Shown piece after piece: positions 1 to 64,000 of a stretch of DNA of 64,000 bases. Position numbers and translations under genes: made by a program. The notes under the pieces were generated by a model. The model did no database searches. It saw only the letters and a list, made by a program, of their open reading frames with translations, and had not been told where the DNA came from. The DNA comes from Raillietiella orientalis (taxonomy: Eukaryota). Each line of letters opens with the position of its first letter. Within the stretch, counting starts at the first letter, position 1. The stretch is taken from positions 6,076,001-6,140,000 of the forward strand of contig JAYWIR010000002.1 in the NCBI GenBank assembly GCA_036172245.1, written 5' to 3'.

Positions 1-2261
1 TTTATACCATTCGTCTTTAAATATTCTAACCATAAATAACATCAACAATTACAAATGGTTACAAAACTGAAAAACTTCAAATTCCAGTCATATGAACAAC
101 AAATGCATTTTATACTCAGACATGTACCAGAAATTTTGCAAAAGCCTTCTCATGCACAATACCTAGCAGGCAAAATACAATTAAATCGATACTGATACTT
201 GAAACCAAAAATCCTCTTCCAGTTCTTTGCATATCCTGCTTGTACCCGGAATATGTTTTTTTTGTTTTTTTTTTGTTTTTTTTTTTTTTTTTACGATAAT
301 CTATCTTGGAAAGATAAGAGTACTGTTCAGTTTCTTCCATTTGCTCTTTGTTTACCATGGTAATCTGGATGTATAACTATATCAAAGAGTTCTTATCCCA
401 AATATACTGAATGAACTGGCTATGGGACACACACAGTACATGGCTTTATTGGTGTATGACTTATTTGGTGCTCACACTATCAGAAAACTTATTTGAAAGA
501 TTCATACTTCACTTTTTGCACAATACTGTCTGCTATTATTCGAAAATTAAAAAGAAAGGGATCTTCTTTCTTTTTAATTTTCTTTCAGGGTCTCTTCGAT
601 TCGTTAGTTGCTTTGAGGATTTTGGTCATAAGACAATTATACAATGTGACAAATGAAAAAATTGGCAATCAATAATGATTAAATAAAATATATTACAAAA
701 ATTTCATGTGAACAGCATATCATTTTCAACTGGTTTTAAAAACACAAACATAAAAGAAACTACACTTGTTTTCATTAAAGTTTTTTTTACATTTCTTCTG
801 TGTTCTAAAATCTTGAAAAAGATTGCCAAACAAGCTTATAACGAATTTATTGTAGTCTTATAGCTGCACTTTCCATTTCTAAATTGACAAGAAATGAGCA
901 GTTACCTCACAAAAGTCATAAACTTCATTAAAAATCAGCTTCGGTAATTTTTTCGTTTTTAGAACTTCATATTTTTCAAAACATTACATCAATCACCTCG
1001 AAATCAGGACTGAATGGATGATCAACTCCAATTACAATATTTCTAGAAGTTTTTCATTTTATGTTGCTACTTTAGGCAAACAAAAGCTCACTATATCTTG
1101 GTAAATGAGTTAAAGTCTCTATTTGAAATATGCATTACAAGCACCTTTTCTTCGTAATGTATTAAAGTCTTCACCTCAACTATCACATTTTAGTCTTCAC
1201 TTATCAGAACCAAACATTCCACATCTGTTGCTACTGAATATACATTTTTCTTACAAAGAATAAAGACATGTCTTCAATTCTATAGTATTATTTTAAAACC
1301 TACTTGAAAAATAGGAACTCCAGTACACCAATGAATTGGGACCAGTTTGCCAATACGGAAAGTTATTCAGAAGTGAGCTTTTCTATTTTTTTGTGTGTGT
1401 TTTTTTTAAAAAGATTAATTTCAAGTTTATTGGAAATTCACTTCAGAGCTAAGAAGTTGGACTGTCGGAATTTTTATTCTCACAGTCTTAGCACTGTAGT
1501 AATTCCAGCATTCACTTTCACGAATTTAAAGGAGCTCAAATTGTTGGATCACTATTATGTATGAACTCTTAAAACAAAAACCAAATACCCTGCAATATTA
1601 TGGCAATTTTTAATAAATTATAAAAGATCAAAATAATCTCTGCAATACACTGTTTTTCCAAGAAAAGCAAAAACAATTTCAAAACAATTCTTTTTGTTGA
1701 TTAGCTCTAAAAGAGTGCATGCTTCAATGCACCTTATATTAACACCTATCGCACATGAGATCACCAAGTAATTTGATAAAAATAAAATACTTGTTTGAGA
1801 ACATTTTGAAATTAGAGCATTCAAAACTCTGTATTTGCCCCTAAATAAAAAAATAAGCTATTTTGACGCACATTTTTAACAGGTTTACAAAAAAGCAAAT
1901 AAAGAATAAATTACATATCCATATTGCAAAGTGGAAATTTTGCAACAAGCATGCTCTTAAAATCAAAATAGCTTCATATAGAATATGCTGTGAGAACATA
2001 TTCTACATTAGATTATGGAACATACAAGATTTGCACGTTAAATCTGTCAGCTGGCAGGCTGAACACCCTAACACATGTTCAACATCTTCAACAGAAAAGG
2101 ATCACACGAAAATCCCTATTATTTTTCTTAATTTTCTATAAAGAACTTCACATCTCTGCAAGCCTAAGCTTAACAGCAAGTCTTGATGTCAAGAAACATT
2201 TGAAAAACATTGCAAAAATCGTTTCATTAAGATCAGCTTCTCAAAAAGTCAATTAACTTAC

Positions 2262-2452
2262 TTTGAAACAAAAAGTAACCAATATCAAGACTTTTGACCT
2301 TCATCTGATGGCTATCATCAGTCCAATCTATGGATATGATTTCTTGGAATGAAGGATATGTGACACTGTCTTTGTTCATTACTTCCAATAGTTGCTCATT
2401 CTGGCTGATCTTATTTCTATTTACAGTTCCTTCCATATGAACCTTTTTTTTA
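2262..2452 (-). CDS. SAE1: SAE1 coding exon 4 (later exons not found in the window)
   Basis: TTTAG acceptor, then KKKVHMEG...YPSFQEIISIDW...GYFLFQ, resembling the SAE1 EALEVDW...DYFLLQ segment. GTAAGT donor (phase 1). The frame is consistent across all four exons. Confidence 0.85.
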
Positions 2453-2494
2453 CTAAATGGATACATAAAAAAGTGAATATAAACACATACTTAC

Positions 2495-2748
2495 TATACA
2501 TATTCATGGGTTTGCAAATCAGATAATATGCAACCAAAAATTCCCCACACTTTCCCAAACAAGAATTTTATATTGTTCCTATGACATTCTTTATTAACTT
2601 GTGAAATTTCTTCCAATGAACAATCTGTTAAACAAACAACATCAAATTGCTGTAGGTCCACTGATGAATTAAGGAGTTTTTCATTCAAAGAGTTAACTGT
2701 AACCATTGGATTAAGCTGTTTCAATTTCTGAAGTGATGCTTCTGCACG
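2495..2748 (-). CDS. SAE1: SAE1 coding exon 3
   Basis: TTTTAG acceptor, then RAEASLQKLKQLNPMVTV...FDVVCLTDC...DLQTHEYV, then GTAAGT donor (phase 2). Confidence 0.93.
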
Positions 2749-3744
2749 CTAAAATAAAGAACATGCAAATTCTCATTTTTCATTAATGGGTATTAACTTT
2801 TTGATTCAATTTTTCTTTTTTACTGCAATGAAAATAAATACAGCATTACACAGTAAAAATTTTGAATCAAAGCTGCCAGTAAATGCAAATAACAGACTTA
2901 AGTTTGAGGGGAAGCAATCTGGCTTATTTTTCAAACAACAGACATTTTGAATAATGAAAGAATTATGCTTCATAATTTATGTGTTGCACAAATGCAAAAA
3001 ATATCATTATGTCACTAAGCAGTGAAATACCAGAATCAAAATGCACTTCGATGTTTCAAAAGTAGCAGCACCAAAGAATCATTAGCTTGTTTAAATCTGA
3101 AGATTCAATTTTGCAACAGATTTAAACCACGAGAATTGGTGGATACAAATCACTCAATGCCTGAGACAGAAATTATCATGACTTTGTGCGCTTCTGACAC
3201 TCTTATGCAAAATTATTAGTTCTCACTACTTTATTTCATATAATGGGTAAGATAATTTATTATTATATAATAGGTAATAACCCATTATATAATAAGAAAT
3301 CAGGTTAAAACACTTCAACAGAATTGCAGCAATCAAATTAATCAGTGATCAGTTTTCAGCAAGCTTCCTTCTAACTGAATCATTTCATAAGAGCCAGTTT
3401 TTTATACTTTTAATATTCAGATCATAAATTTAACCAATTGATAAATTTTTTGATAACCATTTAGTAATTCTGATATAATGCATCAACCAAGATTGACAAA
3501 GCAAATTTGCTGGCACAATATTTGTTGAAATTTAACTATCTAGATTTAAGAAATGACAATAATTAAAGTCAGTTGTCAAAAGTTTCCAAAAACAGATTTT
3601 CAGTTTTTTTTTCTTTTTTTGGGGAGAAGGGGGAATCAGTTATAAATGTGGTAATAAATATAGTTAAATCTTTAATCAATTAATTTAACACTGATGAAAT
3701 CTTTTTGAAATGCAATCAATAACAATATAATTTGCCAATCTTAC

Positions 3745-3916
3745 ATTTTTTCCCATATCTTCTTTTGATATTAAAAACTGTGCCACACAATTATCACTAG
3801 TTGCTTCTCTGTCATCTACTATAGTCAGTTCTTTCACTCCTGTAAGAACTAAATTTTTTGCAACTTCAGCTCCTAAACCACCAGCACCAATAATCAAAAT
3901 CTTTGATTTCCTCAAT
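3745..3916 (-). CDS. SAE1: SAE1 coding exon 2 (ThiF/E1 Rossmann motif)
   Basis: TTAG acceptor, then LRKSKILIIGAGGLGAEVAKNLVLTGVKELTIVD...EDMGKN, then GTAAGA donor (phase 0). Confidence 0.95.
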
Positions 3917-5127
3917 CTAACATGAATAACAAACAAAAATGTTACCAATGAACAACAAACAAGCAAAATTCATAATTACACAGCAGCATATTGTCTACAC
4001 AGTAAATCGAAATTACGTGGATTTATTATATATCAGAAATTAATCACTAAGAGGAAATTCAAGGTCATGGATAACTGAAAAGGTATTCTAGCTTAATCTA
4101 CTTCTCAGAAATGCAATGTTTACAACATGCACACACATGACATGCTACCACAACATGAATCCCCAAATATACAAATCCACTTTCCATTCGAATATACGTT
4201 ATCTAAGAAACAGTTAAAAACATTTTTTAAACACAAACACAAATCTCACATAAGGTTTCCAAACACCGAATGTCTTTGGATGCACTAATAAATCCACATA
4301 CAAATATTTATATCCAATTATAAAATTCATGAGTATGCAAAAATAAAACGTTTGAATGACTTAAGTGTCAATTTAATTTGGTTCAATGACATACCACAGT
4401 TAATATTTATAACATTCTGGAAACAAAATGTTTAATAAGTACATGGGTACAACATATTCGACATTTAACTTAAGGATTGTAATTTCATTGTATTGAAATC
4501 TAACTTCAATGATATCTATGTTCACTGTCTACTTATACATAACGTTTCTTTAAAAAAAAAAAAAATTTGGAAATAACCCACTCAGAGGGCATTTCCCATA
4601 CCAGCACAAAACGCCCCAGGACCTCTCCATGATATAAAAAAAACTGCAAAGTTACTCGTCCAATTATTGCTGTAACTATTTACAAAAGTTGCCTTTCAAG
4701 TAGCGTATACTTAAATTCCGCTAACAAAATTCTGTTTTTCAAAAGGATGGAAACCTGTGAGGAAGCACAAACATGGCATAGAAAGCATATAAATTAAAAA
4801 TGTAAAAAAAAATAATGTAAAAAGGTATGCGTAACGACTGGCTACTCAAGTGCTATGAAGTAATTCAAGTGATGGGGTTAGATACTGTTTTGCAGTGAAA
4901 ATTATCGAGTCAACCCCAACGTGTCCAGCAAGCCCAAATTCACGTTTACTCCAAGATCAGCACTAGGTGACAAAGAACTAAACATGACGGCAACGCCTTT
5001 CCGGGCTTACAAGCAAAGCTGCTGCCGGTTCATTGGAATTCGACAGCACCACAACGATGACTTTGGGGGGAGGGGGGAAGGGAACCGATCTTTCGTATGG
5101 GGCTTTGAGCGTCACAACCAAGCTTAC

Positions 5128-5228
5128 TTGTTCTGGGCTTCCAATCCCCATAATCGTATTTGGCGATCGTATAATGCTGCCTCATCTTCAGAAATTTTCA
5201 CAGTGTCATTCTCGCTTGCTGTTTCCAT
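5128..5228 (-). CDS. SAE1: SUMO-activating enzyme subunit 1, coding exon 1 (missed by the ORF track)
   Basis: Manual translation gives METASENDTVKISEDEAALYDRQIRLWGLEAQN, with the E1 signature YDRQIRLWG. It ends at an AA|GTAAGC donor (phase 2), matching the exon 2 acceptor phase. Confidence 0.95.
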
Positions 5229-5460
5229 TCCCGGCTTCACGTGGTCACCAGGACGCTCACCGCAGGTACCTCACACGAGCTTAACGTGTCGCAGACGGCG
5301 TCCACCATGGTCCCTCGGGCTTCCCGTGTCACCGCCACCCAGGAGAGCCTGCGTTTCGCGCGCAAACCAGACGTAGTCAGGGTGTGCAGCTCCGATGGGA
5401 GTTCTGCCAGGAAAGGCACATCCAGGTGAATGTATCCTGCACGAAAACGGTCGAACTAGC
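5229..5460. promoter_or_regulatory. CpG-rich 5' UTR/promoter region of SAE1
   Basis: Local GC/CpG-rich patch directly upstream of the SAE1 ATG within AT-rich DNA. E-box CACGTG at 5238-5243. Confidence 0.5.
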
Positions 5461-6379
5461 TAATCAATATCCTGGTTGATGAAATTTTTTCAAGTCTTCA
5501 AAAGAGCAAGGAAAAGAATGCTGCGATGCCAACTCCACGCAACCACGCAAGCTCGTGAAAAGTACTTCGAGACTGAGAATGCAATGAAGCAGTACATGTG
5601 ACAAAGTTTGGACGAATCCCCCCCCCCCCCATCAGATGAAACGGCATAAATGACATTGGCAATTTAACAATGTAACACGGAAAAATGATCTGTGTAAATA
5701 CAATGCGTGCAATATGACGAACACGTGATTTTCAAGCCTTGCCATTGCAGACGTGCATAATGGTTTTCTTGAGAAAATCTGTGATCCTTAATTGCTAGAT
5801 CCTTCCTGATCCAGCAACGCATTCTAGAAAATCCAGGAGGAAGCATTTTTGCATGAAAATCATAATGAAAAAAAATGCATTCGTATAGCACTCCGGCAAA
5901 ACCTTTTTTATTCCTTAAATTGTCTTCGAGTCAGCTTTCTGTCTCGAATGACCACATGTTTGCTAAGAAACTCGCGAAATGGAAGTCCAACCTTTTATCG
6001 ATACAAAATCGTTAGAATGTGTGTTTGTTTGAAAAACAACCTTGTAGCTTATCAGGGAGTTTTGATTTCATTTTGCACCTTCATCACAAAATAAATCGAA
6101 AAGTTAATAAGAAGAGATTTCTCAACTTATTGTAAGGGCATTCATAACTTTTGGTATCAAGCTGGTACTAAATTTTTTCCACTGTTACAGTTACCGCGGC
6201 TTGATTTTGACCACTTTTCCCTATTACGGGGTTGTGAAGTCCGAAAAGATGCATAACCAGCCTCACCCAGAGTCATACACACTCAAGGTATACGCATTGG
6301 TCTAAGACTTCACCTAGGCTCCCTTTTTTCACTTAATTTTCGTATGATGAAGCATACTTGCACGCGGATGGAATGTATA

Positions 6380-8250
6380 TTATTCAAAAATGGCAAAAGG
6401 GGATCATTTTGAAATAAGTAAGCGGTGAAGTCAAGAAACCACAGATTTTATTTCGACTACTAACTGGTGTCCAATCAAATATTTCCTCATGATCTGCTGT
6501 TGACAATGAAAGGCATCATATCTGCAACTAATCTCAACTGGCTACTAACAAGAAAGAAAAAAATAGGCTCCTGCGTGAGCAAATAATGATCGTCTAAATT
6601 TGATTTCATTGCCAGCGTTAGATTGATCTAACGCTAGACAGACAGTAATTCTAGGGCATGTCCTGGTAGGGACAAACTTTTGACTAAATTACTGAAGATG
6701 GCAACGTCCTCTACTAATTTCAAGGCACTCAACTCGAGATTCTAGAACACGCTAGTGGAGTTTTTGAACATATATACTCAGATAAAAAAAGGCTCGTTAA
6801 TTTCTTTTTTCCTGTAAACATTACTGGAGTATCCCTATTGAGCAGCATTCAGAACCAATAGAATGGATAAGACAGACTATGATCTTACAAACCAAATCTC
6901 ACTTATTGGGACCATATTTTACGTTGTGTACCAAAGACTGCAAGCAGATTGAAACGGTGCCCCTTTCTAAGAATGCTCGGATGAGGTTTGCAGGATTTTG
7001 GCCAATATCAAAAGATAATTAATGCAGAATTATTTTTTTTTCTTTAATCTCCGGCAGATATGACGAATGCTGTCTCATTGACGCTTTGATGTCGATCTTC
7101 ACTAGGATATACATGCATATGCTGATGTATTTCGATTTTTCCATTTCATCGTAACAAAACTTGGAAACGGCACCAACAATTCCCTAGAGAGCTGTGTATC
7201 ATTGCACACGAGCTGCAAAGATCAGTGGCACGGAAAAGTAGCAAAAGTTGTGGTTGAGTAGAGGAATTATGAGGAAGGAGGATTCTTATACTCTGAAGAA
7301 GACAAAAAAGAGAGTAAGCAAAACAGCATGGGAGGAATTTTACTGAATTGAAAGGTTCAGCAGAGGCGAAGGTTAGAAATGTCATAGGACAGATTTTGAG
7401 AGACGCGCAGTAACAAATAACACCATAAAGGGGAGACATCATTCATTTTTTGGGTTACATCATAGGTGACAGCCAGCAGTGGCCGATAAGTGTTAGCGTG
7501 ACTTTCATAGTGGGAAATCTTCAGTTGCCACAAATTTTCTGGTATCAATCAGAAACCTCTATGCCGTCCAAGAAAGGCATAACTACTTAATATGACCATC
7601 CACGAAAGAGTTTGCTATGAAAATCATTAATAGGTTTCATAAAAAGTTTCCCCTGTGCTATGGAGGGGTCTTGACTCAGTACGGGAACGCTTAAGCCCAT
7701 CATTATAAGAACACTTAGTCTTCGATCTTAAAATTTCTCTTCCATACTAAAAATTCACTTGAAGAAAATGCACCAAATTCGAGAAACGGATGAGCAACAT
7801 TCCTAAAGAATTTTGTTTTGGTCAGGGATCAGAGAAAGTACGTTGCTCCTTCCTGAAGCCAGTTGGAGCCTTAATGACCCACAGTCCACCTGGAGTATTA
7901 CTATAAAGCGGACGGCTTAGAAAATGATCCTATCAAAGGCGATCTGCATCGGAGTTTGTGAAATAAGGGCATCACCATGGACTTCCATAATTCGGAATTT
8001 CCCTATGGACTTAGGTGTGAATACAGTAGGCAGAGTACATAATTTCTCTGTAGGCACTTCAGAGAAAATTGATACAGGGTCCGCCATGCAATCCATTTAG
8101 CAATGTTACAGCCTGACTTTCATCGAAATTACCTTTCATATTGCTTAAAAGTAATATACGCAAATTTGGAGTTTTTGCAGGGGCGTTTGCATAACACTGA
8201 TAGAATCTTAGTCACATTGCTGGTCTCGAGTGCATAGCCTGCCTTGGAGG
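6380..8250 (+). mobile_element. Highly degenerate Ty3/Gypsy pol remnant (RT-RNaseH-integrase)
   Basis: Decayed motifs in the expected order: YLGH-like ~6900, FLG-like ~6990, VAD..SR-like ~7480, ITMDF ~7970. Many stops and frameshifts. Confidence 0.45.
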
Positions 8251-8429
8251 CGCCTTTATCTTTCCTGATCAATATATTTGTAATGAAAGCTAGAATATAT
8301 TAAATTATATTTTAGAAGCGGTGCATCTGTCAAGAGCTAAGTCCCCAGAGAAATCCGTAGCCAAGGGAACGGACCACCCAGGAGGACCAGTTTCAATTCC
8401 CGGCATGGAAACCAGTGGAAAAGGGTTCC

Positions 8430-8464
8430 ATCGCTTCTTGGCCTTTTGGCTGAGATCAAAGTGT
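8430..8464 (+). pseudogene. U2 snRNA 5' fragment (nt 1 to ~35)
   Basis: ATCGCTTCTTGGCCTTTTGGCTGAGATCAAAGTGT matches the U2 5' end ATCGCTTCTCGGCCTT(T/A)TGGCTAAGATCAA(A)GTGT with 2 substitutions, and stops within the branch-point recognition sequence. Confidence 0.9.
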
Positions 8465-9600
8465 CGGGTAGATTGTGTGCATTATATAGATTTACAGAGA
8501 TCAACCTTTCACCCCCGATTTGTCTACCATTGACTTAAATATACCCCTCTCAGGTATAACTAAAGTTCGGTAGCGACTATCGAAGGAGGTCGTAGTTTCA
8601 GGCTTCGTCTGCAGTCTCCTACTTCAAGCAGAGCTGCCGATGTTTGGTTACTTTTCGAGCAAGGTCCAGCACTGGCTGGAAAAGCATGGTTATAGCCATG
8701 TTTCTAAGGTTGAGTAAATGAGGGGGCGTGCTCGGAAGCACACATTGATTCTCAGCTTGCCGACAAACCGAAGACAAAGAGAAAATAGTCTGTGCAGAGC
8801 CGAAAATTCTCTGTCTTCTAGCGGCTATTTATCTCTCATAGCACACGGACAGAAAGCATTTTGCAGCCGTCCGCGCTTCTGCTATTATTTTGGATGCAGT
8901 GATAAGAATCAGCTGGTATCAAACAGGAGGAGGAACACCTCTGCCTCCGTCTGACTAAACTTTCGTTGTTCTTGTAACCGTGCTTGCGGCTGCTTACTTG
9001 AGATCATGAAAACCATAAAAGCACTTGGCGAATCGATATTGCATGAATTTTCAAGTCTGCAAACGAAAAATGGAATAAATGATTAAATCTTAGGTAACGG
9101 TGGGGATTGTGGATCTCGCGGAATCACATGTGGAATAACATTCCATCTTACACTTCTTACAGATATGAAATGTGGCAGCCAGGGAAGTTTCCGGTGCGTT
9201 GATGGCAAGCGATCTCCACCAAAGTCCAAAGGCGGGTAGAATTTGTTTTCACTTTGAAGGCTGCACACTCTAAGAGGACTGCATATGTATATTGGTGGCT
9301 TGGATCCGTGAATCCAGCTTGGCAATTCCATCCTACCAAGGAAGGAGGACGAACCATTTGGGACGAAGGCGTCCCCAAAGCAGGAAGACAGAAATCAAAA
9401 GCAGTACTCTGGATTCGGAGGAAAGGAACCCTCAACCGTGTTTGCCGTGTTCTGACTCCTGAAGAACCAAACGGTTTGCCACAGGCTTACGAGAAACTAG
9501 AGGGTGAACGATAACGTGTGATGTCTTTAATCGAAGATTGTTTGCTGGAGATGCTTGATGTGGCCATAGCTGATTGCACTGTGAGGATCTGTGCATATTT
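8465..9600 (+). mobile_element. 5'-truncated degenerate LINE reverse transcriptase (CR1/L2/Jockey-like)
   Basis: Starts with VDCVHYIDLQRSTF (vD.i.lDf.KAFD-like), then GRSFRLRLQSPTS...FEQGPAL (GvpQGs.L-like), a K.LGV-like motif ~9085 and a Y...W.P thumb-like motif ~9290. The right boundary is uncertain. Confidence 0.55.
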
Positions 9601-10749
9601 GTTGGGCCAGGCCTAGCAAATATTTCATTACTTGTGTGAAAAGACGTGTTTTCTTTTTCTTCCTTTGTTTGGAAGTTTCGTTCAAGGAACTTTCCTCCCG
9701 GTGAATTTCATCAGTCCATTATTAGAATGTGAAGTCATGCATGTATCCTGAGTTTTAATTCCTATCCTTGGAAATTTCAATTTCAGTTTTTTTTTTTTTA
9801 CTTTGAGCTTTCGAAGAATTCTCCAAAAGGCTGCTCCTAATGTATATATCAAGGTAATTAGAAATGCCGTTCATTAAGGAATTTGAATGTGTCGGAATGA
9901 AGGGTAAATAGTCTGACAATTCCGAAAGCAAACTTTTGTGTGATTTTCTGTTTATTATGAATGATGAGAATCAGATTTGTGACCTCGAAACCAAATTCTT
10001 TTTCTTTGAGACTTGTGTCTGTTTTCTGTATATGTGAACTGTCTGCATATGTCTGTCATCTGTATTAATTTCTAGGTTCGGTACTAGGACGAACTTGTTT
10101 TAGAGGACTGGAAGTTTCATCATACTTATGATTCCCAAACAAAAGATTTAGGATGTCAATGATTGTTAGGATGAACCTTTAAAAGCAAGAGCAGTCACTT
10201 AACAAGAGTTAAGCATTTGTAAGACCAGTCCTTAACGTTCTTCGAATGAATAATGTATCTAAAGAAAGTCACCAAGACTGTCTATTATTGAGAACTATGA
10301 GTCAGAGTGAGAATACTAGAATGTATGCCATATAGTTAAATATGATTTAAACCAAGCATGATGCATGTTTCTTTTTTGAGATTCCCTTTCCTATTGCATG
10401 TTTTCGTAGCATATTTTTCTAATTTGCTGATATCAGCAAATTCGAAAAATATATTATATGCAACCTGTTATAGAAATTCCATTGCAAGCATATTTCATTG
10501 TTTAATAATGAGATATGCTAGAAATTAGATGAATTATGGTACTGAAAAAAAAGTGACTATCACCATTTTGCATGTGGTAACAAGAGTATATTAAAAACAA
10601 AATGTTGGGAATGGCACTGAAGGACATAAGCACTTTGGAAGATTTGATGCCATTTAAAATGAGAATGGAAGCCATCTTGGTCGCTTGCTTTCCATAGCAG
10701 TACTGATGCTACTTATCTGTTAGCTGATATCATCAAAATTCCTCCTTAA

Positions 10750-13600
10750 AATTTCTGCCTGTTGTCTTCGAATGATTGTGAACCATGCTGGAGCATGGTT
10801 CACAACCATCAAACAGATCAGCACACATGGTGCATCTTTTTGATGAGACAAACACCAATTTCGGAATTTCCCCGTGCTAAACTGCGAGTATTTTTTTTTA
10901 AACAATGGGGAATCTTAATTTCAAATAGAGTAGGAACAAGTGCAACCAGAAAGTACTATTCAAGTGGAATTAGGATAGGACCTGGGATGTAGGATTAGCA
11001 AGGTTGCAATAATTGTTAGAATGTTCCAATAATTTCAAAGAGGCTGCTCTTTTAAGGATTCAGCATAATTCTTGGTTACATCATTTCCTAAAATTTAACC
11101 ACTTCCTGCAGTTTCAAAGGAGTTCAGGTCACGTGTAAACTGGAATTTAACACAGCAATATAAGAGTTTGGTTAGCAGAAATAAATAATTTTTAGTTGCC
11201 TGTGCAGCCGTTCTTTAAGGGTTCTCCAGAAGACATACTTGAGCATTCTGCTGGCGAAACATTTTATGATGCACATCTGTAGGATATGACTGCATTCAGG
11301 ATCCTATTCATAGGCTTGAACAGGTAGGATGCAAAAGAGAACTAAATGTTGTATACCTCGAGCACCAAATTTGTGCGTGTGACATATCTATTGATGATTC
11401 AGCACTTCCCTTTATACACAATTTCTTGAAGTGGACTGAAATTACAAGTTTTGCGTGCTAGTAAACTTCTTTTCAAAGAGGCAGATAAAATCAAATTCAA
11501 GGTACAACGATGAGCAAAGGTGTTTACAGCAGAAAGCCCTTGGATTCTTATGAGGTTTACACGAAACAAATGCATCAAATACTACTCGGTTTGAATCCAA
11601 AAGGGTAAATAAAATTCATTTTGAAATTTATGAGGCGACAACGTAAGAAGGAAGCCTTCCGTTGCTCCCATGAATGGAGCTACTCCGTTCTCGATTTATT
11701 TCGCATTTGAGATGAATGGGAAGCATCGATTTGATCCGCAGTAGTCGGGCCTTATTCTTGCCTCATTTTACCCTGATGTCGGTATTCATAACATCCATAG
11801 CTGCAGTTTTGCATTACTTATCATAATTAAACAGATGTCCGTATCACCACATTGAGCCGAACTGGATGTCTAGTCAAGAGCCAGCTGTTCTCACTTATGC
11901 AGCTTTGCCACATTTATCATAGTTCTACCTTTTTCGACTTCTTGACGAGGCAAAGAGATGGGGCAAAGGTTCTTATGCAAATATTTTTGCGTTTCCCTCT
12001 GCACCAACTCAAGTGGCCAATATGTTGCTGTTTTGTTCTTCCTCGGAGAGGCAACCCTGCTGCGTCTGTGCTGGAGAGATTCGTGTTCTGAGATCTTTGT
12101 TGCTCCATTTACTTGCATCTTGAAGCGTGGATCGCTGCACTAAAGCCAGTGCGGTAGATTCCAGACTTCTTAGACCTCATGCTTCCTTGTGCCTCGTTGC
12201 TACCACCACAGTTGCGTCCTTCCTTGTATACCGAATAAAAATGTGTAATTGGTGCTCAGTAGGTGCTCACCACAGTTGCGGTGCTATTTCGTCTCAGCCA
12301 CAGGTAATGGCATCTGCCCGAATTCACCGGCCAATTCTCCCTCGTGATTTGGGGTGTAGTAGGCAGTTGGTGTGTGTCTGCCATTGAGAGTGAATTGCGT
12401 AATCAGCAATCTTGAGGCGCTACTTGAGTTAGTAGGCAGCAGCTCGGTAAGGGTGCTGATGGAATCTCTCGTGGTGTTTGCTTAGCTGCTTTTGCTTAAT
12501 CAGGAGCAGCTCATGTGAAGCTCGTTGATACAGATTTTCCAGTTCAGTTTTTCGGATCCAAATCGGTCGGAAGATGCTCAAACGCTGTTCCGCGAACTCG
12601 CCATCTTTATTCAACTGATCCTCGAAAATGTGAAGTTCAATTCTGCACCACGTTTGATTCGTTAATGAAATCGACGAATTATGAAAGGGAGCTGAGGAAT
12701 TCAACCTTCCTGCTTCCCACAGCACAGCCGCACCAACATTTCAGAACCCAAGCATGCATTCGATCGCATCGGAAGCGGCCCGCATTCATCTCCGAAGCCC
12801 CGACCGCTTACGATAAAATATATGTATATTTTTCATGGGTACGCTAGTCATTTTGTATGCTGGGTGCCTGGGAGGTTTAAATGCAAAATTCAGGGTTATC
12901 AGCTCTGCTTTCGAAAGGCATTTTCCCCGACTAGTTACATGTGGGTCGGAAGCGGATCCTGACTGATTGCAGGATCCGCACGAAAGAGCTGTTCTGCCAA
13001 CGAGAACAGTCAGGACGTTGCACGAGCTCTGTGCTTTTGTCGCAAGGTAATCTGGCAAACTCCAGTCGGGAACGGCAGGTACGACGTGTTGCCATCTCAA
13101 CATTACGGTCCCCCAAGCGCCATGGGCCTGAACGGACCTGCGTTTTCTGGGATTTACAGATGTGATGGCTTGCGAAACGTGGCTCGGACGCTTCGGCGCG
13201 TTTACGCCGCGAGCTCCAGAGTCAAAACTATGGTGCCTCTTTTTTTCTTTTTCCCTAGCTATCATTATCTTTCCCGGCGATATGTGCCCTCAATTTATTT
13301 CAGTCACGATTCTGGTGTACCGGCGCACACCTTCCCGAAGATGCGGTTTCAATGCTTTCTTGCGAGCGGGTCCAGTGTATCGAACGATTCTCTCTTGTTC
13401 TTGCTTCATGAAGCCTGTGCAGTATTGCAATACGGTCCTCCTTACACCGGGGGTGTAGACCCAATGTGCAGTACGCAGAACATCCATCCCAATAATGCCA
13501 TTGATTTTATCCACGTGGCAGCTCAGGGGCATAGCTGATTTTTGATGTCTGAGTGACTCTGAGTTGTAGCCATCTGGTATATAGATCGGAACCGCTTCAC
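10750..13600 (-). mobile_element. Degenerate Ty3/Gypsy pol (protease-RT-RNaseH-integrase)
   Basis: Protease tail GIIGMDVL (~13490), RT start MLRWQHVVPAVPDWSLPDYLATKAQSS (ML..GII.PS.SPWSSP..LV.K.DGS-like), VEFL ~12700 and integrase QFT ~11135. Confidence 0.65.
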
Positions 13601-14249
13601 TTTACGTCATTTTTTTCTACTGGCAGCACCAGTCACGTCCATTTTGCAAGAGTTTTCGAAATATCTCGAAGATCCAGTCAACTTCGTCCTGCTCCCGGTA
13701 GATTTAATTTCTCTTAATGATGAATATACTCTTTCTTGCCGTCCTGGATCCGTTTCTGGGTCCAGAAGTACGCTCCCACCATCTTATGGAGTAACACGTG
13801 GCAGGGTTTGTCATCCATGATTTTATCATCGATAACTAGTTTTCCCCAAATCATCATAAACTGAAAATGTCGTAAAAACCGATATCCCTCATTCGGTTGC
13901 GATTTCTTCCCTTTTCAGAGCCAGCATCACTTGTAGCTGCGAGTAGGGGTAATACACTTACGTACAGGTGTCAAGTAAGATAAAATCACATAAGCGCCCT
14001 GTGATGCAAAGCTAGCTCCAAGAATGTCACCGGAACTTGGAACAGTGTTCCGTACAGGAAACCCGTACGGAACGCTGTTCGAAGAAAGACTGTACCGAAT
14101 TACCGCAAAAGCAGAGGAGAGTGTGACAGCTTTTTGTGCGCTTATTTCTTTGTTTGGGAAGCGACTTCAAGGGAGCGAGTGTAGTCCCAGGAACTCCCAT
14201 CGCTGCCGCCAGCTTCATCATGGGATGCATGAAAACTATTTCTTATCCA

Positions 14250-15150
14250 TGCACGTTCATCCTGTAGTCGAGGGCAGCGGTGATATCATCCACACCTCCA
14301 CCTTCTAACATCTGATTTCAGTTTCGTATCTGTTTTCCCATGAACGAAGTAATGAAAAACACGCGAAAGAAAGTGATCGATGCACTTTCCTCCAAATAGA
14401 CATATTTGTGTACACATAGTGACTATTTCGCCTTTCTGCATGCCACCTGTGCTCGGTGGCTCCATTCGAATGATGGTACTGGGAGTCGGGCAAAACTGGC
14501 AGCGTGGCAAAAGGTGTGTGTACATCCAGTGTACATTCGCAAACTGCCTTCTCTTCATAGCAGGCGATTTGGATTCCCTCAGAATTCGCGGCTTCTTCAC
14601 ATTTCTTGGTAATTCCTGTTCTCTTTATTTCCACAAGTCACAAGTCAGAAGCGCACAGAGTTGATACCGTGGTTTCCGAGTAGGGCTCGAATAATCTTCC
14701 TGGCTTTTTCAAGAGTGTCCAGTCTTCCAACTTTCTAAGGAGATAAAAGGTAAACTTTAATTGGATGCGAAGATTCCGCAGAAAGTTGGAAGATGTTCGG
14801 TTTTGTCTTAAAAGCTCCCGCTAAATTAAGCACAATATTAGCGGTGTTCCAGTACATCCTTCAAGCTTATTGGTCATATATGGCATACTTGCACGATGAA
14901 GACATTCAGAAGCTGTAAGCAGTCATCAATTTCCTGAGCAGTACGCCGGGTTTATAAATGGGTTTGCCAGCCGAAGAACTCTGGAGCTTTGCAAGAAGCA
15001 GTCCACAAAGCCCTCGAAGGCACCACCGGTTCAGCAAGAGACCACCAGTTTTGCCCAAGATGCGTGCCTGTGTCAAGGTGGCATGGAGCATATTTCAGAA
15101 GACACCGAGTCTAGTGAGCTTTTGCATCTGGTTTAGCGGCCCAGACGTGC
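14250..15150 (-). mobile_element. Second Gypsy integrase remnant
   Basis: RVVP-like ~15020, C..C-like ~14890 and QYHHSNGATE (YHPQSNG..ER-like) ~14470. It lies upstream of the protease of the neighbouring element on the same strand, so it is a separate copy. Confidence 0.55.
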
Positions 15151-17899
15151 ATTCGGTGTAAAGAGATGCAATTTCGGTTCAGCTTCGCCCGGTTCATCCT
15201 GATGGAAACGTCGGCTTTTGGTTTTGTTTTCCTTTCCTCAGGACGAGACTTTCGGTGTGTCTTATGTCTGTATAGAACAAACAAACCAAAAAATTGACTT
15301 CCGGGGAGATGAGGCCGACGTAATTAGGGGTCATAATTGAGTTACTACTATCAGCTTCTTTTCGTAGTTAACGGTGAAGATTATCGCGCATCTCCGATGT
15401 TTAGTCATACTTGTGAACAACTGCACATCTGTGATTCGGGAATGCTGTCTGTTAGTCCTCGAAGAACCTTTCTTCCTAAGGACGAGAAACTTGTTGCATG
15501 CATGACTCGGAACTAAAATTATTATAGATCACATGCGCCTACCTTCGCAGTGGGCACATTCAAACGGGAGCGTACCTTACTTGTAGACAAACAGAGAGCA
15601 CACGAGTATACGGACGAACAACATGCCGACCTGCATTTCGGCATGTATCCTTCTTTGTACAACGATAAGAACAAGATAAGTCACTCGAAAGTGATGCAAA
15701 GTCTGCTTTTTAGAATTTCATAAAGCGGCGTCCCGAGAATACGAATCGCAAGACTCGTTTTTTTTTTTTTTTTTTGCTTTTTACGTTGCATCATGCAACG
15801 GGGGGGGGGAGGGGAGAGGATCTCAACTTCGGCGACCACGAACGCAATTAATCTGGCCAATTACGACCCTCAAACCGTACTGCTCAACAGCTCGAAGTCA
15901 CCCGCAAATTTATCATCTCGGGATGCTGCCGCTAAAAGAATCGACGACGCTGCTATCGATCTGAAGAATCAGTTAAATGCAAGTTTAATTCGAACCCATT
16001 TCCGATGAATGGTGGGGTTTGTGACACCACACGACATCTGTCAATGGCTCGTATTCGTGGTTGCCGTATAAAGTATGATCACCATATGTGATCAATCAAG
16101 CGTTGTTGAACTTTGCCTCCACTCGTGTCGCCGCTTCCAGTCAAAGGCATTTTCAACAAACTGAAATTGATGTTGATAAACATAATCTTTTATCGACGGA
16201 GCTTGTTTGTTTGACTAATGATTGTACTTCCGTCATCGGTGTGTTTTTGGAGTCACTGAAAGGGGAGCTTTCGCCATGATGCCGATCCAGCGCAGTTACC
16301 GTCTCGTGCACCGGGAATCGTCATGACACAATTTGATGCCCTCAATCCGCGTGGTGAAAAATGCTTTGGAATGCTCAGTGGGAGTTTTTCCCTTCCGTGC
16401 ACACGGTCCGAACCTTGGTCCTTTTTCCTCGCCCTCGGAAGAACCGGAAAGGCCGTCGCGAAAAGGAAGGAAAAGAAAAATTCACGCAAGGAAATTTTTC
16501 TAGTTCCCTCGTTGCTACGTGAGGAAACGATTTTCCTCCATCACGCGAAGGGAATGGGAAGGCACGACGGAAGCTGCGAGCAAATAAATACCAATGCATG
16601 ATGATAAATAATGATCACTGCGAAAGAAAATTTTCGAAGAGGAAGAGTGAAAAAATATCTCTTTTGAAGCAACGGATCGGTCAGGGTTGCAGTTGACACG
16701 AGGAAGGCTGGGCTTTTCCAGGAGGAGGTTCACTGAAGCTGTCGTTCTAGAACTTTCGCGTCCATTGATGAGGAACAGTGCGTAGGTATCCGGAAACCCA
16801 TCACCAGAATCTCGGCGCTGCTTATCGGGATCATATCGAAGGAAGAATGCATACACGCACGAGACACTGCCGTCGTCAAGCTCCAGAACTGGTGTGAGCA
16901 TATGCTTCCAATGCCAGTTGTATCTGCACAGCAGCAGCTGCATGCAGATTTTCTTGCGCTTGCTGAAGAAGCGGTGCCGATCTCTTTCTTGAGCAGCGAC
17001 GCAGCCACCTTGCAGGAATTCAGCTGCTTTCCATTCTGCAAAGCGTCATCATTGCTTGACAAACAACATTCGTTGCTTGAATAAATGCAGATTTTTTGTT
17101 CCCCCCCTCCTCCTCTTTTTTTTTTTTTTGATTCTGGATAAGGAATCCAAAACCACGTAGGCGTTTTGCGGTCAATGGAATTCGTGATAGAGCGGCTCGG
17201 ATTTATTATTTTTTTTCTCTTTCCATCTAGACTCCTACAAATGCATTCGATCACATTTGTGAATCAGTGGTCTTCTGATTTCATCTTGTGCACATGTGAT
17301 GTCGTTGGATGCGATGCTTCCGTAAGTGTCTTCGAAAGCGTTTCTTAAGCCAAACTAGAAAAACGTGCATGGGTATCAGCTGTTCTTGGTAACCGTTATC
17401 GCTTAGGATGTCTTCAAAAGTGGCATCCGGACATTAGAAATCTCAAATGCATGGTACCACGTACCCAGAAGTTTGCGGTGTCATTTTTTCTTCTTCAAAG
17501 GGCACTCAAAGTAGGCGTGCGACTTTCGCTTGCTCATTTGGATACTTTCCTTAGTCATTCTTTCCTGTTATTTCTACTGTGGTGAGCTCCTGGACCTGCG
17601 ATCCCTTACTCTTCCTTTTGACACTTGGGAAGAACTGCGGCATTTCCCTGCTACCTCAGCGTGAGGCTCGTCGTTCAGTGGTTTATAGGGTTTCGGAGTA
17701 CCGTAACTTTCTACTCCCCTATCTACTCCGCCAGCAATCTGCAGATGGAAAATTCTGGAAAGATACCAAGAACCAAATGGTTTCCTGTAGTTTTAGTGGT
17801 CTTTGAGAGATCATTACCATCATGATGGGAAACCTAAAGCTCTCGAAAGTTTGATCCAGAATCCAGGATTCATTCTGGGGATGGCTAGCGTGCACCAGG

Positions 17900-19400
17900 T
17901 AGTGTTGGGAAACCTAATGACGCTGACAACTATCACCATGAAAAGCGGAGTCTGCGTTTTTTTCTTTTCTTTTTTTTTGTGGACGCAGCCTCCAAGTCCA
18001 TCTCAAGGACCATAATGTGATAATCATCAGAGCGAATCTGAAAATGAAAGCGGAGAAGGTCTGGCGCTCGTTTAGCGAGGCAGTTTGCTGAAGAAGCAGC
18101 TCTTTGAAAACTGTGGAGGGAGCTTCTCAAGTCGGCAGGGAAACCATTGTGCCTCTCGAGAAAGCTCCCACGAAATGAACCCATGTCGAAAGAAAGTTTC
18201 CACCTGAGGTGACCAAGGGAAGCCAAACCAGCCAGCCACAATGACGACCTGCACGAGTATAACCTAACATTTGTCTGCACCATCTCTCGAGGTGGAACAG
18301 GCACGGTTCCGACGACGAGGTGAGTAGCATTTGATCTTTGTAGCGAATTAGGTAGATTCGAATCCAACGAAACGCGGATCCAGATGCCTTCCAGGAGCAA
18401 GCCATGGCTGGTTGGCTTAAAGCTGTTCGAGTGGGTGTGGGTGTATGCGTTTTAATGTACATCCTTGAACGATGGAGAGCAGAGGCCAATCTTCATTCAG
18501 AGTGAAGAGAGAACATTCAGTGGTATTACGTATCCATCTACACGGGCAGATGGCACCTTCCGACGACTAGGAAACGGGACGTTTCATCTCCTCGGTAAGG
18601 CAGAGAGATTCCATTTTCACTGCTCCGTGTTCTCACCTCTGCTGAAACCGATTTCTGCCTGTGAAGGCTTTCGCGGAGGACAGAGCCGGCGTCTTTCACC
18701 GCCACCCAACAGATGGAGGTTTAAAGCTGCTTATCCGTGAACCTGTAGGAGCTGTAGACCACCGCGATCACAACCAGAGTGTGCACTTTGGCTGCTTACC
18801 TCTGGCTCAATCAACTGATGACAGGTGCCTTCGGAGCAAACGAAACAGGTGAGAATGAAAATCCTCGAAACAAACTTGCGCTTTCGAAGCCGACTTTGTT
18901 CGTTGCCGTGGAAATGGCCCGGTGTGATTCAAGGAGGGAGCTTCCTGTGTGCTGAATTGATTGCTTGACGACTGCCACTAAACTCTTTCGCCCAGAAGAA
19001 TAATGCAGAACCGAAATTTCAATAGTTTTCTTTGATGATAAGCCTTTGTGCCTGTTTTTTTCGTTCTTGTTCTCGCCAATAGATGCCAGAGCTTGCAGGC
19101 TTTTCTTGACAATAGCTGCGAGAACGATGGTTGCGGGCTGGTTTTTGAGGGAAGCAGTCAACAACTCGCGTCTTGCTTGATGGTTCATTTGCTCCCTGCT
19201 TTGGCGTTCTTGTGAAAGAGAGGCGACTCTGCGAAGCAGTACGAAAACCTTGCATCTCCTGGAGAAATAACTTTCGAGGCATCCGTCCCTCCAGGAGCCT
19301 GTGTCTGCTCTTGTCTGATTCCACACATCCCAAGCTATCCTTTCTTCCTCGGAGACGGAACGGTAGCGGGCTGGGATCCCGAGGCCCAGAATGCGAGAGG
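17900..19400 (-). mobile_element. Possible degenerate L1/Tx1-like RT and thumb remnant
   Basis: Weak motifs in order: EQERK (DQEKAFD-like) ~19065, RFLVV ~18570, VWLPLVTSGG (P...GGLG-like) ~18215. Confidence 0.3.
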
Positions 19401-21349
19401 CGTGGTCGCGTTTCTCCAGCAAGCCGTTAGCGAAGGAAGCGGGTGCAGCGGATTGAGCTCAGGGAAGAAAGTTGAGGGAACCTGACCTCCCCGCGCATCC
19501 TGATTACTCCAAGCAGGCTAACTCCGCGCGTCCCTCTCACTTGAAGGCCGCTAATGGCTTCTCGGAGTATTCCGCCTACATCTCAGCAGTTTCGAGAAAG
19601 TTTCTCCTCCTCCCTCCTTCCCTCTCTCCTCTTTGAAAGTTCTCCCCGATCTCCTGGAAATCTCCGGGAAATCGTCTCGCACGTGCCGTGGAGCAATTTC
19701 TCCCTGCACTCTTTCTCCTTGCCGGGCTCCCCTGGAACGGCCAAGTTCGGCGACGAAACCGTCTCTTCTTGTGGTGTGATTGCCAGGAGGTGCGCAACGG
19801 CTCCACGGAGGCTTTTCGTGCGAACGAAAGGGTCATCGCCCACTCGAGAAGGTGCAGAGCAGGTCATCCCATGCTGCCCGCCGAGGTGGCAGAATCTCGA
19901 GTGGGGACTTTGTTGCACAGGTTCGACACTCTTTTCAAGGAGGCAACCTCTGGCTCTCAGGACTCCCGCAAGGAAGCTCTGAGGATACGGGTGGCGACCT
20001 CCCGCTCTGGCCTAAAGCCCTTGCTGAAGCGGGGGTCCCCCACGGCCAGCGTCTATAAGGCGTCGCCCCCTCCCCGACGCATATCCCTCGGGTCAGGCGG
20101 CTGGACGCATGAGAGTCCTTGCCGCGGGTGTGACCTCGTTCCCCTCTTTCCGCTACCAGCCCAAGGTTCTTACGTTGCGTTGAACCCGATGCTCCTGCTT
20201 TCTTCATCAGCACCACCGGCCCATTCACTACCTCAAGGGGATTGCCTGCTCACCCACCCACTCTTAAAATAAATGCAGTTAGGGAATGTGCTGTCCTGTT
20301 GCTGGTCTCTGTGTCTCAGCCAAGTCTTCTGAAATCAGGCTGATTCTGTCGAGTGCTGCTCGAGAAGTAAGGGGGAGGCAGTGGGTGACTCAGAGATCGT
20401 GACCTCTCGCTTCTGGTGCTCTTATCTGCAAGTGTGAGCTTCCTGCAAAGAGCCGTGGGCTGTAAGGGCTGTTCTCGGGAAGCATCCGACAGGATGAAGC
20501 GGCTTGTCGCCAATCGCGCAACCTCCTTACTGTCTGTCGGAACCGTAGCTTCCCTCGCTCACTCTCACGTTCTCGAAGGGCCTTCTCCTCCTGGGGCCGT
20601 ACTCCTTGTTTCCCTCCCCTGAAGCGAGCGTCGCTGTCCGCGGGCTGATACGTGCGATGACGCGAGACCCGTGCCAGGTGCCCTCTCCCAATGTGTTAGC
20701 ATTTCGCTTTCGTTTCTTCTTCTACTGGGAGGGAGTCGCGCGCGGTGCTCCGGAAAAGAACCGGCCCCCTTGGTGACTTCGGGGGGGGGGGGGGGTTGTC
20801 GGTGTGGTGGAGTGGCCCGATTCGGGGGTTCAATGGAACCTGCCAATGACCGCGGGCGGATCGACCCGACACCCAGGAGTGCACGTCTCTTCCTTCCATT
20901 CCTTGCCTGCCTGGCGCAGGCCGTGGGGAATCATGCCGAACACCGTGAGGCTAGTCCATCCCTATTTACTTATCGTCCTTCCCTCCTCTCCCTCTCCCAG
21001 TTCTGTCTCCAGTGAGGATAAACTCCCCATTGGTCCGGGCAGACGCATGTTAGGGAGCGGCTGTAAGGATTCTCCTGGTTGATGCGGTTTTATTTTGAAT
21101 CAGTGGATCCGCTATCCGGGATGAAGAGGGTACCCAGGCGGGGGCCGCTTCAGCAGCATGAAGTTGCTTCGCAGTTCTCAGGGAAGCAGGGAATTGCGGG
21201 ATCTTCGATTCGAAGAATTAGGGGTGAAAGATAATAGGGGGGTGGATTTCGGAACCCTGCTGCATCCTGTGTAAGAGTCCTGCTCCACGTGTCGCCGGGT
21301 TTGCACTCGATCACGCCAAGGACCTTGAAGAAAAACAGACCGCAAATTA

Positions 21350-21700
21350 GGGGAACGGCGTCCCTTAAATACCAGAGATTCCAGAAACAAGAAATTCATT
21401 GGAAGGACTACCGATACGCAGGCGGGCTTCTAAGGAAGTAATAAACGGAGAGAGAGAACAATAAATGAGCGGAAAAAAAAAAACGGGAGGATAAGGACAG
21501 AGATCTTTGGTTTCAATCGTTCCTTTCTTTCTAGAAGCAGCCGTGTGCGATGGCGATCTCTTTGATGGCTTCGTCTTGCAGGCGGGGCACCACCTCGTAG
21601 CCGTCCTCGTCAAGGCGGCTGCCATACTGATGGCCTCCCTTCGCTGCGAGCGAGACCGCAACACAACGCAGACGGTAGCTATGGTGCATCGTGCCGCTCA
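21350..21700 (-). mobile_element. 3' fragment of repeat family 2 (putative non-LTR element)
   Basis: Aligns by eye with 47324-47700(-) and 54230-54566(+). Carries the T-tract and a degenerate CTGCGT-loop hairpin at 21410-21427. Confidence 0.6.
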
Positions 21701-21779
21701 CGAAGACGTCCTCTAGCGGCGAAGAGGAGGAAGGTTGCCTGTGTTTGATCTCCTTCCTTTGTCTCTCCTGCCCACGCTG

Positions 21780-22273
21780 GCCTCCGCGCGTGGCACCAGG
21801 TGTTGCGGATTCGGATCTACACGTGGAGGATCGACTCCTAGGAATAAGGTGCATCGTGGGTTTTAGAGCCCCCCTCCCCCCACAGGATGACACCGATTGG
21901 CCTCTTCGGGTACACCACTGGCGAAAGCTGGAAACCTTTGGCTTCCCTTCCAGCTGTGGAAATGGAGTCGTTACCACGGAGCTGGTCGATACCCCCCTCC
22001 CCCTCGGGGGATCGCCTCTTTAGAGTGTTAAGAAGTGCACTGCTCCCTTCGGGGAGCTCCCTTCAGAGAAATTGGGAAGCGTCGCTTCGGGGAATTCTCT
22101 TCAGAGGAGGAACCCAAAAGCGCATCCCTTCCGGGCTTCCCTCCGGAGAAGAGACGAGGAAACACCCACTCCGGTGGTCCCCCTGGGAAGAACAAGGAAG
22201 AGGTTGCCCTCGGGATTCCCTACGAGGCGTAAGGAGAATCGACTCCTTCCTCCGGAGCCTTCCTGGATGCTGA
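21780..22273 (+). repeat. tRNA-headed GC-rich repeat X (SINE-like), copy 1
   Basis: Head GGCACCAGGTGTTGCGGATTCGGATC is homologous to 29642-29670 and 47855-47880(-). Body is homologous to 29820-30000, 41290-41400 and 41760-41912. Confidence 0.6.
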
Positions 22274-22274
22274 A

Positions 22275-22823
22275 TGGACCGTGTTGCCCTCAGGCTCCTG
22301 TGGGAATGTTTCGGAACGACCCTCCGGATCCCGGTTGGCACCCCCCTTCCCCAGGGACGTTTCACGGTTCCTCTTTGTGTGAGACTCCTTGCAGCCAGAT
22401 ACAGCGCTTCGCTGTATCCGCAGGATCATGACGTCCAAGAGCGAAGCCGACGGAGGGAGAGACGAGAGGGACGCCGTCCAGTTAGCAGTTCGCTTTCTGC
22501 AGATGGCCTCCAGACGACCCCACCCGGGACCTATTCGGACGGACCTAGGTGGCATCCTTTCCAGGATGCCGACTCGATCCAGCGGACAGTGGTCCCTACC
22601 CGATCCTACCAAAGATTTTCATTTCTTTTTATTTACTCTTTCTTTTTTATTTTTTGTTTTGTTTTCTCCCCTCCCCTCTGCTGCAGAGGGGACCCCGCCG
22701 GCCTCCGTACTGGCGACCCGGAAGGCCCGTTGAAAAACGAAGTGTGATAGGACCACGCGTCCTAGTGCAATTCATGAGTTTATTTTGAATTTCAAGAAAC
22801 GCCCCGGCGTGTCCAGGTGGAAA
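22275..22823 (+). mobile_element. L1/Tx1-like family 1, 5'-truncated 3' fragment (copy a)
   Basis: RVALRLLWECFGTTLRIP...HPGPIRTDLGGIL is homologous to 62320-62677 and is followed by the full 3' module. Confidence 0.8.
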
Positions 22824-23099
22824 TCGGAGACATCTAGGGAGGGGGTTCCTCCGAGGTTTCCCACGAAGCATGAGAGGAATGGACTCCTTCCTCCTGAGCC
22901 CTTCCTGGAATGTTGAGAAGGCCACCTCCCGGGGTACCCCTTAACGTGAAGAGTTAACACTCACCCCCGGGTGAGTTGTCAAAGAGCTTCGCGAGTCCCC
23001 AGGTGAACGGTTCTTCAGTACTTAGCGAACCTGGAGAAAAGAAAAAAACCTGGAGAAAAGACAGCGAAGCAGAAACCAAAAGGATGTCCATCATCCTCA

Positions 23100-24970
23100 G
23101 TTTCTGAACCTGCGTCCTCTTCAGCTGCGGAGCGATCTCCTGATGTTTTGCCTCTTCTTGGGTTCTCGAGAGGGTGAGCGCCTCTTCCGTATTTTCAGAC
23201 GGACAGGGGACATAGAGGATCATCCTTTCAACCGCCTTCCGCGGCACCGGATCGGCTCTCAGGCTGGAGTCACACCCGGGTGCCGTTTCCGTTGCCGAGA
23301 CCAGCTGCCATGCAGCGGCATTCCTAGCTGCTGCCACCAATCGTGGTGCAACTTCGCCATGCCCCTCTGAGCACAGACGAGAGTTCAGTAATTTTCGAAA
23401 TGCGAGGCGGAGTCTCGTCCCATGTCACACGGCGCTGGCATGACCCCTCCCCTTGGGGCCTTGTGATACGCCCCAGTCGGCAGCAGATCGAGTCTCGCCG
23501 CGTGGATGAAGCGGCAGTCGGCAAATCTTAGGTACACCTCCCCGTCGTAACAAAGTAACTCAACGAACGATCGAGTCCAGCGCGTCGCATGGCTTTCCGT
23601 GGTCCGGCTGTCGATTCGCCACTTCCAGCCACCGCGCACTCCCTCTGAACCTTGCGCATCATCGACGCGAACCTCCTCCTCGTTGCTGCATCGAATACCA
23701 GGTCTCCGATTCGAATCCTCACATCTTGGTGGAAGATCTAAGTGGCTGGCATGCGATGGGACTTGCCTTCGAGTGGTCCAAATGCTCTCAGTGCCTCCAC
23801 TGGTCTGAATTTTGTTGTTGAGTCGCTGGATGAGAATCTTCCAAGGTCTTCCTCCGACGGTGACTGCAGTAGTTTTGTATCACCATCGCCCGAAGAGTTG
23901 TTGCTCGGCGGGATTCTTGACGGCAATATCAGGGGATATCGGGAGTCTGAAGCAACTGTTGATGGTGAAAGTGTTGGCTTCATCTGACGGTCGCATTAGT
24001 TCCAGGCGTCCTTCCTCCTGTCCCCATATAGGGATTCATTCGCAGCTCCTGTTGGCAGGTGCGGTGTTGCCTTCACAGTTGTCCTTATCTCGCTGTCGGC
24101 GTACTCTCAATCAGTCTTGAATGAGTCCCTAGTCTCCGAAAAAGTACCGAGCTGGGAAAGAAGGTCTTCAGTGCATACAGCTTTTGCCAGGGAGGCAGTC
24201 CAGAAGCTCACAAGGTTCGGACTGTTCTTCACTACCCCTTCCTTCGTGGGAATATTGCCGAAGACTTCAATCCCGATACTTTTTCCCAAGATGTCTGTTT
24301 TCCCAGATGTCTGTGTGGTTCAGATATCGCAGTGTTCAAGATGATACCGCCCCTTACTTTCAAATTCGAATTTCTCTAGCCACGGGAGTCTTCCGGAATA
24401 ACAATAAAAAAAAAGTCCCTCACATTGGCCCGATTTATCGAGAGCGCAGCTCGGGACGCGAGATCTTCAAAATGGAGTGGCCTTTCCCTCAGATCGCAAC
24501 GGTGCCGGCGTTCCTCTAGCCGAGAAGGGGAGAAACGGTCCCTTGTATTTGATCTTCCTTCGCTTCGTTGCGATTACCGCTTTTGCCGTCCAGCCCACCT
24601 TCTAGGAAAAAGCGCCGTCGCAGCAAGTCCGAAGAGAGCGACCTCCGAAGAGAGTCGCCATTACGTGCCCTTCGGAGCGCTGCAGTCCAGCAGGAGGTGC
24701 GAGAGAGAAATCTCATCGCCCCGCACTTGGAACAGCTCAGAGAGGTAACTCCCCAGGAAACGAGGTGCCTGCGCTGGTTGCACTAGAGTCCCCCCAGTGC
24801 GGAAGCAGCAGGACATCCTGTGGTTTCCAATGAAGCGAAAACGCAGAAGTGTCCGCGCACAAAGAAGGGACCAGCGTCGGTCCCTCGAGGAGCGCATCGA
24901 GCAGGTCCCTCCACTGGAGGAGCTTCTTCTCCCGGGAACGAGGAGTGGCGGCGTTCACCAACTTGCTCAA
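23100..24970 (+). mobile_element. Degenerate L1/Tx1-like ORF2 remnant (possible endonuclease end plus RT)
   Basis: 24680-24930 (AVQQEVRERNLIAPHLEQL...VRKQQDILWFP) is clearly homologous to 53720-54050(-), which runs into the family 1 zinc finger. The upstream endonuclease motifs are weak. Confidence 0.55.
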
Positions 24971-24999
24971 TTCTTAGCTGTCGAGTAGTTTCTCGACTC

Positions 25000-26535
25000 C
25001 TGCGATGCTGCAGGACTACTCCCACCCCGCCGGCGGACTGCTGTTACTGCTTGCATTGAGGACAGACAGTGTTCTGCGGCGAGGATCGAGACGGGTATCC
25101 AGGACCAATTCCTCCATCTTGCAGGTCGCCCAGCGGCTTGCATAGGAGTTTCCGCAGCAGTCGTAGTTCCTCTGGACCCAATCCCAGAGTGGCCGCTCAA
25201 AACTCTCGTGTCTCCTACCCCCAGGAGTCCCAGTTTTGTAGCATAGTGACATCCAAGGAAGGGATCCCAACACTCTAGGCACAGTTGCCTCGTAGGAACG
25301 CCGAATCCTGACATCCTGCGCTTGCCGCGCATCGCCGGAGGATGTGGCGTGCCGGAGCATGCCAGTGACAACTCCACAATCTGGCACAAACGGTCAAAAG
25401 TCGGAGTCGCACCTGCAGTCCGATCTTGCAGATGATCAGGATGCCCAAGCATTCTGGAGCGGCGCCACCAAATCTTTCTGTCGGATCCGGAAGATCCGTG
25501 TGCAAGTCCCAGCTCCAGGCGTGCTGCCTCTTCCTGATGTGCAGCGCATAGTGCTGTGAGCCTCTGCGGACACTTCGCTGTTCCCCAGGGCGAAAGAAGA
25601 TGAACCGGATGCCGGCCTGCTCCTCTTGAGGAGGCTGGCTTCAGCTTGCAGATGGGAGCGACGTGAAGATGTGGGCATTCGAAGCCCCTTCCTTCGGCCT
25701 CCACTTTGGGAGTGATCCTCGCAGGCCACCACCAGTTTTCCTACCTTGATGGGAACATGGCTAACTGTGTCGATGTCTGTAGCATCCCCAAGTTTCATCC
25801 GCCAGCACAACATCCGCCGAAGAAAAATTCCTTTTTTTCCTTTGTTCCACCTGTTGATGCGTCTTGATCAGTGTGGTGGGTTGGTGGCTATCACGTGCGC
25901 CACTGAAACTGCTGCCGGCTTGTCTGGAGGCCCAGTGTCTTCTCTCCTCGAAGACTACCTCGAGGGCATTGGATGTCAAGATTTGCTACGAATGTTGCTC
26001 ATGGAAGGTGGTTCCCCTCTAGGAGTCTTTCGAAATTTCGATAACCAGCTGAAGAGCTCTGCCTTTCCTTTGAGTTTCCTCCCCTGCAACGAGTGCAAGT
26101 TTCCCACCAGAGAAGCGCTGCGATTCAGACTACAATTCTCACCTACGACTCCAGAGGGCGATCACCTACACCTCACGACTCTGCCGTCATGTCGTTTCTC
26201 AACAGTCAGTAGTGCAGCAGCTGAGTGCGTATCCCAAAGGTGCTTGGAGAGGCGTGCCGTTTTCTTTTGCCTTTGGGACTCCCGTTCACCCCACCCTTTC
26301 TTGCGCTGACGCTCAAACTCCTGCTGAACGTTCTCACGAGTTTGAGAGTGGAGTGATCACCACCTTCTTCTCCCAGGTTGTTGGATGGCAAGAAAGCGGT
26401 AGGTGTGGACGTCTGATCCCCTTGCGGATCTTCTGCTGAAACACCGGGGGGGGGAGGGGAGGCTCAGAAAGAAGGACAGAGACAGACGATCGACTCCCCG
26501 AGTTTCCTCCGGAGGATCGTCGGCTTCTGCTCTTT
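25000..26535 (-). mobile_element. Degenerate non-LTR RT remnant
   Basis: PEETRGVDRLSLSFF (SPG.DG...F-like), PTTWEKKVVITP (P..W...V.PI.K-like), KIGLQV ~25420 and a YKLG-like motif ~25235. Confidence 0.45.
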
Positions 26536-26559
26536 GGAAGCCCAAAGTAGGTTTTACCT

Positions 26560-27290
26560 TTACTGTTGTTTCATTCTTGTGCTCAACGAGGTGGAGAATC
26601 CTCGCAAACAGCCACTCACTTTGCCATGCCAACTCTTGAATGCAAGAGGATATGCAAGAGAAAATTCTGAGCCAATTGCAGGCCGTATACGTAGGAGTAG
26701 GTCGGCGATCTCGGGCTCCCAGACGAAGCACTCCGCCACTCCCATTCTTCTCGCGGAAAGGCGAAAACTCCTCCTTCGGCAATTACGCAGAGCGTTGCTC
26801 ATGGCGAACACGTTTGCCTCACGCCTTGAGGAACACCTCTCCACGGGGATTCGGATCCGTGCCTTGCATAATTCCGCCTCTTCGCAGTTCGTCCGAAAAA
26901 GTCTTGCAGCTTTTTCTCCCGACAGATTGGTCTTCCGGTTTTCCTTTCCCTTATGTCTTATCAAGAAAAGCTCCTCTTTCAATCTTTTCACCAGCGATCT
27001 ATCGTGCGAGAAACGTCCCTTGGAAACGAAGAATTTCTTCGGACGCACTCTGCGTCCTACGATTAAAATTGACGACAGAAATGGCCTTCGTAGATTGTTG
27101 CGCTTTCCTGACCTACTCTGCTCACAATCAACAGCAGCAGGGCTCTCTTTGGCAGGACCGATATCAAAATTTGTCCCTTCTGATGAATTCCACGTTCTCA
27201 AATTGGCGATAACGGATCGAATTCCAATGTGCATCATCCTCACGGATCAGGTACACTGCCCAGGGGAAATGTACAAAGCCACGGGATGAA
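26560..27290 (-). mobile_element. Possible BEL/Pao integrase fragment
   Basis: HP...MHIGIRSVIANLRTW...DCEQ resembles the BEL integrase zinc-finger (H.G....L..LR..W...C..C). Confidence 0.35.
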
Positions 27291-28611
27291 AATCGCAGAC
27301 GCATGCGCTTCTTCGGCGATTCCAATGTAAGTAAACTGGTGCTCCAGGGTGGAGGAAAAGAAATGGCAGTGGACGTCTCCTTTGGTACTTCAGGGTGGCA
27401 AGAAAGAGATGAATCTGGACATCTCCCCCTTACAGATCTTCTGCTGAAGCACCAGGGGGGAAAGGCGAAGGAAGAAGGACAGGTACAGGCAATCAGCTCC
27501 CCTCTTTTTCTCCGGAGGATCGTCAGCTTCAGCCAGAACTATCTTCCCGGAATCCCTAGGAATCTTGCTATCGGTGAAGGGAAGAGAGTGAAAGGGACCC
27601 TCCAGGCGATGAGAGGAGCGCATCCGGAGGGGAACGGTACGCTCCAACGTACGGGAGATCCGCTGGAGGTTGGGACGCCACCCGTGACGAAGGAATACCC
27701 TCGCGAACGGCGACATTTCTTTTGATCCTCGGGTAGAGGATGAATGAGGAGAAAGAAGATGCAGTGACGGCGGCGGTGGATTTTCCGGTCATCGGTCGTG
27801 TCCCCCGGCACATCTAGAAATAGAAGTGCAGGAAGACACCACTTTCATAGGCGGGGTGCAGGGGATGCCGCTGTTGCATTTTTTTTTTGCTTCTCCCCGC
27901 AGAGGAAGGTTTCAGAACCTCAAAGAGGTCTCCTCGGTGCTCGTACGTCCTTTCAGTCATCTCAGATCACCTTGTGATCTGCTCGTGTTAGGAGAAGTGA
28001 GCTCGATCTTGGGTGGGCACATGGAGAATCGACCGGGTGTCCACTCCGTAGGGCTCTCAAATCGGTGACAACTGGTCCATGTGACCGGCTTGGGTATTCT
28101 CTGAAGATGAGTTCCCGGTGTCTGCGGTTATCGCAAAGAACCGCGTGGCCTTCCAGGATCTAAGGCCTCAAAAGTCTCTCGTTGATGCGCAGGTGGGCTC
28201 TGTCTGGAAGCCCATCTTGTAACTCGCTGTCCGGTGTTCCTGAGACGAAGAGGTCTCGACAGTCACGTGGGCAGCCCCGACTTGCCCTTTTTCCTCCCCT
28301 ATTCGAAACACCGCGGGAACGCCTCGAAACCTCTGTCTGAAGCAGCCTAGTTCGAGGAATGGCGGGATGCAGGAAAGGCAGGGAGTCCTTCCGCCCACCC
28401 AGTCACAGAAAGCGCTGGTCCAGAGCAGGTGCTCGAAAGCTAAGGAAGCCGTCGCGGCTCACATGGTGGAGAGCAGCAGCGCCCACGCCGTCGAGGAGCT
28501 TTTTGTTCCCCCGTTTATCTCGAAAGACCCCGAGAAACGAGAGAGGGCCAGAGCTTCTGTTCTTTCATGTTCAATTTTTCACTTTTTTTTTTTTTTTGTC
28601 TGTGACGCCCG

Positions 28612-29010
28612 TATAACGGGATGGCCACTAGTCCGCGTTATACGAGACTTGCAGGTTAAACCTAGATTGTGTATGTTGTAAAGTACGGAATATATCTCAA
28701 AAGATGGTGCTACTAGAATACTTACCGATCACTTTGAGCAAAAACAAAAAGTTAAAGAGTTCATTCATTAAAGTGAAAAGAATTTTTTAGAGTTTTGTTG
28801 ACATTCGATCAATTTTACGCACTTCTAGTTTCAGCTCCATCGCTCTGGTTGTGGGAAATGTATCTCCTTGAGCTGTTTCATTTACGAAAACGCTAATGGA
28901 TCCAGATTCAACTTGTTAAAGGGTTTACGTTCTTTTTGAAAATGCAGCTGAACCGACAACACCGCACCACAAAATCAGAGCTGCGTCGTACGGAGCCGAT
29001 TGACCGCGTT
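28612..29010. mobile_element. pogo/Tigger-like MITE remnant
   Basis: AT-rich island starting with the palindromic motifs CCCGTATAACG...CCGCGTTATACGAG. 28615-28655 is an inverted homolog of 37329-37378. Confidence 0.45.
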
Positions 29011-29624
29011 AGCACTTTTTCGCCACGTTGTACGGATCCGCACCATGCGGGAGTCCGCTGTACTTATTTAAGGTTCTGGGAGCACGGCACTCGTGGACAC
29101 TTGGAGCTGGAGGCCTGACGGCACAGTCTGGTTGGTTCCCACTCTGTCATTCTGACAGCTGCGGTCCAGCTCCCTCTGCGGCTGCTCGGGAGGGCAGGAG
29201 CTGTTCTGTAACCCTCAGGCAGCCGGCCACGAGGAACCCGGACTGCGGCGCGGTTGGATCTTTCTTCTTGCTGGACTGGTGGAGTTCTTTTCTACCGGCC
29301 GCCTGCTTGAAGTCACAATTCGGCTCTGTGCTGTTGTGTGCCAAAAAGTCGATGCTGCTGGCAACGCTCGCGACCTGTCCAGACAGTCTCCAGAGGACTC
29401 CAGAATCCCGCCGGAGGAGCTGGCTGGGGTGGAGAACCAGGAACGAGGACAAGCTGGCTGGAACACCTGCCTTGCTGAAGAAGCATGGAGGCGCTCAAAG
29501 ATGAAATTTGGAATGGCACGGCATAAATCGATAATCGTCTTGCAGGAACCTTCAGCGCATTATCGACAGGACAAGAAGTTCGGTGTGACCGAGAGGGTGA
29601 GTCCGCGATGACGGCTGTGCGGCT

Positions 29625-30000
29625 GCGGTCCCCGCGTGCACGGCACCAGGTGTCGCGGGTTCGAATCCCCACGTGAAGGATCGAGGCGGGAGAATTTCGA
29701 GTCCCCTCAGCCCCCCCGCAGGATGACGCTGCTTGATCCACGGGCTTCGGGCGCGGCACTGGTGAAAGCTTTCGTTTGCTGGCCTCCGGGATCCCTCCAG
29801 CAATCAGGGAGCCACTGTTTCTTTCGGAGAGCGCCCTTCAGGGAAATCGAAAAGCATCCCTTCGGATGGTTCTCTTCAGAAGAGAAATCCAGCAGCTTTC
29901 CGGGCTCCCTCCGGAGAAGAAAGGAGGAGGAGTCCACTCCGAGAGTCCCTCCGGAGAGAAAAACTCCGCGGTTCTCTTTGAAGTTCCCTCCCGCCTGAGA
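29625..30000 (+). repeat. tRNA-headed repeat X, copy 2 (interrupted; resumes at 30929-30990)
   Basis: Perfect B-box GGTTCGAATCC at 29658-29668. Body is homologous to 22050-22270. Confidence 0.65.
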
Positions 30001-30928
30001 CTCATCGGCATCCACGCCCGCTGATCGATGTGCAAGATCTGAAGAGTCCTAGCATGAGCGCGTGGGCAGAGCGGACCTTGCTGCAACGATGCCCTTCCTG
30101 AAGAGGGAACTTGGTAGTAGACAAAATCCGAGGTGGAAAGTCTCCTACGAGATCACAGGCAGGCGGAAGCTGAAGAGTGGGTAGGCCATAGGGAGACTGA
30201 CCGACGCTGCGACCCCGAGTGCTACGAGCCCGTAGAAGGCTACGAGGACTCCGCTGCTGGCGAGCTGCTCGGCATTCCTAGAGAAGACCTGGAGTGGCCT
30301 CCAGTGCTCAAGGACAGCAGCATCCTCCCCTTGAAGTGGGAAGGGACGGCATTTCTGCTGTTGCTGCACTGGGGTCTTCCCTGAAACTCCTGCCGACACC
30401 ATTGGACGCTAGGGAGGGCGAGCCCGGACCATCGCAGGTGCAAGGAACGGGAATCCTTTGAGCACCTGCTTGTGAACCGTGTTTCCCTCCGGCCCCTGTG
30501 GGAACGTTTCGGAACGACCATGAGGACCCCCGAAGGGACGGTAACCCCAGGGACGTTCTACAACTCCTATTCACGCGGGATGCCCTTCCGCCAGCCGCAG
30601 CCTTTACGACTCTTTGCTGCATTCCATCCGGTACTGTGGCGACCTGGAACGATGCTGAAGGAGGACCGAACGAAAGGGACGCCCCACCCAGTTTGCAATT
30701 CTTTTTCTGCGGACAGCAGCCAGAGGACCCCACCTGGGACCTATTCGGGCGGACCAAGCTATCCTGGAAAGGATGCAGACTTCCTCCAGAGGACAGTGAT
30801 CTATACCCGACCCTTCCAAAGATTTTTATTTATTTATTTTCCTTTTGTGGTAGGACCACGCGCCCTACCACAATTTGTGATTTTCTTTTAAATTTTAATA
30901 AACGCCCCGGAGCGTCCTGGTGGAAATC
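30001..30928 (+). mobile_element. L1/Tx1-like family 1, 5'-truncated copy b with TSD
   Basis: LLGIPREDLEWPPVLKDSSILPLKWEGTAFLLLLHWGLP followed by RCKERESFEHLLV, a zf-RVT-like CCHC region. Flanked by GAAGTTCCCTCCCG at 29980-29993 and 30929-30942. Confidence 0.85.
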
Positions 30929-31099
30929 GAAGTTCCCTCCCGAGCTTAAGAGGAACGGACGCCTTTCTCTGGAGCCCTTCCTGGATTCCTAAGGTTGAAT
31001 ATAGGCCGTCGAAGAAACCCTCTTTAACTCCAGTTGCACGGCTGGTGTCAATGGATACCGGAGACGAACTCGTCGGGACCGCGAATTGCATCGAGGACT

Positions 31100-32300
31100 G
31101 GCAGAAAAGGCGGAAAGTAATCTCGGATGTTGCTTTATAACATCCAGAATACCCTCTGCGTGTCTTTTGTCTTGTTTTGTTGGCCCTCTATGTGGCAGCT
31201 CGTATCGCGGGACTTCCGGCATCGGATGCAGGAGTCTTTTCTGAGGAGAAGTCCCAGAGGCAGTCACGTAACTTCTAGGTTGACGCAGGGTTTCCGGCGC
31301 AACGCTGCAAGCCCGAAAGCGCAGCCAGACAGAAGGGAGGCTTCGGAGAAAGAGTATTTCGAGCGATCGAGGACTTCCCATGGTTCCCGAAGCGGGAGGG
31401 AGGAGGAGGAGGTTCCTGACCACGCGCGCACCGCGCGGAAAGGAGTTGTTTGGAGAGCGACATCGCAGCAGCTGCATGCACGCCGACCAGAGAGAGGCAG
31501 GCAGCTGCTGTGGTGAGCCACCGTCTCTAGAGCTGGGTCGTCGACGCACCACACAACATCCCCGTTACCGACGATGGGAAGGATCTGCCAAACTCTCAGC
31601 TGCTGGAACGGCGCTGGTGGACTCAGGGAGAGCCGGAATACTGCATCCTAGAATTCGACAAAAAGAGGATGATTGCACGCTCGGAGACACGTGGGTTCGT
31701 TCAACCAGTCCAGCGCGTCGACCTTCCGAGGACCTCACCTCCGTACTCCGTGGATGCATGGGTTTAGGATCAAAGCCCTTTGTTGAGGATGCTGCCTGCT
31801 TTGGGCACGCAAATGGAACGCCAGAGGACTGACGGACGTTGGAAAATCTTCCGCCGACTGGATCCATCAGGGATCCTCAACTTTGGACAGTCCCTAGAGC
31901 GCTTCCTGATTTTGGGTGGATTCCTCAGACCCCACCAGACAGACTGCTGCTTCCCAACGGTTGCAGCGTAGTCAGGTGCGGACTCGCGCGGCTCCCGGGC
32001 GACGAGCGGACGAGGAAATTCCTTGTGCAAGTCCTCTACGCTGCAGCGGCGCGAAGCGTGGAGGGTAGGCGCGCGAGTCCTTTCATCCTCTTCACCGGAG
32101 GGACTTTCGCGGGACGTGATCCACGGAATTTCCGCTTTCCCCCGTGTGCTGCATGCCACCATGGTGGGCAGAGCACTGCGCGGACGAAGGCCAAGTGGCA
32201 CTGCATGTCTCTCTCCCCTTTCGACTGAAGCAGCCGGCATTCTCTCAGCTTCGGGGCGACATTTCCCCTCCTCCTGAGAGACCCTCAAAGAACGCACGCT
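31100..32300 (-). mobile_element. Degenerate non-LTR RT remnant
   Basis: STKGFDPKPMH (KAFD.V.H-like), RILGCSIPAL (QGC.LSP.L-like) and SLAD in order in ORF 31565-31867. Confidence 0.4.
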
Positions 32301-32329
32301 GCTCGGCTCAAACTTATTTTTTTCCTGTG

Positions 32330-33300
32330 CGCTTCAGCACATCGACTCGGCCCTTTGCACAGAGACCGTGGTGCTCGGCGACCGCCGAGGTTAACTCCAC
32401 CAGTGGCGAACCGAAAGCCTGCGACTGCGGGGTTCACTCCAGCTCTCCCACGCACCGAGTGAGTTTAAAGTGTCCTTAAGCTCGTTGCGCCGGCAGAGGG
32501 GTCAGGTGACGCTCAGCCTTGGGCTTTCCCACGTACCAAAGATCGACCAGCTCGTGGCCGATTCTCAATTTGTGGGAAAGCCGCCCCTTCTCGTGTGCCA
32601 TGACACGCGCTGCGGCCAGTCCGCTCCGGTATCCATTTACCCCAGCAATGGACCTCGAATTAAAGAGGGTTTCCACGACGACCCATCTTCGCGTCAGCGC
32701 CATTTCGATGCTGAACTCTTCCTGCGTGAAGACCAGGGCGCCATCCCGTCTTCCCGGATCTCGGGGCAGTACCTGGTTCGTGACGAAGTCACTTGCTTTC
32801 CAAAGACCCAGGCACCAGTAGAATTCGAGACGAAGAAAAAAGACACGTCACCTACCTGCTTTCTTTCCATCCTGAAGATGTCACCGGAAGCGAAGCTTAG
32901 TCGCTTCCGGTGACTGAGATCACTGTCGTCACTTCCGAGGTTCCCGTCTGAAGAGTGAATAAGTCAGGTGCATCCACGTGGTCGACGAGAACGCCGAACG
33001 TCAGGCAAAATTGCTTCGATCCATCCTTTTGGGCCCATTGGACTGCAGATCGAGATGGGAGTGCAGCGTAGGTGTGGACGCGAAAGAAGACGGAGGCACC
33101 CCTGTAGGAAGCCGTGGGAATTCCAGGCAGCGGGAAGAGCTTCTTGTGGGGAAATTTTTTCTCACCGCACCTGCGGATGACCTCAGACGCCTCAGACGTG
33201 AGGTCAAGGCAGCATACGAGGTCGAGGACTCCCTCCCAGAGGGGAGGCACTTCCAGATGCAGGCGAGGAAGGTGGAGGTGAAGGTCAGCCCCTCGTCGCA
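32330..33300 (-). mobile_element. BEL/Pao pol remnant (RNaseH end to integrase start)
   Basis: VVETLFNSR...HLTPLPAQRA (M.PLP..RV-like) then TGGVNLGG (TGVDFAGP-like). 32620-32685 has an inverted homolog at 31005-31065. Confidence 0.5.
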
Positions 33301-34649
33301 GGAGGGGACTAGTTCCCGTGGGGACGGAGAGCCGTAATTGCCGCAGGGAATTTCAGAGACCTTCCCGCCCCTGCTTCCTTCTTCACGCTTAGTCTGTCCT
33401 GTCATCCTGAGGAGTCCCGAGGGATGACCCGACTGCGCGCTGGCGTGACCGTGCAACGGATGAATAAAAAAAGCGACTGCAAAGCGGAAAGGAAGAGGGC
33501 TGGGGAGAGAGGGAGGAACGGTGCCGTCCTTTTCGAGGATGGGATCCCCTCGCAGAAAGGGCACCGGAGGCGGGGATGTAGATTTCGAGGGAGCGGTCGC
33601 GCGACGTCAATCAGCAGCGCGACGGTGCTTCGGCAAGAGTCGTGCACACTCGTGCGCGGAACCGCGAGCATCACCCCATCCACCCTACTGGCCGGCCAGT
33701 TGCGCCCTGGCCCGGGAGCCTCCTCTGCGGCGCCGTGGGCGCGCGCGGGGTCCACCCCCAACCCCAACCCTTGTCGGCGGAGCGAAATCGTAGCTGCCGG
33801 GGCCCGCAGGGGTTCCTGCCCGCTTCCGGTGGCGACACCGAGCGGAATGGTCCGCAGACTCCCTCCCCCCCTCCCCATTCTCCGCTAAATCCCAGTCCGT
33901 TTCTCTGACAATTTGGCCGCGCTCGAAAGTTTTAATGCCGCATCCTTGCTTGTCAGCGTCCGAAAGCTCTTCGATTTGGGATATTCCGATTGAAAGTGAA
34001 GAGCCGTCCCCTTCCCCGACGCCGAACTCGCGAGCGGAGCGGTTGCGATGGAGACTGCAGGATGAGGAACGGCGGCTGACCAAGGAAGAGAGGGGAGGGC
34101 GCGAAAATCTGCCTCTGCTGGAAGATGGAACTCCGAAGCGTCTCCGCTTCCCAGGGAGAGCCTTCAGGAAGACCCTCTTTCTCTGGCAGATGCTCGCTGG
34201 GCGCTCCTGAAGCCCTCGGAGTTCGTCCTCGACCCGAGGCGCGAGCGCGTCGTTCCCCCGGTCTTCCCTCGTCGAGAGAGAGAGCAATCCGTCGGTCCAG
34301 ACCGCTCTCGCCGGTGAGTCCTCCGCGACCGCGACGTCCCGGGGAGACAGACCGTTTCCTCGGGGGCTCGCCGGAAGCGACGGTGCAGTCGAGTCGTCGT
34401 CCTCGACCGGACCACCTGGACGGAGGAGAATGCTCTTCGCCGCGTGCACGTGCCGAAACCCCGCCGCCAAACCGAAACTCCCTGGTCCTTTCTTCCTCCA
34501 CCCCCAGCCTCAATCCCCCTTCTGCTCCCCTCATGCCGATCAGGTTCCGAAGAAACCAGTCCTATGTAATGCTTCTCATTTATCCTCCCTGCATCTCTCC
34601 CGCTCCGTTCCTGACCTTCCGCCTGCTCCTTGCGAACTGCATCCCCACG

Positions 34650-34885
34650 CCCGGACACACTTCCCGGCCCTCCAAACTCTTTTTGTTTTGTTTTTTCCCA
34701 ATTTTATTTTTATTTTTGTTTTCTCCCCTATCCCCTTCCACTGCCGAGGAGAGTCACACCGGGCTGCGTCCCGGCGTCCCTGCAGGTCCGATGTTACGTG
34801 GCCGTTAGTGGGCCTTGTACCACATTTTTTGTGTTGACCATGCAAGAGGTTTTAAATGAACGTCCCGGCGTATCCGGGTGGCATC
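34650..34885 (+). mobile_element. Family 1-like 3' end (copy c)
   Basis: T-tract, CCGGG-CTGCGT-CCCGG hairpin (34759-34774) and terminal CGTCCCGGCGTATCCGGGTG. Confidence 0.7.
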
Positions 34886-36329
34886 GCCCGGACACCTCTG
34901 CGAGATCAGCCGGTGGAACACGCGGGATTCCTCCCTCCTTCCCTTCTGGAGCAGGAAAAGTGGAAGGGCAAGTTTCACCCGGGACGCACCCGCAAGGGCG
35001 ATCGAGGGCATCTCGTGGTTCCCAGCGCAGAAATGAGGAGGAGGGAGAGAGAAGATGAGAGGGAGAGGAGAAGGAGAAAGAGGAGGGAGGGAAGAGGAGG
35101 AAGGGAAGAGGAGGAAGGGAGGAGGAAGAAGGGAAGGTCTCGGGAACACGCTCAGTTTTCCCGCCTGCTTCCCTTCGGGAGAGCGGGAAGGCTGCACCCG
35201 AAATCTCCTCCGCACGCGACGGGTGAGCTCGGATCGGACAGTCGGCCGCTCCCTCCGCGTTGACAGCTGCGCGGCAACGGCGCTCCCTTTCTGGCCTCGC
35301 GTCCTCCCTTCTTTTGGCTGACCCCACTTTGAAAAGGCGAAACGTTGCGAGAGTCCACCTGGTTTGCGTGACTCCGACGTCTTGCTCGCTGCCCTCGGAG
35401 GCGCCGCCAGTGCACGTCGCTGTTTCGCCGCGCCTCCGAAGAAGTGGATTCTTTCATCAGCCCCCCCTGTCCCTGCAACTCTTGGATTTACTTCGTCTTT
35501 CATGATGATGATGGTCGCGGACGTCTTTTGCATCCATCAAGCCAGCAGTGATGATATTTTTTTTTTGAAGGGGGAGAGGAGGGGCTCGGGAGGTAGAAAC
35601 TGATCCACGAACGCTTCCGAGCTGGGGATAATGATTGATCGTAATCGTAGTGTATCATTTCGGATTTCATCAGGTATTTTTCTGGGCTTTGGACGGATCG
35701 GAGACATCCAGCCCACGGTTTCCCTCGTCGCAGACGAGAAGATCTGCAGGCTTCCCTCGGAAAGCAAAGTGCGCGTTCGGACATCACATGTCCGGGAGCT
35801 CCGCGATGGGGACACGACCACGCGAAGAGCAGGCGAGCGAGCGCCGCGGTGACTTCTTCTTCGGCTGCTTCCCACGCTCCCTGGATTTAGGCCCTCGCTC
35901 CTGGGGAAGCTCCGCTGGACTCCTAATATGGTTGCCGGAGAGAGAGATCCATGCGTGTCTCCCGTCCGTGTTCCTCCGTGAAGAAGGAGCGAGCGAGTGC
36001 TGCTGTCCCAGTCTGCTTGTCGCCGCCGTTAATCACAGGCCGCACAGGCCGCTTCCCACTTCCTTCTTTGCCGTTCGTCCTGTTCTCCTGCTGCTGCTCT
36101 TCACCACAGCAGGGGTGGTGTCCATGTCGCGCCACCCCCTTGAGTGTGTTTTGATTTGTGAGTACCGTACGTCTTTAAAATACTAATGAATATATATATA
36201 TATATGTATATAATTATTCCATAGGATGGTTGGAAGCGAATACTATTTTCTGAAATCACCTGAAATTTAGATTTTGGTTTTTGGTATTCGTTCGTGGAAT
36301 AACGCTCTCATGCTACTATAGCAGCGGAC

Positions 36330-36720
36330 CCTGTTTAACCCTTTCTCCGTGTTGTACAAGACCTAATGTCCCGCATAACGTATGACCTTCCCGCACCCGT
36401 TGTTGGATTGTGCTTGCCCTCCCGAGTGTCCAGGAACACTTTTCTGCTGAAATGCCACTCCTCTGCAACGGCAGAGAGGAAGTCTTGCGGCGCCTCTTCG
36501 CGCGCGACTCGATGTCGCCTGCAGCTTCCCTTACAGCTCCGTGCTGCTTTCGTGGGATCGTGGCAGCAACAAACCGCGCCGAAAGAGGCCAGTTGAAGGG
36601 TGAGGTCATCGCAATCGCCTGCTCCTTCGTGAGGAAGGAGACAAGACGGCCACATCTCTTCCAACAAAAGGAGGAAGTTGCCAACGTCTTCCAGAGGACG
36701 CTGAAGACGCCAGGAAGAAA
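36330..36720 (-). mobile_element. BEL/Pao integrase core remnant
   Basis: CDDLTLQLASFGAV (ELV.DLT..FL.A-like) and FLSAVAEEWHFS (I.WHF-like). Confidence 0.4.
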
Positions 36721-36989
36721 TCTGCGATCCCTTCCCTCCCCCCCATACATTTTTTAAAACTGAAGTCATGTTTTTGTTTTTATTTTTGTTTACCCCTTCC
36801 CTCACTCCTGTGCGGACCTCATCAGGGCTCTGCTCTCGAGAGGCAGCAGAGAGTCCGAGGCACCTCACTTCACAGAGGCGATGGGAAGCCACCACGAAAA
36901 AAAAGCCATTTTTTAATATTTTATATGACTGTGTGTACGCACAAAAAAAGTGGCGTGACCAGGGGGAAAAGATAACGCTGCGAAAAAAA

Positions 36990-37384
36990 CGGTCCTCGTA
37001 TAACGCGGCAAATCTGCCTGCGGATAAATTTCAATCTTCAGCTGTTGTTAAATAGAATCTATTTAACAGCCGCAGAATGTATTCTACTTTATTCAAACCT
37101 TCGTGGATATCAAAGCTCAGCAGTAGAAATAGAGTTTTTCAATAACGGGAACGATAGAGATGCAACCATAGAATTCTTGAAATTCAGCAAAAAACTCTTG
37201 GAGCAAACAACAAACGTTTCAGTTTTCTGTTCTTGGGTTCGAAGTACTTATTCTACTACTGTGAAGTTCAAGGTGGATTTTATTCTATCTTTCAGAAATG
37301 TTATCAAAGCATGTTTATCAATGTCGAACCTGTAGGACTCGCACAACGCGTAACGAATCCTCCGTGTTATACGGGCCCCTACTG
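36990..37384. mobile_element. pogo/Tigger-like MITE remnant
   Basis: AT-rich island bounded by CCTCGTATAACGCGG and CCGTGTTATACGGGCCCCTACTG. The reverse complement of the latter begins CAGTAG, typical of pogo/Tigger TIRs. Confidence 0.5.
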
Positions 37385-40300
37385 GATGTGCCAAATGCAT
37401 CAACAGTAACACACATCACTCCGAAGCAAAAAAGATGAAAAGTGCTTATTTGTTTAATTTATATCGTCCTGTGCTCTTTCACTCCTGGATATTTTTTTTA
37501 TCCCTCTCTTCGGAAGTTTCTTGCTGCTGCTTCCCGGCTCTTTCGGGATGAGCGGGAAAGCACGCCGCCCCGAGCCGTGGAGTCTCGCAGTGCCTTGATG
37601 GCGTGAAGGCAACCGGAAGCGCCAACCTGCTCGAGCTGCGCGCGCGCTTCTCCAGGAAACAGCTCAAGTGGATCCGAAACGCGTCCGCTGCCTCTTCCAG
37701 GTGCGAGGTTCACTGACCGCGTTATAGGAGGGACCGCACCGCCACCGTTCCAACCGCGCCCCGCGTTGTGCGGACGGGAGGTCTCCTGCATCTCCAGTCG
37801 AGCAAGCCGCCGCCGTGAATCATCCTCCATTCCCTATAAAAGCTCCCAGCATTCTCCAGCCGTCCAAGAGATTCCGTGATGCGGAGAGAACGGAGATGGG
37901 ACTGGAAAGCGCTGCGGTCTCCTCCCCTCCCCCCCCCCCTCTCCTTCGAGTACTTTCTGCAACCTCACTCTGCCGAACGGCGGACATAAACACCGGAAAT
38001 GTGGTTTATCGCTCCCAGCTTGGAGACGGTGTCCTTGCCGCCTGCGAGCAGTGCCACGCGCCGGAGCACGCAGAAAATGCTCGATGCCAACCGCGAGGTG
38101 TTTGGGTTGCTATGGGATTTTCGGTTCGATATTCTTCGGGGTACTTCCCCCCTCCTCCCTCTTTTCCTTCCTTCCTTCCTTCCTCGTTGTCCTCCCGTGA
38201 TGGCTGCTCATCTACTCCCAGGTCTCCCTCTTCCCAGTCGCTCCACAGATCGGGTAATTGGGACACGTAGTGAATGGCAATCCTCGAAATATCCGGCTTG
38301 AATGAATTAGCATTTCGTTTCGACTTTCACCCGTTAGAGTTCACTGAGGTAGCGGGGAACTCGAAACGCTTCCGCGATGGAAGCTTCGGTCCCTGGGATT
38401 CTATTGGACGTTGAGAATTCAGTCAGTCGAGCCCCCGCGTGGAACCCGCCTTTCGTTCTTGGAAGGACTTTTGAGAGGGAGGTGCGCTCTCCAAATCCGT
38501 GCTCAGGATGCAGGCTGCGAATCTCCTGGCGAATCTGGCAGGTGTGGTTACCGCGGCAAGCGCCCCCGCTGTGTGCGCACGCGCATGCTCTTCCGGGGAT
38601 CCCGCCCCGATCCGTGCACCATGAATGGTGTGGCTCGTTCTCTATTCCCGGAGGACCCACCGGCGGTGGTTCCCTGTGGCCGATTCCGCGGAAAGCTTCG
38701 TCGCGGTGGAGGATGGATGCTTCCTGGCTGACGTCGGAGGTGGACCGAGCTGGAGATTGGATCCTGCCATCCTCACTGCCCAAACTCTTCTGGCAACTCA
38801 CTCGCATGCGCTCTTCTACTTCCGTTTTCTCGTCGCTTCTCCTGCCGTCGCTCAGGAAACGCGGTGCTCCTTGTAAGAGGCACTGCTCGCCTCTTCGAGC
38901 CACCGCTTGCGTCTTCTGCGCACGCTGAGAAGACTCCTTTTCATCTTCGACTCCAAGCTAAGTCGACTGCGTTTCCCCCTCTTCCCCCTGCCTCCCTCCC
39001 CCGCCCCGCCTTCTTCAGGAGAAAAAGGAGACCAGCTGCGTCGTGGCTTAGGAGACGAATCTCCAGAGAATGTGATGATGCGGGAGGTGGTAGTGGTGGC
39101 ACGACCACTGGGGTTGCCATCGCAGCAACTCTCCATGGAGGGAAGGAAGCAGTCGGGAAAGCAGCAGCTGTCCCGGGGCAGCGCGCGGTTGCCTTCGACA
39201 CTGCGAGGGACGGAACGCCGCGACATCTTTCCCGCCTCCTCCAGCGCCGCGCCTGGCTGCTCGCCGCTGAGTGAAGGTGGCAGCGCGTCTCCACCTCCCG
39301 CCCCTCATCCCTCAACCACCCGACTCTTGACTCCGGCCCGTCGACCCCTTCCCCCGGCTCGGTGCCCTCGCCATCCACCCGCCTCTCAGCCGCCGCCAGC
39401 GGCGGTGCTGCTGTTCTTCGCCCCGCTGCCCCGAGCGGCTCCCGGCGGCGAGACGAAGGCGCTCAGATCCCTCCGGAGCAGCAGCGTGGAACCTTCGACA
39501 CCCCACGCTCCCTGGGCTCCCTGGAAAGCGAGCTCTTCAAATGCGACGCCATCCCGAGCGAGGAGGCGGTGGCTCTACTCTCATGCGAGACGTCCCGCCG
39601 CCTACCAGCCGAGAAGGCGGGGAGAGGGAGGGAGGGGGGCGACAGGCTGATTGTTTCCCAGAAGCGCGTCTCTGGAGAGCCGAAGGCTTCGCCGCGGAAG
39701 GGGAGGAGGGGGGGGGGTTCGAGTCAACGCTACACCCCTTTCCGGGCCGCGCGCGCACCCTCGACCTGCGCGCTCCTCCACTTTTCCCCGCCTCCGCTAA
39801 AAGCGGTCGGCCGCGAGCCAATTCCCAGGGAGAGCCGCTCCGTCGGAATTCGCGGATGCCGCCGCCCGCGACGGCTGCGCGGGGTCGGTCCTTCCGCTGA
39901 CTCCGCGTCCGCGGAGCAGCTACTGCTGCTGGACCCGCGGGGGGCAGGGTCGCCGCGCGCTCGCCTTCCTTTAGCAGAGCCGGTCCGTCGCGGAGAGGGA
40001 GTGTCCTCCCCTTCCGCCTCCGAGGCTCCTCCCCTACTCCCCAGATGCACCTGCAACCCACCCCACCCGCCACTTGGGTGCGTTGCTAAGTTTTTCGAGG
40101 AGAACCGCGTGCGCATACTCGTTCGTCCTTCGCGACCATCTGCTCGTTTTCGCGCTGCTGTTCGTCGCCACCTCCTGGTCCGCTGCGACGACGCGCATCG
40201 CTTCCGCCTTGCGAGCTGCGATAAGCCGGTCTCCCTAATCTTCGCCCGACCCAGTGGAGCTGAAGAGATGGGAAGATTGCGGAACTCTGAGATCTCTTCC

Positions 40301-41289
40301 GATTCCGCGCCAGCGTTAACTTCGGCGGTGTTTTCCGTTGGCAAGGAGAAGGGGAGGAAGAGGAGGGGGAGACTGAGGGCGCGTAGCCAAAGTCGCTACT
40401 CTTCCAGGAGCCCCGACTGCGGCTGCGCAGTCCCATCAAGTCGCGGGGAGGGACGGCGGCGAAGGAAGAGCTCTCGTCTTTCTTCTCTTGCTCTCCTTTT
40501 CCCTTCCTTCCTTTCTTACCATGTGGATGTGGCGGAGGAGTCGCCGCTCTGCGAGACTCGGAAGTTGTGTCACTGCCGCTGCTGCCACTGCACCTAACTG
40601 CCACACAGCCTTGAAGTCGGAGGTCCTGGGAAGAGGACGTCAGCAATAACCAACGTCCCGCGTTCGGGGAGGCTACCGCAGCTTCCGACAGCGGTGCATC
40701 CGGTCGACCCGAGGAGACCCTTCCTCTGTCTTGGGACGCCGCTTGCGGCCGCAGGATGCGCGGTCCTCTCCTTCCGAGCTGCCCCGGACGTCTGGGAGTG
40801 GCTGCTTTTCTTCCCGAAGAGCTGCGGTTGGTCGGCCAGAAAGACCGGCTAGCGCGCCGCTCCCGTGCCCGAGGAACTGGATCGCGCCCGCTGTTTCCCT
40901 GGTCGAGCCCGGGTCTGTCAGCTGCTGCTGCCTGTCCCACCCGCCGGCCTGCACCGCGCTCCGAAGCCCACCCGCAGAGAAGCACCCGTCGAGTTTAGAC
41001 GGGGTTCCACGCAGCATCCCGGCATCCAGTCCGTGAGGCGAAAAACACGATTCCCTTGGGCACGGTCGGTCTTGCCGGGACCGCTGCCTCCGACCGGGAG
41101 GACGCGAGCCGATCCTGACGAAGTCGCTCCGCGGGTCTCAACGGCTGGGAACTCCTGCGGCTGTTCCGCGTCATCGTCTCGGGACGATTGAGAGAGACGG
41201 GAGGTGCCATCTGCCCTAGTAGGAAGAAGCTGGCAGCCTGCAAAGGATCCGGGGGGCGAAGCCTCCGTCCCGAGTTCGGCAGCGTCCCG

Positions 41290-41912
41290 TCGCGCCGAAG
41301 AATCAGCGTTCCTTCGGGGCTCTCTCCAAAGGAGGATACAAGGAGCGCTCCCCTTGAGGGTGGGTTTCCTCCGGAGAAGGTGTTCGTGAACGAAGGAAAT
41401 CCCTTCCTATCAGCTGCAGCAGCCACTCGGTGGCGGAGTTCGCCATGACGAAGAGCTGCCGTTCGCTGCCAAGAAGCGTTTCAGAAGGACCAAGGTGTGC
41501 ATCCTCTTCCTCTCCTTGGTGCTCCTGTTCTCCTGCCTCGGCTGTGGTTGCACCACCTACCCATCAGCTCGGAGACAACATAGCGGCCCCTTACTCCTTC
41601 CACCCCGTACCCCACTCCCAGCCCTCTTCCCGTCGGACCGTTGCGGGAAGCTTTCGACTTCTTAACCATCGCCGTTATGTGGAAGCCATGTTCATGCGAA
41701 ACACAGAAGTGTTCCAAAACCTCTCGGACGGAAGAGCCTTGGAGGCGGAGAAGAAATTCAGAAGCGGACCCCTTCGGAGAAGGAACAAGGAGCGCCCCCG
41801 TATGAACGGGGTCCCTCCGAAGAGAATCTGGATGATGGTGGTTCTCTTCTGGGTTCCCCTGCAAAGCGTGAGAGGAACGGACACTCCTTTTTCAGGAGTC
41901 CTTCCTGGATCC
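41290..41912 (+). repeat. Two partial copies of repeat X body (41290-41400 and 41760-41912)
   Basis: CCCTTCGGAGAAGG...GTCCCTCCG...GAGAGGAACGGACACTCCTT...CCTTCCTGGAT is homologous to 22140-22270 and 30945-30987. Confidence 0.55.
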
Positions 41913-42149
41913 ATCGAGTGGTCCCTCTGGGGTTACTTCTTAACATGGAGGGTCACATGCACCCTCGAATGGCATGGACAACATTAAGGAGCTTCGTGAA
42001 CCTCATCCCCCATGAGGGTGTAGATGCTTCTTCAGCACTCGGCAAACCAACAAAAAAAAAAGTCTGGAAAGGAGCTGGAAAGGAAGCAGCGCAACAGGAG
42101 AACTGTTGCGCTGCTTCCTTTCCTATCATCTCATCCCATCATTCCCATT

Positions 42150-42858
42150 ATCAAACCAATGGTTTCCTCCGGAGGAGGTGAAGTGGTCCCAGCGTGCTGG
42201 AACGGTGGTGCCCTCCTCCTCAAGTGGCAGGAGTCGGTGTTGCTGGTGTTGCATGGGCGGATCCTGTGCAAAATGCGCCTTCGCCACTGGACACGGGGGG
42301 AAGGGGGATGCAGGAAGAAGGAGACCCTTCCACACCTGCCGCTGGACTGTGTTGCTCTCCGACCCCTTTGGAATCGTCTCGCGGAGACCTCAGGATCCCC
42401 GGTGGACGACCCCAGGGACACTTTCAGACTCTTCTTCGGGCATGGTGCCGCACTGCCGCCAGACCCCGTCTCTCGCACTCCTCTGCCGTCCGCTGAAGAA
42501 GAAGAGGGTTGAAATAGCAAGGACGCATCCTCTGGGCATGGATCTTCCTGAGGACCACCTCGAGGTGGCCCCACTTGGGCTCTATACAGACCGAAATTGC
42601 CAGCATTCTGGACAGGCTGCAGAGGACGCCGGGCAGCGTACTGTGATCCCTCTTCCCCTCTCCTCCCGTGTAGAATTTCCCCAACCCTGGCTCGTACGTT
42701 TGTTTGTTTTTTGTTTTTGTTTCCCTCCCTCACGCTGCCGGAGGGGGCTTTGCCGGTCTGCGCACCGCTCTTTGGCAGGTACGTCGCGCGTGGCAGAACC
42801 GACGGTTCTACCACACCAGTGGATTTTTGTAATAAATACCCTAGCACAACCGGGTGAT
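42150..42858 (+). mobile_element. L1/Tx1-like family 1, diverged 3' fragment (copy d)
   Basis: LLLKWQESVLLVLHGRIL...GCRKKETLPHLPLDCVALRPLWNRL (zf-RVT CCHC-like), followed by the full 3' module with AATAAA at 42831. Confidence 0.8.
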
Positions 42859-43899
42859 GATCATCCTGAGCCGGCAGTAATGAACTCCCTGAGAGGTCAA
42901 CACTGACCTTTTTTTTAGAAAAAAAAAAGAAAGCAGCTCGGAATGACGCGCGCGAAAATCGGTGGTGCAGGATCCCGCCTCTGATCGCGCTGCGCCATCG
43001 CGACGACAGGTGCTCCCGTTCCCTATTCCCAGGACCGCAGTTATTGCGCACGGGGACAGTTGCAGCCGTCTGGCGAGTCGCCGCCGCCGGCTCTTCCAAG
43101 GCACGGCCGCCGAATCATTCCGCTCTCCCCTTCCCCCCCCCCCTCCTTCCCGAGCTTTCGAAACCACCCTGGGTGAAACTGGCGGATCGTTGGCGGCAGG
43201 CGCGAGATGGCGCTGACTGGCCGCCTGTGGTGGCGCGAATCCACGCTTCGCGGCAGAGTGCTCCGCCCACCCGTGTTGGCGGCGAAAACGCTGACTGGAG
43301 TTGTTCCGCTCACGTGCTGTCCGCCTCCTCGGATACTTCCAAACTGCGGGAGATCCCTCTCTCGAGGAGTGCGGACGAAGATCTCGAGTGGTGGTAGGGC
43401 ATACCCCTCTCCCTTGACCTCAGGGAGGATGCTTAGAATCTGCGAAGCGGCATCCGAACCGCGGGACTGGGGGTTCGATCCCTGCTTGCCAGGGAACCTT
43501 CCTGAAACAGGAAGACTTGCGCGCTTCGTTCCCATTTTTTTTTGTGTGTGTGTGTGTATTGCGTGGAGCGAGCTTTCGGGAACGAACGAGGAAAAGGGTT
43601 CTCCTGGATTTCCGTCGCACGATCGCCTGGATGGTGGCGACTATCCTTTGGCTCTCTGCATTTGTAAGAAACTGCCCTGAGCGACGAGGCTCACCGAACG
43701 CTTCCAGACAGAGGCAGGCAAATGGTGATCACGCCGTCCGAAAGCTGGGACGCATTCTCGGGAACGACCGGGAGAGAAGACAGGACGCGACTGCACTTTG
43801 GTGTCGTTGTGCCGAACACGAAACCTGGCAACATCGGAGGCCGCTTCCGCGTCCTCATTCCAACGTGGCGTCGTCGTCTTCTACGGTGGACAGTTCCTC

Positions 43900-45400
43900 C
43901 ACCGCCCCGCCCCCACACTGCATATGCGCGAGCGCATTCGTCTCGCCAGTCGGTCGCAGGTGCGCCTCTGCGTTTGGCTCGTCCTCTCCTTCCTCTCCGT
44001 AAGCTTCGCCCGCGGTCGGACCGGTCGCTCATCAACGGCGCCCGTCGCTGCCGCTCTGGAAGAGGAGACCTCCGAAACTCCTGGTGCTAATCCCGCCTCA
44101 AAAGCTTCATGCGGACGAGCGATGTCATCCTCGCGGTTCGGACACGAGGCTGCTCAGCTCATTTCCGGGAGCACTTAGGAATCCTCCAGCGAGGATCTCG
44201 TCCACTGGTACACGCCCGTGGGAATCCCATTGCTGCACTGTCGAGGTTTTCCCCTGAATCTGTGGATGGTTCTGAAATGGCGGTAATTCTTGAACGTGGA
44301 GACAGTTCCACCACCCAGGACCCTGCTGGAAGTACCTCGTTTGGATGAGCAAGCAAAAAGTGCGAGGCTAGCAACCCTGGAACGCTTTGAGCAAAGATCG
44401 AAGCAGAGAAGAAGCTTTCCGTTCCATCTTTTGCATCTTTGATGATCCTCAAAAATCAACCGAAAAGAATTTTTTTCTTTTGCTTTTCAAGGCCAGTTGG
44501 ATTTTCCCTCTTCGTTTTCCGCATCACGAGAAGCTGCGAGCCCACGAAAGCAAGGAAGTTTCTCGCTCCACCAATGACCGAAACTTGACAGATTTTCCTC
44601 TTGAAGATTACGGAGGATTTCTTACCCTGGAACGCCTCTCCGCTTTTGAAGTCCGGAGCTGCTCCGCCAAAGACTCTCTGAACGATGCGTCCAGCGCATC
44701 TTCCGTGTCGTTCACATTGGGAACCATTCCAGCATGCAGCGGTTACGTGGCAACGTCCTCCTCAAGCTCATCAGAGGACCGCTCCGGACTCAATTATCTG
44801 CATGGTCTTTCAGCGAGACGAAGCACTGAAGGAAGACTCTGTCTTGTTCTTGCTGAGGTCTCGAAGAAGTGCTTCAAGTTGTGACATTGCTGGAAGTCTG
44901 GAAGAAGCCTTCTAGCAAAGGCTGGGAGTCCTCAATGTTCTGCAGCTTGCTGCACCTTGCTGGAATCGAACGGACGGAAAACTTGCCTTGCGAATTGTCT
45001 GAAAACGATCCTACAAGCAGACGCATTGGAGGGATTTGGTCTCTTCGCTATGGATGCTGGTCGCTGTTTCTTCGGGATTTTGTCTTCCGATTGGTCTGTG
45101 CTGAACCTCTGGCTCACCGGGAACGTTTCAGGAGTTGATGCATCTTTCCTTTCCACTGGCTCTAGACCTTCCCTTGCGCATCTGGCAAGTTTTATCCCTC
45201 CGTTGACGAGGCATCCTCCTGTCCTTGGAGGCCAGCTGATTCCGTGCTCAAGGAAGGAGCTGCTCGACTTCAACAGGCGCCGCCCCACCATCGGTGCGGA
45301 GTGTCGTAGGCGGCTGCAGAGGGGCCTTGCAATCACCCCAGAGCAGCCAGAAAGCGGCCCCAGACCGAGTCCCTCGCGCAGATTTTCATGGAAGCATCAA
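43900..45400 (-). mobile_element. Possible BEL/Pao gag-protease remnant
   Basis: LLLCFDLC (gag LCF.CL knuckle-like) ~44400, followed by NLDSAA (protease LDSG-like) ~44240. Confidence 0.35.
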
Positions 45401-47323
45401 AAGAAGCGGGATCGGACGCCCAAGAGTTGTAGATGAGCGAGCACGGAGGCGCGCGCGCGCCCGGATAACCTTTGGCCCTTTCGACGCACCCCCCAACATC
45501 TGAGCCGGGATATCTAGGATGCAGAGTTCGCTCGCCGACACATGTGAAAAGGCACTCAGGGCAAAAAAAGAAGGCGCCGGAAGGATTGGTCGTTCGTTCT
45601 TTCGCGCGGACACGCGGGCACCCGACTCCAGGGAACCATCACGAAGGAGGCAGCTGCGCTCGAGACCTGCCGCTGCGGCTGCCAGGAGCGTCCCGTGTTT
45701 CGGAGCGATCACGCGAGGTGTTCCTGTCCGCTCGGTCCGGATGGGGCTGCAAGATGCGCCCACACACCCGAAAGAGGTCCCTCGTGCTTCTTGCGCGCTC
45801 GCGTCGTCCTGCGCCGCCGATACCCCCGAATCCCTTTCCCTCGATTCGGAACGCGCAGGGAGCCCGTCGCACCTTGCGCTCGAAGTCACGTCGGGGCTTT
45901 CCGGTCGCGATACGAGGCGGATCCGCGTCCCTCGCTGGAATGCCGTCGAGAGGGGTTCCTGGATTCCCTTCCCGGTGCCTCGAGAAAGACGCCGCGCTTG
46001 CAGCCGTTCTTCTGCTGGGGCGGATTTCGCTCCCTGCATCGAACTCTTCTTATCAGATCTTCCCTGAGGTTTATTTGCTCTCCCTATAAGACTGGGAGGA
46101 AATGGTTCGTGGAGGGAGAGAGATCCGAAACAAAGGGGAACCTCAGGGTAAGGGAGGAAGCCTCTGGAAACCGCACACCACTCGCAATTTTCATTCTGCC
46201 ACCGCCGCCGCACGTGGGCAAGAACTTCTTGGAGACTGGTGCGTCGCAAGAAAAGCGGCCAAGTGACCGACGCTTAGGGATGAGTCCGTTTCACTTCCTG
46301 TTTGCCGCCAGGTGGTGGTGCCTCTGAATTTTCCAAGGTCCCGTTGGATTGGGGGAGGGGGGAGGTCGCTGGCTGTCCGACCGGACGCTTCAGAGAGATC
46401 CCACAAGGAAGGCACTGGATGTTTTTCCTTGCAGGAGTCCCGCCTGAGCGTTCTAGAAGGCCGGGTGAGGGGCCCGCGAAGGGGCGATGGGAGTGCGGAC
46501 ATCTCACGCTCGCGTCTGCCACCACTTGGAGGAGTCCGGAAGAAGGGTGGACTCGCCCTCGAGCGTTTGCCACACTCGGCTGCTCTCTCACTACCGGGTA
46601 CTACCAGCCTTCAGCAAGAATTCCGTGTTTCTTTGTCGCCGAGTTGGCCGCTTATCGTAGGGGAGGAGGGAGGGGGGCACGTAGGTTTGGCTCTCGACAA
46701 GCCCGCACGGAGTGAGCGACGGCTCTGCTCCTTGGATCCGGGACTCCCCCACCCAGACGGTCAGAGAAAAGAAAGATGGCAGCGGCCGCCGCGCACCACG
46801 GAAGTGCCGTGGTGGGGACAGTGGAGGGAAGGGTCGCCACGAAGGTAGGCGAGCTGCTGTGGAACGCGCCGCTCTCCCGTTCTTGCAGGTTCGCTGCTTC
46901 CTTCCTCACCCCCCTCCTCCTGCCCGACATCAAATCACGTCGGGATGGCAACCTGCAGAGAGAGTTCTAGGAGACTACCGAAGGCATCCCTCCACCGGAA
47001 AGATTCGCTCAACACGAGCTCACAGAGAACGAAAGTGCTTTTCGTGACGCAGTAGCACGAGAATCATAGCAATGCTTCAAGAAAACGTTCTTTTGGGTGA
47101 TTCTCCCCCCCTCCCCCTTCAAGAATCTCCCTCAGGGAGAATCGGTTCTGAATGAACATTTAATGCAAAGGTACTGCCGGATAAAGATGATAATCGCGAT
47201 GAAATGTCTCTCTCCGAAGGGAAGGAAGAGGGGGTTGGATCCATCTTCCCAACCAGAGAGGAACTTCAAAGAATACGTGCGCTCCTGGATTCCCGCAAGG
47301 CCGACTTCTGATCCCGAAAGTTC

Positions 47324-47700
47324 TTACTCGGTTGCGCCAGGGCGTTTATTTATAAAAACAAGCTGCAAGTAAGGGGAGGGAGGGAGAGAAAAACCCCTCA
47401 AAGACACGAAATGCCAGAAAAGAAGTTCATTGCAGGTGACCACCGACACGCAGGCCGGCTTCCAAAAAGTAGGGAGCGGAGGGAGGGCGAGAGAAATAAA
47501 TAAATTAAAAAGACAGGAGGGTGGGAACAGGGATCTTTGATTGAAAAAGTTCCTTCCCTTCTAGAAGCGGCACTGGACGGTGGCAATCTCCCTGGAGACT
47601 TCTTTCGGCAGATGAGGTCATGAGGGCTGCTGCCATTCTGGTGCTTCGCCGCGAACCTGACCCCAACACGTGGGCTGTCACCATGGCGGCGGAGGCAACT
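47324..47700 (-). mobile_element. Family 2 3' fragment (copy e)
   Basis: Homologous to 21350-21700(-). GCCGGC-CTGCGT-GTCGGT hairpin at 47442-47459 and terminal AATAAACGCCCTGGCGCAACCGAGTA. Confidence 0.7.
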
Positions 47701-47915
47701 GATCCCGTAGACCAATCGGCGGGGTCAGTTCCTGGGGTTTTCTGGTTTCGGCGCTAGATTTCTCCCAGCGCCCCACCAAAGCCAACCTGTGGCGCCGTCC
47801 TGCAGGAGGGCCCACCCAGCCCCGCTCTCGGAGTCGACCCGTCCCTCCCTGGGAGGATTCGAACCTGCGACGCCTGGAGCCATGCGCGCGGAGACCACTC
47901 TGGATGCGACCGGCG
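47700..47915 (-). repeat. tRNA-headed repeat X, copy 3 (head)
   Basis: Minus strand reads CAGAGTGGTCTCCGCG...CCAGGCGTCGCAGGTTCGAATCC: an A-box-like sequence and a perfect B-box at 47855-47865. Confidence 0.6.
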
Positions 47916-49259
47916 GTCCGCTCGACCGGGCGCGGGCGGAAGCGCTCGCCCGATCGCAAGAGTCGTTCTTCGCCACTCGGCTCTCCTGCGGGTGCTGAAC
48001 TCTTCCCAGGTCGCCGAGCCCGCCAGACGGTTTCCGGAGAGCTCATTCCCGGCCATTTTCCCGGTTTATTTTGAAAACAGGAGAGTTCGCTCCTCCGTAC
48101 GCATGGAAACAGATCTTTCAATCAACGGAGTTCGGTCTGAAGGACGCCATGCCAAAGAATTCTGCATCGCAATTTTCCATTTGCGCGGGAGTGGAGGAGC
48201 GAGTATTCCGGAGTCGCACTATTTTCCTCACCCCCAACCACCCATCCTCTCGACTCGGGCAGATTCCAGGATCCTTCCAGGCCATGCGGACCAAGGAAGA
48301 GCCACTTCCAAGAGCAACCCAGAAGAAGCGAAGCCTCGAGGGTCGTCGGTCACCCAGAGGCGCACCTCCTGTAGCGCGCGGTCGGTCGGGAAGTGCTTCG
48401 AAACGGACCCAAGGGCGTCCACGGGCCGAACCTCGCCTTGCCCCTCCTCCCCTCCAGACTTCGCGAAACGCCCCCGTCTGCCCGCGTCCCCGCTGCGCGA
48501 AATAGGAGACGGTGGACTCGGTTCTTGCATTTCGACGCCGTCCTCGATCACGGGACGCTGTCCGTCCAGGAGTGCATCCCTGCGAGGCAAACGTTTGGAA
48601 GGATCGAGCGCGATCGTCGCATCCGCTGCGGAGACGCGGCGGGGCGGTGACGTCACACCGGGTTCCGCGAAGTGGACTTTCGTAGTGGATTCGCGTTCCG
48701 TTCTACCACACGCGTCTCAGAGCGGAAAATTCTCCACGCCGACGTCAGCAACGGTGAGGCTCTCTGCAGGCCACACCCTCCCTCCACTCGAGGATCCCCC
48801 CTCCCGATCATCCACTCGCTTCACTTCGCAGATTTGCTTTGTTCCAGTGCCGTGGGCGAGCGCGGTTCTTCGTCGCGGGGTCGGCGGTGGACGCAAGCGC
48901 CGAGGAGTGGGTGGACGCGCCCCCATTCCGCCCAGCAAGCCACCTGAGGTGGATCAGAAGGAACGCTGCCGCTTCCTCCCAGTGATTCAAAAATGCGCGC
49001 TCTCCTCCCCCGAGACGTGCGTTTGGAAGATGCTCACGCGCAGCGGTTCCTGTAGGTTCTTCCTTTCTCTTCATGCGGAAGAAGAGGTAGGAAGGAAGGA
49101 GGGAAGGGGAGGAGGGGAGGGGTAAGTGTCTTAGTATCAAGCAACGACGTGCCCAAGGAAAGTCTGTTTGTAGAGACGCATCTCTTCCGAAGGATTCGCT
49201 GCTTCGTTGACGTGGCACTCGTGATGGAGTTGCGCTCTCGATCGAGAGGGCCCTTCGCG

Positions 49260-49440
49260 AGGATGAAAGGAAAGGAGAAGAGGAAAGGGGAGGAGGAGGA
49301 AGGGGGAGGAAGAAGGGAAGGAGAGGGGGAAGGAGAGGAAGGGAAAGGAAAAGAGCAAGAGAAGGAAAAGAGGAGGAAGGGGAAGAGAGGAGGAAATGGA
49401 AAGGAGGAGGAGGAAGGGAGGTGGAGGAGGAGGAAGAGGC
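49260..49440 (+). repeat. Polypurine (GGA/GAA)-type low-complexity tract; similar tracts at 35035-35137 and 58340-58485
   Basis: Runs of almost pure G/A of 100-180 bp. Confidence 0.85.
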
Positions 49441-51979
49441 AAAAAAAAGTGTCGCTGTATGAAGCGACGACGTGCCCGGGGAACCTCTGTCTGCAGAGAC
49501 GCATCTCTTCCTTCCTGAGGAAGGCTGGAAGGGGGGGAGGTGCAAACGAGTTTGGCGTGCGCACCTTCCGGAAGCACTGGGAACCTTCGAGGGGAACTCT
49601 GGGCAGCGGCATCGTGCCGGAGCGCGGAGACGGGCACCACGACCGCAGACCCGTCCCCGAAAAGAGGTGAAGCGGACGCGCAGGCGCAAAGGAGAAAAAG
49701 GCAAGGAGGGGGAGGGTGGGGGAACGAGGAGCTGCTACTGCAGAGAGAGGGGGGAAGGGAGGAGAAAAGAGCAAACAGCGGGAGAGAGGGAAGGAGACCA
49801 GAGATAGCGCTTATCGTCGCGGCGCTTTCTGCGCGAAAAGCCCCGAACGAAGAGCGGCGGCAGCCTCGGGTCCGCGCCTGCGCAGGAAGGCCCAGACGGT
49901 GCACACGACCGTCGTACGTGTTCGCTCCCCGTTCTACTTCATATCTTCTTCGTATCTATTTCTAACTTTATTATCTCCAATAGACGGCTCGCCTGTCGCG
50001 AGGAGCATCCGTCAAAATAAATAAAACGCGCGGGCTGACGTCCGCGTTCCTTGCCAACGCGCGCGCGGGAGCGAGGTATTTGGCCGTCCCTTTTCCCGCC
50101 GGGAAGGAGCGCTGCGAGGAATCGGGAAGGGCTGGATCGCAGCGGCTGCTTTAAAAATAGGCGAGATTGCGGACGGAGCTCCACGGCGCCTCCTCGCGGG
50201 GACGCGCGCGGACGGAGAGACCGCAGCCGGTTCCCCGAGGGAGACGGGAAGGAAAAAGGGGAGGGAAGCGCTGCCGGGAAGGAAAAAGTTCCTTCCTGGG
50301 GAGCCCTCCGAGCCCGAAGATCGAACGCTGCAATTTAATTTGCGCGCTCCGGGCGGGATGCAGGGGGAGGAACGGAGGTGTGCTGGGAGAGGGCAGGTGG
50401 GAGGCAGGCGGATCGGAGTCCCTTCCCGAAACAGGAATTCGCTATTTACCGCGAAATTCGCACCGAATCGACTCCCGGAAGCGTTTCGCCGCGTTCCGAA
50501 CCGGCTCCCGGACCGCTGGAAACCCGGGACGCGCGATCCCGGGATCCCTGAATAATTGAAGCGACACGGGAGAACGGCCGGTTGACTCTCTAAGGGACGC
50601 GCAGCCTTGCACGCGTACGGAAAGAACGGCAAGGGAGCCCCGCAACGGGAAGACGGCCTTCGCAAGGGCCGCAGGGCGGCTCTGGGATCGAAGAGAGTGA
50701 AGGGGGAGGAAGGTGGCGGCGGCGGCGCGATGGCGACTTTTCCTCGGTCAGGGGCAGAAGGCTGAGGACTTTTGCCGAGCGAGGCCGCGGGCACCCGGTC
50801 TGCGCCGCAGACGCACCGCGCTCACAGACGCCGCGATCCGATTGGCTGGCCTCCGGCACCGTGTCACAAGAGCCCTCCGCCTCTCTCTCCGCGTGCGCGT
50901 GCGTGTCTTCATCTCGCGATGCGACGAGCAGCTGAGGAAGCGAGTCGTGGGGTCCTCTCACATAGGTCGACGCAACCCCGGCTTCACTCAGCTCGACCGG
51001 ATAAGAAACTCTACTGCTCCCTCAGCGGGAGAGAGGAAACTCCATCTTGGAAGGGGCGATCTAAGTCTTCGCGGGCGATCGGGCTCCTCGGTGCAGCGAG
51101 GCGCCATCAGAGAAATCGCTCTCCCACAGTGGCGCGCAGCCCTTCGGCTGTCGGAAAGGAGCGTGCGGCCTTCCTGCCGGGAAGACAACCGTCGCGTAGG
51201 AACGCAGGTGCCGACGACCAACCAGCCTTCCTCCTCTTCTTCCTCCTTTTCTCCTCCTCCTTCCCTTTCATCCTAGCGAAGAGTCCTCTCTCGATCGAGA
51301 GGGCAACCCCATCACGCGCTACACCCCCTGGAACGCTGCAGCTCCCAGTCACCTCGAGGCCAATTTGCATGGTGTGGCGTTTGCGCGGCTGCAGCTCTGC
51401 GGGCACTGCCCGTCCACCAGGTAAACCGATCGGCCCCTCAGCTGCATCCTCGAAGAGGGGCGCCCCTCTTTAACGGTAAGGTTGCTCGCGGTGCCGCGCG
51501 GGCGAGAGAGAACGCGTCGCCCAGCGGCCTCCTCGGACAGAATGCCACGCCGCGTCCAAGGGAGAGCGATGGGCCTCGTGCATTCGAGTGGTCACTCGAT
51601 CGCTACTCTTTCCCGACCTCGGACGTCACCGCACGCAGGCACATCGCCCCAAGCCGCCGCACGCCTGGACACGGAATGTTGTGAGAAATCAACTTGAGCA
51701 GTCAACTTGTATCCAACTTCACCACACGAGGTGCACCCTGCCCTCCTCCCTACTCTCCGGTCTGGTCCGGATCCAAGCCGGCAACCCGGAAGAGAGACTT
51801 GCATTTTCGCGGCCTTGGCTTCGAGAGCTCCGCTTTCAGGAAGCGAGCGCAGCAGATCATCTCCCTCTCCAAATGCTCAGGCGTTGAGGAACTCCTCGAT
51901 GACGAGTGAGTAGATGGACAGCGCGCCACTCCTCGTTTCCGAGTCAATGGGACTCCTTCGGTGGAGCGACCCGCTTGGT

Positions 51980-54200
51980 TTTTCACTCGGTCACGCCGGG
52001 ATGTTTATCACGAAAAATAAACATATATGTGTCCTCGGTCCAGCGGTCCTACATCGTCCGAGAATGCTCGAAATCTGCCGAGTAACCGACACGCAGGCCG
52101 GCGAGGTTTGCCTTGGCAGCGGAGGGGGAGGGGACAAACAGAAATAAAAATAAAACAAAAAAAAAGATACAAGAAACTGGGAGGGTCAGGGAAGGGATTA
52201 CCGGATGCTGGAGAGCGTCCTCAGATGTATCATGAAAATATTTATGTACATATTTATTTATTATATAATTATATTAATTTTATTCCTGATTTTAACTATG
52301 TCATTCATAAGAAATCTTGGAGATAGAATGAGAATATTTTTTATTTATACTAAACCCCAAATGTTTCGTATAACAATTACTTATTATTAATATATAACAC
52401 ATTACTTTTTAATTAAGAATATAAAATTATAACTTGCCGGCATCCTTTCCAGGATGCCGGCAAGTTGCATCCGAGCATGCCCCGGGTGTTGTACCCAGGA
52501 AGTGCAGGGAGAAACACATGGCGTCCCTATCTCCCCTTCCTCCTCTCGCGTAGCTCCAGGCCGCCACAATCCCGCGTAGGCAGCAGCAAAGAGCTGCTGG
52601 GGATGCGGCAGGAGAAAGGGCATGGCTCACGAAGAGGCGCTTTATGACGTCCCTGGAATTGTCCGTCGGTGCACCAAGGGCCGTAGCGTAATGCAACCAC
52701 TTTTAAATAATTACTAATTCAATTTTTTTTATAATTAAAACAAAATACTACATATCTTGTCTTTAAAATTTATACATACTTCATTATTTTAACTAATATT
52801 AAATCACGTGTAAAAGTCATTACTAACAGCTTTAAGCATAATTAAATCCTAAATTTAATACATATATTTCTGTCATAGTAGTTTTAAATTAAAATAAGAA
52901 ATTTTCCCTTTTGATGTAAACAAAATATTCTATTAAACTATTTCTTATTTTTAAGGCAAATGAATTTTAAATTTACTTTATTAGGGGTCAGAGGGCAACA
53001 CAGTCTACAAGCAGGTGCGGGAGGGATTCCTGTTCCCCGCACCTGAAGCAGTTAGGGTCCACAGCCCCCCGGATCTAATGGGAGCGGCGGACGTTGCACA
53101 GGCGACCCCAGTGCAACAGCAGAAGTGCCGACTTCTGCCACTTCAGAGGAGGGCCACTCGAGGTCTTCCTGTGGGATTTCCAGCAGCTCATCCCAGCGCA
53201 ACAATCCTTTCGGTAGGGCACTTGGGGTCGCAGAGTCCGTGAGCTGGCCCGTGGTCGAACCACATAGTTCCTTCATCGTCTGACTCATTTCGCAACTGAC
53301 CTCCCATTTGTCCAGCTGGTTACTGACCAGGTGCTCCCTGAGGAAGGGAAGTGTCTCGGTTAGGAAAGTTCTTTGCGCCCACGCACACGTGGTGGGCTGC
53401 ACGATGCTGTCCTGCAGCGGTCGGTTGTTGAAGAAGGAGGGCAGTAGTCGCTGCCGCATCTCCGGGCTCGCTTCCTTTTCTTGGCCCACGTGCGGACGGT
53501 TTCCTGCAGCCAGGAACTACCGTTCGAGGGCCGACAGACGATCCAGATACTGGTCCTGGTCAGCTTGGCCACTCGTTGGAGCTCCAGTCCGCAGCTGGAC
53601 ACGTTGAGTCAGAGCCGCCGCGCCAGGAACGAAGACAGTCCCGCATAGCCGGTGGCTCTCTTGGCCAGGTATCGTGCGGGCTCGCACCAGTTCGTGCTCC
53701 AAAGCTTCGCCACTAGGGCGAGCGTCCTCCACGGGAGGTGTTGCTCCAGGCGCTCCAGCGTCAGGAGACCGGAGCCTCCGTCGCGACGCAGAGAGAAGTC
53801 TTTCAGGCGGACTCGGGGCCTCAGTGACCTGCTTGGTGTGTCCCCGAGGAACCCGTAGTCCCTTCCCTGTCCACGGACACTTCCGCGTTCCCGCTCTGTT
53901 GGAAACCACAGCATGTCTTTCTGTTTCCGCACTGAGAGGATTCTAGTGCAACTAGCGCAGGCTCCTGGTTTACGAGGTGGTTGCCTTCCCGAGCTGTTCC
54001 AGATGCTGGGCGATGGGATCTCTCTTTCGCACCTCCTGCTGGACTGCAATGTGCCGTGGAGGATATCTGGAGGAAACTCGCTTTGGCGCTCCGTCGACCG
54101 CAGGATCCCTGCTTCGGACCTGCTTCAGCGCTTCTTCACGAGAGGAGGCCTGAAGACGGGCGCCCAACCATCTGTTGCAGTCGCGCCATAGTGACAGCTC
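51980..54200 (-). mobile_element. L1/Tx1-like family 1 copy f (RT end, thumb, zinc finger, 3' module), split by two AT-rich inserts
   Basis: DYGFLG, LERLEQHLPWRTLALVAKL (thumb), EIPQEDLEW, LKWQKSALLLLHWG and CFRCGEQESLPHL. Hairpin at 52085-52102 and terminal motif at 51984-52008. Confidence 0.8.
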
Positions 54201-54229
54201 GCCTTGTGTCGGAGTCACGACCGCAGCGA

Positions 54230-54566
54230 AAGGAGGCGACCACTATGCCAGCGGCCTTCATGAGGACGGCAGCGGCAGGATGGTTCCATCAGCCACAAGA
54301 AGTCGTTAGGAAGGTCACCACCATCTAGAGCCACTTTTAGAAAGTAAGGAGAGTTCGACACCAAAGACCCCCATTCCCGCCCTCCCGTCTTCTTTTATTT
54401 ATTTATTGTCCTCTCTCTCCGTTCCCAGCTTTTTTTTGGAAGCCGAACGATGGTCATTCCAAATGAACTCTTCCATTTCTCTGGCATCTCTTCTATTGAG
54501 GGGATGCCACTCCCCTCAGACTTGTAGTTTGCTTTTAAATAAACGTCCGGGCCTCACCGGGTAAAA
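54230..54566 (+). mobile_element. Family 2 3' fragment (copy g)
   Basis: AAKGGDHYASGLHEDG matches AAKGGHQYGSRLDEDG at ~21620(-). Ends AATAAACGTCCGGGCCTCACCGGGTAAAA. Confidence 0.65.
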
Positions 54567-54585
54567 GCCTCTCCAAATGCCACAT

Positions 54586-55096
54586 CTCAAACCAACCCCA
54601 CCCTACCCTAACCTCAAATGACCTCACCAACCCAACCCATCCTACATAAGCTACTACCTAACCTAACCTACCTGAATCTACTTAACCTAAATTTACCTCA
54701 TCTAAAGGAACGTGTCTATGCAACCTCACCTACTCTAACCTAACCTAACCTGGAGTGTCTCACCTAACCTCACTTACTCTACCCGAACTGAACCGAACTG
54801 ACCTTACCCAAACATGTAGCTTAACCTATCCCTACACTAACCTGAACTAATCTAACCCACCTGCATCACCTACCCAATCCATATACCCCAATCTAAGGCA
54901 CTCACCTCATCTAACCAACCCACATAACCTTACCTCAACCAATCTATGGCACCTGACCTGACCCAACCTGAGTGACCTGACCTGACTATTGACCTCAACT
55001 AATCTACCTAACCTGAATCTCAACTAAACCTTAATCTCAACTAAACTACCTATTTAACCTAACTTGACCCAATAGACCCACCCTACCCCTACCTAG
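54586..55096 (+). repeat. Degenerate (CCTAA)n-like pentamer tract (arthropod telomere-type)
   Basis: About 500 bp, G-poor, 5-nt periodic: CCTAA, CCTCA, CCTGA, CCCAA and CCTAC variants, with intact CCTAACCTAACC runs at ~54657 and ~54739. Confidence 0.8.
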
Positions 55097-57499
55097 AGGC
55101 AGGCAGTAGACGTTCCGTGATATTTGTTGGTGAGCTTGCGGTTAAGAGCAGTTTGCTCCCATTGTTGGCGGCAGCAAGAGCAAAGTTCGGAAAAACTATC
55201 GGACGATGCATCCCTAAGAATCAGCAGGGCGCTCCCTCCAGACCCTTTTGTCCTTTCTCGCCAAGCTAGAAGGTACCAGCTCCCAGGGTGCTTCGGAGGA
55301 GACCGAACCGTGAGCGAGGAGCAGGTCCTGAAGGAAGAGTGGCTTTCGGAAGCGCTTCGAGAGCTCCGCAGCAGGAAGAGAGAAGAAGCTGCGGATCTTC
55401 TCCCGGTTCCTGGATCAGGAAGAGGAAGCTTTCACCTCCGGCGACCTCCCCACTCCTCATGAGGAAGCCGCAGATTCGAAGAACGCTGAGCCGTTCCTCG
55501 TGGAGCTGAGACCTAGGAGCATCTCGGATGCAGCCCCTGGCGATGTCGGGTGCTTCTCTTTCGTGCGACCTGCAGATGGGCAGATCCGACGCCGCGCCTT
55601 CGGACCTCTTCGGCATCCCCTCTCCCGTCAGCACCGCGAGATTTCGGTCCTCCGCACGCGCATGCGTGAGCGTGCGCCGAAGTAGTCTGATTCTGACGGC
55701 CGTGGCGGTCATGCCATGCCATGCCCGTCGGCATTGCAAGCGGCATGTGGAGCGTGCGCGCGTGCGAACGCTCCGGCAGAAGCACCGCGGTGTTTCTCTG
55801 CCGTGGAGCGCTCGTGTTCGTGGGGAGGGGATGTCCCGAAGGCAGTGAAGCGAAACGGAGTCCTGGGGAACACGCGGGGTCAAGGACCCTGATAGCACGT
55901 CGCTCGCAGAGCTTTCGCTTCCCTTTCCTCGGAACAGGAGACTGCTGAAAACCCTCCCCCACTCCTCTGGGGAGTTGGAATCGACTGAGCCTCGCCCACA
56001 GGATATTCGAGCCGAGTCAGCTCTTCTTCTCTGCGTCTGTTCCTCCAGGACCACGCCGGGATAGCCTCTGGTGCTACCCTCAGGCAAGCACGTGTGGACT
56101 CCTTCGTAAACTTCTCCTCCACTGGTTCGCGTCCAAAGGCTGCTTTCATGGAGGGGGCTCCATGAGAATTTCATGGACTTTCATGAAGGTCCCCTCCTCC
56201 GTGCCAGACCTCCAGCACCATACTGGGGTAACTGCTGGTGCCGCCGAGACCTGCGCTGGCAGCAGATTCCTCCGGGAGTGCTGCTCCCCAGCGTCGCCCC
56301 ACTCCCGATAGCGAGAACCTGCCATCCTCCTCCTCCTCCTACGAAGGCGTGAGGACGGCAGGTAGGAACGGGCATGTCGGGTTTGGGCGCCACCTATCCC
56401 AATGGCTGGTCGCCTCGGCAGGAGGCCCACTGGCGGCCACCGTTTTGCTCTCCATGGCAACCGGCACCTCTCACGGGGTCCAATGCGCGTCGCGTCAGAT
56501 GCGCTGCAGTCCAACGCGTGGTCCATCCGCTGTTCTTCTTGTTCAAGTGGGCCCGCTGGGAACTCTCACGGGTCCAGCAGCAGCCATGACGGGTTTAAGA
56601 CTGGGTCGAGGTCATTTTGGTCCCAGGGCCTCCCCATTACATGCGCTCCCACGGATCGAGAAGCACCCGCTATACCGAAGGAAACTTAGGAAGGCTGGAG
56701 GAACCATGGCAACCAGCCTCCATGTCTTCCTTCCCCGCACGCAGCTCTTCACGTCCCGTTCGCGCGTCAGGATTCTCCGCGGACCGGTACCACGGTTTCT
56801 CTTTGACTCGACTTGGACTGGTCTATTTAGCAGAATGCCCGGCTATTAAAAAGTCGGGATGCAGATTTCCCTAGCGCGAGGACGGGATCTCTCTTGACCG
56901 CCCTGCAAACGAAGGGGGCCTGGCCGCCGGAGAGCTGGCGCGCTCTGCTCTCAGGGGAAGCCTCCAAGCGGCCGTATTGTTGGCGCGCACCTTCGCGCTC
57001 CACTCGAGAGAGGGTGGTGGCAGGGCGTGCGGAGCTCACCAACCGTTCGAAAGGGACGCGTCGCCCGGGAAGGCAACGCGTCCCGAGGGGGAAACTCCCC
57101 CTCCCCTCCTCCTTTCCTTTCTTCCTCTACCTCATTAGAGGGAGAGTCCCGAGGCTCTCGTTCCAGGAAGTGAGCGTGGAAACAGTGTAGTGGCGCGGAG
57201 ACGTCGGTCTTGCTCCTACCGGCTTGTCCAATCACCTTTCTTCCCTGCTGGAAATGGCCAGCAGGTGTCTTCGCTGGAGGAGTGGCAGGGCGCGCGCACC
57301 CCACGCTGACTCCTATTAACGCATAGGGGCGGAATCTCGTCAGCGTCGCTTCAATTGGGGGCGCATAGGTCGTTTCGGGTCCAATACTCCAGAGAAGATG
57401 CAGGAAAGATGCGAAAGAATTGTTGCCGACTCCCAGCGAAGAGGCAGATACGCCACTCGAGAAGCTAATAGCAAAAAGGATCGTCCTCCTTCTCCCTCC

Positions 57500-58160
57500 T
57501 CCTCCCCTTACCTTCCCGCCACTTCGGCGAGAGTGACGCCTTGGAACTGCGGCAGCTTCTCAGTTTCGCGGGAAGAAATTCCAGTAGGTGGTGCGGAGCG
57601 GGAAAGCTCCTCGCTCGCCCCCGCCACCTCCACTTCTCCACTCCCACTTCTGTGGCTCGGATTGCGATTGGACGGGATGCGGGCCGTCCTTCGTTCCCTG
57701 AACTCTCGCGGTCCCGCTCGAAGGTCCCGGGACTGTGGCTCGCTGGACCGATACGACCGAATCGCCCCGAGAGTTGAAGGAACGCTATGTGAAGGCAAGG
57801 AGGGAGGGGAGGGTTGACAAGGCGACGAGCAGAGAGCGTGTCCGAGGAGAGGGCAGGCGCAAAAGTTCGCATCGGTCCGAGCACGTTTGGGATTGTCTAG
57901 AGGGGTCCCTCTGGCGGCGGACCCACTCTGCGCCTACTACCAGTGTGGGTCGAGTGAGATGAGCACGGGTGTCCGCTGGCAAGGCGGACCGGCTCCCTCT
58001 GCTGGCTCTGGTGCTCTTCACCGACGGAGGTCGGCCATCTTGGATACCATGCATCGCGGAAGACGCTCGGTTCGCACCCAGATGATACGGGGGCCTCTTT
58101 CCAGCCGACAGTCCTGCTCAACGTACGGAACCAACTTGTATTGCTTGTCCCTCTCTGTCC
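57500..58160 (+). mobile_element. Possible LINE ORF1 (gag-knuckle) remnant
   Basis: YYQCGSSE...CP knuckle-like motif ~57940 and a second Cys cluster ~58115-58150. FSTPTS segment is shared with ~48730. Confidence 0.35.
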
Positions 58161-58852
58161 TGCAGCTTCCTCACTTGGTCTCCACGTGCTCCGACGGTTT
58201 CCCGCTCACCAACCGGGAACAGGGATCTCCCTCCTCATGCCGTGAGTCACATGGCATGAGAAGGACTAAGGTAGAAGAGGAAGAAGGTAAGTAGAGTATT
58301 TGTGTATCCTCTAGCCAAAGGGCATCTTTCATCTCTCTCAGAAAGGCGGAGGAGGAGGAGGAGGAAAGGAGTGAGATGAGGTTGTAAACTTTTATACAGT
58401 GGACCAGAAGAAGAGGAAAGGGAAGAAGGAAGAGGGGAAAGAAGAAGAGGAGGAGAAAGAGAAGGGGAAAAGAAGAGGAAAGGAATCTACAAATTGATAA
58501 ACGAGACTCCAATAAAGTTCGAGGACCCACCGGGCGAATGAAAGGAGGAAGGGACTCTCTCCTTCCTTCGCCCCCATCGCCTGTGATCCCTTCCCAAGGA
58601 CTTCTTGACCGGAGAACCCCGCGGCTTGGGCTGGTCCTCTCGTCTTCGGGGTTCAACCCCTTCCTGTCAAATTTATGCAGCCCCAGCTTCCATGTAGCAG
58701 GAAAGCAATCGGCCTGGAAGAGGGCCCTTGTACTACATATTCGGGTCACTTTGTCGCAATCCTTACTAGAGAGAATGGTTTGCTAGGACCACGGCCACGT
58801 CCTCCCTCCCCTCCGGCGAGCACCATGATGCCGGTATGCGGGAGTTTTCATT

Positions 58853-59185
58853 CACCAGGTCACGTAGGACCGTTTATTGTGGAAAAACAAGTACGAATAA
58901 GAGTTCGCGCAGGAGAAAAGAGAGAGAAGGACATTCCTCCATGGTGGGATTGCAATCCCTCAACGTCGGTAAGAGTCCAGGAGGCGATTCTTGATCGCGA
59001 GCTGATACCTTGAGAGGTGCAAACTGGGAAAATAAGGGAAGAGAGGCAAACCAAAAATAAAAAACCAAATATTTGGGGAATGGACTCGAGAATATTGAGG
59101 AAGGGGGGAGGGAGACAAGAAAAAAGGACACCGAGACCTCCCTGGCGCTCTCTGCATCCTTTGCAGGATGCCGGCAAGTCCCTCC
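58853..59185 (-). mobile_element. Family 1-like 3' end (copy h)
   Basis: Minus strand CTTGCCGGCATCCTGCAAAGGATGCAGA, then a T-tract and terminal AATAAACGGTCCTACGTGACCTGGTGAA. Confidence 0.65.
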
Positions 59186-59399
59186 TCACGCCGAGCGAGA
59201 TGCAGTCATCTCATGGTCATCCTCGAAAAGAAGACCACCATCGGGATAGTGTCTCTGGTCGTCTGTCCTCTGCCATTGCGGATTCTGGCCTCCACGACTC
59301 CTCGTGGGCAGAACGGATCGACGCCGCAGGCGACATTCCAATGGCCGCGAGTGAAAAGGCACCAGGCGCAAGAGCTTTCTCAGGTTGCCTTTCGTCGTA

Positions 59400-62300
59400 T
59401 CCAGGGGAGCAGCTAGGCGTTACCAGGGACTCTGGAGGGCAGCGCAGCTCAAAAGGCAGGTGAGCGAAGGTTGCCTTTCCACTGCGCCGGGCCCAATCCG
59501 GAGCCGCGCTTCCTTCGGTCCAGTGCTGGAGAGCGGGTAGCTTGGAACAAAAACCCGCATCACACTCACAGCGCCGAGTGTCCTTCCACTTCAGGGGAGG
59601 CACGACGCTGTCCAAAAACACCGCAAGGATCCCCACGTGTCTTCTGAGGGAATTTCCGGAGAAGTCCTTCGGGCTGGACAAGGGTAGCGGAAAAGCGCTA
59701 GATGGTTGACGCGACCGTCCAGCATCCCAACTTTTTCTTTTTCCTACTCTTTCACAGGTAAGCTTCCATCTTGCGGGCTGGACACCGTCCTGGCCCTCCC
59801 GTAGGGAGAGTGCTTCGCGCACGCCTGCTTTTCGTGGGCCTAACCAGCATCTCCTCGGCGGGCAAACGAAGGGCATCAAAAGCGCCACAGTTGATCCGGT
59901 ATCCCAACTTTTTCCTTTTTCCTATTCCCAGAGCAACTGCGAGATCGTGTCGTTGGTTTTCGACCAAGCCTGGACCTCTTCCTGTTTCCAGGTACCGCAG
60001 CTCGCGGGGTGAGTAGGAGATCTAGACGTGCTCCTGCACCAAGGCAACCATCTGCCGAAGATGATGCCCGCATAGGAGCATGCGGCCGTACAAGGGAGAA
60101 TCCTGCCAATTCCTCGGAGCCGGCTGGTTAAGAGTCTTGCAGGAGCGCACCAGTGCATCCATCAATACGGGGTGACCCGCTAGGGCCGGTCTTCGGAACG
60201 ATAGATGGCACACCGTCCTCTGCAGCGTCAGGGCGCCAAGTCCGCCGTGATGGTGCGGAGCACATATAGTCTTTTAAGGGTTCTGAGGGCCTCCCTGCTC
60301 CCCGAAGGACTCTTCGCAGGAGGTCTCCGGTTCACTCTGTGACCTCAGTAGGGGCAGGGCAAACGAAAATAAGGGGGAGATGAACGAGGGTCACGAATGT
60401 GTTCCACGAGGTGCCCCGCTCCGACAAAAGATGTTCGCCATCCAGGGAAGGAGCCGAGAGCCGCCGATTCCACCTTCTGAAGACATCTGGGCCACGCCTT
60501 CTCATGACGGAGTCCCCGAAACAGTATGCCCAGGCACTTCAACTACCTACCCGTGGGGATCCCCTAAGTGGACCCAGTCCGGCTGTCCAACCAACGCCGC
60601 ACCAGCTTCAAACATGAGACGACTTCTCCCTGCTTACCTTCACGCCACGGCGGATCGGCTCGAAGAAGCCATCGAGAGCTGACTCCTGGGTTGGTATGGA
60701 TAACCGCAGAAGATAGTCAACACAGGCAGGCGCGGCTCGTGCCCGGCTGATGTGCCCGGGCACGAGCTTGGCAGGGTTTCCAGTCTCCCTGCATGCCCTA
60801 AGCACCAACCCGAAGTAGGTTCTGAAGAGCAGGGGTCTCGGTCTGTCATCCTGACACGTGACCCACCCGCCGTACTGCCACGTAAAACATGTACCGGCCG
60901 CCGAAGGAAATGCTGATCAAGACGTTGCGCCAGCAGGAAAGCAGATAGGCCAGGAAGACAGCCGGAAGAGCCATGCGTTTCTGGGGCTCCGGACGGTACC
61001 GCTGGTCGACGCAGCCCTCGCAAGTCGACTGCGACTGCAAGGGGAGTCCGACGTTTCTGCATCCAAATGGCCTGCCATTCCCTGGCCAGCTGGGACTCCA
61101 GGATTCCTGCGGCCCACCGGCGCACACCATTGTAGCTGGAGCCATGTGCTGGCCAGGTACAGATTCGCTCCTACGCTCCGTCGAAACTGATGAACGTTTC
61201 GGCCAAGGCCGCCGCAGGCGTTCGGTCCAGAGTTCCGCTGGAGACTTGGCGTCCACGTCCATAGCGGTAAAATCGGACGCCGGTTGCCAGCGTTGAGTAG
61301 GTCTCCTCCTTTCGGGAGAAGACGCACCCCGCTGACTGGAAGGGGGCTGCATCTTGCCTCTTTCTCGAATCATCGCGCACGGCGGTCGCTGCACCAGTGG
61401 GGGTCAGCTCTGCCGCGAAGCACCGATAAAATTCCTCCTCAGGCCGTCCTCCTCTTGTGCCTTTCTGCTCTTGAGTTTCCCGATGGCACGCGAGAGAGAA
61501 CCGTCAGCAAGGAGGCGGGCTGGTGAGTCAAGAGACGTCAACCCTCCTTTGAGCAGGAATTAGGAATCTTCACATTCCCTTGCGTAGCGCTTGCACCCTT
61601 CTGTAGCATTCCAGCAGTAGGTGAAAGGTGTGGGGGGAGTTTCGCTGTTCCGCAGTGGGAGCGTTCCTAGAAGACCCTCCCTACTGAGGCGTGGTAACTC
61701 CCCTTGTTTCAAGGAAGGTTCCGGTGCACCCGCGAGATGGCGATTAGCTCATGGCAGAGAGGAAGGACAGAGGCATCGATCGAGAAGTCCAGGAGCCCCA
61801 AATTTTCTCGAGAAACTGGGTCGATCGTTTTGGGTCAGAAGCAAGATCTCCGAGCACGGCTCCGTGCACCGTACTCGACGTTCTCCACTGAGCGATGTGC
61901 CTGATGGCCTCCGCGATCCATCGGGTTGCCTCCCACACTTCAGAAGAACCCAGATTTTCTTCCTCCTTCCACTAATGCGAGATCGCAGGCAGGCAGAAGA
62001 TGATGAGTGGTGGTTGGACCATGGGACAACTCACGGATGCTGCTACCCCAACTGTACTTTCGCAAGGACAACAGAGTCTTCTGTGGTACTCCAGGGTGAG
62101 GAGAAGGCAATCTGCTCGGCATTCCATCCGAAGACTTGGAGTGGCCCTCAAAGCTCAAGGACAGCAGCACCCTCCCCTTGAAGTGGCAGGGGATGGCACT
62201 TCTTCTGTTGCACTGGGATCTTCCCTGCAACACATCCGACACCAATGGACAGTCGGGAGTGTGAGACCGAACTGCTGTAGGTGCAGGGAATGGGAATTCC

Positions 62301-62880
62301 TCCCGCACCTGCTTGTGAATCGTGATGCCCTCAGGATCCTGTGGGAACGTTTCGGAACGACCCCCCGGATCCCGGTTGCCCGGGCACCCCCCTTTCCCAG
62401 GGACATTTTGCGGCTCCTCTTTGTACGGGAATCTCTGCAGACAGCCGCAGCCCTAGCAGCACTTTGCTTCATCTGCGGGACTGTGGCAACCTGGAGCGAA
62501 GCCGACAGAGGACGAGGCAGGAGGGATGACGTCCAGCTCGCACTTTGCTTTCTGTGGATCTCAGCTCGTTGTCTACACCTGGGACCTATTCGAACGGACC
62601 TAGCCGGTATCCTGGAAAGTATGCAGAATCCATTCAGCGGACAGTGTTCTCTACCCGATCCTTGCAAAGATTTTTAGTTGTTTATTTTTACTCTTTCTTT
62701 TTATTTTTCTTTTCTTTCCTCCCATCCTCCTCCGCTGTCTAGGAGAGCCCCTCCAGTCTGCGTACCGGCGACCTGGCAGGTCCTTCAAAGAATCGGTTGT
62801 GGTAAGGCTCCTTGCCCCTTACCCCGATAGTTGCAAGTCTATTGTTCTTTCCAGTAAACACCCTGGTGTGACAGATGGCG
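59400..62880 (+). mobile_element. Longest L1/Tx1-like family 1 copy i (degenerate ORF2 plus 3' module)
   Basis: RGDPLS (QGDPLSP-like) ~60555, FLG-like ~60980 and CCRCREWEFLPHLLV..LRILWERF zinc finger ~62275. Stop at 62677, then the 3' module. The 5' boundary is uncertain. Confidence 0.75.
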
Positions 62881-64000
62881 ACCACCTATGCAGGAAGGGA
62901 AGCGCAACGTCTCGGACGGCCTCGCCACGCGCCCCAGCAAGCGGGCGCTTGCTGCCCGGGATCTCGTCTGAGGGGGAGTTTGCATCCCCGGGAATATGAT
63001 GTTAGTGGAGGGTTGGTTTACCCAAGAGGAGGTTCGTTGTGCGGCTGGAAGTCTCGATGGGTCCCGTCGAAACACCACGAAGTCTCCGCATTCACGGAAC
63101 CGAATGGGAAGAGGAAGTTCGGCAGACATCTGGATTGAGCAGCAGATGATGGCAGCAGGACTCCGGTCCGGTTTTGCGACGGATTCCCTTGCCTGAGCTG
63201 ACCTTCAGGCTCCGTGCTGGTGGGGAGCATCCATCCGCCACCTTTCCAGCTCTTTCCGAACGCACTTCACTCTCCCGTGGAGTCGTCACAGATGACCGCG
63301 CAAGCCACCTGCATTCCATGCCCAGGAGTCCCCCCAAGAGAAGGCAGTTGTCAGTGCTCCCTAGAGGCACAGCTAGCTGGCCAGCTGCCCCACTAGATCG
63401 CTGATAGCTTCTTGCAAGAAGACTTGAGATGCCAATTCTTAAATCGTCCTTTGCTTCCGGCCCACGGTGTCGAAGTTTACAGCCTCATCTCATTCCTTTC
63501 CTCCTTCCCTTGCTCCTCCACCGCCGCCGCCTTTCTGAGAGAGATGAAAGATGTCCTTTGGCTAGCGGATACCAGAATTATTTAGGAGATCCATGAGCCT
63601 ATGGATCTCTACCTAGGAGAAGGAATCTTCGGAGATCCCCACTGGAAGACGGAGGAAAAGTAACCATATGGATAACCATCAATTGAGAGGTTCGCGTCAC
63701 CCAGCTGACATGGATGACTACTCGTGTGAGCATGAAATCCATGTGCCTTTAAGCGGGCAGAGAAAGCAGAGCGAAGTAATGTTAAAAATGGTTTTCAATC
63801 ATCCGAACCGATGAGTTTCCACAGCGAGGTTTTGACTTCTCTCTTCGTACTCCGCCGTGATTACGGGAGCATCTCAGTGAGGAGCAGAAGGTGGCAGCAG
63901 CCTCTCGATGATCAACTTGGAAATCGAGACGCCACATCCTTTCTTGCCACAACTACCCTCCTTCCTTACTCCACAGACTCGACCTCCATCCTACCCATGA

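What the first reader, a model, noticed from the sequence alone, without database searches (positions are those of the whole stretch)
29625..30990. Tx1-like LINE inserted inside a tRNA-headed repeat with a 14-bp TSD: candidate target-specific pair
Seen: repeat X runs to GAAGTTCCCTCCCG (29980-29993), the truncated LINE follows, and X resumes with the same 14-mer (30929-30942). Copy a is also flanked on both sides by the same part of X. Copy d lies shortly downstream of it (41760-41912), and family 2 copy e abuts an X head. All are in the same orientation as X. Known: Tx1-clade elements are often sequence-specific (Tx1L into Tx1D, Keno into U2, Dewa into tRNA spacers). Inference: a new target preference for a SINE-like repeat, or self-insertion if X is the LINE's own 5' end.
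Basis: partly seen in the sequence, partly recalled or inferred. Interest (0 to 1): 0.7.

Follow-up and report, generated by a model that had tools for sequence, protein, structure and literature searches.

The report
LINE homing into one SINE site
An old, now dead jumping gene of the LINE-1 type landed again and again at the same few bases inside a common short repeat across this genome; some LINEs are known to aim at other mobile elements, but this kind of landing pad was not found in the papers searched.

Summary
Confirmed and extended genome-wide. A 935-bp, 5'-truncated L1/Tx1-type LINE (29994-30928) splits a ~930-bp tRNA-headed SINE-like repeat (X), with a real 14-bp target-site duplication.

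Targeting: of 85 family copies picked blind to their flanks, 59 run into X in the same orientation, 38 at one nucleotide (X position 560). X covers only 3.3% of sampled DNA, and a sister family scores 0 of 20.

Independent insertions: LINE 5' ends vary widely while the X junction stays fixed 8-18 nt past the site. X is mostly empty and is neither the LINE's tail nor its 5' body.

Corrections: this copy sits at a minor site (X 589). Copy a has a long, atypical duplication. Copy d is a sister family lying outside X. Family 2 does not target X. A further family uses X position 175 backwards.

This is a known habit (Tx1L in Tx1D, Tx1-Mar in Mariner) with a target class I did not find in print. Tx1-clade membership is unproven. 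The scan noted LINE-in-SINE targeting before on other DNA of this genome, from 2-4 cases per window.

The parts
29602..29993 (+). 5' half of SINE-like repeat X (consensus about 1-557/600, with internal deletions; units 4 and 5 fused)
   Evidence: nhmmer and pairwise alignment to the X consensus
29602..29680 (+). tRNA-like head of X, with B-box/T-arm GGTTCGAATCCC at 29658-29669
   Evidence: the consensus head is called by ARAGORN at 90% threshold, 0 of 60 shuffles reach it; motif position; no Rfam match at gathering score
29980..29993 (+). target-site duplication, upstream copy (13-16 bp depending on how shared edge bases are assigned)
29994..30928 (+). 5'-truncated family-1 LINE (copy b): end of ORF2 and 3' UTR, 85% like the family consensus, about 100 bp missing from the 3' UTR near 30832-30846, no poly(A)
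30430..30502 (+). decayed C-terminal zinc-finger motif of ORF2 (reads HRRCKERESFEHLLVNR; the family consensus has the full cysteine/histidine pattern)
   Evidence: translation, consensus; Pfam gave no hit on the decayed copy
30897..30928 (+). 3' terminus: AATAAA, a short hairpin shared by many sister families, and the family-specific last bases AAATC
30929..30942 (+). target-site duplication, downstream copy; insertion at minor site X 589
30929..30995 (+). 3' part of X resuming (consensus 589-655, then decayed or cut off)
21779..22268 (+). X 5' part before copy a, running to consensus 646 and lacking unit 5
22275..22825 (+). family-1 LINE copy a (551 bp); 3' end at the major site X 560
22826..23063 (+). 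X 3' part after copy a (consensus 560-808)
41730..42062 (+). X copy without an insert at the unit-5 region (consensus about 413/479-800)
42172..42856 (+). copy d: sister-family LINE (72% like family 1), outside X; not part of the targeting evidence
47321..47698 (-). family 2 copy e, inside a minus-strand X (head 47898-47761, X resumes 47317-47195) at about X 203; incidental
61976..62870 (+). copy c: family-1-like LINE (82%), decayed 3' end, no X on either side

Best explanation
Family 1 is an extinct L1-group (probably Tx1-type) LINE, about 5.5 kb when full length (ORF1, then endonuclease, reverse transcriptase and zinc finger). It inserted by target-primed reverse transcription preferentially into a tRNA-headed SINE-like repeat X, in X's orientation. 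The main site is the start of unit 5 of X's internal ~40-bp unit array (X 560); equivalent sites are the start of unit 3 (480) and mid-unit (548/589; this finding). SHOWN: enrichment, single-nucleotide clustering, short TSDs (median 12 nt), independent 5' truncations, an empty X majority, and a full-length copy with X on both sides. INFERRED: its endonuclease recognised a short sequence around C/T-C^G-G-A-G, nicked the bottom strand, and cut the top strand about 12 nt downstream. The tail-less RNA end (..AAATC, perhaps with a few read-through X bases) paired with the nicked primer. X was used while its copies were still young.
For: Enrichment: 59 of 85 flank-blind, non-redundant copies run into X, 38 at X 560 and 12 at X 480; 82 of all 117 copies. 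X covers 6,675 of 200,000 sampled bases; binomial p about 2e-84. Sister family 2: 0 of 20.

TSDs and independence: 65 of 79 X-flanked copies with a visible 5' end have X upstream too. In 21 major-site copies X ends 8-18 nt past the site while LINE lengths are all different, 274-1034 bp. Each 3' flank matches its own 5' junction better than other loci's (permutation p about 1e-4). Minor-site copies carry their own TSD (L031, L126, L202, L036, L160), and an off-target copy has a TSD with no X (L165).

Full-length copies: 8 aligned 5' ends all follow X unit 5, and L250 has X on both sides. The distance from B box to site ranges 252-574 nt in 12 copies, so sequence rather than distance marks the site. 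Younger sister families show exact 11-15-bp TSDs (6 of 13 examined). A related intact ORF hits human L1 ORF2p at 3e-36 against R2 at 2e-4.
Against: No endonuclease assay, and no intact family-1 ORF2 was found. 26 of 85 copies are not in X (13 of 68 with the family's own end). Only 24 of 45 major-site copies with X on both sides have a clean short TSD; the others have deleted or over-long 5' X halves. At the major site the two TSD copies share no more private changes than chance (4 against 1.9, p=0.12). Long duplications are no more alike than random X pairs. The B-box distances could have changed by deletion after insertion. The consensus sequences were built from the same loci that were then scored.
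Confidence: 0.9

Rival explanations
1. Hitchhiking composite: one or a few X-LINE-X chimeras spread as a single SINE-like unit, then lost internal pieces.
For: LINE (85%) and X halves (82% and 84%) are similarly diverged from consensus. TSD pairs share few private changes. One copy (L055) is a full-length insert with an internal deletion.
Against: The 21 major-site copies have 21 different lengths while X ends within an 11-nt band; deletions would move both edges. Only 1 of 65 keeps the LINE's 5' terminus. Junction pairs move together between sites.
Confidence: 0.03
2. The X 3' part is the LINE's own tail (a classic SINE-LINE shared 3' end), or X is the LINE's own 5' end (self-insertion).
For: Nearly all 3' ends run into X with no poly(A), and all 8 aligned full-length 5' ends follow X. 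14 of 79 X-flanked copies lack detectable X upstream.
Against: Empty X is contiguous across the site, with one copy of the duplicated bases. Off-target copies end at AAATC, one with a TSD and no X (L165). Sister families end at the same hairpin. T-runs about 20-45 nt into the LINE would stop Pol III read-through from X's head (inference from general knowledge).
Confidence: 0.03
3. Specificity comes mainly from RNA-DNA pairing or from tethering to Pol III factors bound at X, with only a weak endonuclease preference. Master copies inside X make read-through RNA whose X-derived end primes at nicks in other X copies.
For: No poly(A) at junctions. All 15 unit-3 insertions have TC or TT before the junction although empty X mostly has CC there (17 of 23), so the last bases may be element-encoded. 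Several copies (e.g. L034, L185, L048, L065, L190, L173 and window copy a) carry 60-240-nt X duplications, two with the 5' edge at the major site and the 3' edge at unit 3. The off-target preference is short: 7 of 11 listed begin TC^GA.
Against: Another family uses X at a different site and on the other strand (10 of 11). Distance to the B box is not fixed. Published Tx1L and R1 endonucleases are themselves sequence-specific (PMC1919474, passages). Long duplications can also come from a second nick at another unit or from later deletions.
Confidence: 0.2
4. Chance nesting in a repeat-dense genome, with inserts in X merely surviving selection.
For: The genome is rich in nested elements, and family 2 copy e did land in X by chance.
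Against: About 40-fold enrichment for X and thousands-fold for one nucleotide, in a single orientation; the sister family scores 0 of 20.
Confidence: 0.01

Closest known systems
Tx1L of Xenopus laevis, inserted in the non-autonomous piggyBac element Tx1D (PMC4494074 and PMC1919474, passages)
   Same: APE-type LINE with two ORFs that uses another dispersed mobile element as a fixed landing site
   Different: The target here is a tRNA-headed, A-tailed SINE-like repeat, and equivalent sites in several internal units are used. No endonuclease test here.
Crocodilian Tx1-Mar in Mariner-N4_AMi, Tx1-9_AMi in Harbinger, Tx1-8_Crp and Tx1-4_AMi in LTR elements (PMC4494074: passages and section 15)
   Same: Old target and old LINE of similar divergence; two preferred regions in one target, used in opposite orientations; hitchhiking excluded by 5'-truncated copies; passes that paper's threshold of more than 20% of flanks (here 69%)
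   Different: Those targets are DNA transposons or LTR elements, and the SINEs there are passengers, not targets. Here the clustering is at single nucleotides.
Keno (U2 snRNA), Kibi and Koshi (microsatellites) (PMC4494074, passages); Dewa (tRNA spacers) and Mutsu (5S rDNA) (recalled, from no call)
   Same: Sequence-specific Tx1-clade elements in multicopy sequences
   Different: Their targets are RNA genes, spacers or microsatellites. Here the site lies 250-570 nt beyond the B box, in the body of a dispersed repeat.
Zepp of Chlorella/Coccomyxa, a self-nesting L1-like element (name seen in PMC5203782 passages and earlier notes; behaviour recalled)
   Same: L1-group element that accumulates in other retroelement DNA; matches the LINE-into-LINE sister families seen here
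   Different: Family 1 inserts into a separate repeat, not into itself.

Membership tests
L1 group of non-LTR retrotransposons (L1/Tx1) | ORF2 with N-terminal APE endonuclease, RT and C-terminal zinc finger, closest to L1 ORF2p | tested here: met
   Full-length copy L250 aligns to the intact EN-RT frame of relative L102 at 38-63% identity. L102: Exo_endo_phos 1.9e-10, human L1 ORF2p 3e-36. The RT core and zinc-finger motif are read in the family consensus. The family's own decayed pieces give at best RVT_1 at E=0.022.
L1 group of non-LTR retrotransposons (L1/Tx1) | 5'-truncated copies with short TSDs | tested here: met
L1 group of non-LTR retrotransposons (L1/Tx1) | poly(A) or simple-repeat 3' tail, as in mammalian L1 (recalled) | tested here: not met
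   3' ends stop at AAATC, about 26 nt after AATAAA, with no tail
Tx1 clade | RT phylogeny groups with Tx1L/Keno/Kibi/Koshi | not testable with these tools
   No named Tx1 reference among the hits; best hits are only 24-36% identical; no tree was built
Tx1 clade | ORF1 of RRM / CCHC zinc-knuckle type rather than Transposase_22 (PMC5203782, passages) | tested here: inconclusive
   Two CCHC-like motifs read by eye in L219 and one in L250; no Pfam hit
Tx1 clade | Target preference: more than 20% of flanks of one sequence type (criterion of PMC4494074) | tested here: met
   59 of 85
Tx1 clade | The endonuclease itself cleaves the target specifically | not testable with these tools
   needs a bench assay
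tRNA-derived SINE (repeat X) | tRNA-like head with Pol III boxes | tested here: met
   ARAGORN calls the consensus head at 90% threshold, 0 of 60 shuffles; clean T-arm/B box, non-canonical A box. Individual copies give no tRNA hit; among 12 loci only one weak tmRNA-clan hit at a head, E=0.15.
tRNA-derived SINE (repeat X) | High-copy, dispersed, non-coding, A-rich 3' end, flanking TSD | tested here: inconclusive
   3.3% of 200 kb. A-rich end seen, but only 8 of 33 copies reach the 3' end motif, and only 1 of 4 complete copies shows a TSD (8 bp, L017). About 930 bp is long for a SINE.
tRNA-derived SINE (repeat X) | 3' tail shared with a partner LINE | not tested
   X does not end in the hairpin shared by these L1-type families; no genome search for another partner was run

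The most novel reading that the evidence does not exclude
X is a communal landing pad in a radiation of L1-type families that share one 3' hairpin but have each evolved their own single-nucleotide target: X 560 sense, X 175 antisense, and the RT and zinc-finger codons of sister LINEs antisense, while one family avoids X. In family 1 the specificity is partly carried by the RNA: copies inside X read through into X, and that X-derived end pairs with and primes at the same site in new X copies. This self-reinforcing, RNA-assisted homing would explain the tail-less ends and the 60-240-nt duplications.
Probability: 0.25. Interest if true: 0.7.

Novelty: new variant of a known kind. Interest (0 to 1): 0.48.

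Why it matters
It adds SINE-like repeats to the targets of sequence-specific LINEs, with genome-wide counts and a built-in negative control rather than two or three cases. The same genome holds close sister families with different targets, some young enough to keep long open frames. That makes it a natural series for asking which endonuclease residues, and how much RNA-DNA pairing, set target choice, a question relevant to retrotransposon-based gene insertion. Family 1 itself is dead (about 15% diverged), which limits direct use.

Tried and rejected
- Pfam on the window's decayed frames: no useful hit; none for ORF1 pieces either.
- ARAGORN and Rfam on the window: nothing. Rfam E-value scan of 12 X loci: no tRNA.
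- Shared-private-mutation test of major-site TSDs: not significant.
- Identity test of long duplications against random X pairs: not discriminating.
- Plain local alignment of 5' junctions over-extended and was replaced by a joint breakpoint fit.
- The count of bases before empty unit 5 is unreliable (fuzzy matches to other units) and is not used.
- Clade assignment: two homologue searches, one cluster look-up and one Atlas search gave no named Tx1 reference.
- Family 2 as an X-targeting family: rejected, 0 of 20.
- Copy d as evidence: rejected.
- An LTR/DIRS-like reading (X as terminal repeat): rejected, because empty X is contiguous and the duplication is usually about 12 nt.
- Sequence look-up of earlier findings with copy a's junction: nothing.
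- Only one full-length copy was read end to end, so the full-length structure rests on L250 plus the 5' ends of seven others.

Full report
OBSERVATION. The 14-mer lies at 29980-29993 and 30929-30942. Between the copies is a 935-bp fragment, 85% identical to a consensus built from 30 genomic copies. That consensus encodes the second half of an L1-type reverse transcriptase, a C-terminal zinc-finger motif and a 3' UTR that ends without poly(A). Leaving the insert out gives a collinear copy of repeat X. The 14-mer differs from the X consensus at three positions, in the same way on both sides, and was found 0 more times in 990 kb of fetched loci. This 3' flank matches other loci's 5' junctions over at most 5 nt. 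It is a true TSD of 13-16 bp.

WHAT X IS. A search with the window's X gave 42 scored matches from 741 candidates; 28 of them, plus the two window copies, were aligned. X is about 930 bp long. It has a tRNA-like head: ARAGORN calls the consensus at 90% threshold and 0 of 60 shuffles reach it, but single copies give no tRNA or Rfam call. The body holds five ~40-bp units, followed by an internal A-run and an A-rich end; 1 of 4 complete copies shows an 8-bp TSD. In twenty 10-kb regions chosen at round coordinates X covers 6,675 of 200,000 bases, and all 7 unit-5 sites seen there are empty. By extrapolation (my estimate) there are about 10,000 copies. 'SINE-like' is justified; a partner LINE was not sought.

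GENOME-WIDE TEST. A 23-nt motif 60-85 nt inside the LINE's 3' end, blind to the flank, gave 91 hits against 0 for the control. All 91 were read; 6 near-identical duplicates were dropped, leaving 85. Of these, 59 run into X in X's orientation (score at least 60; shuffled maximum 36): 38 at X 560, 12 at 480, 4 mid-unit (548/589), 1 at 439 and 4 unassigned. Among copies with the family's own end the count is 55 of 68. With the copies and other loci added, it is 82 of 117. About 1.7% is expected (binomial p about 2e-84). As a control, family 2 of the window has the same terminal hairpin; 20 of the 39 other hits (those reaching near the 3' end) were read, and 0 of 20 enter X.

INDEPENDENT INSERTIONS. 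Of 79 X-flanked copies whose 5' end lay inside the locus, 65 have X upstream too. Of the 45 major-site copies among them, 24 have X ending at 560-580. The 21 ending at 565-578 give TSDs of 8-18 nt (median 12) with 21 different LINE lengths, 274-1034 bp. Only 1 of 65 keeps the LINE's own 5' terminus, so these are truncations, not deletions of one composite. 3' flanks match their own 5' junction better than permuted ones (p about 1e-4). An off-target copy has a TSD and no X (L165), so X is not the LINE's tail.

RESULTS AGAINST. 21 of the 45 major-site copies have deleted or over-long 5' halves. The TSD pairs share no significant excess of private changes (4 against 1.9, p=0.12). That fits insertion into young X copies (LINE 85%, X halves 82% and 84% like consensus) but gives no added proof. 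Long duplications, including window copy a (X 560-646), are no more alike than random X pairs.

FULL-LENGTH ELEMENT. A search with the 5' end of the longest copy found further 5' ends; the eight aligned all start directly after X unit 5. L250 is about 5.5 kb with X on both sides, a decayed ORF1 with CCHC-like motifs (read by eye; no Pfam hit), and an ORF2 38-63% like the open EN-RT frame of a relative. That relative hits Exo_endo_phos and human L1 ORF2p at 3e-36. No named Tx1 protein was retrieved, so 'L1 group' is shown and 'Tx1 clade' is likely but unproven. T-runs just inside the LINE argue against X's Pol III promoter driving it (inference).

MECHANISM. Shown: sites, strand, TSD length, truncation. 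Inferred: an endonuclease preference around C/T-C^G-G-A-G, with off-target ends often TC^GA (7 of 11), and a second cut about 12 nt downstream. The distance to the B box varies from 252 to 574 nt (12 copies), which argues against tethering at a fixed distance, though later deletions blur this. All 15 unit-3 insertions have TC or TT at the junction where empty X mostly has CC (17 of 23). This, the missing poly(A) and the long duplications leave room for RNA-primer pairing as a second determinant.

WIDER SETTING. The terminal hairpin has 1,455 matches genome-wide against 0 for the control and marks several families. Among 164 non-redundant ends in my loci (a sample biased towards X), one family enters X backwards at position 175 in 10 of 11 cases, with TSD-like repeats of 10-14 of 14 matches in the 7 checked. 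Others enter sister LINEs backwards at the RT or zinc-finger codons.

COMPARISON AND NOVELTY. Tx1 families that target piggyBac, Mariner, Harbinger and LTR elements are described in PMC4494074 (I saw passages and section 15). Sequence-specific endonucleases of Tx1L and R1 are described in PMC1919474 (passages). From PMC5203782, PMC3747384, PMC8869645 and PMC3649969 I saw passages only; other papers only as search listings; no supplements. Four searches listed no report of a LINE family specific for a SINE. The library lacks most subscription papers (including Kojima and Fujiwara 2004) and Repbase reports, so absence is not proven. Earlier notes of this scan describe LINE-in-SINE targeting and LINE-in-LINE networks in other windows of this genome. 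I could not confirm that each refers to this same pair (one search found no sequence match), and the host being an arthropod is their statement, not checked here.

VERDICT. A real, well-supported target-specific LINE-SINE pair; a new variant of a known kind; interest 0.48.

Noticed in passing
L027, L030, L044, L065, L074, L012, L152, L161, L169, L214: A further L1-type family inserts backwards into X at position 175 (10 of 11 ends in a sample biased towards X), with TSD-like repeats and insert lengths of 303-951 bp.
   Followed up: partly
L092, L099, L102, L109, L110, L111, L116, L118: A younger family inserts backwards at one spot in the RT-coding region of related LINEs; exact 13- and 14-bp TSDs in L099 and L118.
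   Followed up: partly
L107, L113, L115: Another family inserts backwards just before the zinc-finger codons of family-1-like LINEs.
   Followed up: partly
genome-wide; window 34859, 42850, 47346, 52005, 54542, 58874: A conserved tail-less 3' hairpin just after AATAAA is shared by all these families (1,455 matches); the window holds at least six more LINE ends of this kind.
   Followed up: partly
L067:6292-8001 (+); L102:1498-3021 (-): Long open frames of younger relatives (570 aa RT; 508 aa EN plus RT start, cut by an inserted element), only 24-36% like any database protein: candidates for endonuclease assays.
   Followed up: partly
L034, L185, L038, L069, L048, L065, L190, L173; window 21779-23063: Duplications of 60-240 nt of X around the insert; origin unresolved (distant second cut, read-through RNA, or later rearrangement).
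   Followed up: partly
L050/L051, L053/L054, L217/L218, L220/L221, L223/L224 and others: Many loci occur as near-identical pairs a few to tens of kb apart on one contig, often inverted: recent segmental or inverted duplications, or an assembly feature.
   Followed up: no
window 1-12000 against 20000-64000: GC rises from about 30% in the first 4 kb to 55-63% in the repeat-rich part.
   Followed up: no
window 41304-41381 (+): Isolated X fragment (consensus 415-488) about 350 bp before the X copy at 41730, possibly one X split by another insert.
   Followed up: no
window 59036-60992 (-), 52980-53829 (-), 24642-25499 (-), 36378-36969 (+): Further decayed L1-type fragments of sister families.
   Followed up: no
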